Assembly: GCA_016931965.1 (NCBI GenBank)
Contig: JAFGDT010000079.1
Coordinates: forward strand, 16,694-80,693
Source: a bacterium
GTDB lineage: Bacteria > Zhuqueibacterota > QNDG01 > DSAB01
Reading direction: 5' to 3'
DNA length: 64,000 nucleotides
The first letter of the stretch is position 1. Each line of letters opens with the position of its first letter. A program made the translations under genes and the position numbers. The notes beneath the pieces are model-generated. The model saw only the letters and a program-made list of their open reading frames with translations, did not search any database and was not told the origin of the DNA. Below, one piece after another: positions 1 to 64,000 of this stretch.

Positions 1-750
1 GCAATAGCCAATCAAAAGGGCGGTGTGGGTAAAACGACAACAGCGGTTAATTTGGCCGCTTCGATTGCCGTAGCAGAGAGACGGACATTGCTTGTGGATG
101 CCGATCCGCAGGCGAATGCCACAAGCGGTGTGGGTATCGATCATAAAACACTGGAAAAGAGCATTTACGATGTCATTTTAAAGGATGTCAATATTCACAA
201 TGTTATATTGAATACACAGATGGCTTATCTGGATATATTGCCTTCGAATATCAATCTGGTCGGTGCTGAGGTGGAATTGGTTAATCTAATCGGCAGAGAG
301 AAAATACTACGTTCTATATTGGATGAACTTGACGATCAATATGAATATATTTTTATTGATTGTCCTCCTTCATTGGGATTACTGACAATCAACAGTCTTA
401 CTGCGGCCCATTCTGTCCTTATCCCTATTCAGTGTGAATATTATGCTTTGGAAGGATTGAGCCAACTCCTGAAAACCATTCGTCTCGTTCAGAAACATCT
501 CAACGGTGAATTGGTCATTGAAGGGGTGCTTTTAACCATGTATGATAACCGGCTCAATCTTTCGCAGCAGGTGGCGGAAGATGTGAGAAAATTCTTTGAT
601 GATAAAGTGTTCAATACGATTATTCATCGCAATGTGAGGTTGAGTGAAGCCCCCAGTTATGGAAAACCGGTCATTCTCTACGATGCTGTTTGTTCTGGAA
701 CGGAGCACTATATGAGGCTTGCTGAGGAGGTGATGAATCATGAAGCATAA
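1..750 (+). CDS. parA: ParA/Soj chromosome partitioning ATPase (starts before the window)
   Basis: Frame 1 reads [13 protein letters not shown] (deviant Walker A) from base 1; [17 protein letters not shown] and RLSEAPSYG motifs; followed by parB. Confidence 0.97.
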
Positions 751-1606
751 ACGGTTGGGCAGGGGTTTGGAGGCATTGATTACTCAGAGTTCGCCTGATG
801 AAGAGGATCATCTGGATGAGACGCTCTGTAAGGTGGATGTATCCAAAATACATCCGAATCCTTATCAACCCAGGAGAGATCTTGACAGGGATGAACTGGA
901 AAAATTGAAACAATCGATTCGGGAAAATGGTGTGATACAACCCATTGCCGTCCGGAAAGTAGACGGAGAATTTGAATTGATTGCCGGTGAAAGGCGACTC
1001 CGGGCTGTACAGGAATTGGGATTCCAGGAGATACCCGCATTTGTCATGGATGTTGTGAGTGAAGACCAGATGCTTGAGATGGCACTGGTTGAAAACATAC
1101 AGAGAGAGGATTTGAATCCGATTGAATTGGCGAAAGCCTATCACCGACTGCAGAAAGAATATGGATTAACGCAGGAGGCAATCGCTCAGAAAGTCGGGAA
1201 GGATCGTGCGTCCGTGGCTAATTTTATTCGTTTGTTGAAGCTTCCGGACATCATACAGAAAAGTCTTGAAAAAGAAGAAATTTCGATGGGGCATGCCAGG
1301 GCTTTGATGGGACTTCCCCAGGAAGGACTCCAGATTAGAATATGGAAAAAACTGGTTAAACGAGGGTGGAATGTTAGAAAAATTGAGGAAATTGTCCGAG
1401 ATCAGTTGGAAAAGGATGAAAAGGGAAAAGAAAGCAAAATTAGAGAGAAATCTTCTTATCTCGTTGATATTGAAGATAAGCTGAGGGTTATTTTGGGAAC
1501 GCAGATTCATATCCAACAGATGGCTCGAGGAGGCAAGATCGAGATTTCCTATTTTTCGAATGAAGATTTGGAACGTATTATCGAACTCATACAACAGATA
1601 TCGTAG
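740..1606 (+). CDS. parB: ParB/Spo0J partitioning protein
   Basis: N-terminal [23 protein letters not shown] arginine patch, ENIQREDL and an HTH region. Confidence 0.97.
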
Positions 1607-1613
1607 GTTTAAG

Positions 1614-2504
1614 ATGAAAAAACGCAGTCGAAAAAAATATTTGTCATTGATCTTTGTTCCTGATCAGGAACAAGAGCCGAAGAGTATCTCGATGAGTTAT
1701 GCCAGAGGGCGTTTGATACTGGTTTTGCTTGTTATTCTTTTGCTTCACTCTATATTTGGCGGGATAGGCTACTACCGGATTTATCGATTGGGAAAATGGA
1801 CAAGTGTGCTGGAAGAGGAGAATAGAGATTTAAATGTCCGGAATCAGAAAATTGAAGAAATTGCTGAGCAGTTTGAGTTGATTCGACTGAGGGACGAACA
1901 GATACGAAGAGCGTTTGGTACACAATTGGGGCTTGAGGCTTCTCCTGATCTTGATCTTATCATCATGAATGATCAAGTGAATGCATACAGTTCCACTTTG
2001 AGAGCGATGAATGAAGAAACCGCATCTGTTGAAACATCGAGGCAACCTGTTCAAAATGGCCTTTATTTCTTGACTGAAGGCAGTGGTGAATATTTTGATC
2101 CTGAGTATTTACCCACACGTCTTCCCGTAAATGGCTATGTTACCACCCGTTTTCAAGAAGGAGGGTGGTTTGTGGGGCGAAGTCATCTGGGGATCGATAT
2201 TGCCGCTCAAAAAGGGACATCTATCCGAGCAGCAGGATCCGGGATAATCCTCTTTGCTGATTGGACTCCCGATTTTGGCAATCTCGTGGTTATTGCCCAT
2301 GGGAACGGACTTTTTTCTTATTATGCCCATGCGATGCGGTTGCTCGTGGCTCAGGGTATGCGGGTGAAGCGCGGTGATGTGATCGCCCTTGTCGGCAGTT
2401 CGGGAATCAGTTCGGCTCCACATTTACATTTTGAGATTTGGAAAAATGGCAAAGCGCTGGATCCGGAAGAATTTATTTTTGCGTTGCAGGGTCCGAGTGA
2501 ATAA
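1614..2504 (+). CDS. M23-family metallopeptidase (membrane-anchored, coiled coil)
   Basis: HLGID (HxxxD), YAH and HLHFE (HxH) motifs; N-terminal TM segment. ATG at 1614 preferred over the ORF-track start, which overlaps parB. Confidence 0.9.
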   Translation: MKKRSRKKYLSLIFVPDQEQEPKSISMSYARGRLILVLLVILLLHSIFGGIGYYRIYRLGKWTSVLEEENRDLNVRNQKIEEIAEQFELIRLRDEQIRRAFGTQLGLEASPDLDLIIMNDQVNAYSSTLRAMNEETASVETSRQPVQNGLYFLTEGSGEYFDPEYLPTRLPVNGYVTTRFQEGGWFVGRSHLGIDIAAQKGTSIRAAGSGIILFADWTPDFGNLVVIAHGNGLFSYYAHAMRLLVAQGMRVKRGDVIALVGSSGISSAPHLHFEIWKNGKALDPEEFIFALQGPSE

Positions 2505-2562
2505 AAGATTTGTTTAACTTGAGAATAGTAGGATAGTCATCCATAAAATTTAGGAGTATATT

Positions 2563-2973
2563 TTGCGAAAAGGGAAAACAAATACCGAATTTGGCCGGGG
2601 GGGTGAATTGAATACCATTGTGGGGAAAGGGACAATTGTTGAGGGAGATTTGAAGGTCAAAAACAGTCTCCGTATCGATGGTATTGTGAAAGGGAATGTC
2701 AACACGACGGATACGATTATTGTCGGTAAGGATGGTGAGGTGGAGGGTCGGGTCCGAGCGAAACATCTTCTTTTGGGTGGCAAAGTGAAAGGGAATGTTT
2801 TTGCATCTGGCAGGGTTTTTTTAGAATCAACGGCTTCTGTTTTTGGAGATATCAAAGCGGTACGGCTGGTCGTTGATGAGGGTGCCATTTTTGATGGAAA
2901 ATGTACAATGAATGAAACCGAAAAAACAGAGGATTCAAAATCATCGGAAACCAATGAGAATCTTCCGAGTTAA
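2563..2973 (+). CDS. Bactofilin (polymer-forming cytoskeletal protein)
   Basis: TIVGKGTIVEGDL...LRIDG..KGNV...GAIFDGKC beta-helix repeats; TTG start preceded by AGGAG. Confidence 0.92.
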   Translation: MRKGKTNTEFGRGGELNTIVGKGTIVEGDLKVKNSLRIDGIVKGNVNTTDTIIVGKDGEVEGRVRAKHLLLGGKVKGNVFASGRVFLESTASVFGDIKAVRLVVDEGAIFDGKCTMNETEKTEDSKSSETNENLPS

Positions 2974-3082
2974 AGAAAAAGTGTGCTGTCGGTTTCAACT
3001 TAGTACGGTTATGGCACTTTTAAAAAATAAATCGTTTATTCAAGAGGGGATCATTCTATTTGGATATGAAGAGGAATAAAAT

Positions 3083-3394
3083 ATGACTGTAGGTGTTCTC
3101 AATGAAATCAAGAAAGCCGAAGAGAAGGCAGATCGAATTGTACAAGAGGCTCGTGAGAAAGGTGAAATGAAGTTGGGAGAAGCCAGAATTCGGATGAAAG
3201 AGGAAATTGAAAAGACAAAAAAGCAAACCAAATTGAATATCTCAAAACATGTTGAAGCCATTTGCCAGGATCGCGAAAAGGAGATTCGGGCTATTCAGAG
3301 GGAAACAAAAACAAAAATGAATAAGATTCGAAGTCATGCTCAGCAGAAAAAGCAAGAAGTTGTGTCGCTCATTTTAAAAAGGATTTTAGGATAA
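3083..3394 (+). CDS. V/A-type ATPase peripheral stalk subunit G/H
   Basis: LNEIKKAEEKADRIVQEA coiled coil; first gene of the V-ATPase operon. Confidence 0.8.
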   Translation: MTVGVLNEIKKAEEKADRIVQEAREKGEMKLGEARIRMKEEIEKTKKQTKLNISKHVEAICQDREKEIRAIQRETKTKMNKIRSHAQQKKQEVVSLILKRILG

Positions 3395-5394
3395 TGGCTA
3401 TATCTCCGATGCAAAAGGTTGAAATCTTCGGCCACCGTTCAGAAAAAGGAGAAGTTCTTCGAATGCTACAGGATCTGGGTATCATGGAAGTCAGTGATTT
3501 TGGCGATACAGATCAGGATACTCCTGTTGAAACGGTCATTTCGGAAACGTCACAGAAGATCAGTGAATTGAAAGAACAGTATTCGGGTGTCCAGTTCAGC
3601 ATTCGGTTTTTGCAGCCCTATTTGCCCAAACAGAACTTTTTGGAAAAGATGGCCAATAAACGGTTAATGGTATCCAGAGAAGAATATGTTCAAATTTCAG
3701 AGAGTTTTGATTACCAGCAGGTTGTTGCTCAATGCAATACCTTTGATGTGGAAAAGGTTGAACTGCTCAATCAATTGGATAAGCTGAAAAAAGAGCGGGA
3801 CGCCGTTCTATCCTGGTTGCCGATGGAAATTCCGGTTGACCAGATTGCCGACACCAAAACAACCATCGTTAGAACATTTACCATTCGAAAAAATCTCTGC
3901 GAAAAACTGATTTCATCTTTGGAATCGTTTAAAGATGCTTATGATTTGATCCGCATTCAGCAAGTCGAGATAGAAGATGCTGTATTATTGATTTATCTCA
4001 AAGAAGAAAGAGATGCGATTGAGGCTGTATTACAGGAAATCGAGCATCATGATGTGTCTTGGGAAGGGTACCAAGGAACGCCGAAACAGATTGTCGCCTC
4101 GATTGAACGCGAAATGGATGAAATGGAACAAAAATTGAAATGGATTGCTAAAGAAACCGTGAAGATGGTTGCTCACAGGCCCAAATTGCTTTTAATGGAA
4201 GATTATCTGTCCAATGCCATCGAACGGCTCGAAATTGAGAAGCAATTTGCTCAAACAAAAAATGCTTTTGTCATTCAGGGATGGACAAGGACAGAGGATT
4301 TCGACCAACTTCAGGAACAGATCGAAAAACAATTCAGCATGGCGCGGGTTATTCGTGCTGAACAGGCCAAAGGTGAAAAGCCGCCGGTGCTGCTCAAAAA
4401 TAAGAATTTTTCAGAGCCATTCGAAGTGGTGACCAACCTGTATGGATCTCCATCGTATTATGAAATCGATCCTACTCCGGCTCTTGCCCCTTTCTTCATC
4501 CTTCTTCTGGCTATCTGTATTACCGATGGAGGGTATGGTCTTGTCATGGCTCTTTTTGGTTTTGTCGCTATGAAGTTTCTCCGTCTTGGACAGGGAATGC
4601 GAAAACTTTTTAAAATCATTTTTTACACCGGAATTGTCACTGTAGTTGTAGGCATATTTACGGGCGGTTATTTTGGAATTGATTTTTCAGGTCTCAGTCC
4701 CTCTCTTCAGGCGCTGAGGAACAGATTCTTGTTTGTCGATCCGATGAATCAACCTGTGCTGTTTCTGTTGGTATCATTTGCGATTGGATTCGTACACATT
4801 TCATTCGGGGTTCTTGTTGAGTTTTATGATAAATTTCGAAAAGGCAAATGGGTGGATGGTTTATTCGATCAGATTTCGTGGATTTTTTTCCTGTGGGGAA
4901 TTGCCCTTTATGCTGTCTCATCATTTGGCCTATTGCCCTCAATCGTGGGTGTGATCTGCAAATGGATGGCGTTGGTTTCCGGATTGGTGATTTTTTTATT
5001 CAGCGGTCGCGAAAATAAAAGCATCATCGGACGGCTGGGCAGTGGTTTGTTTGAGCTTTACGGGATTACGGGTTATTTTGGAGATATCCTTTCCTATTCC
5101 AGAGTGATGGCCATGGGAATGGCTACGGGTGTGATTGCCATGGTTGTCAATATCTTCGTGGGTATGGTGAAAGGTATTCCCGTTGTCGGCATTGTTGTGG
5201 CCGCCCTGCTGTTTGTTTTCGGTCATATTTTTAATATTTTGATCAACTTGGTCAGTGGGTTTGTTCATACCATGCGGTTGCAGTTTGTGGAATTTTTTGG
5301 CAAATTTTTAGAAGGGGACGGTAAACCTTTTAAACCTTTTCAGACGAGTTATCGGTATGTTTTATTTTCATCAGGAGATATAGAGAGAAAATAA
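3394..5394 (+). CDS. ntpI: V/A-type ATPase subunit I (a)
   Basis: MAISPMQKV, EIDPTP, DGGYG, DILSYSRVMA (essential Arg) and HTMRLQFVEFF. Confidence 0.96.
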   Translation: MAISPMQKVEIFGHRSEKGEVLRMLQDLGIMEVSDFGDTDQDTPVETVISETSQKISELKEQYSGVQFSIRFLQPYLPKQNFLEKMANKRLMVSREEYVQISESFDYQQVVAQCNTFDVEKVELLNQLDKLKKERDAVLSWLPMEIPVDQIADTKTTIVRTFTIRKNLCEKLISSLESFKDAYDLIRIQQVEIEDAVLLIYLKEERDAIEAVLQEIEHHDVSWEGYQGTPKQIVASIEREMDEMEQKLKWIAKETVKMVAHRPKLLLMEDYLSNAIERLEIEKQFAQTKNAFVIQGWTRTEDFDQLQEQIEKQFSMARVIRAEQAKGEKPPVLLKNKNFSEPFEVVTNLYGSPSYYEIDPTPALAPFFILLLAICITDGGYGLVMALFGFVAMKFLRLGQGMRKLFKIIFYTGIVTVVVGIFTGGYFGIDFSGLSPSLQALRNRFLFVDPMNQPVLFLLVSFAIGFVHISFGVLVEFYDKFRKGKWVDGLFDQISWIFFLWGIALYAVSSFGLLPSIVGVICKWMALVSGLVIFLFSGRENKSIIGRLGSGLFELYGITGYFGDILSYSRVMAMGMATGVIAMVVNIFVGMVKGIPVVGIVVAALLFVFGHIFNILINLVSGFVHTMRLQFVEFFGKFLEGDGKPFKPFQTSYRYVLFSSGDIERK

Positions 5395-5452
5395 TGTCAT
5401 GGTTGTTTATTTATCATTTCAATGGTTATCTAAATTTTAACAGGAGGATGTT

Positions 5453-5947
5453 ATGATTGGATTAGTGATTGCACTCTTTGGAATTGCTCTGGCGGTGGTT
5501 CTATGTGGATTTGGATCGATTATTGCGGTTGGAGCCTTGGGACAGACCTCAAACGGTGTGATGAGTGAAGAACCTGAATTGTTCGGAAAATTGTTGTTGC
5601 TTACGGCTTTGCCGGGGACGCAGGGGATTTATGGGTTTTTGGCCGGATTCATTGGTATTGTGAAATTGGGTCTTTTGGGAGGTGGCCCTGAGGCTCAATG
5701 GCAAATACTGAGGGATTCGGGCACTGTTTTGGATGGGGTTCAGTTCCTGCTGGCTTGCTTGCCTATTGCTCTTGCAGGTTTTTTCTCCGCTATCAAACAA
5801 GGACAGGTTTGTGGTACCGGTATTACCATGACTGCCAAACAACCTGATCATATGGGAAAAGCTCTGGTTTTGGGTGTGTTTGTTGAATTTTATGCCATCT
5901 TAGGTCTTCTTATATCGATTCTTATGATAAACAGCATACAGTATTAG
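5453..5947 (+). CDS. ntpK: V/A-type ATPase subunit K (c), four-TM, Na+-binding signature
   Basis: LPGTQGIYG, SAIKQG and FVEFYAIL match the NtpK pattern. Confidence 0.95.
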   Translation: MIGLVIALFGIALAVVLCGFGSIIAVGALGQTSNGVMSEEPELFGKLLLLTALPGTQGIYGFLAGFIGIVKLGLLGGGPEAQWQILRDSGTVLDGVQFLLACLPIALAGFFSAIKQGQVCGTGITMTAKQPDHMGKALVLGVFVEFYAILGLLISILMINSIQY

Positions 5948-5956
5948 GTGGATTAT

Positions 5957-6559
5957 ATGCCTGCGGAAGCGATTATTAAAAAGATATTGGATGACGCCAA
6001 AAAGGAAGCGGTGACTGTTGAGAAGGAATATCGGGAAGAACTGAAGAAAATCGAAGCCGAGCAGAAGCTGGAAATTGAAAAGATCACGGCTGATGTCAAA
6101 AAAGAAGGGAAAACGCAGGGTGATGAAAAGGCTCGGCGGCTCCTTTCAAATGCGGAAATCGGTGCAAGAAAATCTTTGCTTGAACTGAAACAGGAACTGA
6201 TCGATGACGTTTTCCAATCGGCATACGATCACGTGCGAAAAATGGAGGATAAGGTTTACCGTCAATTTATTCACGATCTGATCATCAAGATTGCTGAAAT
6301 CGGTGATGAAGAGGTCATCGTCGGCGAGAAAGATGTCAAATTATTGAATTCTTCGTTTATCGAACAAATCAATGCCGACCTGAAAAAAGCAGGTAAAAAG
6401 GGCAAACTGCATTTGGGAAAGCCTTCTCCCGAGATTGACGGCGGTGTACTTCTTCGCCGCGGACGGAAAGAGATCAGCGCAACACTTTCAGCAATATTCA
6501 ACGAAGCCCGACATGAATTGGAATCTGAGGTGGCCAAGATATTGCTGAAGGAGGGATAA
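5957..6559 (+). CDS. ntpE: V/A-type ATPase subunit E
   Basis: Coiled-coil N-terminus (IIKKILDDAKKEA), IDGGVLL motif and operon position. Confidence 0.92.
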   Translation: MPAEAIIKKILDDAKKEAVTVEKEYREELKKIEAEQKLEIEKITADVKKEGKTQGDEKARRLLSNAEIGARKSLLELKQELIDDVFQSAYDHVRKMEDKVYRQFIHDLIIKIAEIGDEEVIVGEKDVKLLNSSFIEQINADLKKAGKKGKLHLGKPSPEIDGGVLLRRGRKEISATLSAIFNEARHELESEVAKILLKEG

Positions 6560-7620
6560 TGAAACCCCGTCTTCATTTTGATTTCCGGTATGGTTTTGCA
6601 GTCGGGCGTATTCGCTCTCTGGAAAAACGTTTTCTGTCCAAACAGATATTCGATCGGCTTCTCAGTTGCTCTCTCCCCCAGGAGATGGGTCGTATTCTTT
6701 CAGAGAATGGGTATCGGAGTGAATTTTCAGGCGCAGGGACCTGGCTTGATATTGAGGATTCTCTGGAACGCGAATGGAATGATACACTCAGCCTGGTGAC
6801 CCAACTCAATGAAGATCCATTTTGGACGGATTTGTTTCGTAAGCGCATGGATTACTATAATTTAAAAATACTTCTGAAGGGAAATGTGTCGGGGGAAAAT
6901 CGTGAAGATCTTCTTCAGGAAGGGGGATTCATACTGATTGAACTCATTAAAAAGAAAATGCAATTGGAAAAAAGAGAAGAAACTGAAGAAAAGGAAGAAA
7001 TAGAAGAATCTGAAGAAGATGAAGTGTTACCTCCCTTTTTTAAAAGTGCATTTCAGAAAGCGAAGGAGGCTCTTTCTGAAACAAAGGATCCCACTTTGGT
7101 GGAACTCGTTGTTGATCAACTTGAGATGGAAGATTGGAATCTGGCCTTTCAGAAACAGTCTAATCGTTTTTTATCGGACTGGTTGCGTCTTCAAATCGAT
7201 TTGATCAATTTGACAACCCTTTTGCGTATTAAATCCGCAAAGGAGAAACCCCCTTATTTGGATAGAGCTTTTTTAAAAGGTGGCACTCTGACGTGCGAAT
7301 TTTTCTCTTTATTCATTGAAGAACCCTGGAAATCGGTCTATCAAGCTTTGGAGGGAACGGATTATGGGGAAATGGTTGTTCGGGCCGTTCGGGATCTTGA
7401 AAATGGGAAAGGCTTTTCAGAATGGGAACGGTTATGTCAATCCATGAACTGGCAATATCTCCAGTTTGCACGTCAGTTTGGGTTTGGTGTTGAGGTTCTG
7501 TTTTCCTATTTGTTGGTAAGAGAAACGGAGTTGTCACTGGTTCGTCGTATTCTTATTGGCAGGGCCAATGGACTGGCAAAAGAAACGATATCTGATGGAG
7601 TTGCTTATGTTTTCAACTAA
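6559..7620 (+). CDS. ntpC: V/A-type ATPase subunit C (d)
   Basis: YGFAVGRIRSLEKRFL, DYYNLK, IDLINL and RETELSLVRRIL motifs. Confidence 0.9.
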   Translation: MKPRLHFDFRYGFAVGRIRSLEKRFLSKQIFDRLLSCSLPQEMGRILSENGYRSEFSGAGTWLDIEDSLEREWNDTLSLVTQLNEDPFWTDLFRKRMDYYNLKILLKGNVSGENREDLLQEGGFILIELIKKKMQLEKREETEEKEEIEESEEDEVLPPFFKSAFQKAKEALSETKDPTLVELVVDQLEMEDWNLAFQKQSNRFLSDWLRLQIDLINLTTLLRIKSAKEKPPYLDRAFLKGGTLTCEFFSLFIEEPWKSVYQALEGTDYGEMVVRAVRDLENGKGFSEWERLCQSMNWQYLQFARQFGFGVEVLFSYLLVRETELSLVRRILIGRANGLAKETISDGVAYVFN

Positions 7621-7939
7621 GATTGCCGCAGTCGGAGATTTTGATTCGGTCTTTATGTTTCAATCCATGGGTGTGCAAGTCTATGCTGTAGAGGAGAGTA
7701 CAAAGGGTAGAGAGCACTTCTCGCAGATTTTAAAACAGGGATTTGAAATCGTTTTTTTAACTGAAAGACTTGGAGAAAAATGGTCTGACATCATCCAGGA
7801 GGTCAGTACCAAAAGAAAACCCACCGTGGTGTTGATTCCCGACCAGAAGGGAAGCACCGGATTCGCGTTGGACCGAATTCGGAATGTCGTGAAAAAAGCG
7901 GTCGGTGCCGATATCTTAAAAGAAAAAAGAGAAACTTAA
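7607..7939 (+). CDS. ntpF: V/A-type ATPase subunit F
   Basis: KIAAVGDFDSV...LIP...VKKAVGADI; ATG at 7607 preceded by GGAG. Confidence 0.92.
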   Translation: MFSTKIAAVGDFDSVFMFQSMGVQVYAVEESTKGREHFSQILKQGFEIVFLTERLGEKWSDIIQEVSTKRKPTVVLIPDQKGSTGFALDRIRNVVKKAVGADILKEKRET

Positions 7940-8002
7940 ATCAATTTAATGGAATGTGAACCATTCGATTTGATCGGGTGATGTGAATATAAGGATGTGC
8001 GT

Positions 8003-9775
8003 ATGAGTAAAAAAGGACAAATTGTAAAAGTCTCAGGTCCGCTGATTGTTGCGGAAGGAATTGAAAATGCCAAAATGTACGACGTTGTGCGGGTGAGTGA
8101 AAAACATCTCATTGGAGAGATCATTGAGCTTCGTGGGAATAGAGCCTGGATACAGGTCTATGAAGAGACCGCCGGATTGGGACCGGGAGAGCCGGTGACG
8201 ACAACGGGAGAACCGTTGAGTGTGGAGCTGGGTCCTGGTCTTATTGAGTCGATCTATGACGGCGTACAAAGGCCGTTGGACATCATCAGACAGCAGGAAG
8301 GTGATTTTATCACACGGGGGATCAATATACCCGGGATCGATAAATCCAAAAAATGGTCATTCAACCCCCGTGTGAAAAAAGGGGATAAGGTCAGTTCTGG
8401 AGATATCCTGGGTGTGATTCAGGAAACGCCTGTTGTTGAACATCGTATCCTTGTGCCGGATGGTGTCGAAGGCTCGGTTCAGGATATCCGAAAGGGTGAA
8501 ATGACCGTTGAACAAACGGTTGCCGTCATTGCCAATGGGAAAGAGAAAACAGAAGTGAATATGCTCCAGAATTGGCCTGTTCGGAAACCCCGACCCTATA
8601 AGCAAAAATTAATTCCTGTTATTCCTCTTATAACCGGACAAAGGGTATTTGATACATTTTTCCCTGTTGGGAAAGGAGGCACCGCGTGTGTACCGGGACC
8701 TTTTGGATCAGGGAAAACGGTAATTCAACACCAGTTGGCAAAGTGGGCTGATGCCGATATCATTGTCTATATCGGCTGCGGAGAACGTGGGAATGAAATG
8801 GCCGATGTGCTCCTCGAGTTTCCGGAACTGACCGATCCCCGTTCGGGAGAACCCCTGATGAAAAGGACCGTTCTTATTGCCAATACATCGAATATGCCGG
8901 TCGCGGCTCGAGAAGCATCGGTTTATACGGGCATCACGATAGCCGAATATTTTCGCGATATGGGCTATTCGGTGGCTGTTATGGCAGATTCCACTTCTCG
9001 ATGGGCAGAAGCCATGCGAGAAATGTCCGGCCGACTTGAAGAAATGCCTGGTGATGAGGGGTACCCGGCCTATCTTGGCAAACGGATTGCCGAATTTTAT
9101 GAAAGAGCCGGAAGGGTCATCTGTGTCGGTTCAGACGGTCGGGAAGGATCTCTGACCGTTGTCGGCGCAGTGTCTCCGCCGGGTGGAGACCTGGCCGATC
9201 CTGTTGTTCAGGCCACACTCCGCATCGTCAAGGTATTCTGGAGTCTTGAAGATAAACTGGCTTATCAGAGACATTTTCCCGCTATCAGCTGGCTGAACAG
9301 CTATTCACTCTACCATTCCAATCTTGAATCCTATTTCCAAAAAGAAATCCACGAGGATTTTCCCGATCTTCGAAAAGAGGCCATGCGCATTTTGCAGGAG
9401 GAAGCGGATCTTCAGGAAATTGTCAAATTGGTCGGAGTTGATGCGCTCTCCATGTCTGACCGCGTCCTGCTTGAAATTGCACGTTCCATTCGTGAAGATT
9501 TTCTTCATCAGAATGCATTTCATGAAGTTGATACCTATGCATTGATGGATAAACAGTATCTGATGCTTAAAATCATTCTTGAGTTGTATGATCTGTTTAA
9601 GAAAGCCATGGAAAATGGTGTGCCTTTTGAAAAACTCAGTTCGTTGCCGATAAGGGAGGAGATTGCCAGAGCGAAGTATCATCCGGAGAAGGAAATGGAA
9701 AAAATCGAAGGTATCCGAAAAGAAATGGTTAAACAGGTCGAAGCACTCATCAAGGAGGAGAAAGTTCATGCATAA
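8003..9775 (+). CDS. ntpA: V/A-type ATPase catalytic subunit A
   Basis: GPFGSGKT P-loop, [21 protein letters not shown] and VSPPGGD; no intein. Confidence 0.98.
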
Positions 9776-11285
9776 GGCGTATTTGACGATTCGTGAAATA
9801 GCTGGGCCTCTCGTTTTAGTTGAAGAGATAGAAGGTGTAAAGTATGAGGAATTGGTCGAATTGGAACTTCCGACCGGAGAGGTGCGTCAAGGACGGGTTT
9901 TGGAAGTCAATGAAGATCGTGCGTTAATCCAGCTTTTTCAAGAAGCTACTGGTCTTGATGTATTTAAAAGCAAGGTTCGTTTTTTAGGAAGAGGCATTCA
10001 ACTCAACGTCTCGCCCGATATTTTAGGAAGGGTGTTTGATGGTCTGGGTCGTCCAATCGACGAGGGTCCACAGATACTCCCCGAAAAGAAACTGGAGATC
10101 AACGGCAATCCGATCAATCCGCAAGCCAGGGCTTATCCGTCTGAATTTATTCAGACGGGCATTTCGGCTATCGATGGTCTGAATACGCTGGTGCGCGGAC
10201 AGAAGTTGCCCATATTTTCCGGTTCCGGATTACCGCATAATCAGGTCGCTGTACAGGTTGCGCGTCAATCGAAAGTCTTGGGGAAAGAAGAGAAATTTGC
10301 CGTTGTTTTCGGTGCCATGGGGATCACATTTGAAGAGGCGGAATATTTTATTCAAGGATTTCGTGAGACCGGCGCGATCGACCGGTCGGTTCTCTTTGTT
10401 AATTTGGCCGATGATCCGGCTATCGAAAGAATTTCAACGCCAAGGATGGCCTTGACAGCTGCCGAATATCTGGCTTTTGATTTGGATATGCATGTTCTGG
10501 TTATTTTAACCGATATGACCAATTATTGTGAAGCCCTGAGAGAAGTTTCCGCGGCTAGAAAGGAGATACCCGGTAGACGAGGCTACCCGGGTTATCTCTA
10601 TACCGACCTCTCATCGATTTATGAAAGAGCCGGAAGAATTAAAGGGAAAAAGGGGTCGATTACACAGATTCCCATCCTCACCATGCCTGAAGATGACAAA
10701 ACCCATCCCATCCCCGATCTGACGGGATACATCACCGAGGGCCAAATAATTCTTTCCCGTCAGCTCTATAAAAAGGGTGTCAATCCCCCAATCGACGTCC
10801 TTCCTTCTCTGTCCCGATTAAAGGACAAGGGTATCGGCAAAGGCAAAACAAGGGAGGATCATGCCGATTTGTTCAATCAGTTGTTTGCGGCTTATGCACA
10901 CGGTAAGGAGGTACAGGAATTGGCCGTTATATTGGGTGAGGCAGCCTTGTCTGAAATGGATCATCTCTATTTCAAATTTGCCGATGATTTTGAAGCGCAA
11001 TATGTGGGTCAAGGTGAGTATGAAGATCGTACCATTGAAGAGACACTCGATATCGGATGGAAGCTTTTATCCGTGTTTCCCACCGTTGAGCTAAAAAGAA
11101 TCCGTCCGGAGTGGATGGATAAATATTTTAAGAAATTTCAGAAGAAAGAAGAAGCCCAAGAAGAAGAAATCAAGGAAGAAGAAATCAAAGAAGGGAAATC
11201 CAAAGAAGAAGCCAAAGAAAAGAAAACCGGAGAAGAGCGAAGCAAAGAAAAAAAGACCAAAGAAGAGGTTGTTGAAAAAGGTTAA
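9768..11285 (+). CDS. ntpB: V/A-type ATPase subunit B with charged C-terminal tail
   Basis: [24 protein letters not shown] and [15 protein letters not shown]; ATG at 9768 overlaps the ntpA stop. Confidence 0.98.
11160..11189 (+). repeat. Two tandem 15-bp units GAAGAAGAAATCAAR inside the low-complexity Glu/Lys tail of subunit B
   Basis: GAAGAAGAAATCAAG followed by GAAGAAGAAATCAAA (EEEIK x2) within a purine-rich tract of about 11140-11282. Confidence 0.8.
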
Positions 11286-11496
11286 ATATGATCGTAGTAA
11301 AGAAGACAGATTCAACCTGGTTTGTGTCTCTGTTTGAAATAGCAGGCATTAAATTTGCTTGATGATTTTATTTGGCATTTTGAAGACAAAATGATTGATT
11401 TCTGACCATTTTTTAAGCGATTTTAAAGCAATTTGGTAAAGATAAGGTGAACGATATTTTTCAATGATCATATAAATAAATGGAGAAGGTCATTCA

Positions 11497-12123
11497 GTGG
11501 CTATGCAATTTGCGACAAATGCAACAAGGATGGAACTCCTGCGAATCAAAAAACGGCTGGTGTTGGCTCACCGCGGTCATAAGCTTTTAAAGGATAAACA
11601 GGATGCCCTTATGCGTCATTTTCTTGAACTGGTTGATACAATTCGGGAGTTGCGAAAAGAAGTCGAAGAGAAGATGCAAAGATGTTTTCAATATTTTCTA
11701 ATGAGTCGGATATCAACCTCCCGTCCCTATATAGAAGAAGCTTTGATGGTGTCAAATAAAAAATTGGATATTGAGTTTGAAAGTAAACAGGTACTCAATT
11801 TACAGGTTCCGGTCATTGTGAGTCGAGTTGAGGGGGATATCAGAAGTTATGGTTTTGCTCATACAACGGGGAATCTGGATTTGGGTTTACAGTTATTTGA
11901 GGAGACTTTTCCAAAATTGTTGGAATTGGCCCAAGCTGAAAAGGGTCTCTATCTGATCGGCGATGATATTGAAAAGACACGCAGGAGAGTGAACGCATTG
12001 GAGTATATTCTTATTCCAGGGTTAGAAGAAACGAGGAGATATATTCAAATCAAACTCAATGAAGTTGAAAGAGGAAATTTGACACGATTGATGAAGGTCA
12101 AGGAATTGATTCGTGAAGACTAA
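11497..12123 (+). CDS. ntpD: V/A-type ATPase subunit D
   Basis: ATRMEL, RGHKLLKDKQD and IEKTRRRVNALEY. Confidence 0.97.
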   Translation: MAMQFATNATRMELLRIKKRLVLAHRGHKLLKDKQDALMRHFLELVDTIRELRKEVEEKMQRCFQYFLMSRISTSRPYIEEALMVSNKKLDIEFESKQVLNLQVPVIVSRVEGDIRSYGFAHTTGNLDLGLQLFEETFPKLLELAQAEKGLYLIGDDIEKTRRRVNALEYILIPGLEETRRYIQIKLNEVERGNLTRLMKVKELIRED

Positions 12124-12141
12124 TTAATCGATCAATATGCA

Positions 12142-14709
12142 ATGATAACATTTGCCTTAGCGGGAAAATTAATGAAAAGAATTTTATATATCTTATCTCA
12201 TTCTATTTTCGTTATCTCTATTTTCTTCATTTTTTCCTTTTCGTTTTCACTTTATGCTCAAGGAGTAGAATTGTGGGGGGAAAGGGTACAGTACTACCTT
12301 CAGTTAAAAAGAGATGATTTTTTTGAGGCCATGATTCCAAAAGAGAGATTTCTTCTTGGGATCGTGCAAAGTGTCAATGAAGAGATAGAAGATCGCCGAT
12401 TGCATGGAGTGGATGTGTCTGAATTGGGAATTCGTGAGATTATCCCACCCGATGAAATGGTCATTGATGAATATGTTCGAGAAATGCAGAAGGTTGCTGA
12501 TTTGATTGACGAAATAGAACAATTGGAAAGAAAAGCCAGACAGAAAGCCGACTTGAACGCTTTGGAAATTCTTTCAGGTTTAAAGAGATCGGTAAGAGAA
12601 ATCATCGAAGGCGATGCATCTATGAATCAATATGAAAGGATTGTTGAAAGTATCAGCACAGGTGAAAATGGGGGAATTGTGGTCACTGATTCAATGGATT
12701 CTTTCGAAGTCTATATCGGTCCAGAAGATCTCTTTGAACAGTGGAAATACAACCAGATATTGGATTACAAAGTGAAATATACAGAATTTGAATTTCTCCG
12801 TACTCGATTGTTACAAACAGCAACCCCTGCTCAAGAAAAACGGATGTTCCAAAGATATTTGAAAAGAACGCTTGATACTTATTCGCGAGGTGATTTTCTC
12901 CTTTCAAGGCTGCAATTTAGAGATATTTTAAGTACCTTTGAACATTATGAATTTTTAGATGATATCTGTTACTACTACGGCGAGTCATGTTATGGATTGA
13001 ACTATTTTGATGAAGCGTTGGAAGCCTATCAACGTGTCATCGATGAATATCCGGGCTCATTATTCTGTGCAAAGGCACTGGTTAAACAGATTTATATTTA
13101 TTATATCTATGGGCAATTAGACAGACTCTACAAAGTTTATCAACATTTACTCATCTATCAGGATCAGTTGGATTCTGAACAATTGGGTATTGTATTTTAT
13201 TTGGTTGGATATGCTTATTTCCAATCAGGGGAGTATGAAAAAGCGATTGAATCATTGGGACAAGTGGCTAGCGGAACGACCTATTTTTTCCCGTCTCTCT
13301 ATCTTTCAGCAGCCTGTTGCTCAAACCTGGGTCGGGATGAGGCGGCTTTAACAACCTACCAAATGATCGTTGAAGAGAGAATCCATGGGGATAGGGATCC
13401 CGTATTGTCTCAAATCAAAAATAATGCACTCCTCAAACTGGGATTAATCTATTATGAACGGGGAGAGGATGAAAAAGCCGTTGGCTATTTTAATCAGGTA
13501 TCGCAGGATTTTCAATACTATGATTTGAGCTTGATGGCAAAAGCATGGAGTGCCTACAGGACAGGACGGCCTGGGGAGGTTTTGGAAAGTGTGGACTGGC
13601 TGTTAAACAACGCGATGATTTCAAACTATGCCTATGAAGCCATGGTTCTTGCCGCGAGTTCGAAAGATCTTTTGGGTAACAGAGAGGAAGCGATTGAGGA
13701 TTTAAAGCAGGTCTATCGAATCGGAAGTGAATCCAATCAAAATATCATCGAATCGTCGGATCCCTGGGCATTGGTGCAAGATCTCCGTGAGACGGAAGAA
13801 GTCTATCAAGAATCATTGGATGATAAGGATCGTGCCATGTTTGCCGAAATTGATAAAATTCGACAGTTTCTCCAGGCATCGGTTTCAATTCCTCAACCTG
13901 CCGATTATGATGAAACTCGAATAGATGATGGCATCTCAGAAACAACAGAAGAAATCATTCAAAAAATAGAGACGCTGGATAATTTAGAAAAGCAACTGGA
14001 AAATAGAGAGAACACAGAGCTCATTCGGCAGATTCGCCAACTCAGGAGTAGTCTCATTGAAGTGCTTCAGGGGCAAACCGATCGTTTTTCAGGAACATTA
14101 TACGATGCAGAGGAATCTCCTTTGATCCGTCGTATGGGGATTGCCGAGTACCAAAAATATATTTTTCGATCATTGCTTCTACAGACAAAACGTGAAAAAG
14201 ACCAAACCATGAAGGATATTTTAGAAGCTGAACAACTCCTCGAAGAAGCCCGAGAACAGGATCGATTTGAAATCGTCATCCAGATGGAAATCCATCGGGA
14301 GGAATTAGAGGATTATTATGGCAAGTTGAATCTTTATGAAGTGTGGCTGCTTGAAAATATGCCCCAAGATTTTCAGATGGAATTGGACCGATGGGCTTCT
14401 TTTAGTGGATATGGCATCAGCAATATCAATTTTTCTCGGATTAAGGAAAATGAACAACGGATTGCTCAGATATCACAGACCATTCAGTTGTTGGATCACG
14501 TATTTCAATCCAAAAGGAAAAATCTGGATGATCGAATAGAGAGTTTGCTGAATGATGTCGCAAAAATAGAGGAACAAATGCAAGAGGAGAGTGTGAGAAA
14601 GGAACAAGAAGAGAGAGATCAATTTTTCCAGATCGAATATTTCAACAGAGAGGAACAAGAGTCCGTTGTCGGTGAAATTCGTGAAACCACAGATTCTGAG
14701 GAACCTTAA
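12142..14709 (+). CDS. Large secreted TPR/coiled-coil protein, GltC-like
   Basis: Sec-type signal (..SLYAQ), multiple TPR pairs, LKLGLIYYE...AKAWSAY segment and coiled-coil C-terminus; first gene of the Agl-Glt-like cluster. The start may be at 12172. Confidence 0.7.
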   Translation: MITFALAGKLMKRILYILSHSIFVISIFFIFSFSFSLYAQGVELWGERVQYYLQLKRDDFFEAMIPKERFLLGIVQSVNEEIEDRRLHGVDVSELGIREIIPPDEMVIDEYVREMQKVADLIDEIEQLERKARQKADLNALEILSGLKRSVREIIEGDASMNQYERIVESISTGENGGIVVTDSMDSFEVYIGPEDLFEQWKYNQILDYKVKYTEFEFLRTRLLQTATPAQEKRMFQRYLKRTLDTYSRGDFLLSRLQFRDILSTFEHYEFLDDICYYYGESCYGLNYFDEALEAYQRVIDEYPGSLFCAKALVKQIYIYYIYGQLDRLYKVYQHLLIYQDQLDSEQLGIVFYLVGYAYFQSGEYEKAIESLGQVASGTTYFFPSLYLSAACCSNLGRDEAALTTYQMIVEERIHGDRDPVLSQIKNNALLKLGLIYYERGEDEKAVGYFNQVSQDFQYYDLSLMAKAWSAYRTGRPGEVLESVDWLLNNAMISNYAYEAMVLAASSKDLLGNREEAIEDLKQVYRIGSESNQNIIESSDPWALVQDLRETEEVYQESLDDKDRAMFAEIDKIRQFLQASVSIPQPADYDETRIDDGISETTEEIIQKIETLDNLEKQLENRENTELIRQIRQLRSSLIEVLQGQTDRFSGTLYDAEESPLIRRMGIAEYQKYIFRSLLLQTKREKDQTMKDILEAEQLLEEAREQDRFEIVIQMEIHREELEDYYGKLNLYEVWLLENMPQDFQMELDRWASFSGYGISNINFSRIKENEQRIAQISQTIQLLDHVFQSKRKNLDDRIESLLNDVAKIEEQMQEESVRKEQEERDQFFQIEYFNREEQESVVGEIRETTDSEEP

Positions 14710-14713
14710 TCAT

Positions 14714-17700
14714 ATGCCCAAACGATGGATTCAACTATTCGGAATGATTTGTTTTGGTATGGGAATGATAAAGGCTGTTTTTCCCCAAACCGGTCTTTCT
14801 GAAGTCGATTCCACTTTCTGGTCGCTTTCACTTCCTGAAATTCAAAACTATCGGGCCTATTATGTCCAGGAATTGGAAATGCTGCAGGAAGAGAAACGTA
14901 CTCTGATCCAAAGGGGTATTGAAGACGGTGAACGGCTTCTCCAGATGAGATATGATGATAATATCGTTGACGAAATACTGGTTCGATTGGCAGACCTCTA
15001 TTATTATCAAGAGAAAGATGATTACCTTACACGTATGCAATTGTATGATGAACAGTTAACCCTGTATGAACAGGGCGTCATTCAAGAAGTGCCTGAAGAA
15101 CCTCAGTTGAATTGTCAGCATTCATTAGAGATCTATCAACGCATTATAGATGAATTTCCCCAGAGCGATTTAACAGATGACGCCTTTTACAACAAAGCCT
15201 TTCTCCTGGAAGAGTTAGGGCGATTTAAGGAGGCCAATCAGGTCTATGTTCATCTTATCGATGCTTATCCGGGCAGTCAGTATGTTCCGGAAGCTTACAT
15301 GAGATTGGGAGAGTATTATTTTAATCCCCCGATGAATGATCTTACAAATGCTATTTATTTTTACAATCAGGTTTTGAATTTTCGCGACAGTCCGCGTTAT
15401 GATGAAGCTTTGTACAAACTGGGATGGAGTTATTACAGGCTGAGTCAATATCCGGAAGCAATCAGTTATTTTACCACACTGGTTGAGAACCAGCAGATGG
15501 TTCAGAGAATCGATCCCATGAGTATGGAACTGCGAGCGGATCTGATCGATGAAGCCATAGAGTATGTGTCAATCAGCTTCATTGACTTTGGGGGTGTCCC
15601 CAAGATGATGGAGTATCTAAACAAAATCAATCGTCCTGAATGGGGTGCGGAGGCATTGAGAAAACTGGGCGATATCTATATGGTGGAACAAGAAGAATAT
15701 ATGCATGCTGTTGCCGCCTATGAAGCATTACTGAATTATGCACCCTATTCCTCTGAAGCCCCCACCATTCAAAAGAAGATCATTGATTGCTATGAAATGA
15801 CGAATAATCAGCAGGATGCGATCTTGTCTCGTCAACAATTGTTTTCCAAATATAGAGCAGAAGGAGAGTGGTGGAATCAGATTGAAGACGAAGAGGCCAA
15901 GTTGCAAGCGTATGGTTTGGCGGAACAGGCATTAAGGGAAAATATCAATTCGCTGATCAGTATGGCCAATGAAGAGTCCAGTCAATCCTTATATGAAGAG
16001 ATTGTGGAACTAGGGGAAAGTTATTTGGAATCTTTCCCGGAGGATTTACATGCCTATATGATTCGCTGGAACAATGCATTGATTTTAGATACAAAACTAC
16101 ACGCCTATAAAAAGGCTCTTCAAGAATATTTAACCATCAGTTTGGTCTATAATCACGTGCGATACGAGACATTTGCCAGAGAGAGGGGATTGGCTACAAT
16201 CAAGGACGCAGCAGAAAATGCGGTTGTTGTTGCCGATTCACTTGTTCGGCAAGAAAAAAGGCAGAATCCAGAATTGTATCAAATATCTGATGAAACGGAT
16301 GCAAAAGAACCAAGACCTTTGACAACTGCGGAAAGCTGGCTGGCCATGGCTTATGATAATTATATTAAACTCTTCCCTTTTGATAAGGAAACTCCAACTG
16401 TCCTGGCCAATGCAGGTGCACTCTATTATACGCATAACCAATTCAATGAAGCCCTCAAATACTTTAAAACGCTGGTAGAATATTTCCCCCGAAGTGAACA
16501 GGTACACAATGTTCAATTTTCCATATTGGATAGTTATTTCGGCAAGAAAGATTACATAAGTGTGGAAAATTTAGCCAAAAGGCTGCTCAGTGATCCGGCT
16601 GAGAACCAAATCAAACCCAACGTCGAAAGGCGATTGGGTGAAGCCATATTTTTGGGTGCTCAGGAATTGGCTGAAGAAGGAAAGGGTTCTCTGGCGGCAG
16701 ACGAATATTATCGTATGGCACTTGAAGTTCCTTCTCTCGATTTTGCAGATCGTTCGCTTTTTAATGCTGCCAGAGAATATGAACGTATCGGGAATTACAA
16801 TGCAGCCATTCGTGCCTATGAATTGTTGAGGGCATCGTACAGCGGCTCCTCTCTGTTGGCTGATGCGTTTAATAATGTTGCTTTTAATTATGGCGAAATT
16901 GGAGAGTATAAAATTGGTGCAGAAAGATATGAAATGTTGTATCAATTGTTAAAAGATGGGGATCGGGCAAAAGATGCGCTTTTTAATGCTTGTATCTTTT
17001 ATGAAAAAGCGCAAGAGCGGGAAAAACTAATCGAGGTGAGTCAGATGTATGCTACCCGATATCCTGATGCAGAAGATGCCCCAAACATTTTTCTCAAAAC
17101 AGCAGGTTATTATTTAGAATTGGGTTTGTATGATAGTGCTGTCAGAGTTTATGCAGATTTCCCAAAATACTTTCCGAACTCTCCCCTGGTAGTGGAAGCT
17201 TATTCGGAGCTGGGAAATTACTATTTTGGAATTAATGCTTATGTGGAGGCTGAAGAATCCTATTTAAAAGCCTATACAACCAATGATTTATTGAAGAAGC
17301 AGGGTTTGGAAGGTAACGATTATTATGCAGCTGAAGGATTGTTCCTTGCCAGTCGGATCCAAAAGAATCGGTTTAATCAGATAACATTTTCATTACCCCA
17401 GTTTTCTCTGAACCAGTCGATACAAGAAAAAACGAACCTGCTCGAACGCCTCGTCAGCCAATATGCCAATGTGATTGCATTCGGTACCTATCGTTTCCCT
17501 GAATCACTCTATCGAATCGGTGAGGTTTATGAGAATTTTGCTCAGACCTGGGCAAACCAGGAAATACCACCCATGGATCCCACTTCTCAGGCAATCAAGG
17601 AGAAAGAGATTAGCAGTCGAACCACACAAATTTACAGTCAAACTTTAGCGGCATATAGAAATGCTGTTGATGTATTGCAAGAAGTAATGGCGGAAACCAT

Positions 17701-19066
17701 TACACCAGAAAAGATCGAGGAAGATACGTTCTCTTTATCGAGTTCCAATGATAGCCTCCTGACATTGATCCATATTTGGCTGAGTAATGCCCAGGATAAA
17801 GTCTCGGAAACACTTTATCAAATGGCTGAAGTGAATGCACAATCGGTCGATTACCTACTGAATGCACCCATCCCGTCAGATTTAGATGACGTGGCAAAAC
17901 TCGAATACCGGAGTCAAGTTCTTGTGAAAGCCATTCGTCCTCTGTTACAAATTGTTGAAGAGGCGCATCGGAGAAATATATTGGTGGCCGATACATTGGG
18001 GATCCATAATCGGTGGACGGAAGCTTCTCGGTTAAAAAGGGTCGCATCGTTAAAATTTTTAAGCGATCAGTATCAGGTCCTTTCGTTCGATGCATTGAAT
18101 GGCTATCATCAAAATGTACTTGCCTATCGAGAAAGGGCTCTCGTGAGTGGTTTGAGGGTACCGGAGGAATTGCAGGTTTTAATGCTTCATTTTATTGAGC
18201 TGTCCCAATTGTATTCAAATACGGCTATTCAATTCACTGAAGAAAACGTAAACAAAACTTCAGGAAATATTCTTGAAGATTTTGAGATTACAGAAATTCA
18301 GGACGATTTGGTTGAATTCGTTGTCCATATGGTGGACTCGTTGGAAAAGGATATCGAAAAGAGACTTGAAGATCAGCAGGAAGCCGAAAGTCGATTCCAG
18401 GAAGAGGGAAGTCTTCACTACGAAGAGGTTCTGGCTACATTTGAAGATCACGTTTTTTTCTTAGAGGAAAATAAACGGATCATTTTAGAGTCGGCTTATG
18501 ACATGGCAGAACGGCTTGAAACCCCGAGCATATTGAAGGGGTGGCTTGGTGTACGACTGGTTCAGTATAATCCAGATACTTATGCTGATAAATTGGATAT
18601 TCCCATTGAAACGTTTATCCTGCAGACGGATACATCGTGGAGATATTCTCCCACATACCAGGATGGATGGGAGAAACCGAATTTTGATATGAGCCACTGG
18701 TACTGCTCCGAAGCATCCATCAACTACCGTTCGGTTGATGATATCTATGATGCGGTTCAAAATAACCAAGTCATGCCGGCTTGGCTTGATGATTCTTTGT
18801 ATGTGCGCAAAATTGTCGATGTTCCCGGATTTCCGATTTCAATGGAGATGCGTTTTCTGTCTGATCAACCCGATCGTGTCTATTTGAATGGTATACTCAT
18901 AGCTGAAAATGTAGATTCCGAACCCTTCTCGTTGATGTCAAATTTAAAAACGGGTGAGAATCTGATTGCTCTGGCCTGCTTCGATGAAATAACATTTCCC
19001 TTGATTGGTGTTGCCCGTATTCGTTATATTCCTGATAGCGTAGTATTGCCGGCGGGGAGAAAATAA
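14714..19066 (+). CDS. Very large secreted TPR protein, GltD/AgmU-like, with C-terminal beta-sandwich domain
   Basis: Signal peptide; RLADLYY, YPGSQYVPEAYMRLGEYYF and ALYKLGWSYY TPR repeats; C-terminal TDTSW..GW...FD..W..RK..VYLNG..LKTGEN domain. Confidence 0.75.
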   Translation: MPKRWIQLFGMICFGMGMIKAVFPQTGLSEVDSTFWSLSLPEIQNYRAYYVQELEMLQEEKRTLIQRGIEDGERLLQMRYDDNIVDEILVRLADLYYYQEKDDYLTRMQLYDEQLTLYEQGVIQEVPEEPQLNCQHSLEIYQRIIDEFPQSDLTDDAFYNKAFLLEELGRFKEANQVYVHLIDAYPGSQYVPEAYMRLGEYYFNPPMNDLTNAIYFYNQVLNFRDSPRYDEALYKLGWSYYRLSQYPEAISYFTTLVENQQMVQRIDPMSMELRADLIDEAIEYVSISFIDFGGVPKMMEYLNKINRPEWGAEALRKLGDIYMVEQEEYMHAVAAYEALLNYAPYSSEAPTIQKKIIDCYEMTNNQQDAILSRQQLFSKYRAEGEWWNQIEDEEAKLQAYGLAEQALRENINSLISMANEESSQSLYEEIVELGESYLESFPEDLHAYMIRWNNALILDTKLHAYKKALQEYLTISLVYNHVRYETFARERGLATIKDAAENAVVVADSLVRQEKRQNPELYQISDETDAKEPRPLTTAESWLAMAYDNYIKLFPFDKETPTVLANAGALYYTHNQFNEALKYFKTLVEYFPRSEQVHNVQFSILDSYFGKKDYISVENLAKRLLSDPAENQIKPNVERRLGEAIFLGAQELAEEGKGSLAADEYYRMALEVPSLDFADRSLFNAAREYERIGNYNAAIRAYELLRASYSGSSLLADAFNNVAFNYGEIGEYKIGAERYEMLYQLLKDGDRAKDALFNACIFYEKAQEREKLIEVSQMYATRYPDAEDAPNIFLKTAGYYLELGLYDSAVRVYADFPKYFPNSPLVVEAYSELGNYYFGINAYVEAEESYLKAYTTNDLLKKQGLEGNDYYAAEGLFLASRIQKNRFNQITFSLPQFSLNQSIQEKTNLLERLVSQYANVIAFGTYRFPESLYRIGEVYENFAQTWANQEIPPMDPTSQAIKEKEISSRTTQIYSQTLAAYRNAVDVLQEVMAETITPEKIEEDTFSLSSSNDSLLTLIHIWLSNAQDKVSETLYQMAEVNAQSVDYLLNAPIPSDLDDVAKLEYRSQVLVKAIRPLLQIVEEAHRRNILVADTLGIHNRWTEASRLKRVASLKFLSDQYQVLSFDALNGYHQNVLAYRERALVSGLRVPEELQVLMLHFIELSQLYSNTAIQFTEENVNKTSGNILEDFEITEIQDDLVEFVVHMVDSLEKDIEKRLEDQQEAESRFQEEGSLHYEEVLATFEDHVFFLEENKRIILESAYDMAERLETPSILKGWLGVRLVQYNPDTYADKLDIPIETFILQTDTSWRYSPTYQDGWEKPNFDMSHWYCSEASINYRSVDDIYDAVQNNQVMPAWLDDSLYVRKIVDVPGFPISMEMRFLSDQPDRVYLNGILIAENVDSEPFSLMSNLKTGENLIALACFDEITFPLIGVARIRYIPDSVVLPAGRK

Positions 19067-19067
19067 A

Positions 19068-19445
19068 ATGCAATATCGGTTAATTTTATATGGGACATTA
19101 TGGTTATCACTGATCGGATTGGGTTTATCCCCTATTTTATCTGCCCAGACCACGGATCAAAGCGAAATTCAACAAAATACAACGGAACAGATTGTATCGC
19201 AACAGGATTCAGATGGAGGAGAAATGGTGTTGGAGGCCATCGAAATTCAGGGGAAGGTTGAAAGACCGGGTGTTATTATTGTACCCAAAAGGGTGGAACC
19301 TGAAATAGAAGAAATTGAACTGGAGAGAAGTTTCCAACAAGAAGTGAAAGAGGAAATGGGGCAAATCCCAGAACCTGAGCGGGAATTACAATCGGTGGAT
19401 CGAATCGAAAGTATTAAAAAAACGATTCAAAAGGAAAGAGAATGA
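19068..19445 (+). CDS. Small secreted protein, GltF/CglF-like
   Basis: Signal peptide (..ILSAQ); LEAIEIQGKVERP...KR...LERSF pattern; lies between the TPR genes and exbB. Confidence 0.6.
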   Translation: MQYRLILYGTLWLSLIGLGLSPILSAQTTDQSEIQQNTTEQIVSQQDSDGGEMVLEAIEIQGKVERPGVIIVPKRVEPEIEEIELERSFQQEVKEEMGQIPEPERELQSVDRIESIKKTIQKERE

Positions 19446-19487
19446 TTCATCGCTATAAGATAATCATTTTATTGATGGAGGTTAGGC

Positions 19488-20138
19488 ATGGCTGAATTAT
19501 GGCAGAGCTTTAGTCCAGGATGGAGTGGTTGGATCTTTATGTGGGCTTTGTTGATTATGGCGGGTTTTATGATAGCGATCACAATTGAGAGAACACATTA
19601 CCTTTTTATGAAATCCAGTATCGACGCTCCGAGGTTTATGGCGCAGATCAGAAAATGGGTGCAATCCGATGATTATAAGAGGGCAATTGCTTTGTGCAGC
19701 AGTGTGAAAGAGAAAGCTTTGCCACAGGTTATTCTTGCCGGCTTACTGAAAGTCAGCAGGATGAAGATTCCGACTGCCCGCAGTGTTCAGAATGCCATTG
19801 ATGAAGGGACTTTGGAAATTATTCCGAATTTGCAAAACCGGACAAATTATCTGGCGATGATCGGTAATATCTCAACCCTTATCGGATTAATGGGAACCAT
19901 CTGGGGACTTATCATTGCCTTTCGTTCAGTGGAAGCACCGGGAATCGATGTCGCTGAAAAATCGCGCCTTTTGGCTCACGGCATTTCGGTAGCCATGAAT
20001 ACGACATTGACTGGGCTTGCAGTGGCCATTCCTTCTATTTTAGCCTATACGGTGCTGCATAACAAAACAACAAAAATTATTGATGAAATTGATGAGTACA
20101 GTGTGAAATTTGTTAATCTGGTTGTTCAAGAGGAATAG
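19488..20138 (+). CDS. MotA/TolQ/ExbB ion-channel family protein (AglR-like)
   Basis: Three TM segments; GLMGTIWGLIIAF and GISVAMNTTLTGLAVAIP. Confidence 0.92.
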   Translation: MAELWQSFSPGWSGWIFMWALLIMAGFMIAITIERTHYLFMKSSIDAPRFMAQIRKWVQSDDYKRAIALCSSVKEKALPQVILAGLLKVSRMKIPTARSVQNAIDEGTLEIIPNLQNRTNYLAMIGNISTLIGLMGTIWGLIIAFRSVEAPGIDVAEKSRLLAHGISVAMNTTLTGLAVAIPSILAYTVLHNKTTKIIDEIDEYSVKFVNLVVQEE

Positions 20139-20143
20139 CATCT

Positions 20144-20683
20144 ATGGGTTATCGATCATTAAAACGTGATCGGCGTGAATCCGAATGGGTCCATGCCAAC
20201 ATTACGCCCATGTTGAATCTCATGGTTATTCTTATTCCTCTCCTGTTGAATTCAGCCGAGTTTGTTCGTTTGGGCATCATTGAATTGAATCTGCCTCCAG
20301 CCGCGGTGAGTGCCAATGGACAAATGCTTGCCGAACTTCCGCAAGAAGAAATCGTTCATTTGGATTTAACCGTCACCATTACGGATCGGGGATTCTTCAT
20401 TTCGAGTTCACTGGCTGTTTTGGGCGGGGAAAAGGAAGGAGAACCTTCTATATCCAAAGTCAACGGGGAATATGATTTTAATATGTTGTCTATGCAGCTT
20501 TATCAGATTAAACAGAAAGCAGGATACCGGTTTCCCGATACGGATCGTATTATTTTGATGGCTGAACCGGAGATCGATTATCAAACAGTTATCAGTACAA
20601 TGGATGCTGCACGATCATTATACTATAACGGAGAGATGATCGAACTTTTTCCGGAAGTCTCGATCAGTGGTGGTGTTTTATAA
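20144..20683 (+). CDS. ExbD/TolR family protein 1 (AglQ-like; Asn at the conserved TM Asp position)
   Basis: NITPMLNLMVILIPLLL TM segment; AEPEIDYQTVISTMDAAR; LFPEV. Confidence 0.88.
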   Translation: MGYRSLKRDRRESEWVHANITPMLNLMVILIPLLLNSAEFVRLGIIELNLPPAAVSANGQMLAELPQEEIVHLDLTVTITDRGFFISSSLAVLGGEKEGEPSISKVNGEYDFNMLSMQLYQIKQKAGYRFPDTDRIILMAEPEIDYQTVISTMDAARSLYYNGEMIELFPEVSISGGVL

Positions 20684-20731
20684 TCTGGGGGTATCCATTC
20701 ATTCAAGGCTTTGAATCGGTGTGAATGTATT

Positions 20732-21223
20732 ATGGCTTTTATTCCATCTCATAAAAAACGTCCGAGAGAAAATCCAGGACAAGCACGTCTTCAGCTCACT
20801 TCCATGATGGATATGTTTACCATCATTCTCGTGTTTTTGTTGAAAATATATTCAACTCATGGCCAGTTAATCAATCCTTCCGAAGATCTCACTTTGCCTT
20901 CATCCAAAGTGCAGCAGCTGCCTGAATTGGGACTGGACGTGACCGTATCATCGGATTGGATATTGGTGAATGGAAAACCTGTTGAACAAACACAAAACAT
21001 TATTGAACAGGAGGGTTATATCATCCCGAGGCTTCAGGAAGAGCTGTTGCGCTATTCTACAGAGGCTGAAAAAATGGAAATATTGTACGGTGCTGAATTT
21101 TCAGGCAAGGCAACAATTCAAGGGGATAAGCATCTACCTTATCGGTTGTTGATCAAAGTGATGGCCACATGCGGTCAATCCAATTTTCCGAACATGAGAC
21201 TCGTTGTATATAGGGAAGAATAA
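20732..21223 (+). CDS. ExbD/TolR family protein 2 (AglS-like)
   Basis: LTSMMDMFTIILVFLLK; IQGDKHLPYRLLIKVMATC. Confidence 0.9.
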   Translation: MAFIPSHKKRPRENPGQARLQLTSMMDMFTIILVFLLKIYSTHGQLINPSEDLTLPSSKVQQLPELGLDVTVSSDWILVNGKPVEQTQNIIEQEGYIIPRLQEELLRYSTEAEKMEILYGAEFSGKATIQGDKHLPYRLLIKVMATCGQSNFPNMRLVVYREE

Positions 21224-22380
21224 TGATGGAATCGGGTTCAGTCATTGAAATTTCAAAATCTCTCGAACAAAGAATTGCCAGAGAATTTCGGAAATCTTTT
21301 TTTCAGGATTGGGATAAACAATTTATCACGATTCTTTTTTTCTCCCTGCTGATTGAGATTGTGGTTGTTGTTTATCTCTCCCGGCGGCCTGTACCTGAAT
21401 ATAGCGAGAAAGAAATTGCACGTATTCAGGAACGCTTTGCCAATTTTGTTCTCGGCGAGACAACTGCTCCTACGGAAGAGGCCGTCGTCTCTTCTTCAGA
21501 AACGGTGGGGACAGTTGGTGCTGAGGGTGTCGCAAGTGGTACCGTTTCTGGAGAAGGAGGAAGTGGAACCGGATCTGGATCGGGGGGAGGGGGAGAAGGC
21601 AGTGGTGGGGGTGAAGGAGCTGGAACTGGAACGGGTGGAGGAGTAGGTCTTGCAACGAGTTCGTCTGCTATAGAAGCCAGACGTCAATCGAGAGAGGCCA
21701 TTTCAAGAGAAGTTAGCAATAAAGGTCTTTTAGGACTGTTAACGGGAAGTGGAACTGCGGTTGAAGGAGAAGCTGTATCGAGTCTGTTTAGTGGACCGGG
21801 AGGGGGTGTTGGTGTGGGGGATGATTTGGATCAGGTACTCGCATCGGCAAGCGGATTAAAAACACAGGGTGCATCGGGTTTGGGAAGTGGAGGAGGGGGC
21901 GGTGGTTCGGGTGGAGATGGTGGTGGTGGTGGGGGTGAAATAAGAGGAGGAAGATCGGGCGATCAGGCCACAATAGACGATTTGGTTTCAGATCTGGGCA
22001 CAGTCAGTTCTCAGTCTCTTACGCGAAGGGGCGAAATTCAGGTGGAAGCACCGGCTGAAGTGGAGGGTGAAGGAAGAAGAAGTGCTTATCGTAGCCTTGA
22101 GGCTATATCTGAAGTTATGTACTCCCATTTATCAGCAATTACCTATTGTTATGAGAGAGAATTGAGAAAGATACCCGATTTGAAGGGAAAAATCTCTATC
22201 CGTATAACCGTCAGTCCGAATGGAAGTGTAAAAAGTGCTGATATTGTCTCATCAACAATGAACAATGAGAGTGCCGAACGCTGCATCTTAGCGCGTATCC
22301 GCCTATGGGATGATTTTCCGCCGATAGATGACAGTGAAGGTGATGTGACATTTATTCAACCCTATATATTTGGATATTGA
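21223..22380 (+). CDS. TonB-like protein with AgmX/PglI C-terminal domain (GltG-like) and Gly-rich linkers
   Basis: Single TM, two Gly/Ser-rich tracts, and C-terminal ITYCYERELRKIPDLKGKISIRITVSPNGSV...CILARI..WDDFP with a Cys pair. Confidence 0.85.
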   Translation: MMESGSVIEISKSLEQRIAREFRKSFFQDWDKQFITILFFSLLIEIVVVVYLSRRPVPEYSEKEIARIQERFANFVLGETTAPTEEAVVSSSETVGTVGAEGVASGTVSGEGGSGTGSGSGGGGEGSGGGEGAGTGTGGGVGLATSSSAIEARRQSREAISREVSNKGLLGLLTGSGTAVEGEAVSSLFSGPGGGVGVGDDLDQVLASASGLKTQGASGLGSGGGGGGSGGDGGGGGGEIRGGRSGDQATIDDLVSDLGTVSSQSLTRRGEIQVEAPAEVEGEGRRSAYRSLEAISEVMYSHLSAITYCYERELRKIPDLKGKISIRITVSPNGSVKSADIVSSTMNNESAERCILARIRLWDDFPPIDDSEGDVTFIQPYIFGY

Positions 22381-22414
22381 TTCCTTTCCCAAAATTTCAC
22401 AATAAAGGATTGAT

Positions 22415-22441
22415 ACCACCACATATTTTTGGTGGTTTTTT
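22415..22441 (+). terminator. Probable intrinsic terminator after the Agl-Glt-like cluster
   Basis: ACCACCA-CATATTTT-TGGTGGT stem-loop followed by a T-run. Confidence 0.65.
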
Positions 22442-22544
22442 AATGGATAAGATGATCAACGAATCAATGATTATTTTTGAGTATTGCATCTCATCCTTGG
22501 GAATTGTATCTTTGATGCATCTCTGAAAATGGTCGTGTATAGGC

Positions 22545-24344
22545 ATGAAGGAGTTCAAATTGGAAAATGAAGAGAGATGGAAAAGAACACATCGTTGTGG
22601 TGATTTAACGAAAAAGAACAAGGATCAACAGATCACTCTGGTCGGTTGGGTAGCCAGCCAGAGAGATCATGGCGGTGTGATTTTTATCGATCTTCGTGAC
22701 AGATGGGGAATCACGCAGGTTGTTTTTCATCCTGCTCAAGATGAAAGTCTGATTGATCAGGCAAAAAATTTAAGAATGGAATCGGTCATCGGCATTCAGG
22801 GAAAAGTCGTTCTTCGGCCGGCAAATATGGTTAATAAACTGTTGCCTACAGGTGAAATCGAAGTGACAGTCAGTCGTCTTATTGTGTTTAACGAATCGAA
22901 ACCGCTGCCTTTTATGATTAAAGATCCCTGTGATGCCATCGATGAAACCCGTTTCAAATATCGATATCTCGATCTTCGAAGGCCTCAAATGCAAAAGAAC
23001 CTTTTCCTCCGGCATCGAATGGCTCAAATTGTGCGTCGCTATTTTGATGAAAATGAATTTGTGGAAATCGAAACCCCTTTTCTAATGAAAAGCACACCGG
23101 AAGGTGCTCGGGATTATCTTGTGCCGAGTCGAATCCATCAAGGCCGATTTTATGCATTGCCGCAATCGCCGCAGACCTATAAACAAATTTTGATGGTCTC
23201 CGGATTTGATCGCTATTTTCAAATCGTCCGTTGTTTTCGGGATGAGGATCTTCGAGCGGACCGGCAGCCTGAATTTACACAGATCGATGTGGAGATGTCG
23301 TTTGTCGATGAAGGGGATGTCATGGAAGTGATGGAAGGTTTGATGGTACGATTGTTCAAGGATGTCTTGGGCAAATCGATCCACCTTCCATTTTGTCGAA
23401 TCCCTTACAAAGAAGCGATGGAGAAATACGGGACCGATCGTCCAGACATCCGTTTTGGTTTGGAAATAGTGGGCCTGGATGAGATTGTAGCAAACTCCGG
23501 TTTCCACATATTTGATGAAACGATTAATCAAGCAGGGAAAGTCTGTGGGATTCGGTTGCCTGGTGTCGGTCCGTTATCACGAAAACAGGTTGATGAATAT
23601 ACAGCGTTCGTAAAAACTTTTGGAGCAAAGGGGCTTGTTGTTATTCAAATTACAGAAGAAGGCATCCGCTCACCCATTGCAAAATTTGTATCGGATAACA
23701 CACTTCAAAATATCATCATGAAGTTAAAAGGTTCAGTGGGAGATGTTATTTTCATTGTTGCAGCCGAGTCGTCTGTATGTCTCAATGCGCTGGGGAATCT
23801 TCGCGTTCAACTAGCACAAGATTGGAATCTGATCAATCGCAATATTTTTTCTCTGGTCTGGATTGTTAACTTTCCACTTTTCGAATGGAGTGAGGTCGAA
23901 GGACGTTTTATGGCAAGGCATCATCCTTTTACTTCACCAAAGGAAACAGATTTGGATTTCCTTGAATCTGATCCAGAGAAAGTGACCGCAAAAGCATATG
24001 ACCTCGTATTGAATGGTTCTGAGATCGCCGGGGGGAGTATTCGTATTCATCGTCGCTCGTTACAAAAGCGGCTATTTGAAACATTGGGTATTGACCAAGC
24101 CACTGCAGAGAGGAAATTCGGTTTTTTAATGGATGCGCTGGAATATGGCGCACCTCCTCATGGGGGTATTGCATTCGGTTTTGACCGTTTGGTCATGCTT
24201 TTTGCTGGAGAAGAGTCGATTCGAGAAGTGATTGCTTTTCCCAAAACAACGCGTGCTCTTTCCCTTATGGATGGTTCTCCATCCGAAGTAGATCAGGAAC
24301 AACTTAAGGAATTGGGATTGAAGTTGGACCTTAAAGATAAGTAG
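22545..24344 (+). CDS. aspS: Aspartate--tRNA ligase (likely non-discriminating)
   Basis: RTHRCG, RDHGG (His is typical of ND-AspRS), PQSPQ, FRDEDLRADRQPEFTQ and PPHGGIAFGFDR. Confidence 0.98.
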   Translation: MKEFKLENEERWKRTHRCGDLTKKNKDQQITLVGWVASQRDHGGVIFIDLRDRWGITQVVFHPAQDESLIDQAKNLRMESVIGIQGKVVLRPANMVNKLLPTGEIEVTVSRLIVFNESKPLPFMIKDPCDAIDETRFKYRYLDLRRPQMQKNLFLRHRMAQIVRRYFDENEFVEIETPFLMKSTPEGARDYLVPSRIHQGRFYALPQSPQTYKQILMVSGFDRYFQIVRCFRDEDLRADRQPEFTQIDVEMSFVDEGDVMEVMEGLMVRLFKDVLGKSIHLPFCRIPYKEAMEKYGTDRPDIRFGLEIVGLDEIVANSGFHIFDETINQAGKVCGIRLPGVGPLSRKQVDEYTAFVKTFGAKGLVVIQITEEGIRSPIAKFVSDNTLQNIIMKLKGSVGDVIFIVAAESSVCLNALGNLRVQLAQDWNLINRNIFSLVWIVNFPLFEWSEVEGRFMARHHPFTSPKETDLDFLESDPEKVTAKAYDLVLNGSEIAGGSIRIHRRSLQKRLFETLGIDQATAERKFGFLMDALEYGAPPHGGIAFGFDRLVMLFAGEESIREVIAFPKTTRALSLMDGSPSEVDQEQLKELGLKLDLKDK

Positions 24345-24386
24345 AAATTAATATTAGAATATTAAGCCTTTATTCGTATTTTTTTC

Positions 24387-24415
24387 TTGACAATTAGCGT
24401 TTTTTTTGTTATACT
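24387..24415 (+). promoter_or_regulatory. Strong sigma70-type promoter for the lipoprotein-LysM operon
   Basis: TTGACA (24387-92), 17-bp spacer, TGn-TATACT (24410-15). Confidence 0.8.
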
Positions 24416-24467
24416 TTCTCAGTTCGAATCAAGTTATTATCATTAAATGAAAAAGGAGGTGCAGGGA

Positions 24468-24731
24468 ATGGCAAGAGGAGCGAGGAGTCTCATTTATATT
24501 CTGTTTTGTCTTATGTTAATAGCTTCTCTATTGATCGGTGGTTGTTCGCGTTATGCAAATGAAGAACAGATTACAACGTTAGATGAAACAGAAGCGGCCG
24601 CTTTGGCTGCAGAGCAGAAAGTAGCTGAAAAGGAAAAAGAAAAAGCCGAGTTGGAAGCAAAGTTAGCGGAGAAGCAGCAAGAACTGGAATATGTAAAATC
24701 TGAAAAAGCAAAAGTACAATCCCGACTGTAG
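24468..24731 (+). CDS. Small coiled-coil lipoprotein
   Basis: AGGAGG RBS; signal ending LIGG-C (lipobox); mature part of about 62 aa is an Ala/Glu/Lys heptad helix. Confidence 0.8.
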   Translation: MARGARSLIYILFCLMLIASLLIGGCSRYANEEQITTLDETEAAALAAEQKVAEKEKEKAELEAKLAEKQQELEYVKSEKAKVQSRL

Positions 24732-24788
24732 GGATCATTCTTTACTAAACAGTACCGAGAGTATCTTTATAAGTAGGAGGAAAAAAGA

Positions 24789-25643
24789 ATGAAAATAGAA
24801 GGTAAAAAATATTATTTTCTTTTTGTATTGATGGGCTTGCTTCTCGTCGTGAATGCTGTTGCATGGGGTCAGGAAGAGGAAAGGATGAAAATGGATGAAT
24901 ATAAGGCCCAACTTTCTGACGCTCAAATGAGAGAACAAAATGCAAACGCAAGGTTAGCGGAGCTTCAAGCCGAGATCGATGCATTGAATGCGCAAATAGC
25001 CGAAGTCCAAGGGCAAATTGACGATGAATGGGAAGATGTCTATGCTTTACTGGGAACAAATAAGGCAGGTGTAGATGCCTATCGAGCCAATCTGGAATCA
25101 ATTGATAGAGAAATCGATGGATTGGCAGCGCTTTCTCCAGAGGAGCTGTTCCGACGTCAGGATCAAATCGATGAAATTGAGAGCCGGATCGAAGAGGCCA
25201 AGGGAAGCAATATTGCCATTCTCACCGAAATGGAAAATAAATTGGCTGAATTGAACGGCAAACTTACAGCTTTAAAAGCAAAAGTACCTGCCAATATATA
25301 TGATCAATATACTGTTGTAGATGGTGATTACCTCTGGAAAATTTCCAAGAAGGAAGAGATCTATGGTGATCCCATGCAGTGGATGCGGATCTATTCGGTT
25401 AACAAAGATCAAATTAAAGATCCTGATTTGATCTATGCCAATCAGATTTTTAATATTGCCAGAGGCGTAGGGAGAAATGAACACTTGGTCGTTAAAGGAG
25501 AGCACCTCTCAAGTATTTCTGGATATGCAAAAGTATTTAACGATCCAACCAAGTGGACTAAACTCTACGAAGCCAATAAAGATATGATTGACGATCCCAA
25601 TATCATTTATCCATATCAGGTACTGATGATTCCTGCGGAGTAG
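24789..25643 (+). CDS. Secreted coiled-coil protein with two LysM peptidoglycan-binding domains
   Basis: Signal peptide, long coiled coil, YTVVDGDYLWKIS...IKDPDLIY and HLVVKGEHLSSIS...IDDPNIIYP. Confidence 0.9.
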   Translation: MKIEGKKYYFLFVLMGLLLVVNAVAWGQEEERMKMDEYKAQLSDAQMREQNANARLAELQAEIDALNAQIAEVQGQIDDEWEDVYALLGTNKAGVDAYRANLESIDREIDGLAALSPEELFRRQDQIDEIESRIEEAKGSNIAILTEMENKLAELNGKLTALKAKVPANIYDQYTVVDGDYLWKISKKEEIYGDPMQWMRIYSVNKDQIKDPDLIYANQIFNIARGVGRNEHLVVKGEHLSSISGYAKVFNDPTKWTKLYEANKDMIDDPNIIYPYQVLMIPAE

Positions 25644-25723
25644 AGTCCCAGTTAAGCAGACGGTTGGCTTTTTCGTATGGACTCTAATTATTGAATGGCA
25701 ATATAGTTTTTAGGTAATTCTTA

Positions 25724-25769
25724 AAGCTCTCAGTTCCGTTAAACATTGCACGGAACTGGGAGTTTTTTG
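25724..25769 (+). terminator. Intrinsic terminator
   Basis: AAGCTCTCAGTTCCGT / ACGGAACTGGGAGTTT stem (two G-U pairs), 10-nt loop and T-run. Confidence 0.8.
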
Positions 25770-25774
25770 TATTT

Positions 25775-26749
25775 ATGATGGAAAAACGAACAATTTCTCT
25801 CAAAGGCATTGATCAGCTCAAATTACTTGGCATCCACGATGAACATCTGCATCTCATTGAGAGTACATTCAATTCGCAGATTGTCATCCGGGGAGAGGAC
25901 ATTATTCTGTCAGGTAATGCGGCCGATATCCGTATGGTGGAAAGGATTTTTAATGAATTGTTGTTTATTGTGAACCGGAAGGGTCAATTGGATCGACAGG
26001 AAGTGGAGACCATTGTAGAATTGGTACGGACGGATAAAAGAGAGGGATTGGTTGAAGTCGATAAAAACAAGGAAATGATTCTTAATGGAAAGAAGGGGAT
26101 CATTCGCCCAAAAACAAAGGGACAGAAAATATACTATTCGGCAGTCTTACAGAACGACATTGTATTTGTGATCGGTCCGGCTGGAACCGGGAAAACATAT
26201 CTTGCCGTAGCCATGGCTTTGGCACAATTGAGGGACAAACAAATTTCACGTATTGTTCTTGCCCGGCCGGCAATTGAGGCAGGGGAGAGTTTGGGTTTTC
26301 TGCCGGGAGATTTGATGGAGAAGATCGATCCCTACTTGAGACCTCTCACCGATGCACTTTTTGATATCCTTCCATCAGATCAATTGCAGCAATATATTGA
26401 AAGAAAAATCATTGAAATTATTCCTTTAGCCTATATGCGGGGAAGAACGTTGAATGACGCTTTTGTTATCCTGGACGAAGCTCAAAATACTTCTTCCATG
26501 CAGATGAAAATGTTTCTTACACGTCTCGGTGTTCAATCAAAAGCGATTATCACCGGGGATATCACACAGATTGATCTTATCGATGGGACCATGTCCGGAT
26601 TGATACAAATTCAAGAAATTATTAAAAATATTGAAGGAATATCTTTTGTCTATTTGGACAAATCGGATGTGGTGCGACATCGGTTGGTTAAAGAAATTAT
26701 TCAGGCCTATGAGGTCTTTCGTGAAAACCGGGAGTCCCAGGAAAAATAG
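25775..26749 (+). CDS. phoH: PhoH-family ATPase
   Basis: GPAGTGKT, LGFLPGDL, AYMRGRTL and DEAQN. Confidence 0.95.
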   Translation: MMEKRTISLKGIDQLKLLGIHDEHLHLIESTFNSQIVIRGEDIILSGNAADIRMVERIFNELLFIVNRKGQLDRQEVETIVELVRTDKREGLVEVDKNKEMILNGKKGIIRPKTKGQKIYYSAVLQNDIVFVIGPAGTGKTYLAVAMALAQLRDKQISRIVLARPAIEAGESLGFLPGDLMEKIDPYLRPLTDALFDILPSDQLQQYIERKIIEIIPLAYMRGRTLNDAFVILDEAQNTSSMQMKMFLTRLGVQSKAIITGDITQIDLIDGTMSGLIQIQEIIKNIEGISFVYLDKSDVVRHRLVKEIIQAYEVFRENRESQEK

Positions 26750-26761
26750 TCGGTATAAAGG

Positions 26762-29083
26762 ATGAAATTCATGAAGATCATTCATTTATTGTTTGTTTTT
26801 TTTGCACGATTTAAAAATGGATTGGGTCAATTTATATCCACAAAGATGGGTAGCGAACAAAAGTGGCCTCGTTTTTTCATTGGATTTATCCTGCTGATCG
26901 TTTTGGTCAATTTTTTCCCAAGTGGAAAATCACCGCAATTTGCCGATTTACAGGAAGGCAGTATCAGTACCCAGCGCATTATTGCTCCATTTCGATTTGA
27001 AATTCTGAAAACGACGGAAGAGTATGAGAGGGATCGGGAAATTGCTACCCAGAAAGTTTATCCAATTTTTAATAAACTTAACAATCAACTGAGCGAGGTC
27101 AATCAAAATATAGATCTCTTCTTTAATCATATCGAAATGATGAGAAATGATTTAAACAGCAATCGTTCTTTAAAACCAGTGTTAATGGATTCGCTATTAC
27201 GTCAATATCCCATCAGTTTTCCGGATACATATTATTGGGAATTGCTTGTTGATCCTCAAGAAGATTTAAGTCGAAATGAGCTAACTGAATTTAGAGGAAA
27301 TGTAAAAAGAATTGTTCGGGATATCATGACAGTAGGCGTTTTAAATGTAGATAAAGAGCAGCTGTCGAATCCGGATCGGAGGATGGTTGTCATTGAGAAC
27401 AATGAAGAGGTTAATTATCCGATTGATAATTACTATGATTTGCAGGAAACAAGAGACAGATCGGCTGAAATGTTTAAAAATAATTATCCGGAGAACACCT
27501 ATTTCGTCCAAATTGGGTTTGGAATTGTCAATTACTTTCTGCGTCCCAATCTAATTTATGACGAAGCTTTGCATAAACAAAGGATTGATAATGCAGTGGC
27601 AAGGGTTCCTTTGGCAAGTGGTTTTGTCGATGAGGACGAAAAGATTGTAGACCGAAATGAAAGGATTACACCTGAAATAAGAAAAAAGTTGGTATCCCTG
27701 GCCACCGTGATGGCTGAAAAAGGAATGGCCGAGGGAGGTATGCAGCAATTTCTTCCTGTCGTGGGACGTGTTGTTTTTATTTTAATCCTTTTTTTCCTAT
27801 TGGGTGTTTTTATCCATATCGAGCGACCTGAAATCCTGCGAGAGACAAAAGCCATCCTTATCATCGCTCTGATTATTCTTATTGTCAGTCTCATTGCTTT
27901 TCTAATTCATACTTTTTTGCTGCCCAGATTGGATGCTGCGGAGTATCTTGTCCCTTCTGCGCTGGGAGCCATGTTATTGGCCACATTATTCGATGCCAAA
28001 ATCGGATATGTCGGTACGGTTGTCATCAGTGTATTGTTGGGTGGTATATGGGGCAATGAATTTAATCTTGTGGTAATTTCATTTTTTGTCGGTGTCGTAA
28101 GTGTTACTGTGATCAAACGTGTTCAAGGCCGACGTCAATTTGTACAGGTTATTTTATCCCTTATTGGGGCGAATATTGTCGCCATTACGTTTATGGGATT
28201 TTTACGATTTGTGCCTTTTCGAGAAATTGCTTATCAGTGGATTTGGGGAGGAATGAATGGATTGCTCACGCCTATCCTGATGTATGGCCTTTTGCCTCTT
28301 ATTGAATCAACGTTCGACATCACCACAGATTTTTCGTTGTTGGAAATATCGAATTTAAACCATCCTTTGCTTAAGAGACTTTCCGTTCAGGCTCCCGGTA
28401 CATATCATCACTCAATCATCGTAGGGAATCTTGCTGAAGCGGCGGCTCAGGCTATAAATGGCAATTCATTGCTTGCAAGGGTTGGATCATACTATCATGA
28501 TGTGGGTAAGATTGAAAAGGCCGAATATTTTGTTGAAAATCAGATGAGTAAAGAAAATCCCCATAAAAAGCTAATGCCTAGAATGAGTGCTCTCATCCTC
28601 ATGAATCACGTGAAAAGAGGACTTGAGATTGCAGAGAAATATAAACTTCCTTCTTTGATTAAAGATATTATCAACCAACATCAAGGTACAACCATCATGA
28701 CCTATTTTTATCAGAAGGCTTTAGATAAGGATGGTTCTGAAGAGGCCAGTGAAGTGGATTATCGGTATCCAGGACCACGACCACAAACAAAGGAGGCGGC
28801 CATTGTGATGTTGGCAGACGCAGTGGAGGCGGCAACCCGATCACTTAAAGAACCTACGCACAGTCGTTTAAAAGGCATTATCGAAGAAATTGTTGATGGG
28901 CGTTTTCAGGAAGGCGAGTTGGATCAATCTCCATTAACATTAAACAATTTAGAACGTATTAAGGAAAGTTTTTTAAACATATTGGCTGGCACGTTTCATG
29001 CGCGGGTTGAATATCCTGATAAGGATGAACAAGCAAAAACAAAGAAAACAATCAAACAGAAGGAAGAATCCTCTGCAAATTGA
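26762..29083 (+). CDS. 7TM-HD phosphohydrolase (PgpH-like; possible cyclic-di-AMP phosphodiesterase)
   Basis: Extracellular domain and 7 TM; APGTYHHS, YYHDVGK, YPGPRPQTKEAAIVMLADAVEAA; phoH-X-ybeY synteny. Confidence 0.88.
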   Translation: MKFMKIIHLLFVFFARFKNGLGQFISTKMGSEQKWPRFFIGFILLIVLVNFFPSGKSPQFADLQEGSISTQRIIAPFRFEILKTTEEYERDREIATQKVYPIFNKLNNQLSEVNQNIDLFFNHIEMMRNDLNSNRSLKPVLMDSLLRQYPISFPDTYYWELLVDPQEDLSRNELTEFRGNVKRIVRDIMTVGVLNVDKEQLSNPDRRMVVIENNEEVNYPIDNYYDLQETRDRSAEMFKNNYPENTYFVQIGFGIVNYFLRPNLIYDEALHKQRIDNAVARVPLASGFVDEDEKIVDRNERITPEIRKKLVSLATVMAEKGMAEGGMQQFLPVVGRVVFILILFFLLGVFIHIERPEILRETKAILIIALIILIVSLIAFLIHTFLLPRLDAAEYLVPSALGAMLLATLFDAKIGYVGTVVISVLLGGIWGNEFNLVVISFFVGVVSVTVIKRVQGRRQFVQVILSLIGANIVAITFMGFLRFVPFREIAYQWIWGGMNGLLTPILMYGLLPLIESTFDITTDFSLLEISNLNHPLLKRLSVQAPGTYHHSIIVGNLAEAAAQAINGNSLLARVGSYYHDVGKIEKAEYFVENQMSKENPHKKLMPRMSALILMNHVKRGLEIAEKYKLPSLIKDIINQHQGTTIMTYFYQKALDKDGSEEASEVDYRYPGPRPQTKEAAIVMLADAVEAATRSLKEPTHSRLKGIIEEIVDGRFQEGELDQSPLTLNNLERIKESFLNILAGTFHARVEYPDKDEQAKTKKTIKQKEESSAN

Positions 29084-29501
29084 AATCTATCGTTTGGAAG
29101 AGGGGGGAGAAGATTCCTCGTTCGACTTGATTCGTCGCATTGTTCGAAGGATTGTTGATGAAGAAAATAGAAAAGTAAGAGGAGAGCTGTCTATTATATT
29201 AGCAAATGACAAATTGCTCCAAAATCTGAACCGCCGATTTTTAAACCAGGATTGGGCTACAGATGTGATCGCTTTTCCTTTCGGGGAGGAGGAAAAGGGT
29301 CCATGGGGAGAAATTTATATCAGTGAAGAGAGAGCAAAAGATCAGGCCTTGGAATATCATGTGCCCTTTCTTGAGGAATTGTTGCGATTGGTCATTCATG
29401 GTGTACTTCATTTACTGGGTTATCAAGATGGAACCACTGAATCAAGAGACCGGATGGAACGAAGGGAGAATTATTTTTTGCAATATATGAAATGTATATA
29501 A
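29025..29501 (+). CDS. ybeY: rRNA maturation endoribonuclease YbeY
   Basis: LNRRF, TDVIAF, GEIYIS and HGVLHLLGY; start uncertain. Confidence 0.9.
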   Translation: MNKQKQRKQSNRRKNPLQIEIYRLEEGGEDSSFDLIRRIVRRIVDEENRKVRGELSIILANDKLLQNLNRRFLNQDWATDVIAFPFGEEEKGPWGEIYISEERAKDQALEYHVPFLEELLRLVIHGVLHLLGYQDGTTESRDRMERRENYFLQYMKCI

Positions 29502-29535
29502 TCAATGTGTAAGAGAAGGAGATATCAGAAACTAG

Positions 29536-30810
29536 ATGGGATTATATTTTATTTTATTTGTTGTCTTAATTCTATTGTCTGCCTTTTTTTCTGGTTCAGA
29601 AGCAGCCTATTTCTCAATTTCGAAACTGGATAAAAATCACCTTCAGGAACAGGATAACAAATCAGGAAGCGCAATAAGGGTTTTGAAGCTTCTTGATAAA
29701 CCGAAACGACTTTTAATGAGCATACTGATCGGGAATACGATTGTGAATGTCGCAGCGGCAACCATTGCCGCACTTTTTACCCATCGATACCTCAATGTCG
29801 GGATGATGGGAACCGGTAGCGGCATCATTATTGAAATTGGTGTTGTCACAATGGTCATTCTTATTTTCAGTGAGGTCTCTCCAAAAGTATTTGCCGTTCG
29901 ACAGTCGATTCGTTTTGCACAGCTTGTTGCATTGCCTTTAATGGGAGTCGTGAAGATATTTTCACCTTTTTCAAAATTATTTGAAAAGCTGGCCGATCGG
30001 TTGTCTTCTCTCTTCAGGGTTCATGGTGAGGCACCATTTGTTGATCATGATGATTTGATTACATTGTTTAAACTCGGCGAAGAAAAGGGTGCCCTAGATC
30101 AAGATGAGAGGGAAATGATCCATTCTATTTTTGAGTTTCGAGATACGGCGGTGAAAGAAATTATGGTACCCCGGATGGATATGGTTTGTGCGGACAAGAC
30201 GGCATCAATTGAAGAAATTCTCACCCTGGTGAAAGAGAAAGGACACTCTCGAATTCCGATTTACAATGAGACAGTAGACGATATTGTAGGGATTCTATTT
30301 GTCAAAGACTTGCTTCCTTATAAAAAGGATGAAAAAGAAATTCCGGGATTGGCCAGTTTGGTACGTAAAGCCTATTTTGTTCCTGAGAGTAAAATGATTG
30401 ATGAACTGCTCAAGGAATTCCAAAGAGAGCGTATCCATATGGCCATTGTTGTCGATGAGTATGGCGGAACGGCCGGTCTGATCACGCTTGAAGATGTGAT
30501 TGAGGAAATCGTTGGGGAGATTCGCGATGAATATGACAGTGAAAAACCTCTCATTCAGAAGATCAACGATACCAACTGGATAGTGGATGGGAAAATCAAT
30601 ATTGAAGAACTCAATGACACTTTGAATTTAGAAATTCCTTCTGAAGAAGATTATGAAAGCCTGGGTGGATTTATTTTTAGTTTGATGGGACGTATTCCTA
30701 ATGAAAAGGAAGAAATCAAGTACCAAAAATTGAAGTTGGTTATCGAAAAAGTGCTGCGACAGAGAATTAAAAAAGTGCGAATTGTTTTAGAAGATCAAAA
30801 AGATGTCTAA
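29536..30810 (+). CDS. CNNM/DUF21-CBS-CorC domain protein (hemolysin family, Mg2+ transporter-like)
   Basis: SAFFSGSE, ILIGNTIVN, EVSPK, MVPR, HSRIP and VVDEYGGTAGLITLED. Confidence 0.92.
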   Translation: MGLYFILFVVLILLSAFFSGSEAAYFSISKLDKNHLQEQDNKSGSAIRVLKLLDKPKRLLMSILIGNTIVNVAAATIAALFTHRYLNVGMMGTGSGIIIEIGVVTMVILIFSEVSPKVFAVRQSIRFAQLVALPLMGVVKIFSPFSKLFEKLADRLSSLFRVHGEAPFVDHDDLITLFKLGEEKGALDQDEREMIHSIFEFRDTAVKEIMVPRMDMVCADKTASIEEILTLVKEKGHSRIPIYNETVDDIVGILFVKDLLPYKKDEKEIPGLASLVRKAYFVPESKMIDELLKEFQRERIHMAIVVDEYGGTAGLITLEDVIEEIVGEIRDEYDSEKPLIQKINDTNWIVDGKINIEELNDTLNLEIPSEEDYESLGGFIFSLMGRIPNEKEEIKYQKLKLVIEKVLRQRIKKVRIVLEDQKDV

Positions 30811-30849
30811 AGCGATGCCGTGTAGAAGTCCTGATAATATGATGAATTG

Positions 30850-32220
30850 ATGAAATGGAATATCAAAAAAGTCGATGCCCTGAGTCCGACTCAGATGATC
30901 GTGTTCAGTTTTATCGTTATCATTAGTATAGGTACTCTTCTCCTTTGTCTCCCCTGTGCGACGCAAAATGAAAATCTGAATTTTGTTGATGCCCTCTTTA
31001 CATCTGTATCAGCGACATGTGTGACCGGATTAACCGTTGTGGATATCGGATCAGAATTTACCCTATTCGGACAGATTGTTGTTTTGGCATTGATCCAGTT
31101 GGGTGGCCTTGGCATCATGACTTTTTCTACTTTTTTTTTGTATCTTTTGGGTAAAAGGGTATCCATTCGCGGCAGAGAAATAATCGATATGACATTAACC
31201 CACACGCCTGTTCGTAATATCGGTGCTCTGCTTCGTAAAGTGATTACCATTGTCTTTTTTATTGAGGGTGTTGGATTCTTGATTCTTACGCTCAAATGGA
31301 TGAGCATATATCCACTGTCAAAAGCCCTGTATCATGGGCTGTTTCATGCCGTATCGGCATTTTGTAATGCAGGATTCAGTCTCTATCAAAATAGTTTTAT
31401 TGATTTTTCAACAGATGTGTCGATCAATTGTTTACTGATTGGACTCATCATTTTAGGGGGATTGGGTTTCGTTGTATTGTTGGAATTTAAAAATTTGTTT
31501 CATCGGTCCACACCATTTCACGGTTCTTTCTCATTTCATTCGAAAGTTGTTCTTTTTGTTACTTTCCTTCTCATTGTGTTGGGTACGCTGTTCTTATTTG
31601 GAATTGAAAGGATCCATTCATTGATTGAATACAAGCCGGTTGATGGTTTTTTAATTGCACTTTTTCAATCGGTGACAGCTCGAACCGCTGGTTTTAATAC
31701 GATCGATATCGGATCTCTATCAAATGGTGCTTGTCTCATTATTATGTTTTTAATGTTTGTCGGTGCAGCTCCCGGGTCCTGTGGTGGTGGCGTGAAAGTG
31801 AGCACATTGGGTATATTGGTCGCACTGTTTTTTTCGCGTTTAAGAGGGCACGACGAACCCAATTTGTTCTATCGGTCGATTTCACGGGAAACCTCGGGGA
31901 AAGCATTGATTATTATTTTAAGTTCTATTTTATTAATCGGAGTTATTTTTTGTGGACTGTTATTAACAGAAAATGGGTCTCTTTCTCCAAATGAAAGTAG
32001 AGGAGATTTTGTTTCTCTTTTATTTGAAACGATTTCTGCTTTTGGGACGGTTGGTTTGTCGATGGGGATTACGTCAAAACTATCCACTGGTGGCAGATTG
32101 CTTGTCATTGTGATGATGTTTGTAGGACGTTTGGGGCCATTGACCATGGCGGTCGCATTGACACGTGGAAAGTGGGAAAAACATTTTACCTATGCAAGAG
32201 GGGAGGTCATGGTTGGGTAA
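30850..32220 (+). CDS. ktrB: Trk/Ktr potassium uptake membrane subunit (KtrB/TrkH)
   Basis: SATCVTGL, SAFCNAGF, RTAGFN and SAFGTVGLS pore loops. Confidence 0.93.
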   Translation: MKWNIKKVDALSPTQMIVFSFIVIISIGTLLLCLPCATQNENLNFVDALFTSVSATCVTGLTVVDIGSEFTLFGQIVVLALIQLGGLGIMTFSTFFLYLLGKRVSIRGREIIDMTLTHTPVRNIGALLRKVITIVFFIEGVGFLILTLKWMSIYPLSKALYHGLFHAVSAFCNAGFSLYQNSFIDFSTDVSINCLLIGLIILGGLGFVVLLEFKNLFHRSTPFHGSFSFHSKVVLFVTFLLIVLGTLFLFGIERIHSLIEYKPVDGFLIALFQSVTARTAGFNTIDIGSLSNGACLIIMFLMFVGAAPGSCGGGVKVSTLGILVALFFSRLRGHDEPNLFYRSISRETSGKALIIILSSILLIGVIFCGLLLTENGSLSPNESRGDFVSLLFETISAFGTVGLSMGITSKLSTGGRLLVIVMMFVGRLGPLTMAVALTRGKWEKHFTYARGEVMVG

Positions 32221-32247
32221 TATTTGGAGAATGAATTGGAGGTTCAA

Positions 32248-32898
32248 GTGAGAAATTATGCGATCATCGGGATGAGCAGTTTTGGGTATTTTTTGGCTCG
32301 CGAACTTGTGAAAGAAGGAATAGAGGTTGTTGCCATTGATCTGGATGATGAGAAGATTGAAAAGATAAAATCTTATGTTTCCAAAGCGGTTATTGCTGAT
32401 GGAACAGATAGGAATACCTTGGAAACTTTGGGTGTACAAGAAATGGATGGTGTGGTGGTCAGTCTCGGTCAAATCGAATCGAGTGTTTTAACAATCCTTC
32501 ACCTGAAAGAATTAAAAGTACGGCGTATTTTAGCCAAAGCCATCAGTGAGGAACATGGAAAAATTTTAGAAATGGTTGGTGCGACTGAAATTGTCTTTCC
32601 TGAAAAAGATATGGCCTATCGGGTGGCTCGCACATTAACCCACGACAATATTTTGGATCATGTTCCTCTTGCTGAAGGGTATAGTATCATTGAAATATCT
32701 CCTCCTACATCTTTTCTTCATAAGTCTTTAGCTGAATTGGATCTGAGAAGAAAGTATGGTGTTCAGGTTATTGTGATTAAAGGGTATGTGCCCAATTCCC
32801 TTGTTTTGGTGCCCACGGCTGATTATGTGATTAAGGATGATGATGTTTTGGTGATTATGGGTCAAGACAGCCACTTGAAGAAGGTTCAAGGATTATAG
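32248..32898 (+). CDS. ktrA: Trk/Ktr potassium uptake RCK regulatory subunit (KtrA/TrkA)
   Basis: RCK_N plus RCK_C; VFPEKDMA and SLAELDLRRKYGV; GTG start after GGAGG. Confidence 0.9.
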   Translation: MRNYAIIGMSSFGYFLARELVKEGIEVVAIDLDDEKIEKIKSYVSKAVIADGTDRNTLETLGVQEMDGVVVSLGQIESSVLTILHLKELKVRRILAKAISEEHGKILEMVGATEIVFPEKDMAYRVARTLTHDNILDHVPLAEGYSIIEISPPTSFLHKSLAELDLRRKYGVQVIVIKGYVPNSLVLVPTADYVIKDDDVLVIMGQDSHLKKVQGL

Positions 32899-32914
32899 GT
32901 GTATTAAAAAGGCT

Positions 32915-32943
32915 TTGATTTTATTTGGAATATTATGTACATT
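32915..32943 (+). promoter_or_regulatory. Possible sigma70 promoter for tRNA-Leu-tig
   Basis: TTGATT, 17 bp, TACATT just upstream of the tRNA. Confidence 0.5.
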
Positions 32944-32959
32944 TTTATTGTTATTAAAG

Positions 32960-33042
32960 GCGAGAGTGGCGGAACAGGTAGACGCGCTAGATTTAGGATC
33001 TAGTGTCCTTCGGACGTGTGGGTTCGAGTCCCTCCTCTCGCA
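32960..33042 (+). tRNA. tRNA-Leu (anticodon TAG)
   Basis: Acceptor stem GCGAGAG/CTCTCGC-A, anticodon arm CTAGA-TTTAGGA-TCTAG, long variable arm GTCC-TTC-GGAC and TTCGAGT loop; CCA not encoded. Confidence 0.96.
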
Positions 33043-33074
33043 CGAATTCTCATTTTTCTAAAGGAAACGCGATA

Positions 33075-34376
33075 TTGAAAACGGTTGTTAGTGAAATTGA
33101 ATCTTGGAAAAGAAAGGTTGAAGTTGAAGTCAGTCCTGAAGAAGTACACCCCCATATGGAGAAAGCATTCCAATCCTATCAAAAAAAAATGAGGATTGAT
33201 GGATTCCGTAAAGGTAAAATTCCCCTTTCCATCATTCGAAAACGGTTTGGCCAGATGATCCGGGCCGAAGTTTCCGAGAAACTCATTGAAACATTTTATC
33301 GAAAAGCAATTGAGCAAGAAGGTCTAAAGGTTGTTGCTCCCGGTCAGATCAGGGAAATTTCTTTTGAGGAAAACCAACCTTTTCGATTTGCAGCAGAAGT
33401 TGAAGTGGAGCCGGGGATTGAAGTGACCGATTACAAAGGAATCAAGGTGGAAAAAGAAATATTGAAAGTCACTGAAGAGGATGTCGATCAAACAATAGAA
33501 ATTCTCCGTAATGAAAAAGCCAAGATGAGACCCGTTGCAGAGGGAGCAAAAGAAGGGCATATAATTGAAGGAGATATCCAGGCATTGGATGCAACTGGTG
33601 TTCCGATTATCGGAAACAAATGGGAGAATCGCATTCTTGAGATGGCAACGCCGCAGGTCGATCCAGTGATTCAAGAGCAGTTGATGGGAGTCGTTGAAGG
33701 AGAAGAGAGGCGGTTTAAGGTTCCTCAAACTGAGAGAGGACCGAATGGTCAAATTCAGAATCGTGAAGAACACTACTCAGTGAAAGTGAAATCTGTAAAA
33801 GAAAAGATACTTCCGGAATTGGGAGATGGGTTTGCACAGGAGATGGGCGATTTTCAAACTTTTGAGGAAATGAAAGGTGCAATACACAAGCGAATCGAAA
33901 TGCAAAGGGAGTATGATGCAGAACAATTGTTGCGTAACCGCCTTGCAGATCATATCATTCGAAGAAATCATTTTGATATTCCACCATCGATGATTGAAAA
34001 TGGTTTGAATAGTCTCTTAGAAAATTATCGAGAACAATCGGAAGAGAAAATTGACGAATCCGCGTTTCGAGAAGAACATAAAGCCAAAGTAGAATGGAAT
34101 ATTAAGTGGCGTCTGATATGGCACAAGATTGCTGAAATCGAGAACATTTTTGTCAGTGAAGATGATGTTAAAGCAGAAATAGAAAATATTGTGGCATCAT
34201 CGGACCAGAACAATAAAAAAATGCGTGCTTGGTTTAAAGATAGCAAGCGGAGAGACAATTTAAAAGAAAGACTTTTAGAAGGCAAAGTGGTTGATTTTTT
34301 AAAAGAAAATGCCAAAGTAAAGGAAGTGGTTATCAAAAAATCAAAAAAACATCAATCATCAATTATTACGGCGTAA
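33075..34376 (+). CDS. tig: Trigger factor
   Basis: GFRKGKIP signature; tRNA-Leu-tig-clpP-clpX synteny; TTG start after AAGGAA. Confidence 0.95.
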
Positions 34377-34405
34377 TCGATCATCATTTATTGAATGGAG
34401 TCATT

Positions 34406-35017
34406 ATGAGTTTGGTGCCCATTGTTGTCGAACAGACCGGAAGAGGAGAGAGAGCATATGATATCTTTTCGAGGCTCTTAAAAGAGAGGATCATTTTTAT
34501 TGGAGTGGGTATTGATGATGCGGTGGCGAGTCTGGTCATTGCACAACTGCTTTTTTTGGAGGCAGAAGATCCTGAGAAAGATATTTATTTTTATTTAAAT
34601 ACGCCAGGGGGATATGTCGCATCGGGATTGGCCATTTATGATACCATGCAATATGTTCGTCCCGATGTATCCACAATCTGTATGGGACAAGCATCCAGTA
34701 TGGGAGCTCTTTTACTGGCTGCCGGAGCAAAAGGCAAGCGATCCGCTTTACCTCATGCAAGGATTATGATTCATCAACCCTTGGGTGGTGCACAGGGACA
34801 AGCTACCGATATTGAGATTCAGACACGTGAAATACTCACCCTGAGGGAAAAGTTGAACCAGATTTTATCAAAACATACGGGGCAACTCCTGGAAAAAATT
34901 GAGAAGGATACGGATCGCAATTTTTTTATGTCTGCTCAGGAAGCAAAAACATATGGTATTATTGATGAAGTTCTGGTCAGGGAAACAAAACCAAAAAAGA
35001 AGAGAGGGGGGAAATAG
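34406..35017 (+). CDS. clpP: ATP-dependent Clp protease proteolytic subunit
   Basis: [27 protein letters not shown] and DRNFFMS. Confidence 0.98.
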
Positions 35018-35019
35018 GC

Positions 35020-36258
35020 TTGGATCGACAGTATGTCTGTTCCTTTTGCGGACGATCCTCAGAAGATGTTGATGCAATGGTCACGGGGCCAGGTGTAAAC
35101 ATATGCAATGAATGTGTTCAATATGCTGAAGAAATTATACGATCAGAACCTGTACGTCGGCCACTCAAACTTGTTCATCCCATTCCGACTCCGAAAGAAA
35201 TCAAAAATGAATTGGATAGTTACGTTATTGGTCAAGATGAAGTAAAAAAAGCCATTGCTGTTGCGGTATATAATCATTATAAACGGATCAACAGTCCTGA
35301 AAAAACAAGTGGCGTAGAGCTTGATAAGAGCAATATTCTTCTTGTCGGTCCGACAGGTACAGGAAAAACACTTTTGGCTCAAACGCTTGCCAAATTTCTC
35401 AAAGTTCCTTTTGCCATTGCCGATGCAACCACACTCACAGAAGCCGGATATGTCGGGGAGGATGTTGAAAATGTGCTTGTACGATTGTTACATGCCGCGG
35501 ATTATCGACTGGAGAAAGCAGAAAAAGGCATCGTTTATATTGATGAAATTGATAAAATTGCACGGAAAGAGGAGAGCTCGTCAATCACACGAGACGTTTC
35601 AGGTGAGGGCGTACAACAAGGTCTTTTAAAATTGCTTGAAGGATTTATCGCATCCGTTCCACCAAAGGGGGGACGAAAACATCCAGAACAGAATTTGATC
35701 AATATCAACACAAAAGATATTCTTTTCATTTGCGGGGGATCGTTTGTGGGTCTGGAAAAAATTGTGGCTGCACGTGTGGGAAAGAAGGTTATTGGATTCG
35801 GAAAAGAAATCGCACAGAGGAGTGAAGCGTCTTTTGGAGAGTTGCTCCGTCAAGTCCAACCTGATGATCTTCTGCGTTTCGGTTTAATTCCTGAATTGGT
35901 TGGGCGACTTCCTGTAATCGCCACGTTGGATGAACTGGATGGAACAGCACTTTTACGTATTTTGACGGAGCCTAAAAATGCTTTGGTTAAACAATACCAA
36001 TATCTCTTCGGAATTGATGGGATTCAATTAGAATTTCAGGATCGTGCGTTAAAAGCTGTGGTTCAACTGGCATTAAAGAAAAAGATCGGCGCCAGGGCTC
36101 TTCGTTCGATACTCGAAGAAACCATGCTGAATATTATGTTTGAATTGCCCTCCATGGATAAAATCAATGATTGTACCATTACAGAAGATGTTGTTCTGAA
36201 AGGCAAAAAACCGATTTATCAGTCCCATGAGAGAATGAAAAAGAAAACAAGAGCGTAA
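35020..36258 (+). CDS. clpX: ATP-dependent Clp protease ATP-binding subunit
   Basis: CSFCG...ICNEC zinc finger, [19 protein letters not shown] loop and IGF loop. Confidence 0.98.
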
Positions 36259-36427
36259 TGAAAAGACATGTTCCGAATGTTGATTGTGGTATTCTAGACA
36301 GTCTGAGATTTATTATTTCCTCGTGATCTGTTTTCCGATTGTATTTTTTTAATCATATCCAATTTCTCCTCAATTTATACACCATCTTATACTTGTAATT
36401 TTCATTATTTTTTTTAAATTAAGATTC

Positions 36428-39400
36428 ATGATGAAGGACCGTATCTGGATTGGCATCGATATTGGATCAATCAGCTTGAAGATGGCTCTCTATTTCAGGG
36501 GTCGTTTTTTCAATAATTCGATTTCAAAGCTCATTGATTCTCAACTTTTTTTTATGCCAGGAGGGATTCTTGAATCAACATTTGATCAAGGATCTCTTTT
36601 ACTTTCTCGTTATATCCGTCATCAAGGTGATCCCTTTTCCAAAGTCGTTCAACTGTTCACGTCTATTTTTCAAACAGTCGATAAAGATCAAATCGTTGGC
36701 GTGTGGGTAACAGGTTCAGGCGGGAAAATGGGAAAACAAATCAAGGGATTTTGTTATTTGAATGAGTATCGTACCACAGCTGAAGCGGTTGGTCGTCTTT
36801 TTCCTGAAATCAATACCGTTTTTGAAATGGGTGGTGAACGCTCAAAATATCTTTTACTCTCAAAAGCCAGAGAAGATCAGATCCAGATTCTTGACTATCA
36901 GATGAATGGTGAATGCGCAGCAGGTACGGGTGCATTCTTCGATCAACAGGTGGAGAGATTGAAGGTTCGGATTGAAGATGTGGGTCGAATTGTAGAAGGA
37001 TTGGAAAAATTCCCCTCTATAGCAGGCCGCTGTTCTGTTTTTGCCAAATCGGATATGATCCATGCGCAACAGCGCGGTTATCAACCAGCCGAGGTGTTGA
37101 AAGGGCTCTGCGAAGCTGTTGTCAGGAATTTCATGGGAAGTGTAACAAATGGCAAGCGAATCGAACCAAAAGTCGCGCTCATTGGAGGCTTGGCATTCAA
37201 TTTGGGGATAGTCAATGCCCTAGAGAATCAGTTCAACTTTTTTAATGGAGAATTGTTTATTCCGGAACACCATGCCTGGATGGGGGCTATCGGGGGAATC
37301 CTTCTGGGATTGAAACAGGAAGAAGAAAGTTGGTCATCCGAAAGACTCAGTAGTCAATTGGTCTATGAAAACAAAAAGAAGTATCCGACGAGCCATCCAT
37401 TGTCACTCGAAAACGTTCAACTCCTCGGAGATCAGGTCATCCCGTATCATCTTCCTCAGAATTGCACAGTTGATGGCTATCTGGGAATTGATGTGGGATC
37501 GGTCAGCACAAATTTGGCTTTGATCGATTCCAAAGGTGAGCTGATTCATGGCATTTACCGGATGACAGAAGGAAGACCGGTTGATGTTGTTAAGGATTCC
37601 GTTCGAGAGCTGTCTGCAATTGTGAAAGGAAAAGTACAAATTAAAGGTGTGGGCACGACGGGTTCGGGCCGTGAAATGATCGGTGCATTGGTTGGCGCCG
37701 ATGTAATAAAGGATGAGATTACGGCTCACAAAACCGGGGCCTTTCAGATTAGTGAAAAATATTTTGGCAGTCAGGTCGATACCATTTTTGAAATCGGTGG
37801 ACAGGATTCAAAATTTATTTCCTTGAAGGATGGCATTGTCGTGGATTTCAGTTTGAACGAAGCCTGTGCGGCGGGCACGGGATCATTTCTTGAAGAACAG
37901 GCAAAACAGATCGGTATTTCGATTCGGGAAGAGTTTGCTGATCTGGCTCTTCGATCTCAGCATCCGTTAAAATTAGGGGAGCGGTGCACGGTTTTTATGC
38001 AGAAAGAGGTAGTTCCCTATCTTCAGCAGGGGATTCCCAAGGAGGATGTTGTTGCCGGTTTGGCTCTATCGGTGGTTCAAAATTATTTGAACCGTGTTGT
38101 AAAAAAACGAAAAATCGGCGATGTGATTTTTTTTCAGGGAGGAACGGCTTATAATGACAGTGTGGCTGCAGCTTTTGCTACCATTCTGAAGAAAACGATT
38201 ATTGTTCCTCCTCATAATGGCATCATCGGTGCAATCGGTGCAGCTCTTTTGGCAAAAGAACATATGGAGAGCAAAGAAAAGACCTCTTTTCGCGGATGGG
38301 ATATGGGAGAGGTTTCCTGGAAGTTGAGGGAGTTTATCTGTCAAGGATGCTCGAATCACTGTACAATACAGGAATTTGAGGTTGAGGGGGAAAAGAGTTA
38401 TTGGGGAGACAAATGTTCTGATCGATATCGAAAGCGAACAGTGACGAAAAAACAGGCTTCAATTCCGGATTGCATATCCCTTTATTTAGATCTTCTGTTG
38501 AAGCAGAACACTGTCAAATACGATCCAATCGACAAAAAGCGAGGCCGTATGGGTATTCCTCGAAGTCTTCAATTTTATGACCGTTTCCCTTTTTGGAAGA
38601 CCTATTTTGAATCACTGGGTTTTGATATTGTTCTTTCTGGGCTCACACGGAAAGACATTGTTCATGCAGGACTCGAAGTCACAGTTACCGAACCCTGTTT
38701 TCCCATTCAGGTGGCTATGGGCCATCTTGTCGATCTTTTGTCACAGAATTTGGATTTTATTTTTCTACCCAATGTTGTGAATGAGGAAGATTTTTCAGGA
38801 GGGACCGCCTCTTATATTTGTCCGTGGAGTCAGACCATCCCGATGGTGGCATTGCACACGCCCGCCATAGAACGCATTCGGGATATTTTATTTTATCCGA
38901 ATATTCAATTCCGTGAAGGATGCAAATTTGTAGAAAAGCAATTGCAAAAAGAAGTCAACCGCTGGGGGATTGGTGCAAAGGAAAATAGATGCGCTGTTCG
39001 AAGTGCATATCAAGCTCAAGAAAGGTTCAAATGCGAAACGCGTAAAATAGGGAGGGACGTCCTGTCTCAAGTGATGGTTGAGGAAAGATCGTGTGTGATC
39101 CTATTGGGACGTCCGTACAATCTCTATGATTTCGGATTGAATCTCAACATACCGAAAAAACTGAGGGATCTATATGGCGTTAATGTTTTGCCAATGGGTT
39201 TATTGCCGCTTGACGGGATTGACGTCCGACCCGTGCATGATCACATGTTCTGGAATTATGGCCGTCAGATTATTCAGGCTGCCATGTTCACCAAAGGTCA
39301 TCAGAATATGCATGTTGTCTATCTCAGTAATTTTAAATGCGGTCCGGATTCCTATATTCGCCACTATATCGAAGAGGCATCGGGTAAACCGTTTCTATTT

Positions 39401-39481
39401 TTACAACTGGACAGTCATGCAAATGATGCGGGTATGATGACGCGTGTTGAGGCGTTTCTTGAAAGCAAAGGGATGCTGTAA
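36428..39481 (+). CDS. Acyl-CoA dehydratase activase-like protein (two BadF/BcrAD ASKHA ATPase domains plus DUF2229-like domain)
   Basis: GIDIGSIS / GIDVGSVS, CAAGTG x2, RCSVF / RCTVF, CQGCSNHC, PCFP, CPW and FKCGPDS. Confidence 0.9.
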   Translation: MMKDRIWIGIDIGSISLKMALYFRGRFFNNSISKLIDSQLFFMPGGILESTFDQGSLLLSRYIRHQGDPFSKVVQLFTSIFQTVDKDQIVGVWVTGSGGKMGKQIKGFCYLNEYRTTAEAVGRLFPEINTVFEMGGERSKYLLLSKAREDQIQILDYQMNGECAAGTGAFFDQQVERLKVRIEDVGRIVEGLEKFPSIAGRCSVFAKSDMIHAQQRGYQPAEVLKGLCEAVVRNFMGSVTNGKRIEPKVALIGGLAFNLGIVNALENQFNFFNGELFIPEHHAWMGAIGGILLGLKQEEESWSSERLSSQLVYENKKKYPTSHPLSLENVQLLGDQVIPYHLPQNCTVDGYLGIDVGSVSTNLALIDSKGELIHGIYRMTEGRPVDVVKDSVRELSAIVKGKVQIKGVGTTGSGREMIGALVGADVIKDEITAHKTGAFQISEKYFGSQVDTIFEIGGQDSKFISLKDGIVVDFSLNEACAAGTGSFLEEQAKQIGISIREEFADLALRSQHPLKLGERCTVFMQKEVVPYLQQGIPKEDVVAGLALSVVQNYLNRVVKKRKIGDVIFFQGGTAYNDSVAAAFATILKKTIIVPPHNGIIGAIGAALLAKEHMESKEKTSFRGWDMGEVSWKLREFICQGCSNHCTIQEFEVEGEKSYWGDKCSDRYRKRTVTKKQASIPDCISLYLDLLLKQNTVKYDPIDKKRGRMGIPRSLQFYDRFPFWKTYFESLGFDIVLSGLTRKDIVHAGLEVTVTEPCFPIQVAMGHLVDLLSQNLDFIFLPNVVNEEDFSGGTASYICPWSQTIPMVALHTPAIERIRDILFYPNIQFREGCKFVEKQLQKEVNRWGIGAKENRCAVRSAYQAQERFKCETRKIGRDVLSQVMVEERSCVILLGRPYNLYDFGLNLNIPKKLRDLYGVNVLPMGLLPLDGIDVRPVHDHMFWNYGRQIIQAAMFTKGHQNMHVVYLSNFKCGPDSYIRHYIEEASGKPFLFLQLDSHANDAGMMTRVEAFLESKGML

Positions 39482-39535
39482 ATTTTATTTGTTTCCGGCT
39501 GGTATCTCGTTATATGGAAAAGGGATTTTATCGTC

Positions 39536-40825
39536 ATGAATACCGAGACTACCCAAGACAATCATACACTTTCGTTGGAAGGAAGACATCTCTTCATTCC
39601 GAGAATGAGCACAGTCGGTTCTGAAGCATTGGCTGCGGTGTTTCGTTCTCTGGGTATTGCTGCAGAGGTCTCCCCTCCCTCTGATGAATCGACCTTGTCG
39701 CTTGCTGCACGGTTCACGACCGGTGAAGAGTGCCTTCCACAAAGAATCACATTAGGCAATTTTCTTAAAATTATTCTCCGAAAGGATTTTGATCCACAGC
39801 GATATGCTTTTTTTCTTCCCACTTCATCGGGTCCCTGCCGTTTTGGACAGTATGCACCTTTTCTGAGAAAAATTCTGAGAGAGTTGGATTATCCGCAAGC
39901 CCTTGTTTTTTCGCCAACGAGCAGCAACGGGTATGGGAGTTTTGGCACTTCTGTGTTCCGTTTTTATCGGTCGGTATGGCGGTGTGTGGTTGTTTCGGAT
40001 ATTTTAAGGAAACTGCAATTGATGTTTCGTCCTTATGAAAGCAATTCGGGTGAGACAGATACGGTTCAAGAAAATGCGCTCGCTGAGATCTGTTCAATAT
40101 TGGCTGATGGTTCACTGAGCTTGAAAAAGCAATTGGATAGTCTGGTCGACAGTTTGGAAAAAATCCGGGACCAATTTCTTGGAATCCCGTTGATATCAAA
40201 AAGAAACACCAAACCCCTAATCGGCATCGTGGGAGAAATTTTTCTTCGCTTGAACAGTTTCAGTAATCAGTATATCATTAGAAAGATTGAATCTTTGGGA
40301 GGGGAAGTGTGGATGGCGGATGTGTCGGAATGGGTGTGGTACACCCATATTGATCAAGAGAGAAAATTGCGAAGTACAGGGAGAAAATTCAGCATGGCCA
40401 TGTTTGGTACGCGATTGAAAAGCCATTATCAAAAGGGTGACGAAGACGTATTGCTCAAACCTTTTCGCCATCTGTTTCAATCGCGGGAAGAAGCTTCTGT
40501 CCGAAGACTGCTCCAGTACAGCATGCCCTATCTGCCGTCTCATATGGCTCTGGGTGAAATGACCCTGAATACAGGTAAAGCGATTGCATACCATCATGCA
40601 GGGTGTGACGGCGTAATCGATGCCAGTCCATTCACCTGCATGAACGGTATTGTAACCGAGGCCATTTATCCCAAAGTCAGCCGTGATTATGGTCATATGC
40701 CGATCCGCATTTTTTATTTTGATGGTGTACCGTTTGATCTGGAAAGTGACTTGGAAATCTTTTTTGAGCAGGTTAAATCGTTCAAACAGAACAAAAGGGG
40801 AAAGACTCAGTCGAACTCGATTTGA
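39536..40825 (+). CDS. CoA-activase partner protein (2-hydroxyacyl-CoA dehydratase-related, DUF2229-like)
   Basis: GEECLP, GPCRFGQY, IVGEIFLR and PFTCMNG cysteine motifs. Confidence 0.8.
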   Translation: MNTETTQDNHTLSLEGRHLFIPRMSTVGSEALAAVFRSLGIAAEVSPPSDESTLSLAARFTTGEECLPQRITLGNFLKIILRKDFDPQRYAFFLPTSSGPCRFGQYAPFLRKILRELDYPQALVFSPTSSNGYGSFGTSVFRFYRSVWRCVVVSDILRKLQLMFRPYESNSGETDTVQENALAEICSILADGSLSLKKQLDSLVDSLEKIRDQFLGIPLISKRNTKPLIGIVGEIFLRLNSFSNQYIIRKIESLGGEVWMADVSEWVWYTHIDQERKLRSTGRKFSMAMFGTRLKSHYQKGDEDVLLKPFRHLFQSREEASVRRLLQYSMPYLPSHMALGEMTLNTGKAIAYHHAGCDGVIDASPFTCMNGIVTEAIYPKVSRDYGHMPIRIFYFDGVPFDLESDLEIFFEQVKSFKQNKRGKTQSNSI

Positions 40826-40844
40826 GTGGTTTTTAGAGGTCTGT

Positions 40845-41291
40845 TTGCCGATAAAACAAATTTACCATGGTGTATCGGGTCATTTTTCTCACCCCATTGC
40901 CCATGAAAAGAAAGAAAGGCTTTGGTGATCGATCCGGTAGACAATATCGATCCAATCATCAGTATTGATGAGGAGCGATTTTTAGAGTTAGGTAAGATCA
41001 CTTTCAAATCATTCATAAACCCGGAAACACATCAGGTGGAACGTGTCTCTGTATGGAGGGACAGCTTTTTCCGTGGGATACATTTTTTGTGGGTGATAGT
41101 GGGCGAACCAATTTGCCCAGAAGAGGCTTTTCTGCATTAGGGTTCTCGATACGACAATTGGTGCACTTATTGATGTTGCGATCGTCTCGGCAGGCCATAA
41201 TTATGAACCGACTCTTCATTCGATGACCGGTTGGAAAAAGGAACGCAACATCAATACCAAGGAGTACGGTTTTTATGTCAATGACTCGTAG
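40845..41291 (+). pseudogene. Decayed MBL-fold metallo-hydrolase (glyoxalase II/YcbL-like)
   Basis: Collinear fragments separated by frameshifts: IKQIYHG...; LVIDPVDNIDPII; IHKPGNTSGGTCL...DTFFVGDSGRTNLP; AGHNYEPT...GWKKERNINTKEYGF*. The HxHxDH block is deleted. Confidence 0.8.
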
Positions 41292-41300
41292 TAAATCGTG

Positions 41301-41879
41301 CTATTCAATACATTTTACAATCAATCCTCTTTCCCTATCCATGTTGGCGCAATGTTCACAATAATAGAACTGTCCGTATTCTATTTCGGAAGAAGGATCA
41401 GTCACCAAATATTTTTTTACAGGTCCTTTGTGTTGGGTTGTGTATGTGCTTTCACATTGATGTTCAATAAATTTGATCTGATCTCGAGCGGAAATAATTT
41501 TCTTAATTTGTTTCAACAAGACTTCTGGTTCTACAGGTTTCTCAAGATAATAGTCTGCAGGACATATTGGCGATCCCACCCTTTCTGTTAAATTGAAACC
41601 TGTCACTTTCTGAACGCTTGAGATGATGATAATCGGTATGGGATTTTTTTTCTCTTTATCTTTGCTTTGTCGACATTCTCTCACAAATCGGAAACCGGCA
41701 GAGATGTCTTCCATCATGATATCCAAAAGAATGAGATTCGGTTTTATTTGGGGTATCTGGTTGAGACCTTCCTTGGCTGAATAAGCTTTATGACAACTGT
41801 ATCCTGCATTTTCTAAAATGGTTTCTATTGCAGATACGAAATCTGGATCATCATCGACCAATAGGATTCGATTATTCAT
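41301..41879 (-). CDS. Response regulator receiver with short Cys/His-rich C-terminal domain
   Basis: LLVDDD, LLDIMME, IISS and LEKP; tail HQC...H...YYCEHC. Confidence 0.85.
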   Translation of the reverse strand: MNNRILLVDDDPDFVSAIETILENAGYSCHKAYSAKEGLNQIPQIKPNLILLDIMMEDISAGFRFVRECRQSKDKEKKNPIPIIIISSVQKVTGFNLTERVGSPICPADYYLEKPVEPEVLLKQIKKIISARDQIKFIEHQCESTYTTQHKGPVKKYLVTDPSSEIEYGQFYYCEHCANMDRERGLIVKCIE

Positions 41880-41896
41880 TGGATATGTTCTCCTGT

Positions 41897-43105
41897 TTAT
41901 GGGTTATTGGATTCATTGATAAGTACTTTCATTACTTCTCTGGCGATCGCTAATTCTTCATTCGTTGGGACAATGAGAACAAATGTCATTCCCTTGCTAA
42001 TGACGGTATTGTTTTTTTCGTTTTGTTTTTCGTCTATCTGAATCCCGAGAAAATCCAATTCTTCACAGATCTTCTCTCTGATAAAAGCGGATTTCTCACC
42101 GATTCCAGCGGTAAAAACAATAGCGTCTAATCCACCCATCACCGCCGCATACGCGCCAATATATTTTTTAACTTGTCTTGTAAATATGTTTAAGGCCAAT
42201 TTGTGCCGCTCACTCCCTGAGTGGGCTTTTTCTTCAATCGTGCGCATATCGCTGTCTCCGTCGGTCAGGCCAAAGAGTCCACTCTGATTATTGAGTAATA
42301 GATCCATTTGGTTGGGTGAAAGACCTTCGTCTGCCATGATTTGAAGTGGTATAGAGGGATCGATATTGCCGCATCGCGTTCCCATAACCAATCCCTCTAA
42401 TGGCGTAAATCCCATGGATGTATCCATTGAAATGCCTCTTTTGATTGCGGTCATACTTGCACCGTTACCAAGATGGCAGGTTACCATTTTAAGTTCTTCA
42501 ATGGGTTTTCCGATGATTTTTGCTGCTTCTTCTGCCACATACCGATGGGATGTTCCATGGAATCCATATCGACGTATTCTCTTCTCTTCATACCACTCGT
42601 AGGGTAGTGCATATGTGTATGCATCGGGTTCCATTGTTTGATGAAAGGCCGTGTCGAATACGGCAATCTGTCTGGCAAATGGTATGTAAAAGAGACTTGA
42701 TTCAATCCCTTTGATATTCGGCGGGTTGTGAAGCGGAGCCAGATGTGCGTTGTCCTTGATTTTCTGAAACACCTTTTCACTGATCAACATGGATTTTGTG
42801 AATTCTTCTCCTCCATGTACAACACGATGGCCGATCGAATCAATTTCGTGAATGTTTTTGATTATGCCGTATTTTGAACTACAGAGTGTTTTTAAAGCAA
42901 TTTTAATCGCTCCATCGTAGTCTTTGATCGGTTGCGCTTCATCAAGTTTCTTTTTATGGTTGATATAATAGGTGATACTTGAGTCTTGATTACCACCAAT
43001 CCGATCGATAAATCCCCCAGCCAACATTTTTTCTCTTTTTTTATTCATCGAGAAAAGTTGAAATTTTAACGATGAACTACCACAATTAAGTACCAGTATC
43101 TTCAT
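41897..43105 (-). CDS. ackA: Acetate kinase
   Basis: VLNCGSSSLK, GHRVVHGG, APLHNP, FHGTSH, HLGNGAS and TNEE. Confidence 0.97.
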   Translation of the reverse strand: MKILVLNCGSSSLKFQLFSMNKKREKMLAGGFIDRIGGNQDSSITYYINHKKKLDEAQPIKDYDGAIKIALKTLCSSKYGIIKNIHEIDSIGHRVVHGGEEFTKSMLISEKVFQKIKDNAHLAPLHNPPNIKGIESSLFYIPFARQIAVFDTAFHQTMEPDAYTYALPYEWYEEKRIRRYGFHGTSHRYVAEEAAKIIGKPIEELKMVTCHLGNGASMTAIKRGISMDTSMGFTPLEGLVMGTRCGNIDPSIPLQIMADEGLSPNQMDLLLNNQSGLFGLTDGDSDMRTIEEKAHSGSERHKLALNIFTRQVKKYIGAYAAVMGGLDAIVFTAGIGEKSAFIREKICEELDFLGIQIDEKQNEKNNTVISKGMTFVLIVPTNEELAIAREVMKVLINESNNP

Positions 43106-43117
43106 TATGCTATTCTC

Positions 43118-44203
43118 TCACGGTAAAAGGACTGTAAAAGTTGTTCCTACATTGATTTCTGATTGTACTTCTATCGACCCATAGTGGGCCTCAGCGATTT
43201 GTTTGGCGATAGAAAGACCGAGACCGCTTCCTTGAATAGATACGTCCTGTTTCACACGATAGAATTGTTCGAATATGAGTGGGAGTTTTTCTTTTGGAAT
43301 TCCGATTCCATTATCTCGAATCGCCACTTTTGTATAATCGCCTATTCCTTCCAGCGTAATATCGACCATACCATTATTTTTGTTATATTTGATTCCATTA
43401 TCAATGAGGTTGGTAAAGAGCATTTGCAAAGTCTCCCGATTACCCATGATCTCAGGGTATTTTTCCGGAATATGCAGTTGGAGTGTCACCTGTTTTTCTT
43501 TAGCAAGAGGTTTTAATTGATCAATCACATCACTGAGAATCACCTTTAGATCTACCGGCTCCATCTCCCTGATGAGTTCACCTGTTTCAATCCTGGACAT
43601 ATTGAGCCAGTCATTAATGAGGGCAATCAAGTAATTGATTCTCGTACTCATTTTCAGTAGGATGTTTTTTATTTTTTCCGGGATCATTCCTGCCATTCCC
43701 TTTGTAATGGCCATTAAATTTTGTTGAACAGCCGCTAATGGGGATCGCAATTCATGACTGACCAAGGTGATAAAATTTTCCCTTAATTTTTCTTTTTCCT
43801 TTCGTAAGGTTTCGGTTTCAAGAATGAGCTTTCTTCTTTCTAAACCGCGTTTTGTGACGATACGCAATTCATTCGGAGTGAAGGGTTTGGGGAGAAAATC
43901 GTAAGCCCCCAACTTGATTGCTTCCACAGCCGACTCTATGGTCGCATAACCTGTTATCACAATCATGATGACATTGGAATCAAGTTGATGCACTGTATCA
44001 ATGAGGGTCATCCCATCCATTCCTGGCATTTTCAGATCTATCAATACAAGATCGGGTTTCATTTCATTGATTTTTTGTAAGCCAATATGACCATTGTTTG
44101 CCAATTCCACCTGATGATTCTGTTCCGATATAATTTGTTTGCACGAGTCTCTGATAACCTCATCATCATCAATAACCAGAATTTTTGCTTTATCAAACAT
44201 CAT
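43118..44203 (-). CDS. Cytoplasmic hybrid histidine kinase (REC-HisKA-HATPase)
   Basis: IDLKMPGMDG receiver; SHELRSPL H-box; NGIKYN, DNGIGI and GSGLGL. Confidence 0.93.
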   Translation of the reverse strand: MMFDKAKILVIDDDEVIRDSCKQIISEQNHQVELANNGHIGLQKINEMKPDLVLIDLKMPGMDGMTLIDTVHQLDSNVIMIVITGYATIESAVEAIKLGAYDFLPKPFTPNELRIVTKRGLERRKLILETETLRKEKEKLRENFITLVSHELRSPLAAVQQNLMAITKGMAGMIPEKIKNILLKMSTRINYLIALINDWLNMSRIETGELIREMEPVDLKVILSDVIDQLKPLAKEKQVTLQLHIPEKYPEIMGNRETLQMLFTNLIDNGIKYNKNNGMVDITLEGIGDYTKVAIRDNGIGIPKEKLPLIFEQFYRVKQDVSIQGSGLGLSIAKQIAEAHYGSIEVQSEINVGTTFTVLLP

Positions 44204-44215
44204 ATTTACTTTTGT

Positions 44216-45019
44216 TTATATGTGTTGGTGTTCAATATTAAGAAGTTTATTGATCCTGTGCAATAAATCCGCAGGATGAATCGGTTTTTCAACATAATCA
44301 TCCGCTTCAAAATATTCACTATTTGTTTCAGGTGAGAATTGTAATCCTGTTTTTTCGGTAATTGCAGAGATGGCAAGTATAGGAATATGTTTTAGAGTTG
44401 GGTTATGTTTCAGTTCGTAACATATCGTAAATCCATCATTTAATCTTTCCATCATAATATCCAGTAGAATTAAGTCGGGTTTTGTCTTATTGATTTTTTC
44501 AAGAGCTGTATCCTTATTGTCGGCGATATCTACTTTATATCCTTTTTGGGACAGGATTGTTTTGATTGCGGATGTATAATCCGGGTCATCATCTACAATC
44601 AAGATTTTGTAAATATTGTCTATTTTTTGTTTTTTTCTATCTTTTCCGAGTTTTTTAAATACATTCTCAACCGCCAACTTCAGTTCTTCTCTTTTAAATG
44701 TTTTGATGTAATAATAAAAAATATTCTCTTTTCGTATTTTAGCTTCTAACTCTAAACTGTTCTGAGCAGCAGTTATGATTACTTCAACTTTTGGATCGAT
44801 GGTTTTCAAAATGGGTACAGCTTTGTAACCTTCCAAATCGGGTAATTCAACATCCATAATAATGCAGTCAAACCGAATATTTTGAATTTTTTCTATTGCT
44901 TTGGTGATTCCAGAGCACACATCGATTTCACAGTCATCGGCCGAAAAAAGGGAAAGATACTCATTTCTCATCTGGGTATCTGGATCAATGATCAGAATGT
45001 GTTTCTGTTTATCCTTCAT
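44216..45019 (-). CDS. Tandem (dual) receiver-domain protein
   Basis: REC1 IIDPD..IMDVELP (partly atypical); REC2 IVDDD..LLDIMME..VEKP; no output domain. ATG at 45019 follows GGAGGA. Confidence 0.88.
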   Translation of the reverse strand: MKDKQKHILIIDPDTQMRNEYLSLFSADDCEIDVCSGITKAIEKIQNIRFDCIIMDVELPDLEGYKAVPILKTIDPKVEVIITAAQNSLELEAKIRKENIFYYYIKTFKREELKLAVENVFKKLGKDRKKQKIDNIYKILIVDDDPDYTSAIKTILSQKGYKVDIADNKDTALEKINKTKPDLILLDIMMERLNDGFTICYELKHNPTLKHIPILAISAITEKTGLQFSPETNSEYFEADDYVEKPIHPADLLHRINKLLNIEHQHI

Positions 45020-45041
45020 GAATCCTCCGACCATTCGAATT

Positions 45042-45057
45042 TACAAAGAACGTACCA
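45042..45057 (-). promoter_or_regulatory. Putative sigma54 (-24/-12) promoter
   Basis: Minus strand TGGTACG-TTCT-TTGTA versus consensus TGGCACG-N4-TTGCW; predicted +1 near 45031, just before the RBS. Confidence 0.65.
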
Positions 45058-45097
45058 ACATCATTTTTCAATAAAAAAACCGCTCAGGAATTTGTCC

Positions 45098-45110
45098 CAA
45101 GTGGTTTATA
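45098..45110. promoter_or_regulatory. IHF-like site
   Basis: CAAGTGGTTTATA versus YAANNNNTTGATW (one mismatch), lying between the promoter and the upstream repeats. Confidence 0.4.
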
Positions 45111-45163
45111 AGTAATGAATTATATTTGAAATTAATGAGAATAGATATACAGTGAATGGCTTT

Positions 45164-46912
45164 TCATGCTGGGGTATTTTCCCCCACTCTGGGGTTTAAT
45201 TCCCCGTTCATTGTGTGGTTTTGAAGCCTTTTCAGAAATTGAAAATTGCAAATTCTTAATTCCGGCATACCGTGCTCATTTTTAATGAGGTTGCCTTTGT
45301 TATCGATTGAGATCAGAAAATGACTTCCCGTAAGATTTAGATCTTCTATACCGATACGGAATAATTTTTCTTTGATCATTTGTAGAAAATAGAGATACTT
45401 TTTTTCCGTGATAATTCCGTTTTGATAAGCAAATAATGCATTGATGCCTTGGTAATAATCTCCATCTTTGGCTGCAAGTTTTTCATCGGGGCCATTCCAA
45501 AAACCCCATATGATAATGTAATCACGATCCTTTTTGAGAATGGGATTTCTGTCTGGAGTCAATATCTTTTTATGAGATTCATATCTTGAATTGTCTAAAA
45601 AACTTTTTGAAATAAATGTTTTAGATCCTGTCATATAAATGGCTCTCGGGTAAATAGTTGGAATACCTTTACTATTTAATTCCATGGCTATTGAAAATTC
45701 TTCAAATGGACTGTTGTAACCATGTTCTATGATCTTTTTTTCTTCGGTTTTAAATGGATCCATTCTGGGTTGGATACCAACTTTGGAAACTTTCCAGACA
45801 AGATTGATATCGTCTTTTGTTACGGTATGATAAACCTGACTCATTCTGGACAATTTGGTTTTTGGTGTTTTTTCCCAACGTTCTGGAAGGAAATAATCGA
45901 ATAAAAAGGGATCATCGCCCACTACCCATAGTGCACCTTTTGTACTTTCAACATGGCCATATATATAATCAATATTAAAAATATTCACTTTTTTTAAATG
46001 TGGGTGAAATTTGTTTTCGACCTGTTTGGTAAAACGATCTCTCTGTCTTATCAGATAATCGTGTCTTCTTGTCTGTTTCAGTTGTTTTTCTCTCTCCGGT
46101 GTTCTTTGGAGCAATTCGAAATCAATCAAACCATAAAGTGTTGCACCTGTTCTGTCTTTTTTCAAGTGTTTGTTATTTTCGGGTCTTACGATAATATGAT
46201 CCGGTTTCCTGTCTCTGACTGTAAATCCTCTCATACCGATCTTGGATTCGACTTGAAGGGTAAGAAATTCCATGTAATCTTTATCCAAAAATCCTTCCTG
46301 ACAAGCCTGAACAGCATCGATTCCTTTGATCCATTCATAGATAACAGCGTACAAACGGAACATATCCAATTCCACGTCTTTGTGACTCTTGATTTTCGAT
46401 TTGAGTTTATAAGCTTTTCTTCCGGTCCTCCACAAATCTACTTTTTTGTAAGGTGTGTAAATGGCAAGAGGTTTTTGCGGGTAAATTCTATCGGATTGAG
46501 ATGTATGACATGCCTTTCGGAGTTCCATAACCAGTGAAAATTCTTCAAAAGGGCTGTTAAATTCCGCATAGGCCAGTTCTTCACATTCAAGCTCACCAGG
46601 TATGTCCTGCCCCATTCGATTCCATTTGATGACAATATCCTTCTGTTTCCCGTTTACTTTTTTGGTTCGAATCTTATAGATACTGCTGGTTCCAGATAAT
46701 CTGACCGAATTTTGTTGAAACCAGTTTTCGTCTGTCCAATAATTATCGGGTTCTAAAATCTCAATAAAAGGTAATCCATATTGGGTAACGTAAAGGTCGT
46801 CCTTGTTTTCCAATTGAATATGAACATACTCCACATTAAAAATACTGATATTCTCATATTTCTTACCAGTTGTTCTATTCATTGGCTGTTGTTGAATGTG
46901 TATTTGTTCCAT
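45164..46912 (-). CDS. Uncharacterised protein with two tandem protein-kinase-like domains
   Basis: Internal duplication (NSPFEEFS twice). Domain 1: VIK, DRKPDH, IDFE. Domain 2: VWK, NLTGSH, CNFQ. Confidence 0.7.
   Translation of the reverse strand: MEQIHIQQQPMNRTTGKKYENISIFNVEYVHIQLENKDDLYVTQYGLPFIEILEPDNYWTDENWFQQNSVRLSGTSSIYKIRTKKVNGKQKDIVIKWNRMGQDIPGELECEELAYAEFNSPFEEFSLVMELRKACHTSQSDRIYPQKPLAIYTPYKKVDLWRTGRKAYKLKSKIKSHKDVELDMFRLYAVIYEWIKGIDAVQACQEGFLDKDYMEFLTLQVESKIGMRGFTVRDRKPDHIIVRPENNKHLKKDRTGATLYGLIDFELLQRTPEREKQLKQTRRHDYLIRQRDRFTKQVENKFHPHLKKVNIFNIDYIYGHVESTKGALWVVGDDPFLFDYFLPERWEKTPKTKLSRMSQVYHTVTKDDINLVWKVSKVGIQPRMDPFKTEEKKIIEHGYNSPFEEFSIAMELNSKGIPTIYPRAIYMTGSKTFISKSFLDNSRYESHKKILTPDRNPILKKDRDYIIIWGFWNGPDEKLAAKDGDYYQGINALFAYQNGIITEKKYLYFLQMIKEKLFRIGIEDLNLTGSHFLISIDNKGNLIKNEHGMPELRICNFQFLKRLQNHTMNGELNPRVGENTPA
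45170..45206. promoter_or_regulatory. Tandem inverted repeats, putative enhancer (UAS) for the sigma54 activator
   Basis: TGGGG-TATTTTC-CCCCA (45170-86) and TGGGG-TTTAATT-CCCCG (45190-206), centres 20 bp apart. Confidence 0.6.
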
Positions 46913-46961
46913 TATTTTCCCTTGTTCATCATATTAAAACCTACTGTTTTTATCATACAAT

Positions 46962-48305
46962 CTATGTCGTTATTTTGTATTTCTTCATCTTAAGCCGAAG
47001 GGTTTTTCGGTCTATGTCTAAAGCTTTGGCTGTTTTTGATTTGTGGCCGTTGTATACTTTTAGCGTTTTTTCGATGTGATCTTTTTCAACATTTGCGAGT
47101 GATTTTTCTTTTATACGATTTGAATCGATAGTCAGTCCATAATAGAAGAGATCAGAAGGTTCAATCCATTCATGATCGGTTAATACAATCGCTCTTTCAA
47201 TGGCGTTCTCCAGTTCTCGTACATTTCCCGGCCAATCATAATCCACGAGCGCTTCCATAGCTCTTTCTGATATTCCCTTGATTGTTTTCCTCCTTTTTTG
47301 GTTATATTTTTCAATGAAATAGTTGGCTAATAGGGGAATATCATTTTTTCTTCTACGCAATGCAGGACATTGAATCGGCACAACGCTTAATCTATAAAAA
47401 AGATCTTCTCTGAATGTTTTGTTTTCGACTTCTTTTTTAAGGTCCTTATTGGTTGCAGCGATAATTCGGATATCCATTTGAGTTATCTGTGTACTGCCGA
47501 CTTTGCAGATTTCACGCTCTTGAATAGCACGTAATAATTTTGCCTGAATATTGGTGCTGATATTGCTGATTTCATCAAAAAAGATTGTCCCCCCGTTTGC
47601 CACTTCCAAACGGCCGTGCTTTGTTGTGCTTGCCCCGGTAAAGGAACCTTTTACATGACCGAAAAGCTCGCTTTCAAAAAGATTTTCAACCAGTGTACTG
47701 CAGTCTACTGTTACAAAGGGTTGATTTTGACGTTTGCTGTGTTTATGGATGGATCTGGCCACCAATTCCTTTCCCGTACCACTCTCCCCAGTGATCAGCA
47801 CGGTACTATCGGTAGGTCCGACTTTCCGAATAAGGTTGTGTATTTTTTGCATTGCTTCACTTTGGCCTATAATGACATCTGGATCAATACTTAATTCAAG
47901 TTCATTCGCTAAGTATACATTTTCAATATGTAGTTTCCTCTTTTCGATTGCGCGATGGACAATGATACGCAGTTCATCTGGTGTGAATGGTTTGGGAAGA
48001 AAATCGTATGCTCCCATTTTCATGGCTTCAACAGCTGAATCGACTGTTGCGTATCCCGTTATCACAATCACAATCGATTCGGGATTTATATTTTTTATTT
48101 TTTTGAGAACTTCTATTCCATTTAAACCAGGCATTTTTAAATCAAGTATGACGATATCAAAAAACGTTTTTTTAATCAGATCAAGTCCCGAATGGCCATT
48201 CTCAGCCAGCTGTATATCATATTTGTTGCTTGAAAGTATCTGGTTGCATGAATCTCGCATTGCTTCATCATCATCGATAATGAGAATGTGGTTTTTCAAA
48301 ATCAT
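46962..48305 (-). CDS. NtrC-family sigma54-dependent response regulator
   Basis: REC; GESGTGKE, ESELFGH, GSFTGA, FREDLFYRL and WPGNVRELEN; Fis-type HTH. Confidence 0.96.
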   Translation of the reverse strand: MILKNHILIIDDDEAMRDSCNQILSSNKYDIQLAENGHSGLDLIKKTFFDIVILDLKMPGLNGIEVLKKIKNINPESIVIVITGYATVDSAVEAMKMGAYDFLPKPFTPDELRIIVHRAIEKRKLHIENVYLANELELSIDPDVIIGQSEAMQKIHNLIRKVGPTDSTVLITGESGTGKELVARSIHKHSKRQNQPFVTVDCSTLVENLFESELFGHVKGSFTGASTTKHGRLEVANGGTIFFDEISNISTNIQAKLLRAIQEREICKVGSTQITQMDIRIIAATNKDLKKEVENKTFREDLFYRLSVVPIQCPALRRRKNDIPLLANYFIEKYNQKRRKTIKGISERAMEALVDYDWPGNVRELENAIERAIVLTDHEWIEPSDLFYYGLTIDSNRIKEKSLANVEKDHIEKTLKVYNGHKSKTAKALDIDRKTLRLKMKKYKITT

Positions 48306-50227
48306 TTGTTTTTCTCCGCAGTTATCGGCATTTTGACGGTAAATGTTGTCCCCTTATCCGCTTGGCTTTTTACCTCGATTGTACCGTTGTGTTTTTGAAT
48401 GATACCATAACTGATAGCCAGTCCAAGACCAGTACCGCGACCCACCTCCTTTGTAGTAAAAAAAGGTTCAAAAAGTTTCTTTAAATAGGCTTCAGGGATT
48501 CCACACCCTGTATCCGTGAATTCAATTTCTATCAATTGACCATCTTTCGATACTTTTGTGGTAATGGTCAATTTCCCCTTTTCACCCATTGACTCTGCAG
48601 CGTTTAGAATAATATTAATAAAAACCTGCTGTATTTGGGCTTTGTCTAACATGGTTTTTGGAAGATTGGGATGGAATTTTTTTACGATGCGAATATTTTG
48701 AAAAAGAGATTGATTTTCGACCAATGACAGAGTGCTTTGTAAAAGTTCATTAACATTGGTTAAGTCCAATTTTGGTTCAGTTTGACGTGAAAAATCGAGC
48801 AATCCTTTTACAATATCTTTACAACGGGTTGCTTGTGTAACGATTTTTTCTAATTGTTCCTTTTTCGGATCATCGGATTCCATTTTTTCTAATAGTAGAT
48901 GACTGTAAACCAGAATGCCTCCCAGAGGATTGTTCAGTTCATGTGCTACACCTGCTGCCAGCTGTCCGATTGTGGCGAGACGTTCCGATTCCATAATTTT
49001 TTGTTGGGTATAGGTTTTCAGCTGTTCATCTCTGTTTTTAAGTGAATCAACCATGAAATTAAACGTCATGGCTAATTCTCCGATTTCATCCTGTGATTCA
49101 ATGGGTACCTTGTGGGTTAAATTTCCTTCTGCCAGTTGATGTGATGCAAAGACCAGGTGTTTAATGGGTTTGAGTATATGAACGGCGAGTAAAGTTGAAC
49201 CAATAAATGCAACAACAACACCGGCAAGTGTAATCCCAATAAACATCCACATCGTTTCTCTTCTCATGTCTACAAATTTTTCTTCTAAAATGCCAACATA
49301 AAGTATCCCAATGATTTCTCCCGATATGTTTCGTATGGGTTCATAAGCCGTTATATACCAATTGTTAACCACGAAAGCTCTTTCGATCCAGGGTAAACCT
49401 TTAACCAAAACTTGATCATACACTTCCTCTGATACCCGTGTGCCGATCGCTCTGTTCCCGTCTTCTCTCATGACATTGGTTGATATGCGAAGGTCTTGTT
49501 GAAATATCGTGGCTGTTCCCATGTCTTTCCCTTTGTAGGTTTGGCCCTGGTAAACCGTGTCTTTTATTTTGTCCACAATTGAATAATTTCGATTTAATAA
49601 TGTACCTCCATAAAGTATTCCGATGAGTCTGCCGGTATCATCCAATACAGGAGCTGCCGCTTTAATCATCATACCTGATGTTTCTTCATTTTCTTCTCTT
49701 GGTTTGGCTCTGGGGGTAGGAATAAACTCCATGCGGACCTGTTCTGCAAGAGATTCATCCTCTTTCATTAATTCGTTTCTTGGAACAATTTGGGTTGAGA
49801 GAACGACTTCTTTTGTTGATAATACTCTTTTTATAATTTCATCACCGGCTTGATTGTCTCCAAACCTGTCGGGATTGCGTGTACGATAAGAAACAAATCC
49901 ATTTTCATCTGTTAATGTTAATATATCGATGGATTCATTTTTTTTCACTTTGTCCAATTCTACTTTGATTTGTTCAAGGTTATTTCTTGAAAGACCTTCT
50001 TTGAGAAATACCCTTAAAGCAGTCAATCGAATAATGTCCTTGATTTTTTCAGAATTTTCTCTGTATATTTCTCTTGCTGAATTGAGGTCCATTCTCACTT
50101 TATCCTGAGCCTGATTGATAATGGATTTTCCAATTAGGTGCATGCCTGTCCAGGTTGCAAACAAACCTGTTATCACAACAATGAGGGAAAGACTAGCAAT
50201 GACTTTATTTCGTAATGAGATTTTCAT
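48302..50227 (-). CDS. Membrane sensor histidine kinase (Cache, HAMP, HisKA, HATPase)
   Basis: Two TM; ATIFQ..RISTNV..RAIGT..YITAYEPI Cache pattern; AHELNNPL; FEPFFTTK and GTGLGL. Confidence 0.95.
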   Translation of the reverse strand: MKISLRNKVIASLSLIVVITGLFATWTGMHLIGKSIINQAQDKVRMDLNSAREIYRENSEKIKDIIRLTALRVFLKEGLSRNNLEQIKVELDKVKKNESIDILTLTDENGFVSYRTRNPDRFGDNQAGDEIIKRVLSTKEVVLSTQIVPRNELMKEDESLAEQVRMEFIPTPRAKPREENEETSGMMIKAAAPVLDDTGRLIGILYGGTLLNRNYSIVDKIKDTVYQGQTYKGKDMGTATIFQQDLRISTNVMREDGNRAIGTRVSEEVYDQVLVKGLPWIERAFVVNNWYITAYEPIRNISGEIIGILYVGILEEKFVDMRRETMWMFIGITLAGVVVAFIGSTLLAVHILKPIKHLVFASHQLAEGNLTHKVPIESQDEIGELAMTFNFMVDSLKNRDEQLKTYTQQKIMESERLATIGQLAAGVAHELNNPLGGILVYSHLLLEKMESDDPKKEQLEKIVTQATRCKDIVKGLLDFSRQTEPKLDLTNVNELLQSTLSLVENQSLFQNIRIVKKFHPNLPKTMLDKAQIQQVFINIILNAAESMGEKGKLTITTKVSKDGQLIEIEFTDTGCGIPEAYLKKLFEPFFTTKEVGRGTGLGLAISYGIIQKHNGTIEVKSQADKGTTFTVKMPITAEKNK

Positions 50228-50356
50228 GGTCAGGTCGATCCAATAATTTTGTACAAAATCAATAATATGTCTTTTATGTTACATAACTTTGATGAAGAAA
50301 TCAAGGAATTTCTGAGTATTAACATTGTTATATTCATTTAAATGATAAATCATAAT

Positions 50357-50374
50357 TAGTGAAAAATATCACAA
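50357..50374. promoter_or_regulatory. Rex operator 1
   Basis: TAGTGAA-AAAT-ATCACAA versus TTGTGAA-N4-TTCACAA (12/14). Confidence 0.7.
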
Positions 50375-50380
50375 TAATGT

Positions 50381-50409
50381 TTGACTTTTCTATTTACAAT
50401 AATTATATT
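50381..50409 (+). promoter_or_regulatory. sigma70-type promoter of the rex-hydrogenase operon
   Basis: TTGACT, 17 bp, TATATT, flanked by two Rex boxes. Confidence 0.6.
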
Positions 50410-50420
50410 ATGGTTGTTTA

Positions 50421-50438
50421 TTGTGAATATATAGACAA
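50421..50438. promoter_or_regulatory. Rex operator 2
   Basis: TTGTGAA-TATA-TAGACAA (12/14 to consensus). Confidence 0.7.
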
Positions 50439-50452
50439 ATATTGATGAGAAA

Positions 50453-51082
50453 ATGATCGTTAGCAAAAAACATATATCAAGGCTTTCAAAGTACCGAAAA
50501 GCCCTTTTTCGATTCAGTGAATTGGGTTTTGTTAAAGTCTTTTCCGATACACTTGGAGAAGCAGTAGGCGTTACTGCATCACAAGTGAGAAAGGATTTCT
50601 CACTTTTTGGAATTCATGGACATAAACGGGGGGGATATCAAATTGATACGCTTATTGATAAACTGCAAAACATCTTGGGAAAAGATTTTGAACAAAAAGT
50701 GATCATTGTTGGAATTGGCAACATTGGAAATGCTTTAATCAAATACAAAGCTTTTGAAAATGAGGGAATTAAAATTGTTGCTGGCTTTGATATCGATCCT
50801 GCAAAAGTGAATAGAAAAGGGACAGTACCCATATTCCCTCTCAAGGAAATACATGACTATGTTAAGAAACATAACATTACTATCGGGATTATCGCTGTAC
50901 CGGATATTGTGGCTCAGGAAGTTTTCGATGTGATGCTCTCTGCAGGGATAAAAGGTATCCTCAATTTTGCACCGATAAGGTATAAGGGGGCAGAAAATGT
51001 TTTCATCAACAATGTGAATTTTCAGGTCGAACTTGAAAATGTTATTTATTTTGTTAACATGTTTAAACACGAAAAGGATTAA
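50453..51082 (+). CDS. rex: Redox-sensing transcriptional repressor Rex
   Basis: RLSKY, QVRKDFSLFG..G..GY, GIGNIG Rossmann motif and ILNFAP. Confidence 0.96.
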   Translation: MIVSKKHISRLSKYRKALFRFSELGFVKVFSDTLGEAVGVTASQVRKDFSLFGIHGHKRGGYQIDTLIDKLQNILGKDFEQKVIIVGIGNIGNALIKYKAFENEGIKIVAGFDIDPAKVNRKGTVPIFPLKEIHDYVKKHNITIGIIAVPDIVAQEVFDVMLSAGIKGILNFAPIRYKGAENVFINNVNFQVELENVIYFVNMFKHEKD

Positions 51083-51103
51083 TCAATAAATTGGAGTTTA
51101 ACC

Positions 51104-52129
51104 ATGAGAGCTGTTAAATTAAGAAAACAAGATTTGCCAGCTTTTCTTAAGTGTGTTCAGTCATTTGGTGAGTTATGGGGTCCTGTTCGGGAAAAAGATC
51201 GACAGGTGTTAAAAAAAACAGATGATGTCAATCAGATTGATTTAACAACCATCAGAACGAGTCTTCCGTTCAAGAAATTACTCTTTCCCCCCAGATTCAG
51301 TATGTTTCATTTTTCTGGTAATAAATATACAACAAGTCTCGAACATCTTCCGAATCGAATCATTTTTGGGCTTCATCCTTGTGATATTCATGCATTGCTC
51401 ATTATGGACGATTTTTTTACGCGATCTTTTGATGATCCTTACTATACAGAGCGACGGAAAAAGACAGCCATTATTGGTTTTTCTTGTATTCCAGATGAAA
51501 AGTGTTTTTGTCATGCGACAAAAACGGATACAGTTGAGGAAGGTTTTGACCTCTTTTTAACAGACCTGGATGATTTTTTCTTGATTTGGGTAGGATCCAG
51601 TCTCGGAGATGATATGACAAGGGAGTGTCCTAAAATCATTGACGAGGGGATTCTGCCTGAAGATCTGAAAAAATATGTTGAATGGAGGAAGTACCGAAAT
51701 TCTCAATTTAAAATGGACATTGATCTGACGAGTATGCCAGAAATCTTCGATCTCAGTTATGACAGCGTAATTTGGGAAGAGGAAGGCGAAAAGTGTCTTT
51801 CCTGTGGTGCATGTACCATAGTCTGTCCAACCTGTCCCTGTTATCATGTGTATGATAAAATTGAAATGGGAAAGATCGAAGGTGAACGGATGCGTCAGTG
51901 GGATTCTTGTCTTTTTAAGGAATATTCAATGGTGGCTGAGGGACATAATTTTCGTGAGTCGCGAGCAGAGCGATTAAAATTGCGATTTACCCACAAACTG
52001 CAAGCTTTTGTAGGAGAGTATGGGAAGCCCGCCTGTGTTGGATGTGGTCGGTGTATTGAAACCTGTCCTGTGGATATCGATATTGCCACCATTGTGAGAC
52101 GCCTTAGAGGTGAGGAGGTGAAGGTATGA
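51104..52129 (+). CDS. Group 3b hydrogenase (sulfhydrogenase) beta subunit, AsrA-like 4Fe-4S protein
   Basis: HPCD, CFC, CLSCGACTIVCPTCPC, WDSC and CVGCGRCIETCP. Confidence 0.9.
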   Translation: MRAVKLRKQDLPAFLKCVQSFGELWGPVREKDRQVLKKTDDVNQIDLTTIRTSLPFKKLLFPPRFSMFHFSGNKYTTSLEHLPNRIIFGLHPCDIHALLIMDDFFTRSFDDPYYTERRKKTAIIGFSCIPDEKCFCHATKTDTVEEGFDLFLTDLDDFFLIWVGSSLGDDMTRECPKIIDEGILPEDLKKYVEWRKYRNSQFKMDIDLTSMPEIFDLSYDSVIWEEEGEKCLSCGACTIVCPTCPCYHVYDKIEMGKIEGERMRQWDSCLFKEYSMVAEGHNFRESRAERLKLRFTHKLQAFVGEYGKPACVGCGRCIETCPVDIDIATIVRRLRGEEVKV

Positions 52130-52980
52130 CCGGATTGACAGCGCTGAAAAATGCTTATTTGCCTGAATCCATGCGGCTTATTCGACGATATCCATTGATC
52201 GAAGGTGTTCATTTTTTTCAAGTAAGAGCTGTGGATATGACAAGGGCACTTTCTCTCGATTATTTGCCTGGTCAGTTTATGATGGTATCCATTCCCGGTA
52301 TAGGGGAAGCTCCTTTTTCAATTTCCTCCACCCCTTCGAGACCCGGTTTGCTTGAATTTGGGATAAGACGTGTGGGCCGGGTAACCAATGCGATATTTCA
52401 GCTAAAAGAAAATCAGATTATCGGTGTGCGCGGACCGTATGGGAATGGATTCCCTGTGGAAAAAATAAAAGGCAATGATCTGATCATCGTGATGGGAGGA
52501 TTGGGAGCAATTCCTTTGCGTTCACTTCTTCTTTATGCACTGGACAATCGAGATCAATTTGGCAATATCTATCTTCTTCATGGGGCAAAAACACCTTCAG
52601 AAATGCTTTTTCGGGAAGAATTTTTAAATTTTAGATATCGAGATGATCTGACTTGTCTTCTAACCGTTGATCAGGATGATACAGGAAAGTGGCCCTGTTA
52701 TACGGGGCTTGTAACCCGACTTTTTCAGCAGTTAACAGATATCATTCCCCAAAAAACCTATGTGGCTGTTTGTGGTCCTCCTGTCATGTACAAATTTGTT
52801 GTGGCAGAGTTGTTGAAATTGAATATTCCCAAGCACCAGATTTTAATGACACTGGAGCGCCGCATGAAATGTGGTGTTGGAAAATGTGGACATTGTATTA
52901 TTGGGGGGTATATTTATACATGTGTCGATGGTCCGATTTTCACTTATTGGGATGTGATTCATATGAAAGGATTGATCTGA
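52126..52980 (+). CDS. Group 3b hydrogenase gamma subunit, AsrB-like FAD/NAD(P) protein
   Basis: PGQF, GEAPFSISS, RGPYGNGF, CGPPVM and ERRMKCGVGKCGHC..C. Confidence 0.92.
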   Translation: MTGLTALKNAYLPESMRLIRRYPLIEGVHFFQVRAVDMTRALSLDYLPGQFMMVSIPGIGEAPFSISSTPSRPGLLEFGIRRVGRVTNAIFQLKENQIIGVRGPYGNGFPVEKIKGNDLIIVMGGLGAIPLRSLLLYALDNRDQFGNIYLLHGAKTPSEMLFREEFLNFRYRDDLTCLLTVDQDDTGKWPCYTGLVTRLFQQLTDIIPQKTYVAVCGPPVMYKFVVAELLKLNIPKHQILMTLERRMKCGVGKCGHCIIGGYIYTCVDGPIFTYWDVIHMKGLI

Positions 52981-53064
52981 AGGATTATTCACATTTGAAA
53001 TGATAGGCATTTTACAAGTGGCTTATCATTATGATCTGAATGGTATTGAAGCAATAGGAGTTGT

Positions 53065-53847
53065 ATGTTGGAAAATCAAAAGAAAGACGTGGGCCTTTAT
53101 GGATTTACAGGTTGTAACGGGGACCAATTAACGATTATTCACAGTGAAGACAAACTCCTTGATTTTTGGCAGTCAGTCCATATCAAATCATTTTCGCTGG
53201 CCAAAAGTGATAATGATGATTCTGATTTGGATATTGCTCTGGTTGAGGGATCCATTTCGAATCAGGAACAGGCTGAGCATATGAAAGAGATCCGTAAAAG
53301 ATCGAAAAAACTGATCGCCATCGGTAACTGTGCATGTTATGGTGGTGTCCAGGCTATGGAATTGGGAAGTAAAGGGTGGGATCAGCGATTTCGAAAGGTG
53401 TATGGTGATGCATTTTTTGAATTACGGACACCCATTGAATCCAAACCAATCGACGTTTTTGTTGATGTCGATTTTTACATCCCCGGATGTCCAATCAATG
53501 CAGATCAATTCTTTTACTGTTTTGCCCATTTGATACAGGATCATGTTCCTACCATACCCGATCATCCTGTATGTGCCGAATGTCGGTGGCGTGAGAATGA
53601 TTGTCTGCTTCTGAAAGGTATTCTTTGCCTTGGACCTTTAACTGCCTCTGGCTGTAATGCAGTTTGTCCTTCCCATAATTTGCCCTGTCTGGGGTGTTGG
53701 GGGCCGGTGGAAGAAGCGAATGTTTCATCGGAATTTAACCTGCTCAAGGAAAAAGGATTGACTCAGGAGGAAATCAAGCGGAGATTCCGTATGCATAACG
53801 GAAGTGGCATTATTAAACCATTAAAGAAAATATTAGGGGTTCTCTGA
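53065..53847 (+). CDS. Group 3b [NiFe] hydrogenase small (delta) subunit
   Basis: TGCNGDQ, VEGS, GNCA, PGCP, VCAEC, CLGP and CPSHNLPCLGCWG. Confidence 0.92.
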   Translation: MLENQKKDVGLYGFTGCNGDQLTIIHSEDKLLDFWQSVHIKSFSLAKSDNDDSDLDIALVEGSISNQEQAEHMKEIRKRSKKLIAIGNCACYGGVQAMELGSKGWDQRFRKVYGDAFFELRTPIESKPIDVFVDVDFYIPGCPINADQFFYCFAHLIQDHVPTIPDHPVCAECRWRENDCLLLKGILCLGPLTASGCNAVCPSHNLPCLGCWGPVEEANVSSEFNLLKEKGLTQEEIKRRFRMHNGSGIIKPLKKILGVL

Positions 53848-55142
53848 TGCGTGAAATATTGGTTGAACCGCTGGCCCGCGTGGAGGGAGAGGGTGGTATC
53901 ACAATTCGAACAGAGGGGAAAAAGGTTAAAGAAGTGCGGTTCGATATATTGGAAGGGACCCGTCTCATTGAGGCGTTGGTCGTTGGGAAAACACCCGAGG
54001 AAGATGTCAGTATTACCTGTCGTATATGTGCGATCTGTACCCTTTCGCATCGATATGCCGCTCTGAGAGGACTTGAAAAAGCTTTAGGCATTCAGGTTCC
54101 ACCAAAAGTTCAGTGGATGCGGTCTCTGATGCATCTGGGGGAATGCCTGGAAAGCCATTCTCTTCATGCCTATATTTTGGCACTACCCGATTTTTTTGGC
54201 TATCCATCTGTTATTCCCATGCTTGATCAATATAATGAGGAAGTAACAGGTGCATTGACTTTAAAAAAATTTGCCAATCGGGTTATGGAAGTTACGAGCG
54301 GTCGCATGATCCATGGTGAAAATCCGACAGTGGGTGGATTTGGTCGCTATCCTGATCGGGAAGTATTGCAACAATTGAAACAAGAGGCAAAAGAGCTGCT
54401 CCCTTTTGCAGAAAAAGGTGTAAAACTGTTTGCTGATTTGGATATCCCTTCCTTTTTTGAACAAGAAACGGTGTTTATGTGTTGTGAACCCGATGAGAAA
54501 GAATATGGTCTCGTTGGGGATTATATTCGCATATCGACCGGTGAAGTCGTTCCTGTGGAACAGTATCAGAAACTTACCAATGAACGGTTTGTCTCACATT
54601 CCGCAGCCAAGCATTGTCTGTATAAAAAACGGCCCTATACTGTAGGAGCCCTCGCTCGAATGAATAACTTGGGCGATCGCCTGAAAGGAAAAGCGGGTAT
54701 GCTGTTCAAAAAATACTGGAATGAGAGATGGCTTAGAAATCCTGTGTTCAATAATCTTGCCCAAGCAATTGAGATTGTGTGGGGATTGGAACAGATTCCG
54801 ATGGTCGTTGATCATATTATCAAAATAAAAGAGGACCCTGAAATCGTTAAACCCACACAAAGAAAGGGGGATGGGGTTGGTGCTGTGGAAGCTCCCAGGG
54901 GAACACTTTATCACCATTATCAGATAAAGGAGGGGCTTGTAGCCGATGCCAATTTTGTGATTCCGACGGGACAAAATTTAGAGGATTGTGAAAAATATAT
55001 GAGGAATGCGGTCGAAAAATTATTGACTGAAGCTGTGGATGATGATGCCATTCGTCTTCAATGTGAAATTATTGTCCGGGCCTATGATCCGTGTATAAGC
55101 TGTTCAACCCATCTGGTGACTATTGAATGTGAAGACGAATGA
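53847..55142 (+). CDS. Group 3b [NiFe] hydrogenase large (alpha) subunit
   Basis: ARVEGEG, L1 RICAIC, EAPRGTL, and L2 DPCISCSTH followed by a short cleavable tail. Confidence 0.95.
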   Translation: MREILVEPLARVEGEGGITIRTEGKKVKEVRFDILEGTRLIEALVVGKTPEEDVSITCRICAICTLSHRYAALRGLEKALGIQVPPKVQWMRSLMHLGECLESHSLHAYILALPDFFGYPSVIPMLDQYNEEVTGALTLKKFANRVMEVTSGRMIHGENPTVGGFGRYPDREVLQQLKQEAKELLPFAEKGVKLFADLDIPSFFEQETVFMCCEPDEKEYGLVGDYIRISTGEVVPVEQYQKLTNERFVSHSAAKHCLYKKRPYTVGALARMNNLGDRLKGKAGMLFKKYWNERWLRNPVFNNLAQAIEIVWGLEQIPMVVDHIIKIKEDPEIVKPTQRKGDGVGAVEAPRGTLYHHYQIKEGLVADANFVIPTGQNLEDCEKYMRNAVEKLLTEAVDDDAIRLQCEIIVRAYDPCISCSTHLVTIECEDE

Positions 55143-55638
55143 TGAGTGGATTCAATTGTTAGATGATTCTCTATGTTCAGAGTCAATGGTCGTCATAGGT
55201 CTGGGGAATTCGGATCGTGCAGACGATGGTGTTGGACTTGTGTTGGTTTCGAAACTTCAGGCTTGCTTCCCGGATCGTATTTTTTTAGAAACGGAACACA
55301 CGCTGGAAACACTTGTATTGGAGTTACTTGAGCGTGAAGATGTTCGAATGGTTCTGTTTATTGATGCTGCTCATTTTGGAGGCAAGCCAGGTGACATCAG
55401 GTTTTTTCATGCTGAAGATATAGAACGATTTATTCCAATGTTATCCACACACAAAGTTCCCATATCCCTACTCATGCACTTGATCCGTGATCGTGGCAAA
55501 AATCCTGTCCTACTGGGTATTGAACCGAAGTCAGTGGCATTGTTCGGATCAATGAGTCCTGAAATACAGAGTACGATGAATCGGTTGGAAATGGTGATAA
55601 AAGGCTGTTTATTAAAAGGTCGTTCAAAGAATGATTAA
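55123..55638 (+). CDS. Hydrogenase maturation endopeptidase (HycI-like)
   Basis: GLGNSDRADDGVG, FIDAA, STH and GIEP. Confidence 0.9.
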   Translation: MNVKTNDEWIQLLDDSLCSESMVVIGLGNSDRADDGVGLVLVSKLQACFPDRIFLETEHTLETLVLELLEREDVRMVLFIDAAHFGGKPGDIRFFHAEDIERFIPMLSTHKVPISLLMHLIRDRGKNPVLLGIEPKSVALFGSMSPEIQSTMNRLEMVIKGCLLKGRSKND

Positions 55639-55688
55639 GAAAATTGTTCCTGATTTCACAAAAAAAGGAAAAATTGTGCATTTTCTTC

Positions 55689-55717
55689 TTGACAAAGATT
55701 GCCTATTTTTTTATATT
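55689..55717 (+). promoter_or_regulatory. sigma70-type promoter for the membrane-bound hydrogenase operon
   Basis: TTGACA, 17 bp, TATATT. Confidence 0.65.
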
Positions 55718-55949
55718 AATTCGACTTTTTTGACTTATTATAAGATATAATTCTAAGGGGAAAGTATCGTATCTATCCAATATTGTAAGTGGCTTATTTA
55801 TGGGGATCCTGTTCCTTTTTTCACAATTTTTTGCTATTCCTTACTGTTTGTCCTGTGGGGCTTGATATCCTCAACGCGCCGTTTTTTAAGTCGATATGTT
55901 ACACGGCGTTAATATTATCATACATAATCATTAAGATGTATTTAACAAA

Positions 55950-56972
55950 GTGAAGAAATCGATGACTGTAGAAAGATATTTTATTGGAAAAGCACATTGG
56001 GGATCCATACTCAGGAGGTGGATGGAAAAGTATATGATTCTGGCCCCGCAAAAGGAAAATGGTGGGCTTTTCATGCAACCTGTAATCCAAGACAATGTGG
56101 CTCATATTGTTTACGACGAAGCACGGGCTGCACAGCCTTTAAAGACATTCCTCTTACCCCCACTTGATGAAGTTGTTGGCAAAAAAGTCCAGGCTGAAAA
56201 ACCGTGGCTTTTTCTGGGTATTAAGGCATGTGGTTTGGCTGCCCTTCCTATTTTAGATCAGGCCTTTGGGGGTGATTTTACGGATCCGATCTATCAAAAA
56301 CGCAGAGAAGAATCTTTTATAGTCAGTTCTGATTGTACACAACCCTGGGAGACCTGCTTTTGTACTTTGGTTGGCGGTCAACCTTATCCGGTAAAAGGTT
56401 TTGATCTGAATCTATCGAAGGTTTGGGACGGCTTTGTGATTGAAGTCGGAAGTCTTCGAGGGAAAACATTACTTGAAGGACATGATGAAGTCCTTAAAGA
56501 GGTTGTACGGGAAGAGGCCACTGCTCTGGAAAAGATGAGAAATGAAACAACGAAAAAGGTGGAGGAGCAAAACCGAGATTTCAAATTCGAAAAAAGACAT
56601 AGGGAAGTTGTCTCAGGAAATTGGGAATCGGAGGTTTGGGAAAGGCATTCGGAAACGTGTGTGGAGTGTGGTGCGTGTAATCATGCTTGTCCAACGTGTC
56701 ATTGTTATTTTTTAGATGATGTTACTCGAAAGACATTTGTCAAACTACGAGGCTGGGATTCCTGTATGTATTCCGGTTATGCTGTTACAGCAGGAGGAGG
56801 AACTCCCCGTCCTCGGTTGTATGAAAGGTTTCGAAACCGATATTTTTGTAAATTCAAATACTTGGACGATAATTACGGTATGTATGGATGTACGGGTTGT
56901 GGACGCTGTATTGAAGGTTGTCAAGGTAAGATTGATATGCGCCAGGCACTCAAGGATTTGGTAAAGAATTGA
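55950..56972 (+). CDS. AsrA/HydB-like 4Fe-4S protein (second copy)
   Basis: CFC, CVECGACNHACPTCHC, WDSC and CTGCGRCIEGC. Confidence 0.9.
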   Translation: MKKSMTVERYFIGKAHWGSILRRWMEKYMILAPQKENGGLFMQPVIQDNVAHIVYDEARAAQPLKTFLLPPLDEVVGKKVQAEKPWLFLGIKACGLAALPILDQAFGGDFTDPIYQKRREESFIVSSDCTQPWETCFCTLVGGQPYPVKGFDLNLSKVWDGFVIEVGSLRGKTLLEGHDEVLKEVVREEATALEKMRNETTKKVEEQNRDFKFEKRHREVVSGNWESEVWERHSETCVECGACNHACPTCHCYFLDDVTRKTFVKLRGWDSCMYSGYAVTAGGGTPRPRLYERFRNRYFCKFKYLDDNYGMYGCTGCGRCIEGCQGKIDMRQALKDLVKN

Positions 56973-56985
56973 GGATAAGTGATTC

Positions 56986-57804
56986 ATGGGTCCACAAAAT
57001 AATCCTTATCAATCACAGAAGGCTGTTATCCAAAAGATTATACCTGAAACCTCAGGAATTAAAACCTTTGTTGTTCAGCCGGAAAGTGGTTTTTCTTTCC
57101 ATTGTGGTCAGTTTGCCGAGTTGTCCGTACCGGGAATAGGAGAAGCTCCCTTTGCCATGTCTTCTCCCTGTTTTAAATCCGAACAATTGGAATTTACAAT
57201 ACAGAACGTGGGTTATATGACATCTCGCCTTCATGCCATGAAAGAGGGCGATATAGTGGGTATCAGGGGCCCCTATGGTAATGGTTTTCCATTAGATGAT
57301 TTTTACGGAAAAGAGGTTCTTCTTCTCATCGGTGGTGTTGGTTTTCCACCGGCGAGGACACTGATCTACAGCTTATTGAATGAGAAAAATAAATTTAAAC
57401 GGATCATTTTATGTTACGGTGCCAGAACACCTGAGGATGTTGTTTATAAATATCAAGTAGAAGATTTTCGGAAGAAAATAGAATTGTACATGACTGTTGA
57501 TAAAGCGGATAAAAATTGGAGAGAATCTGAAGGCGTTGTCACCGTTCTCTTGGATAAAGTGAAAGTGGATTTAAAAAATTCGGCAGCTGTTGTTATTGGT
57601 CCTCCCATTATGATGAAATTTGGTACATTCAAACTTCTTGAAGTGGGTTATCAACCGAAAGACATTTATCTTTCCATGGAAAGAAAAATGTATTGTGGAA
57701 TCGGTCAATGCAGGCATTGTATGATTGATCACTATTTTATCTGCAAGGATGGACCGGTATTTACTTATGAACAGCTCAAGAATTTTCCAAATATTTGGGA
57801 ATAG
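56986..57804 (+). CDS. AsrB/HydG-like FAD/NAD(P)-binding protein (second copy)
   Basis: GEAPF, RGPYGNGF, GPPIMMK and ERKMYCGIGQCRHC..C. Confidence 0.9.
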   Translation: MGPQNNPYQSQKAVIQKIIPETSGIKTFVVQPESGFSFHCGQFAELSVPGIGEAPFAMSSPCFKSEQLEFTIQNVGYMTSRLHAMKEGDIVGIRGPYGNGFPLDDFYGKEVLLLIGGVGFPPARTLIYSLLNEKNKFKRIILCYGARTPEDVVYKYQVEDFRKKIELYMTVDKADKNWRESEGVVTVLLDKVKVDLKNSAAVVIGPPIMMKFGTFKLLEVGYQPKDIYLSMERKMYCGIGQCRHCMIDHYFICKDGPVFTYEQLKNFPNIWE

Positions 57805-57806
57805 AT

Positions 57807-58295
57807 ATGGCTAAACGATTGTTCATCGATTTGGAATTATGTCGGCAATGTGATCAATGTGATGTTGCATGCAGTTATTTTTATCACCCCTTTAATAGCG
57901 GTGCGATTTATTTGAGAGAGATCGGTGAGTTTGCCGCGACTTGTCGTCAGTGTGAAGAGGCACCCTGTGTGAGAGCATGTCCGACGGATGCATTGGAGAA
58001 GCAGGAAGATGGATTGGTGAAACGGTATAATCTGCGCTGTGTAGCTTGCAGAACTTGTTGCTACGCCTGTCCATTCGGAACCATTCTTCCGGAAGTGATT
58101 CCGTATACCGTTTCACGATGCGATTTTTGCATTGGACGATTAAAGGGAGAAGAAAAACCAGTTTGTGTTGGGGGATGCAAAGAAGGTGCAATCAAATTCG
58201 GTAACTTTGAAGCCGATCCAAAGGAACACACCTTTTTGGTAGGTGATCATTTGGTTGTTCACGCCATTCCATGGAAAAAGGAAGAGTATATCTGA
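57807..58295 (+). CDS. Polyferredoxin-like 4Fe-4S protein (HycB-like)
   Basis: CRQC..C...C, CRQCEEAPCVRACP, CVACRTCCYACP and CDFC...CVGGC. Confidence 0.88.
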   Translation: MAKRLFIDLELCRQCDQCDVACSYFYHPFNSGAIYLREIGEFAATCRQCEEAPCVRACPTDALEKQEDGLVKRYNLRCVACRTCCYACPFGTILPEVIPYTVSRCDFCIGRLKGEEKPVCVGGCKEGAIKFGNFEADPKEHTFLVGDHLVVHAIPWKKEEYI

Positions 58296-58296
58296 G

Positions 58297-59217
58297 ATGA
58301 ACCCCATTCTCGTATATATCATTTGTTTTCCATTTACAGCCATCGTCGGTATGCTGGTCAGCTGGATCGATCGAAAAGTAACCGCAAGGCTTCAGTGGAG
58401 GGTCGGTCCGCCTCTTTTTCAGCCTCTTTACGATTTTGTGAAATTGTTGGGGAAGGAAACCATCATTCCGAAGGGATCTTCAAAAATCACTTTTCTGCTT
58501 GCACCGCTTTTTGGATTGGTCGCCGCCACTTTTGTTTCCATGCTTGTCTGGACAGCCATCCTGTGGCCTGAAAAAAGTTTTGGCGGCGATCTGATTGTTG
58601 TTCTCTACTTTTTGATGATTCCCTCACTTGCCGTGATCATAGGTGGTTTTGCTTCAAGGAATCCCATTGCTTCACTGGGAGCGAGTCGTGAAATGAAACT
58701 GATGCTGGCCGATGAACTTCCCTTTCTTTTGGCTGTGTTTGTTGCGGTTATCAAGGCGGGAGGAGCCATTCGTTTAGGGCAACTCATTGCTTATCAACAG
58801 ACTCATGGGTGGGTATTTCTTTCCGCGTCAGGGATTTGTGCGATAATCGTCGCCATCATCACCATGCAGGCGAAATTGACGCTTGTTCCCTTTGATATTC
58901 CGGAAGCAGAAACTGAATTGATGAGCGGGGTGTTTGTTGAATATTCCGGTCCGCCACTCGCGATCTTTAAATTAACAAGAATGATGATGCTTTTTACTTT
59001 ACCTATGGTAGTGGTTGTTGTTTTCTTAGGGGGCATGCATTTTCAGGGTATCTCTATTTTATGGTCCATTTTGAAATATGTCGTATTGCTTGTACTCATT
59101 ATTCTTATTCGAAATACAAATCCCCGTTTACGGATTGATCAAGCAGTTCGATTTTTATGGGGACCGGTAACTATTTTAGGTGTTGCCGCTGTGGTTCTTG
59201 CATTTTTAGAATGGTAA
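58297..59217 (+). CDS. NuoH/HycD/MbhM-like membrane subunit
   Basis: DRKVTARLQWRVGP, KLLGKE, PFDIPEAETEL, EYSG and PRLRIDQ. Confidence 0.93.
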   Translation: MNPILVYIICFPFTAIVGMLVSWIDRKVTARLQWRVGPPLFQPLYDFVKLLGKETIIPKGSSKITFLLAPLFGLVAATFVSMLVWTAILWPEKSFGGDLIVVLYFLMIPSLAVIIGGFASRNPIASLGASREMKLMLADELPFLLAVFVAVIKAGGAIRLGQLIAYQQTHGWVFLSASGICAIIVAIITMQAKLTLVPFDIPEAETELMSGVFVEYSGPPLAIFKLTRMMMLFTLPMVVVVVFLGGMHFQGISILWSILKYVVLLVLIILIRNTNPRLRIDQAVRFLWGPVTILGVAAVVLAFLEW

Positions 59218-59221
59218 TGTT

Positions 59222-59647
59222 ATGGGAATAAAACTGAAAGCACTGACGAAATCTCCCTGGGTTTATCACCTTTCAACGGGAAGTTGCAACAATTGTGATA
59301 TTGAAATTTTGGATTGCCTAACACCACGATATGATCTTGAACGCTTTGGTATTGTTCTGGTTGGCAGTCCTCGTCATGCAGACGCTTTGCTGGTAACGGG
59401 AAATATGACCATGAAATGTATTCCCCGGGCGAAAGAAGTTTATGAACAAATGCCGAAACCCGGCGTCGTCATTGCAATAGGCACTTGTGCATTGGGACAT
59501 GGGGTGTTTGATGGAAGTTATGTGATGCCAAAAACTGTAGATGAGGTGATACCGGTGGATATTTATATTCCCGGTTGTCCGCCAAAACCGGAAGGGATTA
59601 TTGCCGGAGTAGCGAAATTATTGGCTATGCTGAAGCAAAAAGCTTGA
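59222..59647 (+). CDS. Group 4 hydrogenase small subunit (NuoB/HycG/MbhJ-like)
   Basis: GSCNNCDIE, SPRHAD, GTCA and PGCPP. Confidence 0.93.
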   Translation: MGIKLKALTKSPWVYHLSTGSCNNCDIEILDCLTPRYDLERFGIVLVGSPRHADALLVTGNMTMKCIPRAKEVYEQMPKPGVVIAIGTCALGHGVFDGSYVMPKTVDEVIPVDIYIPGCPPKPEGIIAGVAKLLAMLKQKA

Positions 59648-59661
59648 GAAGTGAGAATGTA

Positions 59662-60099
59662 ATGACGTGGAAAGAAATCAATAAAAAGATACATGACCGT
59701 TTTGATAAGAAGATTGTCAAATGGTTTGAACATAACGAGCATCGGATTTATGTGGATATTGATCCGGCCGACCTTGTGGAATTTGGGCGATTCCTCTTCG
59801 AAGATCTCCAGGCCAGGTTTATCATTGCCTCGGGTGTGGATACTCCGAGAGATGGAATTGAGATTCTCTACCATTTTGATTTTTTTCAATTACCCTATGT
59901 ATTTTCTGTACGTGTTTTTATCGAAAAACCTAAACTTGAAGTGGATTCGCTTGTACCGTATATTAAAGGTGCTGAGTGGATCGAGAGGGAAATCAGTGAA
60001 CTATTAGGCATACAGTTCAACAATCACCCTGATATGAGACATTTAATTCTTCCAGATGATTGGCCAGAGGGAAAGTATCCTCTGAGGAGGGATCAATGA
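59662..60099 (+). CDS. NuoC/MbhK-like subunit
   Basis: EILYHF, AEWIEREISELLGI and LPDDWPEGKYPLR. Confidence 0.9.
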   Translation: MTWKEINKKIHDRFDKKIVKWFEHNEHRIYVDIDPADLVEFGRFLFEDLQARFIIASGVDTPRDGIEILYHFDFFQLPYVFSVRVFIEKPKLEVDSLVPYIKGAEWIEREISELLGIQFNNHPDMRHLILPDDWPEGKYPLRRDQ

Positions 60100-61283
60100 G
60101 TGAAATTATTCCAATTGGTCCCTATCATCCGCTTCAGGAAGAGCCGGAATTTTTCCGCCTTCATGTCGAAGGTGAGCGTGTTATCAAAATGGATATCGAA
60201 ATCGGTTACAACCACAGGGGTATTGAGAAGTTGGCCGAATCGAAATCATGGGATCAGGTTGTTTTTCTCGTGGAGAGAATTTGTGGTATTTGCTCAACAA
60301 GTCATCCGGCGGCTTCTATCAATGCCATGGAAGATCTTGGTGGTATCGAGGCACCTGAGAGAGCCCAGTATATTCGGACGATCGTCTGTGAACTGGAACG
60401 AATTCATTCACATCTTCTTTGGTTGGGTCTGGCAGGTCATTTCATCGGATACAATACAGTATGGATGTGGGTGTGGAAATATCGGGAAATCATCTGCGAT
60501 ATTTTGGATAAGATGACAGGAAACCGGCAAAGCTATGCCATGTTTAAAGTAGGAGGTGTTCGAAGGGACATTTTAGATGAAGATATCCCCTGGTTTCTTA
60601 AGATGCTCGATAAGTTTAAACCGGCTCTGGATCTATTCAAAGGTGCAGTGATGGATGATCCTGTTATTCATGCACGAACAAAGGGTGTCGGTGTTCTGAC
60701 AACAGAGCAGGCAAAAAAATACTGTGTTGTTGGACCCACAGCCAGACCTTCTGGTGTAGCAATTGATGTCAGAAAAGACGATCCTTATTTTGCTTACGAA
60801 TGGTTGGATTGGGATATGGTTGTCCTTCAGGAGGGAGATGTCTTTGCAAAGGTGGCTTGTCGGATTCTTGAGATGTACGAATCCATGAAAATTCTTGAAC
60901 AGTGTTTTAAAAAGATGAAGCCTGGTATAGTTGATCTGCATGTCAAGGAACTGCCACCTGGAGAGGGAATCGGCCGCGCTGAGGCACCTCGCGGAGAAGT
61001 ATATCACTATGTGCGCAGCGATGGTTCCAATTTCCCTGTCCGTTACAAGGTACGCGCACCGAGCTATATGAATATATTTTCCAATGAGGTGGCTGTTTTG
61101 GGCGAGCAAGTCGCTGATGCAGCCCTGATATTGGCAGCCGTGGATCCGTGTTACTGCTGTACGGAACGGATCATCGCTATAGATCACGATACAAATGAGG
61201 AAAAGAAGCTCAGCAGCAGTGATCTTCTTCGACTTTCACATGAAAAAACCATACGGGTGAAAAAAGAATTGGGTATATCATGA
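60096..61283 (+). CDS. Group 4 [NiFe] hydrogenase large subunit
   Basis: L1 ERICGIC, L2 DPCYCCTER, GPYHP and EAPRGE; C-terminal extension of about 37 aa. Confidence 0.93.
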   Translation: MSEIIPIGPYHPLQEEPEFFRLHVEGERVIKMDIEIGYNHRGIEKLAESKSWDQVVFLVERICGICSTSHPAASINAMEDLGGIEAPERAQYIRTIVCELERIHSHLLWLGLAGHFIGYNTVWMWVWKYREIICDILDKMTGNRQSYAMFKVGGVRRDILDEDIPWFLKMLDKFKPALDLFKGAVMDDPVIHARTKGVGVLTTEQAKKYCVVGPTARPSGVAIDVRKDDPYFAYEWLDWDMVVLQEGDVFAKVACRILEMYESMKILEQCFKKMKPGIVDLHVKELPPGEGIGRAEAPRGEVYHYVRSDGSNFPVRYKVRAPSYMNIFSNEVAVLGEQVADAALILAAVDPCYCCTERIIAIDHDTNEEKKLSSSDLLRLSHEKTIRVKKELGIS

Positions 61284-63091
61284 ATCCGCTCCTTTATCCC
61301 ATTGCTGTACCGATTCTGTTGGGTTTGATCTGTTTGATCATCCCGCGTAGAGCGAAATTTGTTCATGAGATCATCGCTTTGATCGGGTCGGCAATGACTT
61401 TCGGATTGCTGATTTGGATTTTTACATTAAAACCCTTTGAATTTTTAATGGACGGTTCGATTATACTACGCGTCGATCAATTGAGTGGATTTATTCTTTT
61501 AGCTTCCGGTCTTTTTGGTTTCTTAATCACCCTTTATTCATTCAAATTCATGAAAGAAGCCAACCGATCCACTGTTTATTATGGCTCTATATTGTGGACA
61601 TTGGGAGCGGCGTGTGGCGCTCTGATGGCCAATCATCTTGTTGTATTGCTGGTTTTCTGGGGATTTTTGGGGATCACTCTTTATCTTCTCATACTTACAG
61701 GGGGTAACTTAGCCGCAGATGCTGCCAAAAAAACATTGATTATTATCGGAGGCAGTGATGCACTGATGCTACTGAGTATTGCATTTATCTATTCGGTCAC
61801 TTCTTCATTTGATATCAGCACCATGCAACTTTCGGCCGGTAATCCCTTAATCATCTTGGCATTTATCCTTCTGGCTGTGGGGGCGTTCGCCAAAGCGGGT
61901 GCCATGCCTATGCATACCTGGATTCCTGATGTAGCTGAAACGGCTCCTATTCCTGTTACGGCCTATTTGCCTGCCGCTTTGGATAAGCTATTGGGTATCT
62001 ATTTGTTGGGTAGGATGTGTCTCTATATGTTTGAAATGTCAAGATTGATGAATCTTTTTTTAATGATCGTAGGGTCTGTGACCATCATAGCAGCTGTGAT
62101 GATGGCACTGATTCAACATGATATGAGACGTTTGTTGGCCTATCATGCTGTTTCTCAAGTTGGTTATATGATATTGGGTATGGGAACGGGGAGTCCCGTC
62201 GGTATTGCTGGCGGTATTTTCCATATGCTGAATCATTCTATCTATAAATCCTGTCTCTTTCTGTCCGGTGGCAGTGTTCAGCATCGAACGGGAACGACCG
62301 ATTTGGATCGGTTGGGCGGGCTTGGAAGAATGATGCCGATTACGTTCTCCTCGTTTCTTATTGCAGCTTTTGCCATTTCTGGAATTCCACCCTTCAATGG
62401 ATTTGTCTCAAAATGGATGATTTATCAGGGATTGGTTGAATTGGGACAGGTTGGTGACAAGCTTTGGATAATCTGGCTTGTGGCTGCCATGTTTGGCAGT
62501 GGATTGACTTTAGCCAGTTTTATGAAACTGACACATTCTGTTTTTCTCGGTGTTCCTTCGCAATCGGTCGAGTCAAAAAAGATTAAAGAGGTCGGCATTG
62601 GGATGACTGTTCCGATGGTTGTCCTGGCCCTGCTCTGTGTGATATTCGGTATTTTCGCTTATTCTGTACCTTTAAAGAACTTCATTTTACCAGCAGTAGG
62701 GAATGTATCCTATTTGGGTATCTGGGATCCTGGTCTCGCCACGGTTATGATTCTTGTTGGATTGGTTGTTGGACTTTTCATTTATTACTTGATGGGAAAT
62801 GTCAAGATAGGTCGCGAAGCGAATAGTTTTATCGGCGGTGAACATTTGCCTACAGAAACCCGTGTAACAGGAACCGGTTTTTACAATACGATTCGTGAAT
62901 TTGGTTTGTTTCGATATTTGTACCGCTGGGCTGAGGCGAAATGGTTTGATATCTATGATCAATTGTATCAGTTGGCTATGAATGTGGGAAGATTTTTTGG
63001 TAAAGCACATGTTGGAATATTTACTGTCTATATGGTTTGGGTCTTGGTGGGTTTAACCTTATTATTTGTTTTTTTGATGGGGAGGTGGTAG
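61280..63091 (+). CDS. Ion-translocating antiporter-like subunit (NuoL/MrpD/MbhH family)
   Basis: Many TM segments; KAGAMPMHTWIPD, LLAYHAVSQVGY, HMLNHSIYK and GIPPFNGFVSKW. Confidence 0.92.
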   Translation: MNPLLYPIAVPILLGLICLIIPRRAKFVHEIIALIGSAMTFGLLIWIFTLKPFEFLMDGSIILRVDQLSGFILLASGLFGFLITLYSFKFMKEANRSTVYYGSILWTLGAACGALMANHLVVLLVFWGFLGITLYLLILTGGNLAADAAKKTLIIIGGSDALMLLSIAFIYSVTSSFDISTMQLSAGNPLIILAFILLAVGAFAKAGAMPMHTWIPDVAETAPIPVTAYLPAALDKLLGIYLLGRMCLYMFEMSRLMNLFLMIVGSVTIIAAVMMALIQHDMRRLLAYHAVSQVGYMILGMGTGSPVGIAGGIFHMLNHSIYKSCLFLSGGSVQHRTGTTDLDRLGGLGRMMPITFSSFLIAAFAISGIPPFNGFVSKWMIYQGLVELGQVGDKLWIIWLVAAMFGSGLTLASFMKLTHSVFLGVPSQSVESKKIKEVGIGMTVPMVVLALLCVIFGIFAYSVPLKNFILPAVGNVSYLGIWDPGLATVMILVGLVVGLFIYYLMGNVKIGREANSFIGGEHLPTETRVTGTGFYNTIREFGLFRYLYRWAEAKWFDIYDQLYQLAMNVGRFFGKAHVGIFTVYMVWVLVGLTLLFVFLMGRW

Positions 63092-63094
63092 TCG

Positions 63095-63631
63095 ATGTTG
63101 ACGTCCCTCATCCTTCTTCTTGTTTTAATGATTCTCGGAGCCATTGTCGCTCTGGAAAGCAAAGATTTGTTATCAGGGATTATATCACTGGGCATTATCG
63201 GATTTGCACTGACCGTTATTTTTATCGTTTTACAGGCTCCCGATTTGGCTATTGTTCAGATCATTGTTGAGACGTTAACGCTTGTGATTCTCATTGCGGC
63301 TGTTTTAAAAACAACACGGAAAGATACTTCTGAAAAAACAGATACGGTTAAGATTATATTATGGATAACCGGACTGGTTTGTGTCATTGTTTTTATGTTG
63401 GCTGCTGTCAAAGCATTACAGTATTTGCCCGAATTTGGTTCGGCTGAGTCACTTAGAATGGCCAAGGTCTATATTGATCAAGGACTGGCGCTTACAGGAG
63501 CGAGTAATCTCGTCGCTGCAGTCATCCTGGATTTTCGTGGTTATGATACATTGGGTGAAGCAACCGTTCTTTTTACTTCTGTTGTGGGTATTATAGCCGT
63601 TCTTCGTACGGTGGGGAGGAAGCAATCATGA
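63095..63631 (+). CDS. MbhD/MbhE-like fused subunit (DUF4040 plus MrpA C-terminal-like)
   Basis: QAPDLAIVQ and NLVAAVILDFRGYDTLGE. Confidence 0.88.
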   Translation: MLTSLILLLVLMILGAIVALESKDLLSGIISLGIIGFALTVIFIVLQAPDLAIVQIIVETLTLVILIAAVLKTTRKDTSEKTDTVKIILWITGLVCVIVFMLAAVKALQYLPEFGSAESLRMAKVYIDQGLALTGASNLVAAVILDFRGYDTLGEATVLFTSVVGIIAVLRTVGRKQS

Positions 63632-64000
63632 AAGGTATGACGCTGATTGTGAAACAGATATCGCAACTGATGGTTCCCTCCATATTCCTGTTGGGCATCT
63701 ATGTCATTCTGCACGGCCATCTAACACCCGGAGGAGGGTTTGCGGGAGGTATTTTGATTGCCGGGTGTTTTGTGTTGCTTGTACTTGCCTATGGGTCTGA
63801 TGAAGTGAAAAGTGAAGTGAGAAAATGGCGGGCTTCCTTCTCTGAAAGTCTCGGTATCTTTATGTTTTGGTTTTTGGCTGTTTTGGGATTGGTGCAGGGC
63901 TCTTACTTTTTTTATAATATTATAGCAAAAATCAATCCAGGACATCCCGGTCAACTTTTTAGTGCGGGTATTATTCCTTTGTGTAATATGGCTATTGGGA
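63628..64000 (+). CDS. MnhB/MrpB/MbhF-like subunit (runs off the window end)
   Basis: Translates MKGMTLIVK...ILHGHLTPGGGFAGG; absent from the ORF track because no stop codon falls in the window. Confidence 0.88.
   Translation, partial: MKGMTLIVKQISQLMVPSIFLLGIYVILHGHLTPGGGFAGGILIAGCFVLLVLAYGSDEVKSEVRKWRASFSESLGIFMFWFLAVLGLVQGSYFFYNIIAKINPGHPGQLFSAGIIPLCNMAIG

Follow-up and report, generated by a model that had tools for sequence, protein, structure and literature searches.

The operon and the inserted gene

The window (the whole stretch of DNA that was analysed, 64,000 nucleotides) carries on its minus strand a two-component operon that encloses the gene for a tandem protein-kinase-like (PKL) protein, here called T (45164..46912, open reading frame and translation; 582 amino acids), in which an N-terminal half predicted to be active is followed by a pseudokinase half. 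In order along the same strand, the operon consists of a sensor histidine kinase (HK, 48302..50227; sCache_3_3, HAMP, HisKA, and HATPase_c), a sigma54-dependent response regulator (RR, 46962..48305; REC, AAA+, and HTH_8), T, a double receiver-domain protein of 272 amino acids (REC2, 44216..45034; two REC stretches), a REC-HisKA-HATPase hybrid kinase (RECHK, 43118..44203), acetate kinase (AckA, 41897..43105; PF00871, E 5.6e-147), and a single REC protein with a C-terminal extension (REC192, 41301..41879), all but T assigned by Pfam. The placement of T downstream of the sensor kinase and the sigma54 activator, described in an earlier sequence-only reading of this DNA, was confirmed.

Relatives of this genome have orthologous HK-RR-REC2-RECHK-AckA operons that lack T, and T was found in only 1 of the 145 genomes of the phylum. 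In the relatives the gene order is the same, the HK orthologues are 61-67% identical, and REC2 directly follows RR; RECHK orthologues are found both there and in a Planctomycetota locus (L043), and AckA holds the same operon position in the relative G013. The alignment with these relatives breaks off at the RR stop codon, which marks the left insertion edge, and the 49-nt spacer from there to the T start codon (46913..46961, minus strand) includes an AGGGA Shine-Dalgarno-like site. Downstream of T lies a terminator-like hairpin with a run of thymines (45083..45101, minus strand; terminator scan) that three relatives have retained directly after RR. It is followed by a sigma54-type promoter-like site, TGGTACGTTCTTTGTA (45042..45057, minus strand), upstream of the double-REC gene. 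The exact sigma54 consensus does not occur in the window, and sites with two mismatches to it, such as this one, are not enriched by themselves (30 observed versus 25.2 expected), so the promoter reading rests on the conservation in relatives of the TGG.A-N-TTTGT positions and their spacing. T is a single-gene insertion between the RR stop codon and a conserved terminator and promoter, in an older operon, and the locus provides a cleanly mapped example of such an insertion into conserved regulatory DNA.

The C-terminal tail of T (residues 567-582 plus the stop codon; 45164..45214, minus strand) is lineage-specific and predicted to be disordered (pLDDT <50 for residues 566-582), and the homologues stop shortly past the motif FLKR. 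The tail DNA contains two GGGG-N7-CCCC hairpin motifs (45171-45185 and 45191-45205), and since the same motifs stand directly after the RR stop codon in relatives lacking T, the tail is, judging by these sequences, read from older intergenic DNA. In this genome T was acquired horizontally, its insertion falling exactly between the RR stop codon on one side and, on the other, the hairpins, the terminator, and the sigma54-type promoter, all of which are older. The insertion edges show no flanking direct repeats or signs of mobile elements, and the composition of T (GC 0.36, GC3 0.34) does not differ from that of the neighbouring genes. Because the insertion lies upstream of the terminator and the promoter, T is probably co-transcribed with HK and RR, the pair that would control the downstream REC and AckA genes.

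Family, fold, and catalytic residues

The 2923 homologues of T, none of which has a Pfam domain, show a patchy distribution across many phyla (Omnitrophota, Elusimicrobiota, Planctomycetota, Verrucomicrobiota, Spirochaetota, and others) and come from uncultured anaerobes; the family is large, with thousands of members, and is unnamed and without annotation. Assignment of T to a known family by sequence was attempted and failed: no Pfam or NCBIfam family matched at E<=10, an HMM search of PDB sequences gave no match at E 10, a profile of the single-domain relatives of T found no kinase among the PDB sequences, and no PADLOC defence-system model matched at E<=1. The empty Pfam, NCBIfam, and PDB-sequence searches bear out the description of T as a member of an uncharacterised PKL family. 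Literature searches on the T family or on a bacterial PEP carboxykinase (PEPCK) kinase gave nothing pertinent, and the terms tandem, duplication, and carboxykinase are absent from the accessible part of the text of preprint 10.64898/2026.09.18.752743.

T is a soluble protein of the cytoplasm whose two domains go back to the duplication of one minimal protein-kinase-like domain. The internal duplication claimed in the sequence-only reading is far beyond chance: residues 1-300 align with residues 301-582 by blastp (E 1e-16, 25% identity, 279 columns), and profiles of the two halves align by hhalign with a probability of 99.4% (E 4.9e-21, 234 columns). A repeated motif is found as FNSPFEEFSLVMEL (residues 118-131) and YNSPFEEFSIAMEL (residues 399-412), and even at the DNA level a 36-nt repeat, 83% identical and 843 nt apart, persists at both NSPFEEF motifs.

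The AF2 model of T (pLDDT 84.9, pTM 0.74) matched only kinase-fold proteins among the Foldseek and VIA-align matches listed, and each half did so separately, in line with the PKL fold anticipated for T before a model was available. Within the N-terminal domain (residues 17-300; 46013..46864, minus strand), model residues 38-273 align with MSMEG_1954 (VIA-align Z 9.5, rmsd 3.8, 168 aligned) and PKR (Z 9.5, rmsd 3.4, 140 aligned). The C-terminal domain (residues 301-566; 45215..46012, minus strand) aligns over model residues 322-568 with PRPK/Bud32 (7szc; Z 9.5, rmsd 3.9, 155 aligned) and with RIO and WaaP (Z 8.6-9.1). An independent model of the single-domain relatives (pLDDT 88.4) gave 79 Foldseek matches at E<=1e-3, and when it was compared with 48,161 chains by a search other than Foldseek, all 50 of the 50 rows listed were of the PKL type, headed by WaaP (Z 9.1, rmsd 4.8, 172 aligned). 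In the AF2 model of T, D264-F-E266 is followed by one helix only (272-291) within about 35 residues before the second domain begins, and the N-terminal domain has neither an activation segment nor the substrate-binding helices of a C-lobe.

The catalytic motifs proposed for the first half were located as GTSSIYK, VIK (K96; 46625-46627), NSPFEEF in alphaC (46538-46558), D234-R-K236-P-D-H239 (46196-46213), and IDFE (residues 263-266, with D264-F-E266 at 46115-46123), all on the minus strand. Among 154 relatives, K96 is kept in 150, E124, D234, K236, and H239 in 153 each, and D264 and E266 in all 154, and the same residues are retained in 21 single-domain relatives. The N-terminal half is predicted to be an active phosphotransferase. 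The second half, whose key lysine is K374, has its own NSPFEEF (45695-45715) and carries amides at both acidic positions, in NLTGSH (N526 to H531; 45320-45337) and CNFQ (residues 555-558, with N556-F-Q558 at 45239-45247), again on the minus strand. Position 526 is Asn in 121 and Asp in 4 of the 154 relatives, position 556 is Asn in 135, and the Lys and Glu are mostly retained; since the metal-binding-site Asp is found in none of the 154, this half is a conserved pseudokinase, as had been suspected. Both catalytic Asp residues are lost, yet the half is about as strongly conserved as its active counterpart (38 versus 44 invariant columns in a 48-sequence alignment), and for this reason it is most likely a ligand-sensing or docking pseudokinase.

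Like T, RIO1/RIO2, Bud32/PRPK, the WaaP/Kdo kinases, and the ABC1-like Rv3197/MSMEG_1954 are bilobal, with a short C-lobe and no activation segment, and they share with it the beta3 Lys, the alphaC Glu, and both Asp residues (Z 8-9.5). The likeness is one of fold and Atlas features, since the RIO, Kdo/WaaP, APH, ABC1, and WaaY family HMMs do not match T at E<=10, and T differs from these proteins in its D-x-K-x-x-H and D-F-E motifs, its pairing of an active with a dead domain, and its link to central carbon metabolism. Hanks kinases (e.g., PknB, ULK2, and DAPK) account for many of the top Foldseek matches and resemble T in their catalytic-loop spacing, D-x-K-P-x-(N/H). Their loop reads HRDLKPEN, with a Lys two residues past the catalytic Asp, which is a signature of Ser/Thr protein kinases. 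In T the position five residues past the Asp is His instead of Asn, the metal-binding loop is DFE for DFG, the activation loop, APE motif, and helices alphaF-alphaI are lacking, and the Hanks family HMM (Pkinase, PF00069) gives no match at E<=10.

The presence of RIO1/RIO2 and Bud32/PRPK among the best structural matches of both halves (Z 8.1-9.5), together with the missing substrate-binding lobe, would suit a nucleotide-driven switch or scaffold, a RIO- or Bud32-like ATPase binding PEPCK or some other partner but transferring no phosphate to it. The full catalytic set (base Asp, Lys at D+2) in nearly all members is also compatible with transfer, and we regard a pure switch as rather improbable. 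A small-molecule (metabolite or glycan) kinase, i.e., a metabolic enzyme of the C3/C4 node whose second domain binds the substrate, is unlikely, although it has several observations in its favor: the single-domain model is nearest to WaaP and to aminoglycoside/macrolide phosphotransferases (Z 8.0-8.5), the Kdo/WaaP/WaaY clusters are neighbours of T in Atlas feature space (0.93), the C-lobe is minimal and without an activation segment, and the identity of 50-63% across phyla is very high for a regulator. APH- and choline-kinase-type enzymes have an H-x-D-x4-N motif. The D-x-K-x-x-H loop of T, with its Lys at D+2, is unlike it, and the Pfam Kdo, APH, and choline kinase families do not match T even at E 10. 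We infer that the substrate is a protein rather than a small molecule.

Gene neighbourhoods across the family

The neighbourhoods of T in other genomes were surveyed at the best 80 of at least 538 loci. Besides the window, 7 of these 80 have an HK or sigma54-regulator gene in the vicinity of T, and 72 of the 80 have none nearby. HK orthologues (60-63% identity) stand beside T in a Spirochaetota locus (L014) and in the Planctomycetota locus L043, RR orthologues (57-65% identity) in these two and in a second Planctomycetota locus (L022), all three differing in arrangement, and in a further locus (L031) a sigma54 activator overlaps the start of T. The sequence-only reading had suggested that T adds Ser/Thr or small-molecule phosphorylation to a His-Asp relay, with the neighbouring REC proteins and AckA as candidate substrates. 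That T might act on the two-component system, phosphorylating or binding the REC proteins or the sigma54 regulator as a Ser/Thr input to the relay, agrees with its position inside the HK-RR-REC2-RECHK-AckA-REC operon and with the orthologous pairs beside it in other phyla. On the other hand, the orthologous operon of the relatives runs without T, most of the 80 loci lack such neighbours, and on the T tree the HK/sigma54 label changes eight times for eight rows (the window counted), a clustering no greater than chance. The proposed relay link is partly borne out, a two-component target is fairly improbable, and AckA adjoins T in none of the 80 other loci.

The dominant family-wide association of T is with GTP-dependent PEPCK and enzymes of the PEP/pyruvate/oxaloacetate node. 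A PEPCK_GTP gene adjoins T in 27 of the best 80 of at least 538 loci, with PEPCK before T in 20, T before PEPCK in 6 (in two of these across a 3-nt spacer), and a divergent arrangement in 1. On the T tree these adjacencies represent at least 3-4 independent events in three arrangements, and the PEPCKs found next to T fall into two types that share about 30% identity, the second type (L056) appearing within the main Planctomycetota clade of the T tree. Further neighbours in the same 80 loci include OadA/pyruvate carboxylase subunit B (3), malic enzyme (2), and PPK2 (4), and an ADP-forming acetyl-CoA synthetase (ACD) is found near T in L031; with AckA in the window, all belong to the same metabolic node as PEPCK. 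The presence of metabolic enzymes next to T, with translational coupling in places, would also be expected of a small-molecule kinase.

One relative, the only long one (P0275, 1157 amino acids), is a fusion of T, an Ala/Pro linker, and PEPCK in one protein, encoded on an 8.3-kb contig. The fusion is known as a protein sequence and may reflect the loss of a stop codon or faulty assembly, and T occurs inside only 1 of 63 long PEPCK-containing proteins. Same-frame matches in two Verrucomicrobia loci (L033 and L036) were considered as additional fusions and rejected because T and PEPCK are set apart there by a stop codon and a 3-nt spacer. Translational coupling and the one fusion suggest a stoichiometric partnership, as a switch or scaffold would have it. 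Co-folding of T residues 17-300 with the PEPCK of its own genome gave a median of 0.57 (runs of 0.46, 0.57, and 0.63), with a contact agreement of at least 66% between the runs and a partner pLDDT of at least 81; the best of three controls was 0.00. Of 80 solved complexes, 58 reach the mark, as do 2 of 110 mismatches; at values of 0.60 or less, only 7 of those 80 complexes and both mismatches do. The verdict for this part of T is weak support, which a binding role without phosphotransfer can claim as well.

Shared ancestry and chance might account for part of the neighbourhood signal, leaving T with an unrelated role (e.g., in stress or envelope signalling). Nineteen of the 27 PEPCK adjacencies belong to one Planctomycetota clade. 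Many Omnitrophota and Elusimicrobiota loci have other contexts (e.g., Na+/H+ exchanger-CBS or EIIA-HTH), and the contexts of three single-domain relatives (SecDF, SecA, HD, LysR, Usp, and DNA methylase) display no metabolic theme and are uninformative. Against this explanation, which we consider very unlikely, stand the independent adjacencies with two PEPCK types, the malic enzyme, OadA, ACD, and AckA neighbours, the fusion, and the co-occurrence of the two genes: GTP-PEPCK is encoded in all 12 of the 12 T-bearing genomes checked (G000, G145-G149, and six more from a Planctomycetota sample), although in the genome studied here it lies on a different contig from T. The co-occurrence test is low in power because GTP-PEPCK is common in Planctomycetota (78 of the 201 sampled genomes, ~39%), and its genomes are related. 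In the reverse direction, among 80 metagenome loci that carry close relatives of these PEPCK genes, none has T within 3 kb, indicating that PEPCK usually works without T.

The sample of 201 Planctomycetota genomes contained four full-length and three single-domain matches to T, and this sparse, patchy distribution, like the single occurrence among 145 genomes of the host phylum, does not favor a small-molecule kinase. Nor is there an evident pathway gap for such an enzyme to fill: all 5 of the 5 T-bearing genomes checked encode pyruvate kinase and PPDK_N proteins, and T as a replacement of pyruvate kinase or PPDK was rejected on the same grounds.

A proposed role at the PEP branch point

The reading we favor, plausible but by no means assured, is that T regulates PEPCK as a Ser/Thr-type kinase equipped with a sensor pseudokinase, the target being suggested by the neighbourhoods and the fusion. 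The N-terminal half, which keeps the ATP-anchoring Lys, the alphaC Glu, the D-x-K-x-x-H catalytic loop, and the D-F-E metal loop, would phosphorylate, or at least bind and regulate, GTP-dependent PEPCK, and T could thereby decide how much PEP anaerobes send into the oxaloacetate (C4) branch and how much into the pyruvate/acetate/H2 branch. Speaking against a PEPCK regulator, the closest folds include small-molecule kinases (WaaP and APH) and the ATPase-like RIO and Bud32, the catalytic loop has His for the usual Asn, and the C-lobe helices are absent. In a bolder and somewhat doubtful form of the proposal, T would be the first bacterial protein dedicated to PEPCK as its kinase or regulatory subunit. 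It would control the branch point much as AceK does and would move horizontally between genomes, its pseudokinase half sensing a metabolite or nucleotide and its active half phosphorylating GTP-PEPCK. In anaerobes belonging to many phyla, T would then switch PEP between C4 metabolism and acetate/H2 fermentation, and in this genome T would have been wired into a Cache-sensor/sigma54 two-component operon.

How bacteria regulate the PEP-pyruvate-oxaloacetate node post-translationally is, to our knowledge, little understood. In the portion of its text available to us, a 2020 review on the subject of this node (PMC8100219) names phosphorylation of PEPCK for the human enzyme only and describes no bacterial PEPCK kinase. 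The T family offers a concrete and cheap test, with T and a neighbouring PEPCK at hand.

The closest parallel in logic to a T that acts on PEPCK would be AceK. AceK, the isocitrate dehydrogenase kinase/phosphatase, is a soluble two-domain protein of ~570 amino acids whose catalytic domain is of the PKL type; its gene accompanies those of metabolic branch-point enzymes, and it controls an enzyme of central metabolism by phosphorylation. The likeness lies in this proposed logic only: the N-terminal domain of AceK is not a kinase duplicate, T has no Pfam match, and AceK is absent among the structural matches listed, though a distant relation may exist. In architecture, T resembles the JAK kinases (JH1/JH2) and the tandem kinase proteins of plants, which likewise combine active and degenerate kinase domains produced by duplication, and a JAK structure aligns with both halves of T (Z 9.2, rmsd 18.3). 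In T the order is reversed with respect to JAK (the active domain comes first), the domains are far smaller, and the protein is bacterial and of independent origin. This independently evolved kinase-pseudokinase tandem, built from a minimal kinase domain, is informative on how pseudokinases arise and persist.

A tandem kinase-pseudokinase family

The open reading frame at 45164-46912 (minus strand, 582 aa; hereafter T) is genuine, and its translation contains all of the motifs quoted in a sequence-only reading, which had described an uncharacterized, internally duplicated protein-kinase-like (PKL) protein. The duplication is strongly supported by blastp of residues 1-300 against 301-582 (E 1e-16, 25% identity, 279 columns), by profile-profile comparison using a 48-sequence family alignment (99.4% probability, E 4.9e-21, 234 columns), and by a 36-nt DNA repeat (83% identical, spacing 843 nt) that marks the two NSPFEEF motifs. 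The half-to-half alignment pairs K96 with K374, E123/E124 with E404/E405, D234 with N526, K236 with position 528, H239 with H531, D264 with N556, and E266 with position 558. Amongst 154 full-length relatives, the catalytic residues of the N-terminal half are kept in 150-154 (K96 in 150; E124, D234, K236, and H239 in 153 each; D264 and E266 in 154). In the C-terminal half, position 526 is N in 121 relatives and D in 4, position 556 is N in 135, S in 10, and never D, and K374, E404, and H531 are retained in 119, 146, and 146, respectively. The C-terminal half has 38 invariant columns in the 48-sequence alignment versus 44 in the N-terminal half, and is therefore a conserved pseudokinase, as had been proposed, rather than a decaying copy.

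No match to T was found in Pfam, NCBIfam, or PDB sequences (E<=10) or in PADLOC, and a profile of its single-domain relatives recovered no kinase from PDB sequences. The AlphaFold2 model of T, built on 48 homologues, is confident (pLDDT 84.9, pTM 0.74), and all Foldseek matches listed for it have the kinase fold (e.g., ULK2, E 4.5e-4; also Rad53, FIKK13, WaaP, Rio2, YopO, Bud32, and PknB). VIA-align matched residues 38-273 to MSMEG_1954/Rv3197, PKR, and DAPK (Z up to 9.5) and residues 322-568 to PRPK/Bud32, RIO kinases, and WaaP (Z 8.6-9.5); these values are middling on the tool's scale, yet the lists are uniformly kinase-fold, so that in the predicted model each half separately resembles a kinase. 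As an independent fold test, the ~300-aa single-domain relatives were modeled from 21 sequences (pLDDT 88.4, pTM 0.87), and a search of this model without Foldseek against 48,161 representative chains returned PKL-type proteins in all 50 listed rows (WaaP, Z 9.1; APHs, 8.0-8.5; Bud32, 8.2; Rio1/2, 8.1), with Foldseek adding 79 matches at E<=1e-3. T thus represents a new PKL family with a tandem active-plus-dead architecture. In the AlphaFold2 model the kinase domain is minimal, with a single helix after DFE followed by the second domain, and lacks an activation segment and substrate-binding lobe.

A word-indexed search yielded 2923 relatives, the best 120 of which have 55-92% identity and lengths of ~560-570 aa; each is named 'hypothetical', and none has a Pfam domain. 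An exhaustive representative search gave 518 clusters, and species-representative genomes contain at least 538 loci, hosted by Omnitrophota, Elusimicrobiota, Auribacterota, Spirochaetota, Planctomycetota, Verrucomicrobiota, Lentisphaerota, Nitrospirota, Thermodesulfobacteriota, Myxococcota, and Actinomycetota MAGs. T was found in only one of 145 genomes of the window's phylum, namely the window's own, and a sample of 201 Planctomycetota genomes holds four full-length and three single-domain matches; the distribution is patchy and has been shaped horizontally. The Planctomycetota single-domain relatives (G150, G256, and G273; loci L083-L085) correspond to the active half, lie within longer open frames (381-646 aa), and have unrelated neighbors (SecDF, SecA, HD, LysR, Usp, DNA methylase). 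One protein (P0122, 726 aa) fuses an N-terminal GNAT acetyltransferase domain to a T-type tandem kinase, hinting at a possible tie to protein acetylation or acetyl-CoA. A literature search, with supplementary PKL family lists outside its scope, found no description of the family, and the accessible portion of a 2026 PKL-survey preprint (10.64898/2026.09.18.752743) mentions neither tandem architecture, duplication, nor carboxykinase.

Association with PEP carboxykinase

Neighborhoods of T were surveyed in the best 80 of at least 538 loci by tblastn with Pfam-identified neighbor proteins as queries; because some contigs are short, the resulting counts are lower bounds. GTP-dependent PEP carboxykinase (PEPCK) adjoins T in 27 of these 80 loci, lying ahead of T on the same strand in 20 (gaps 78-325 nt), behind it in four (110-298 nt), only 3 nt separating the T stop from the PEPCK ATG in two Verrucomicrobiota loci, and divergent from it in one (L003). 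A single Planctomycetota clade of the maximum-likelihood T tree accounts for 19 of the 27 adjacencies; across the tree, the PEPCK label requires four changes, at least three of them forced by well-supported branches. The adjoining PEPCKs are of two types with a mutual identity of only ~30%, and one locus nested in the 19-member clade (L056) has the other type, which suggests that the neighbor was replaced and the linkage kept. Other neighbors include PPK2 (4/80 loci, one subclade, directly downstream), oxaloacetate decarboxylase alpha/pyruvate carboxylase B (3/80, Spirochaetota, divergent), ACT-malic enzyme (2/80, Thermodesulfovibrio, divergent), ADP-forming acetyl-CoA synthetase (L031), 2-oxoacid dehydrogenase E2 (L014), and Na+/H+ exchanger-CBS and EIIA-HTH proteins (4/80 each). 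T is repeatedly associated with enzymes of the PEP/pyruvate/oxaloacetate/acetate node, GTP-PEPCK above all.

One protein record (P0275, 1157 aa), from one 8.3-kb contig and known from protein sequence alone, joins a T part (55% identity, query residues 18-562) through a ~25-residue Ala/Pro-rich linker to a complete PEPCK; of 63 long PEPCK proteins, this one alone contains T. Many bacterial PEPCK_GTP proteins (~1060 aa; P0310-P0331) are fused to GAPDH (PF00044/PF02800) or aminotransferase (PF00155) domains, and three from Omnitrophica (P0334, P0335, P0337) carry large unassigned or radical-SAM/B12 parts; T is present in none of these. The reciprocal test was negative: 80 metagenome loci whose PEPCK genes match that of the fusion at 67-84% identity included none with T within 3 kb. 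A GTP-PEPCK occurs in every one of the 12 T-bearing genomes checked (the window's own, G145-G149, and six more from the Planctomycetota sample, which also includes G145), against a base rate of 78/201 over the cut-off in that sample, a co-occurrence that is only suggestive because the T-bearing genomes are related. A role for T in filling the pyruvate kinase or PPDK steps was rejected, since pyruvate kinase and PPDK_N proteins both occur in five of five T-bearing genomes.

Co-folding of T residues 17-300 with the PEPCK of the same genome (on another contig, L082) gave a median score of 0.57 (runs 0.46, 0.57, and 0.63) versus 0.00 for all three controls, with contact agreement of at least 66%, partner pLDDT of at least 81, and a tool verdict of 'weak support'. 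Of solved complexes, 58/80 reach the mark, as do 2/110 mismatches; at scores <=0.60 it is reached by only 7/80 solved complexes and by both mismatches. A pass of this kind is informative only because gene order already supported the pairing. That genome's only GTP-PEPCK gene (contig C5, 119471-123222) adjoins a same-strand 1007-aa open reading frame with a PPDK_N domain (PEP-utilizing, ATP-grasp).

The D-x-K loop, gene order, single fusion, and weak co-fold together point, tentatively and with somewhat less than even confidence, to an N-terminal Ser/Thr-type kinase that would act on PEPCK and a pseudokinase half that would sense or dock. With APHs, Rio1/2, and Bud32 also among the structural matches, T could possibly be a small-molecule kinase or a RIO/Bud32-like ATPase switch instead. 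Chance gene context is another possible reading. The available part of a 2020 review of the PEP node (PMC8100219) mentions PEPCK phosphorylation for the human enzyme only.

Insertion into a two-component cluster

In the window, T is the third of seven same-strand genes, placed, as had been reported, behind an sCache_3_3 sensor kinase (HK, 48302-50227) and a sigma54 response regulator (RR, 46962-48305) and followed by a double-receiver protein (REC2), a REC-histidine kinase hybrid (RECHK), acetate kinase (AckA), and a REC protein. Seven genomes of the same taxonomic order have a full-length HK orthologue (61-67% identity) and none of them has T; the four loci compared show the gene order HK, RR, REC2, RECHK, AckA, REC, or parts thereof, without it. 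In alignments, DNA similarity to the relatives extends to the RR stop codon, breaks, and restarts at two GGGG-N7-CCCC motifs, which lie just past the RR stop in relatives and inside the last ~13 codons of T in the window; reading into this old stretch explains a disordered C-terminal tail that is missing in homologues. The region past RR (45020-45215; relatives' loci L175-L177) is conserved, and downstream of these hairpin motifs a terminator-like hairpin CCACTTAGG...CCTGAGTGG(T)7 (45083-45101) and, upstream of REC2, a sigma54-type promoter-like site TGGYA-N-TTTGT (45042-45057) both keep their position and core bases in relatives; the promoter match taken alone is not significant. These conserved elements suggest that RR may drive the downstream REC/AckA genes. 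T is thus a clean single-gene insertion of ~1.7 kb within the transcription unit of HK and RR, before the promoter that RR presumably targets, and is probably co-transcribed with HK-RR. The GC content of T gives no sign of recent transfer.

Orthologues of the two-component set adjoin T in three loci of other phyla, in differing arrangements: divergent from T in a Pirellulales locus (L043; HK 63%, RR 64%, REC2 53%, RECHK 52% identity, with a Fer4/FAD-NAD pair at 47-53%), as T, HK (60%), and RR (65%) in a Spirochaetota locus (L014), and as an RR orthologue (57%) in L022. By a rough estimate, such neighborhoods far exceed chance expectation, and action of T on REC proteins is a possible alternative to action on PEPCK. 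Downstream of T, the Spirochaetota locus (10116-16109) encodes a pair of sCache_3_3 sensor kinase paralogues that share 60% and 43% identity with the window's HK and are separated by REC proteins.

At 50453-55638 the window contains a Rex-like redox repressor (labeled by Pfam) followed by a Fer4_22 protein, a DHODB-like FAD/NAD protein, and NiFe-hydrogenase-like subunits (labeled by orthology to Pfam-scanned L043 genes or from translations). The Fer4 and FAD/NAD orthologues stand directly behind the two-component set in the Pirellulales locus, so hydrogen and redox genes may be under the control of the window's two-component system. Upstream, the plus strand encodes (36428-40825) a double ATPase of the BcrAD_BadFG type that also has DUF2229 (1017 aa), together with a DUF2229-like partner of 429 aa, a pair of the CoA-enzyme activase type.
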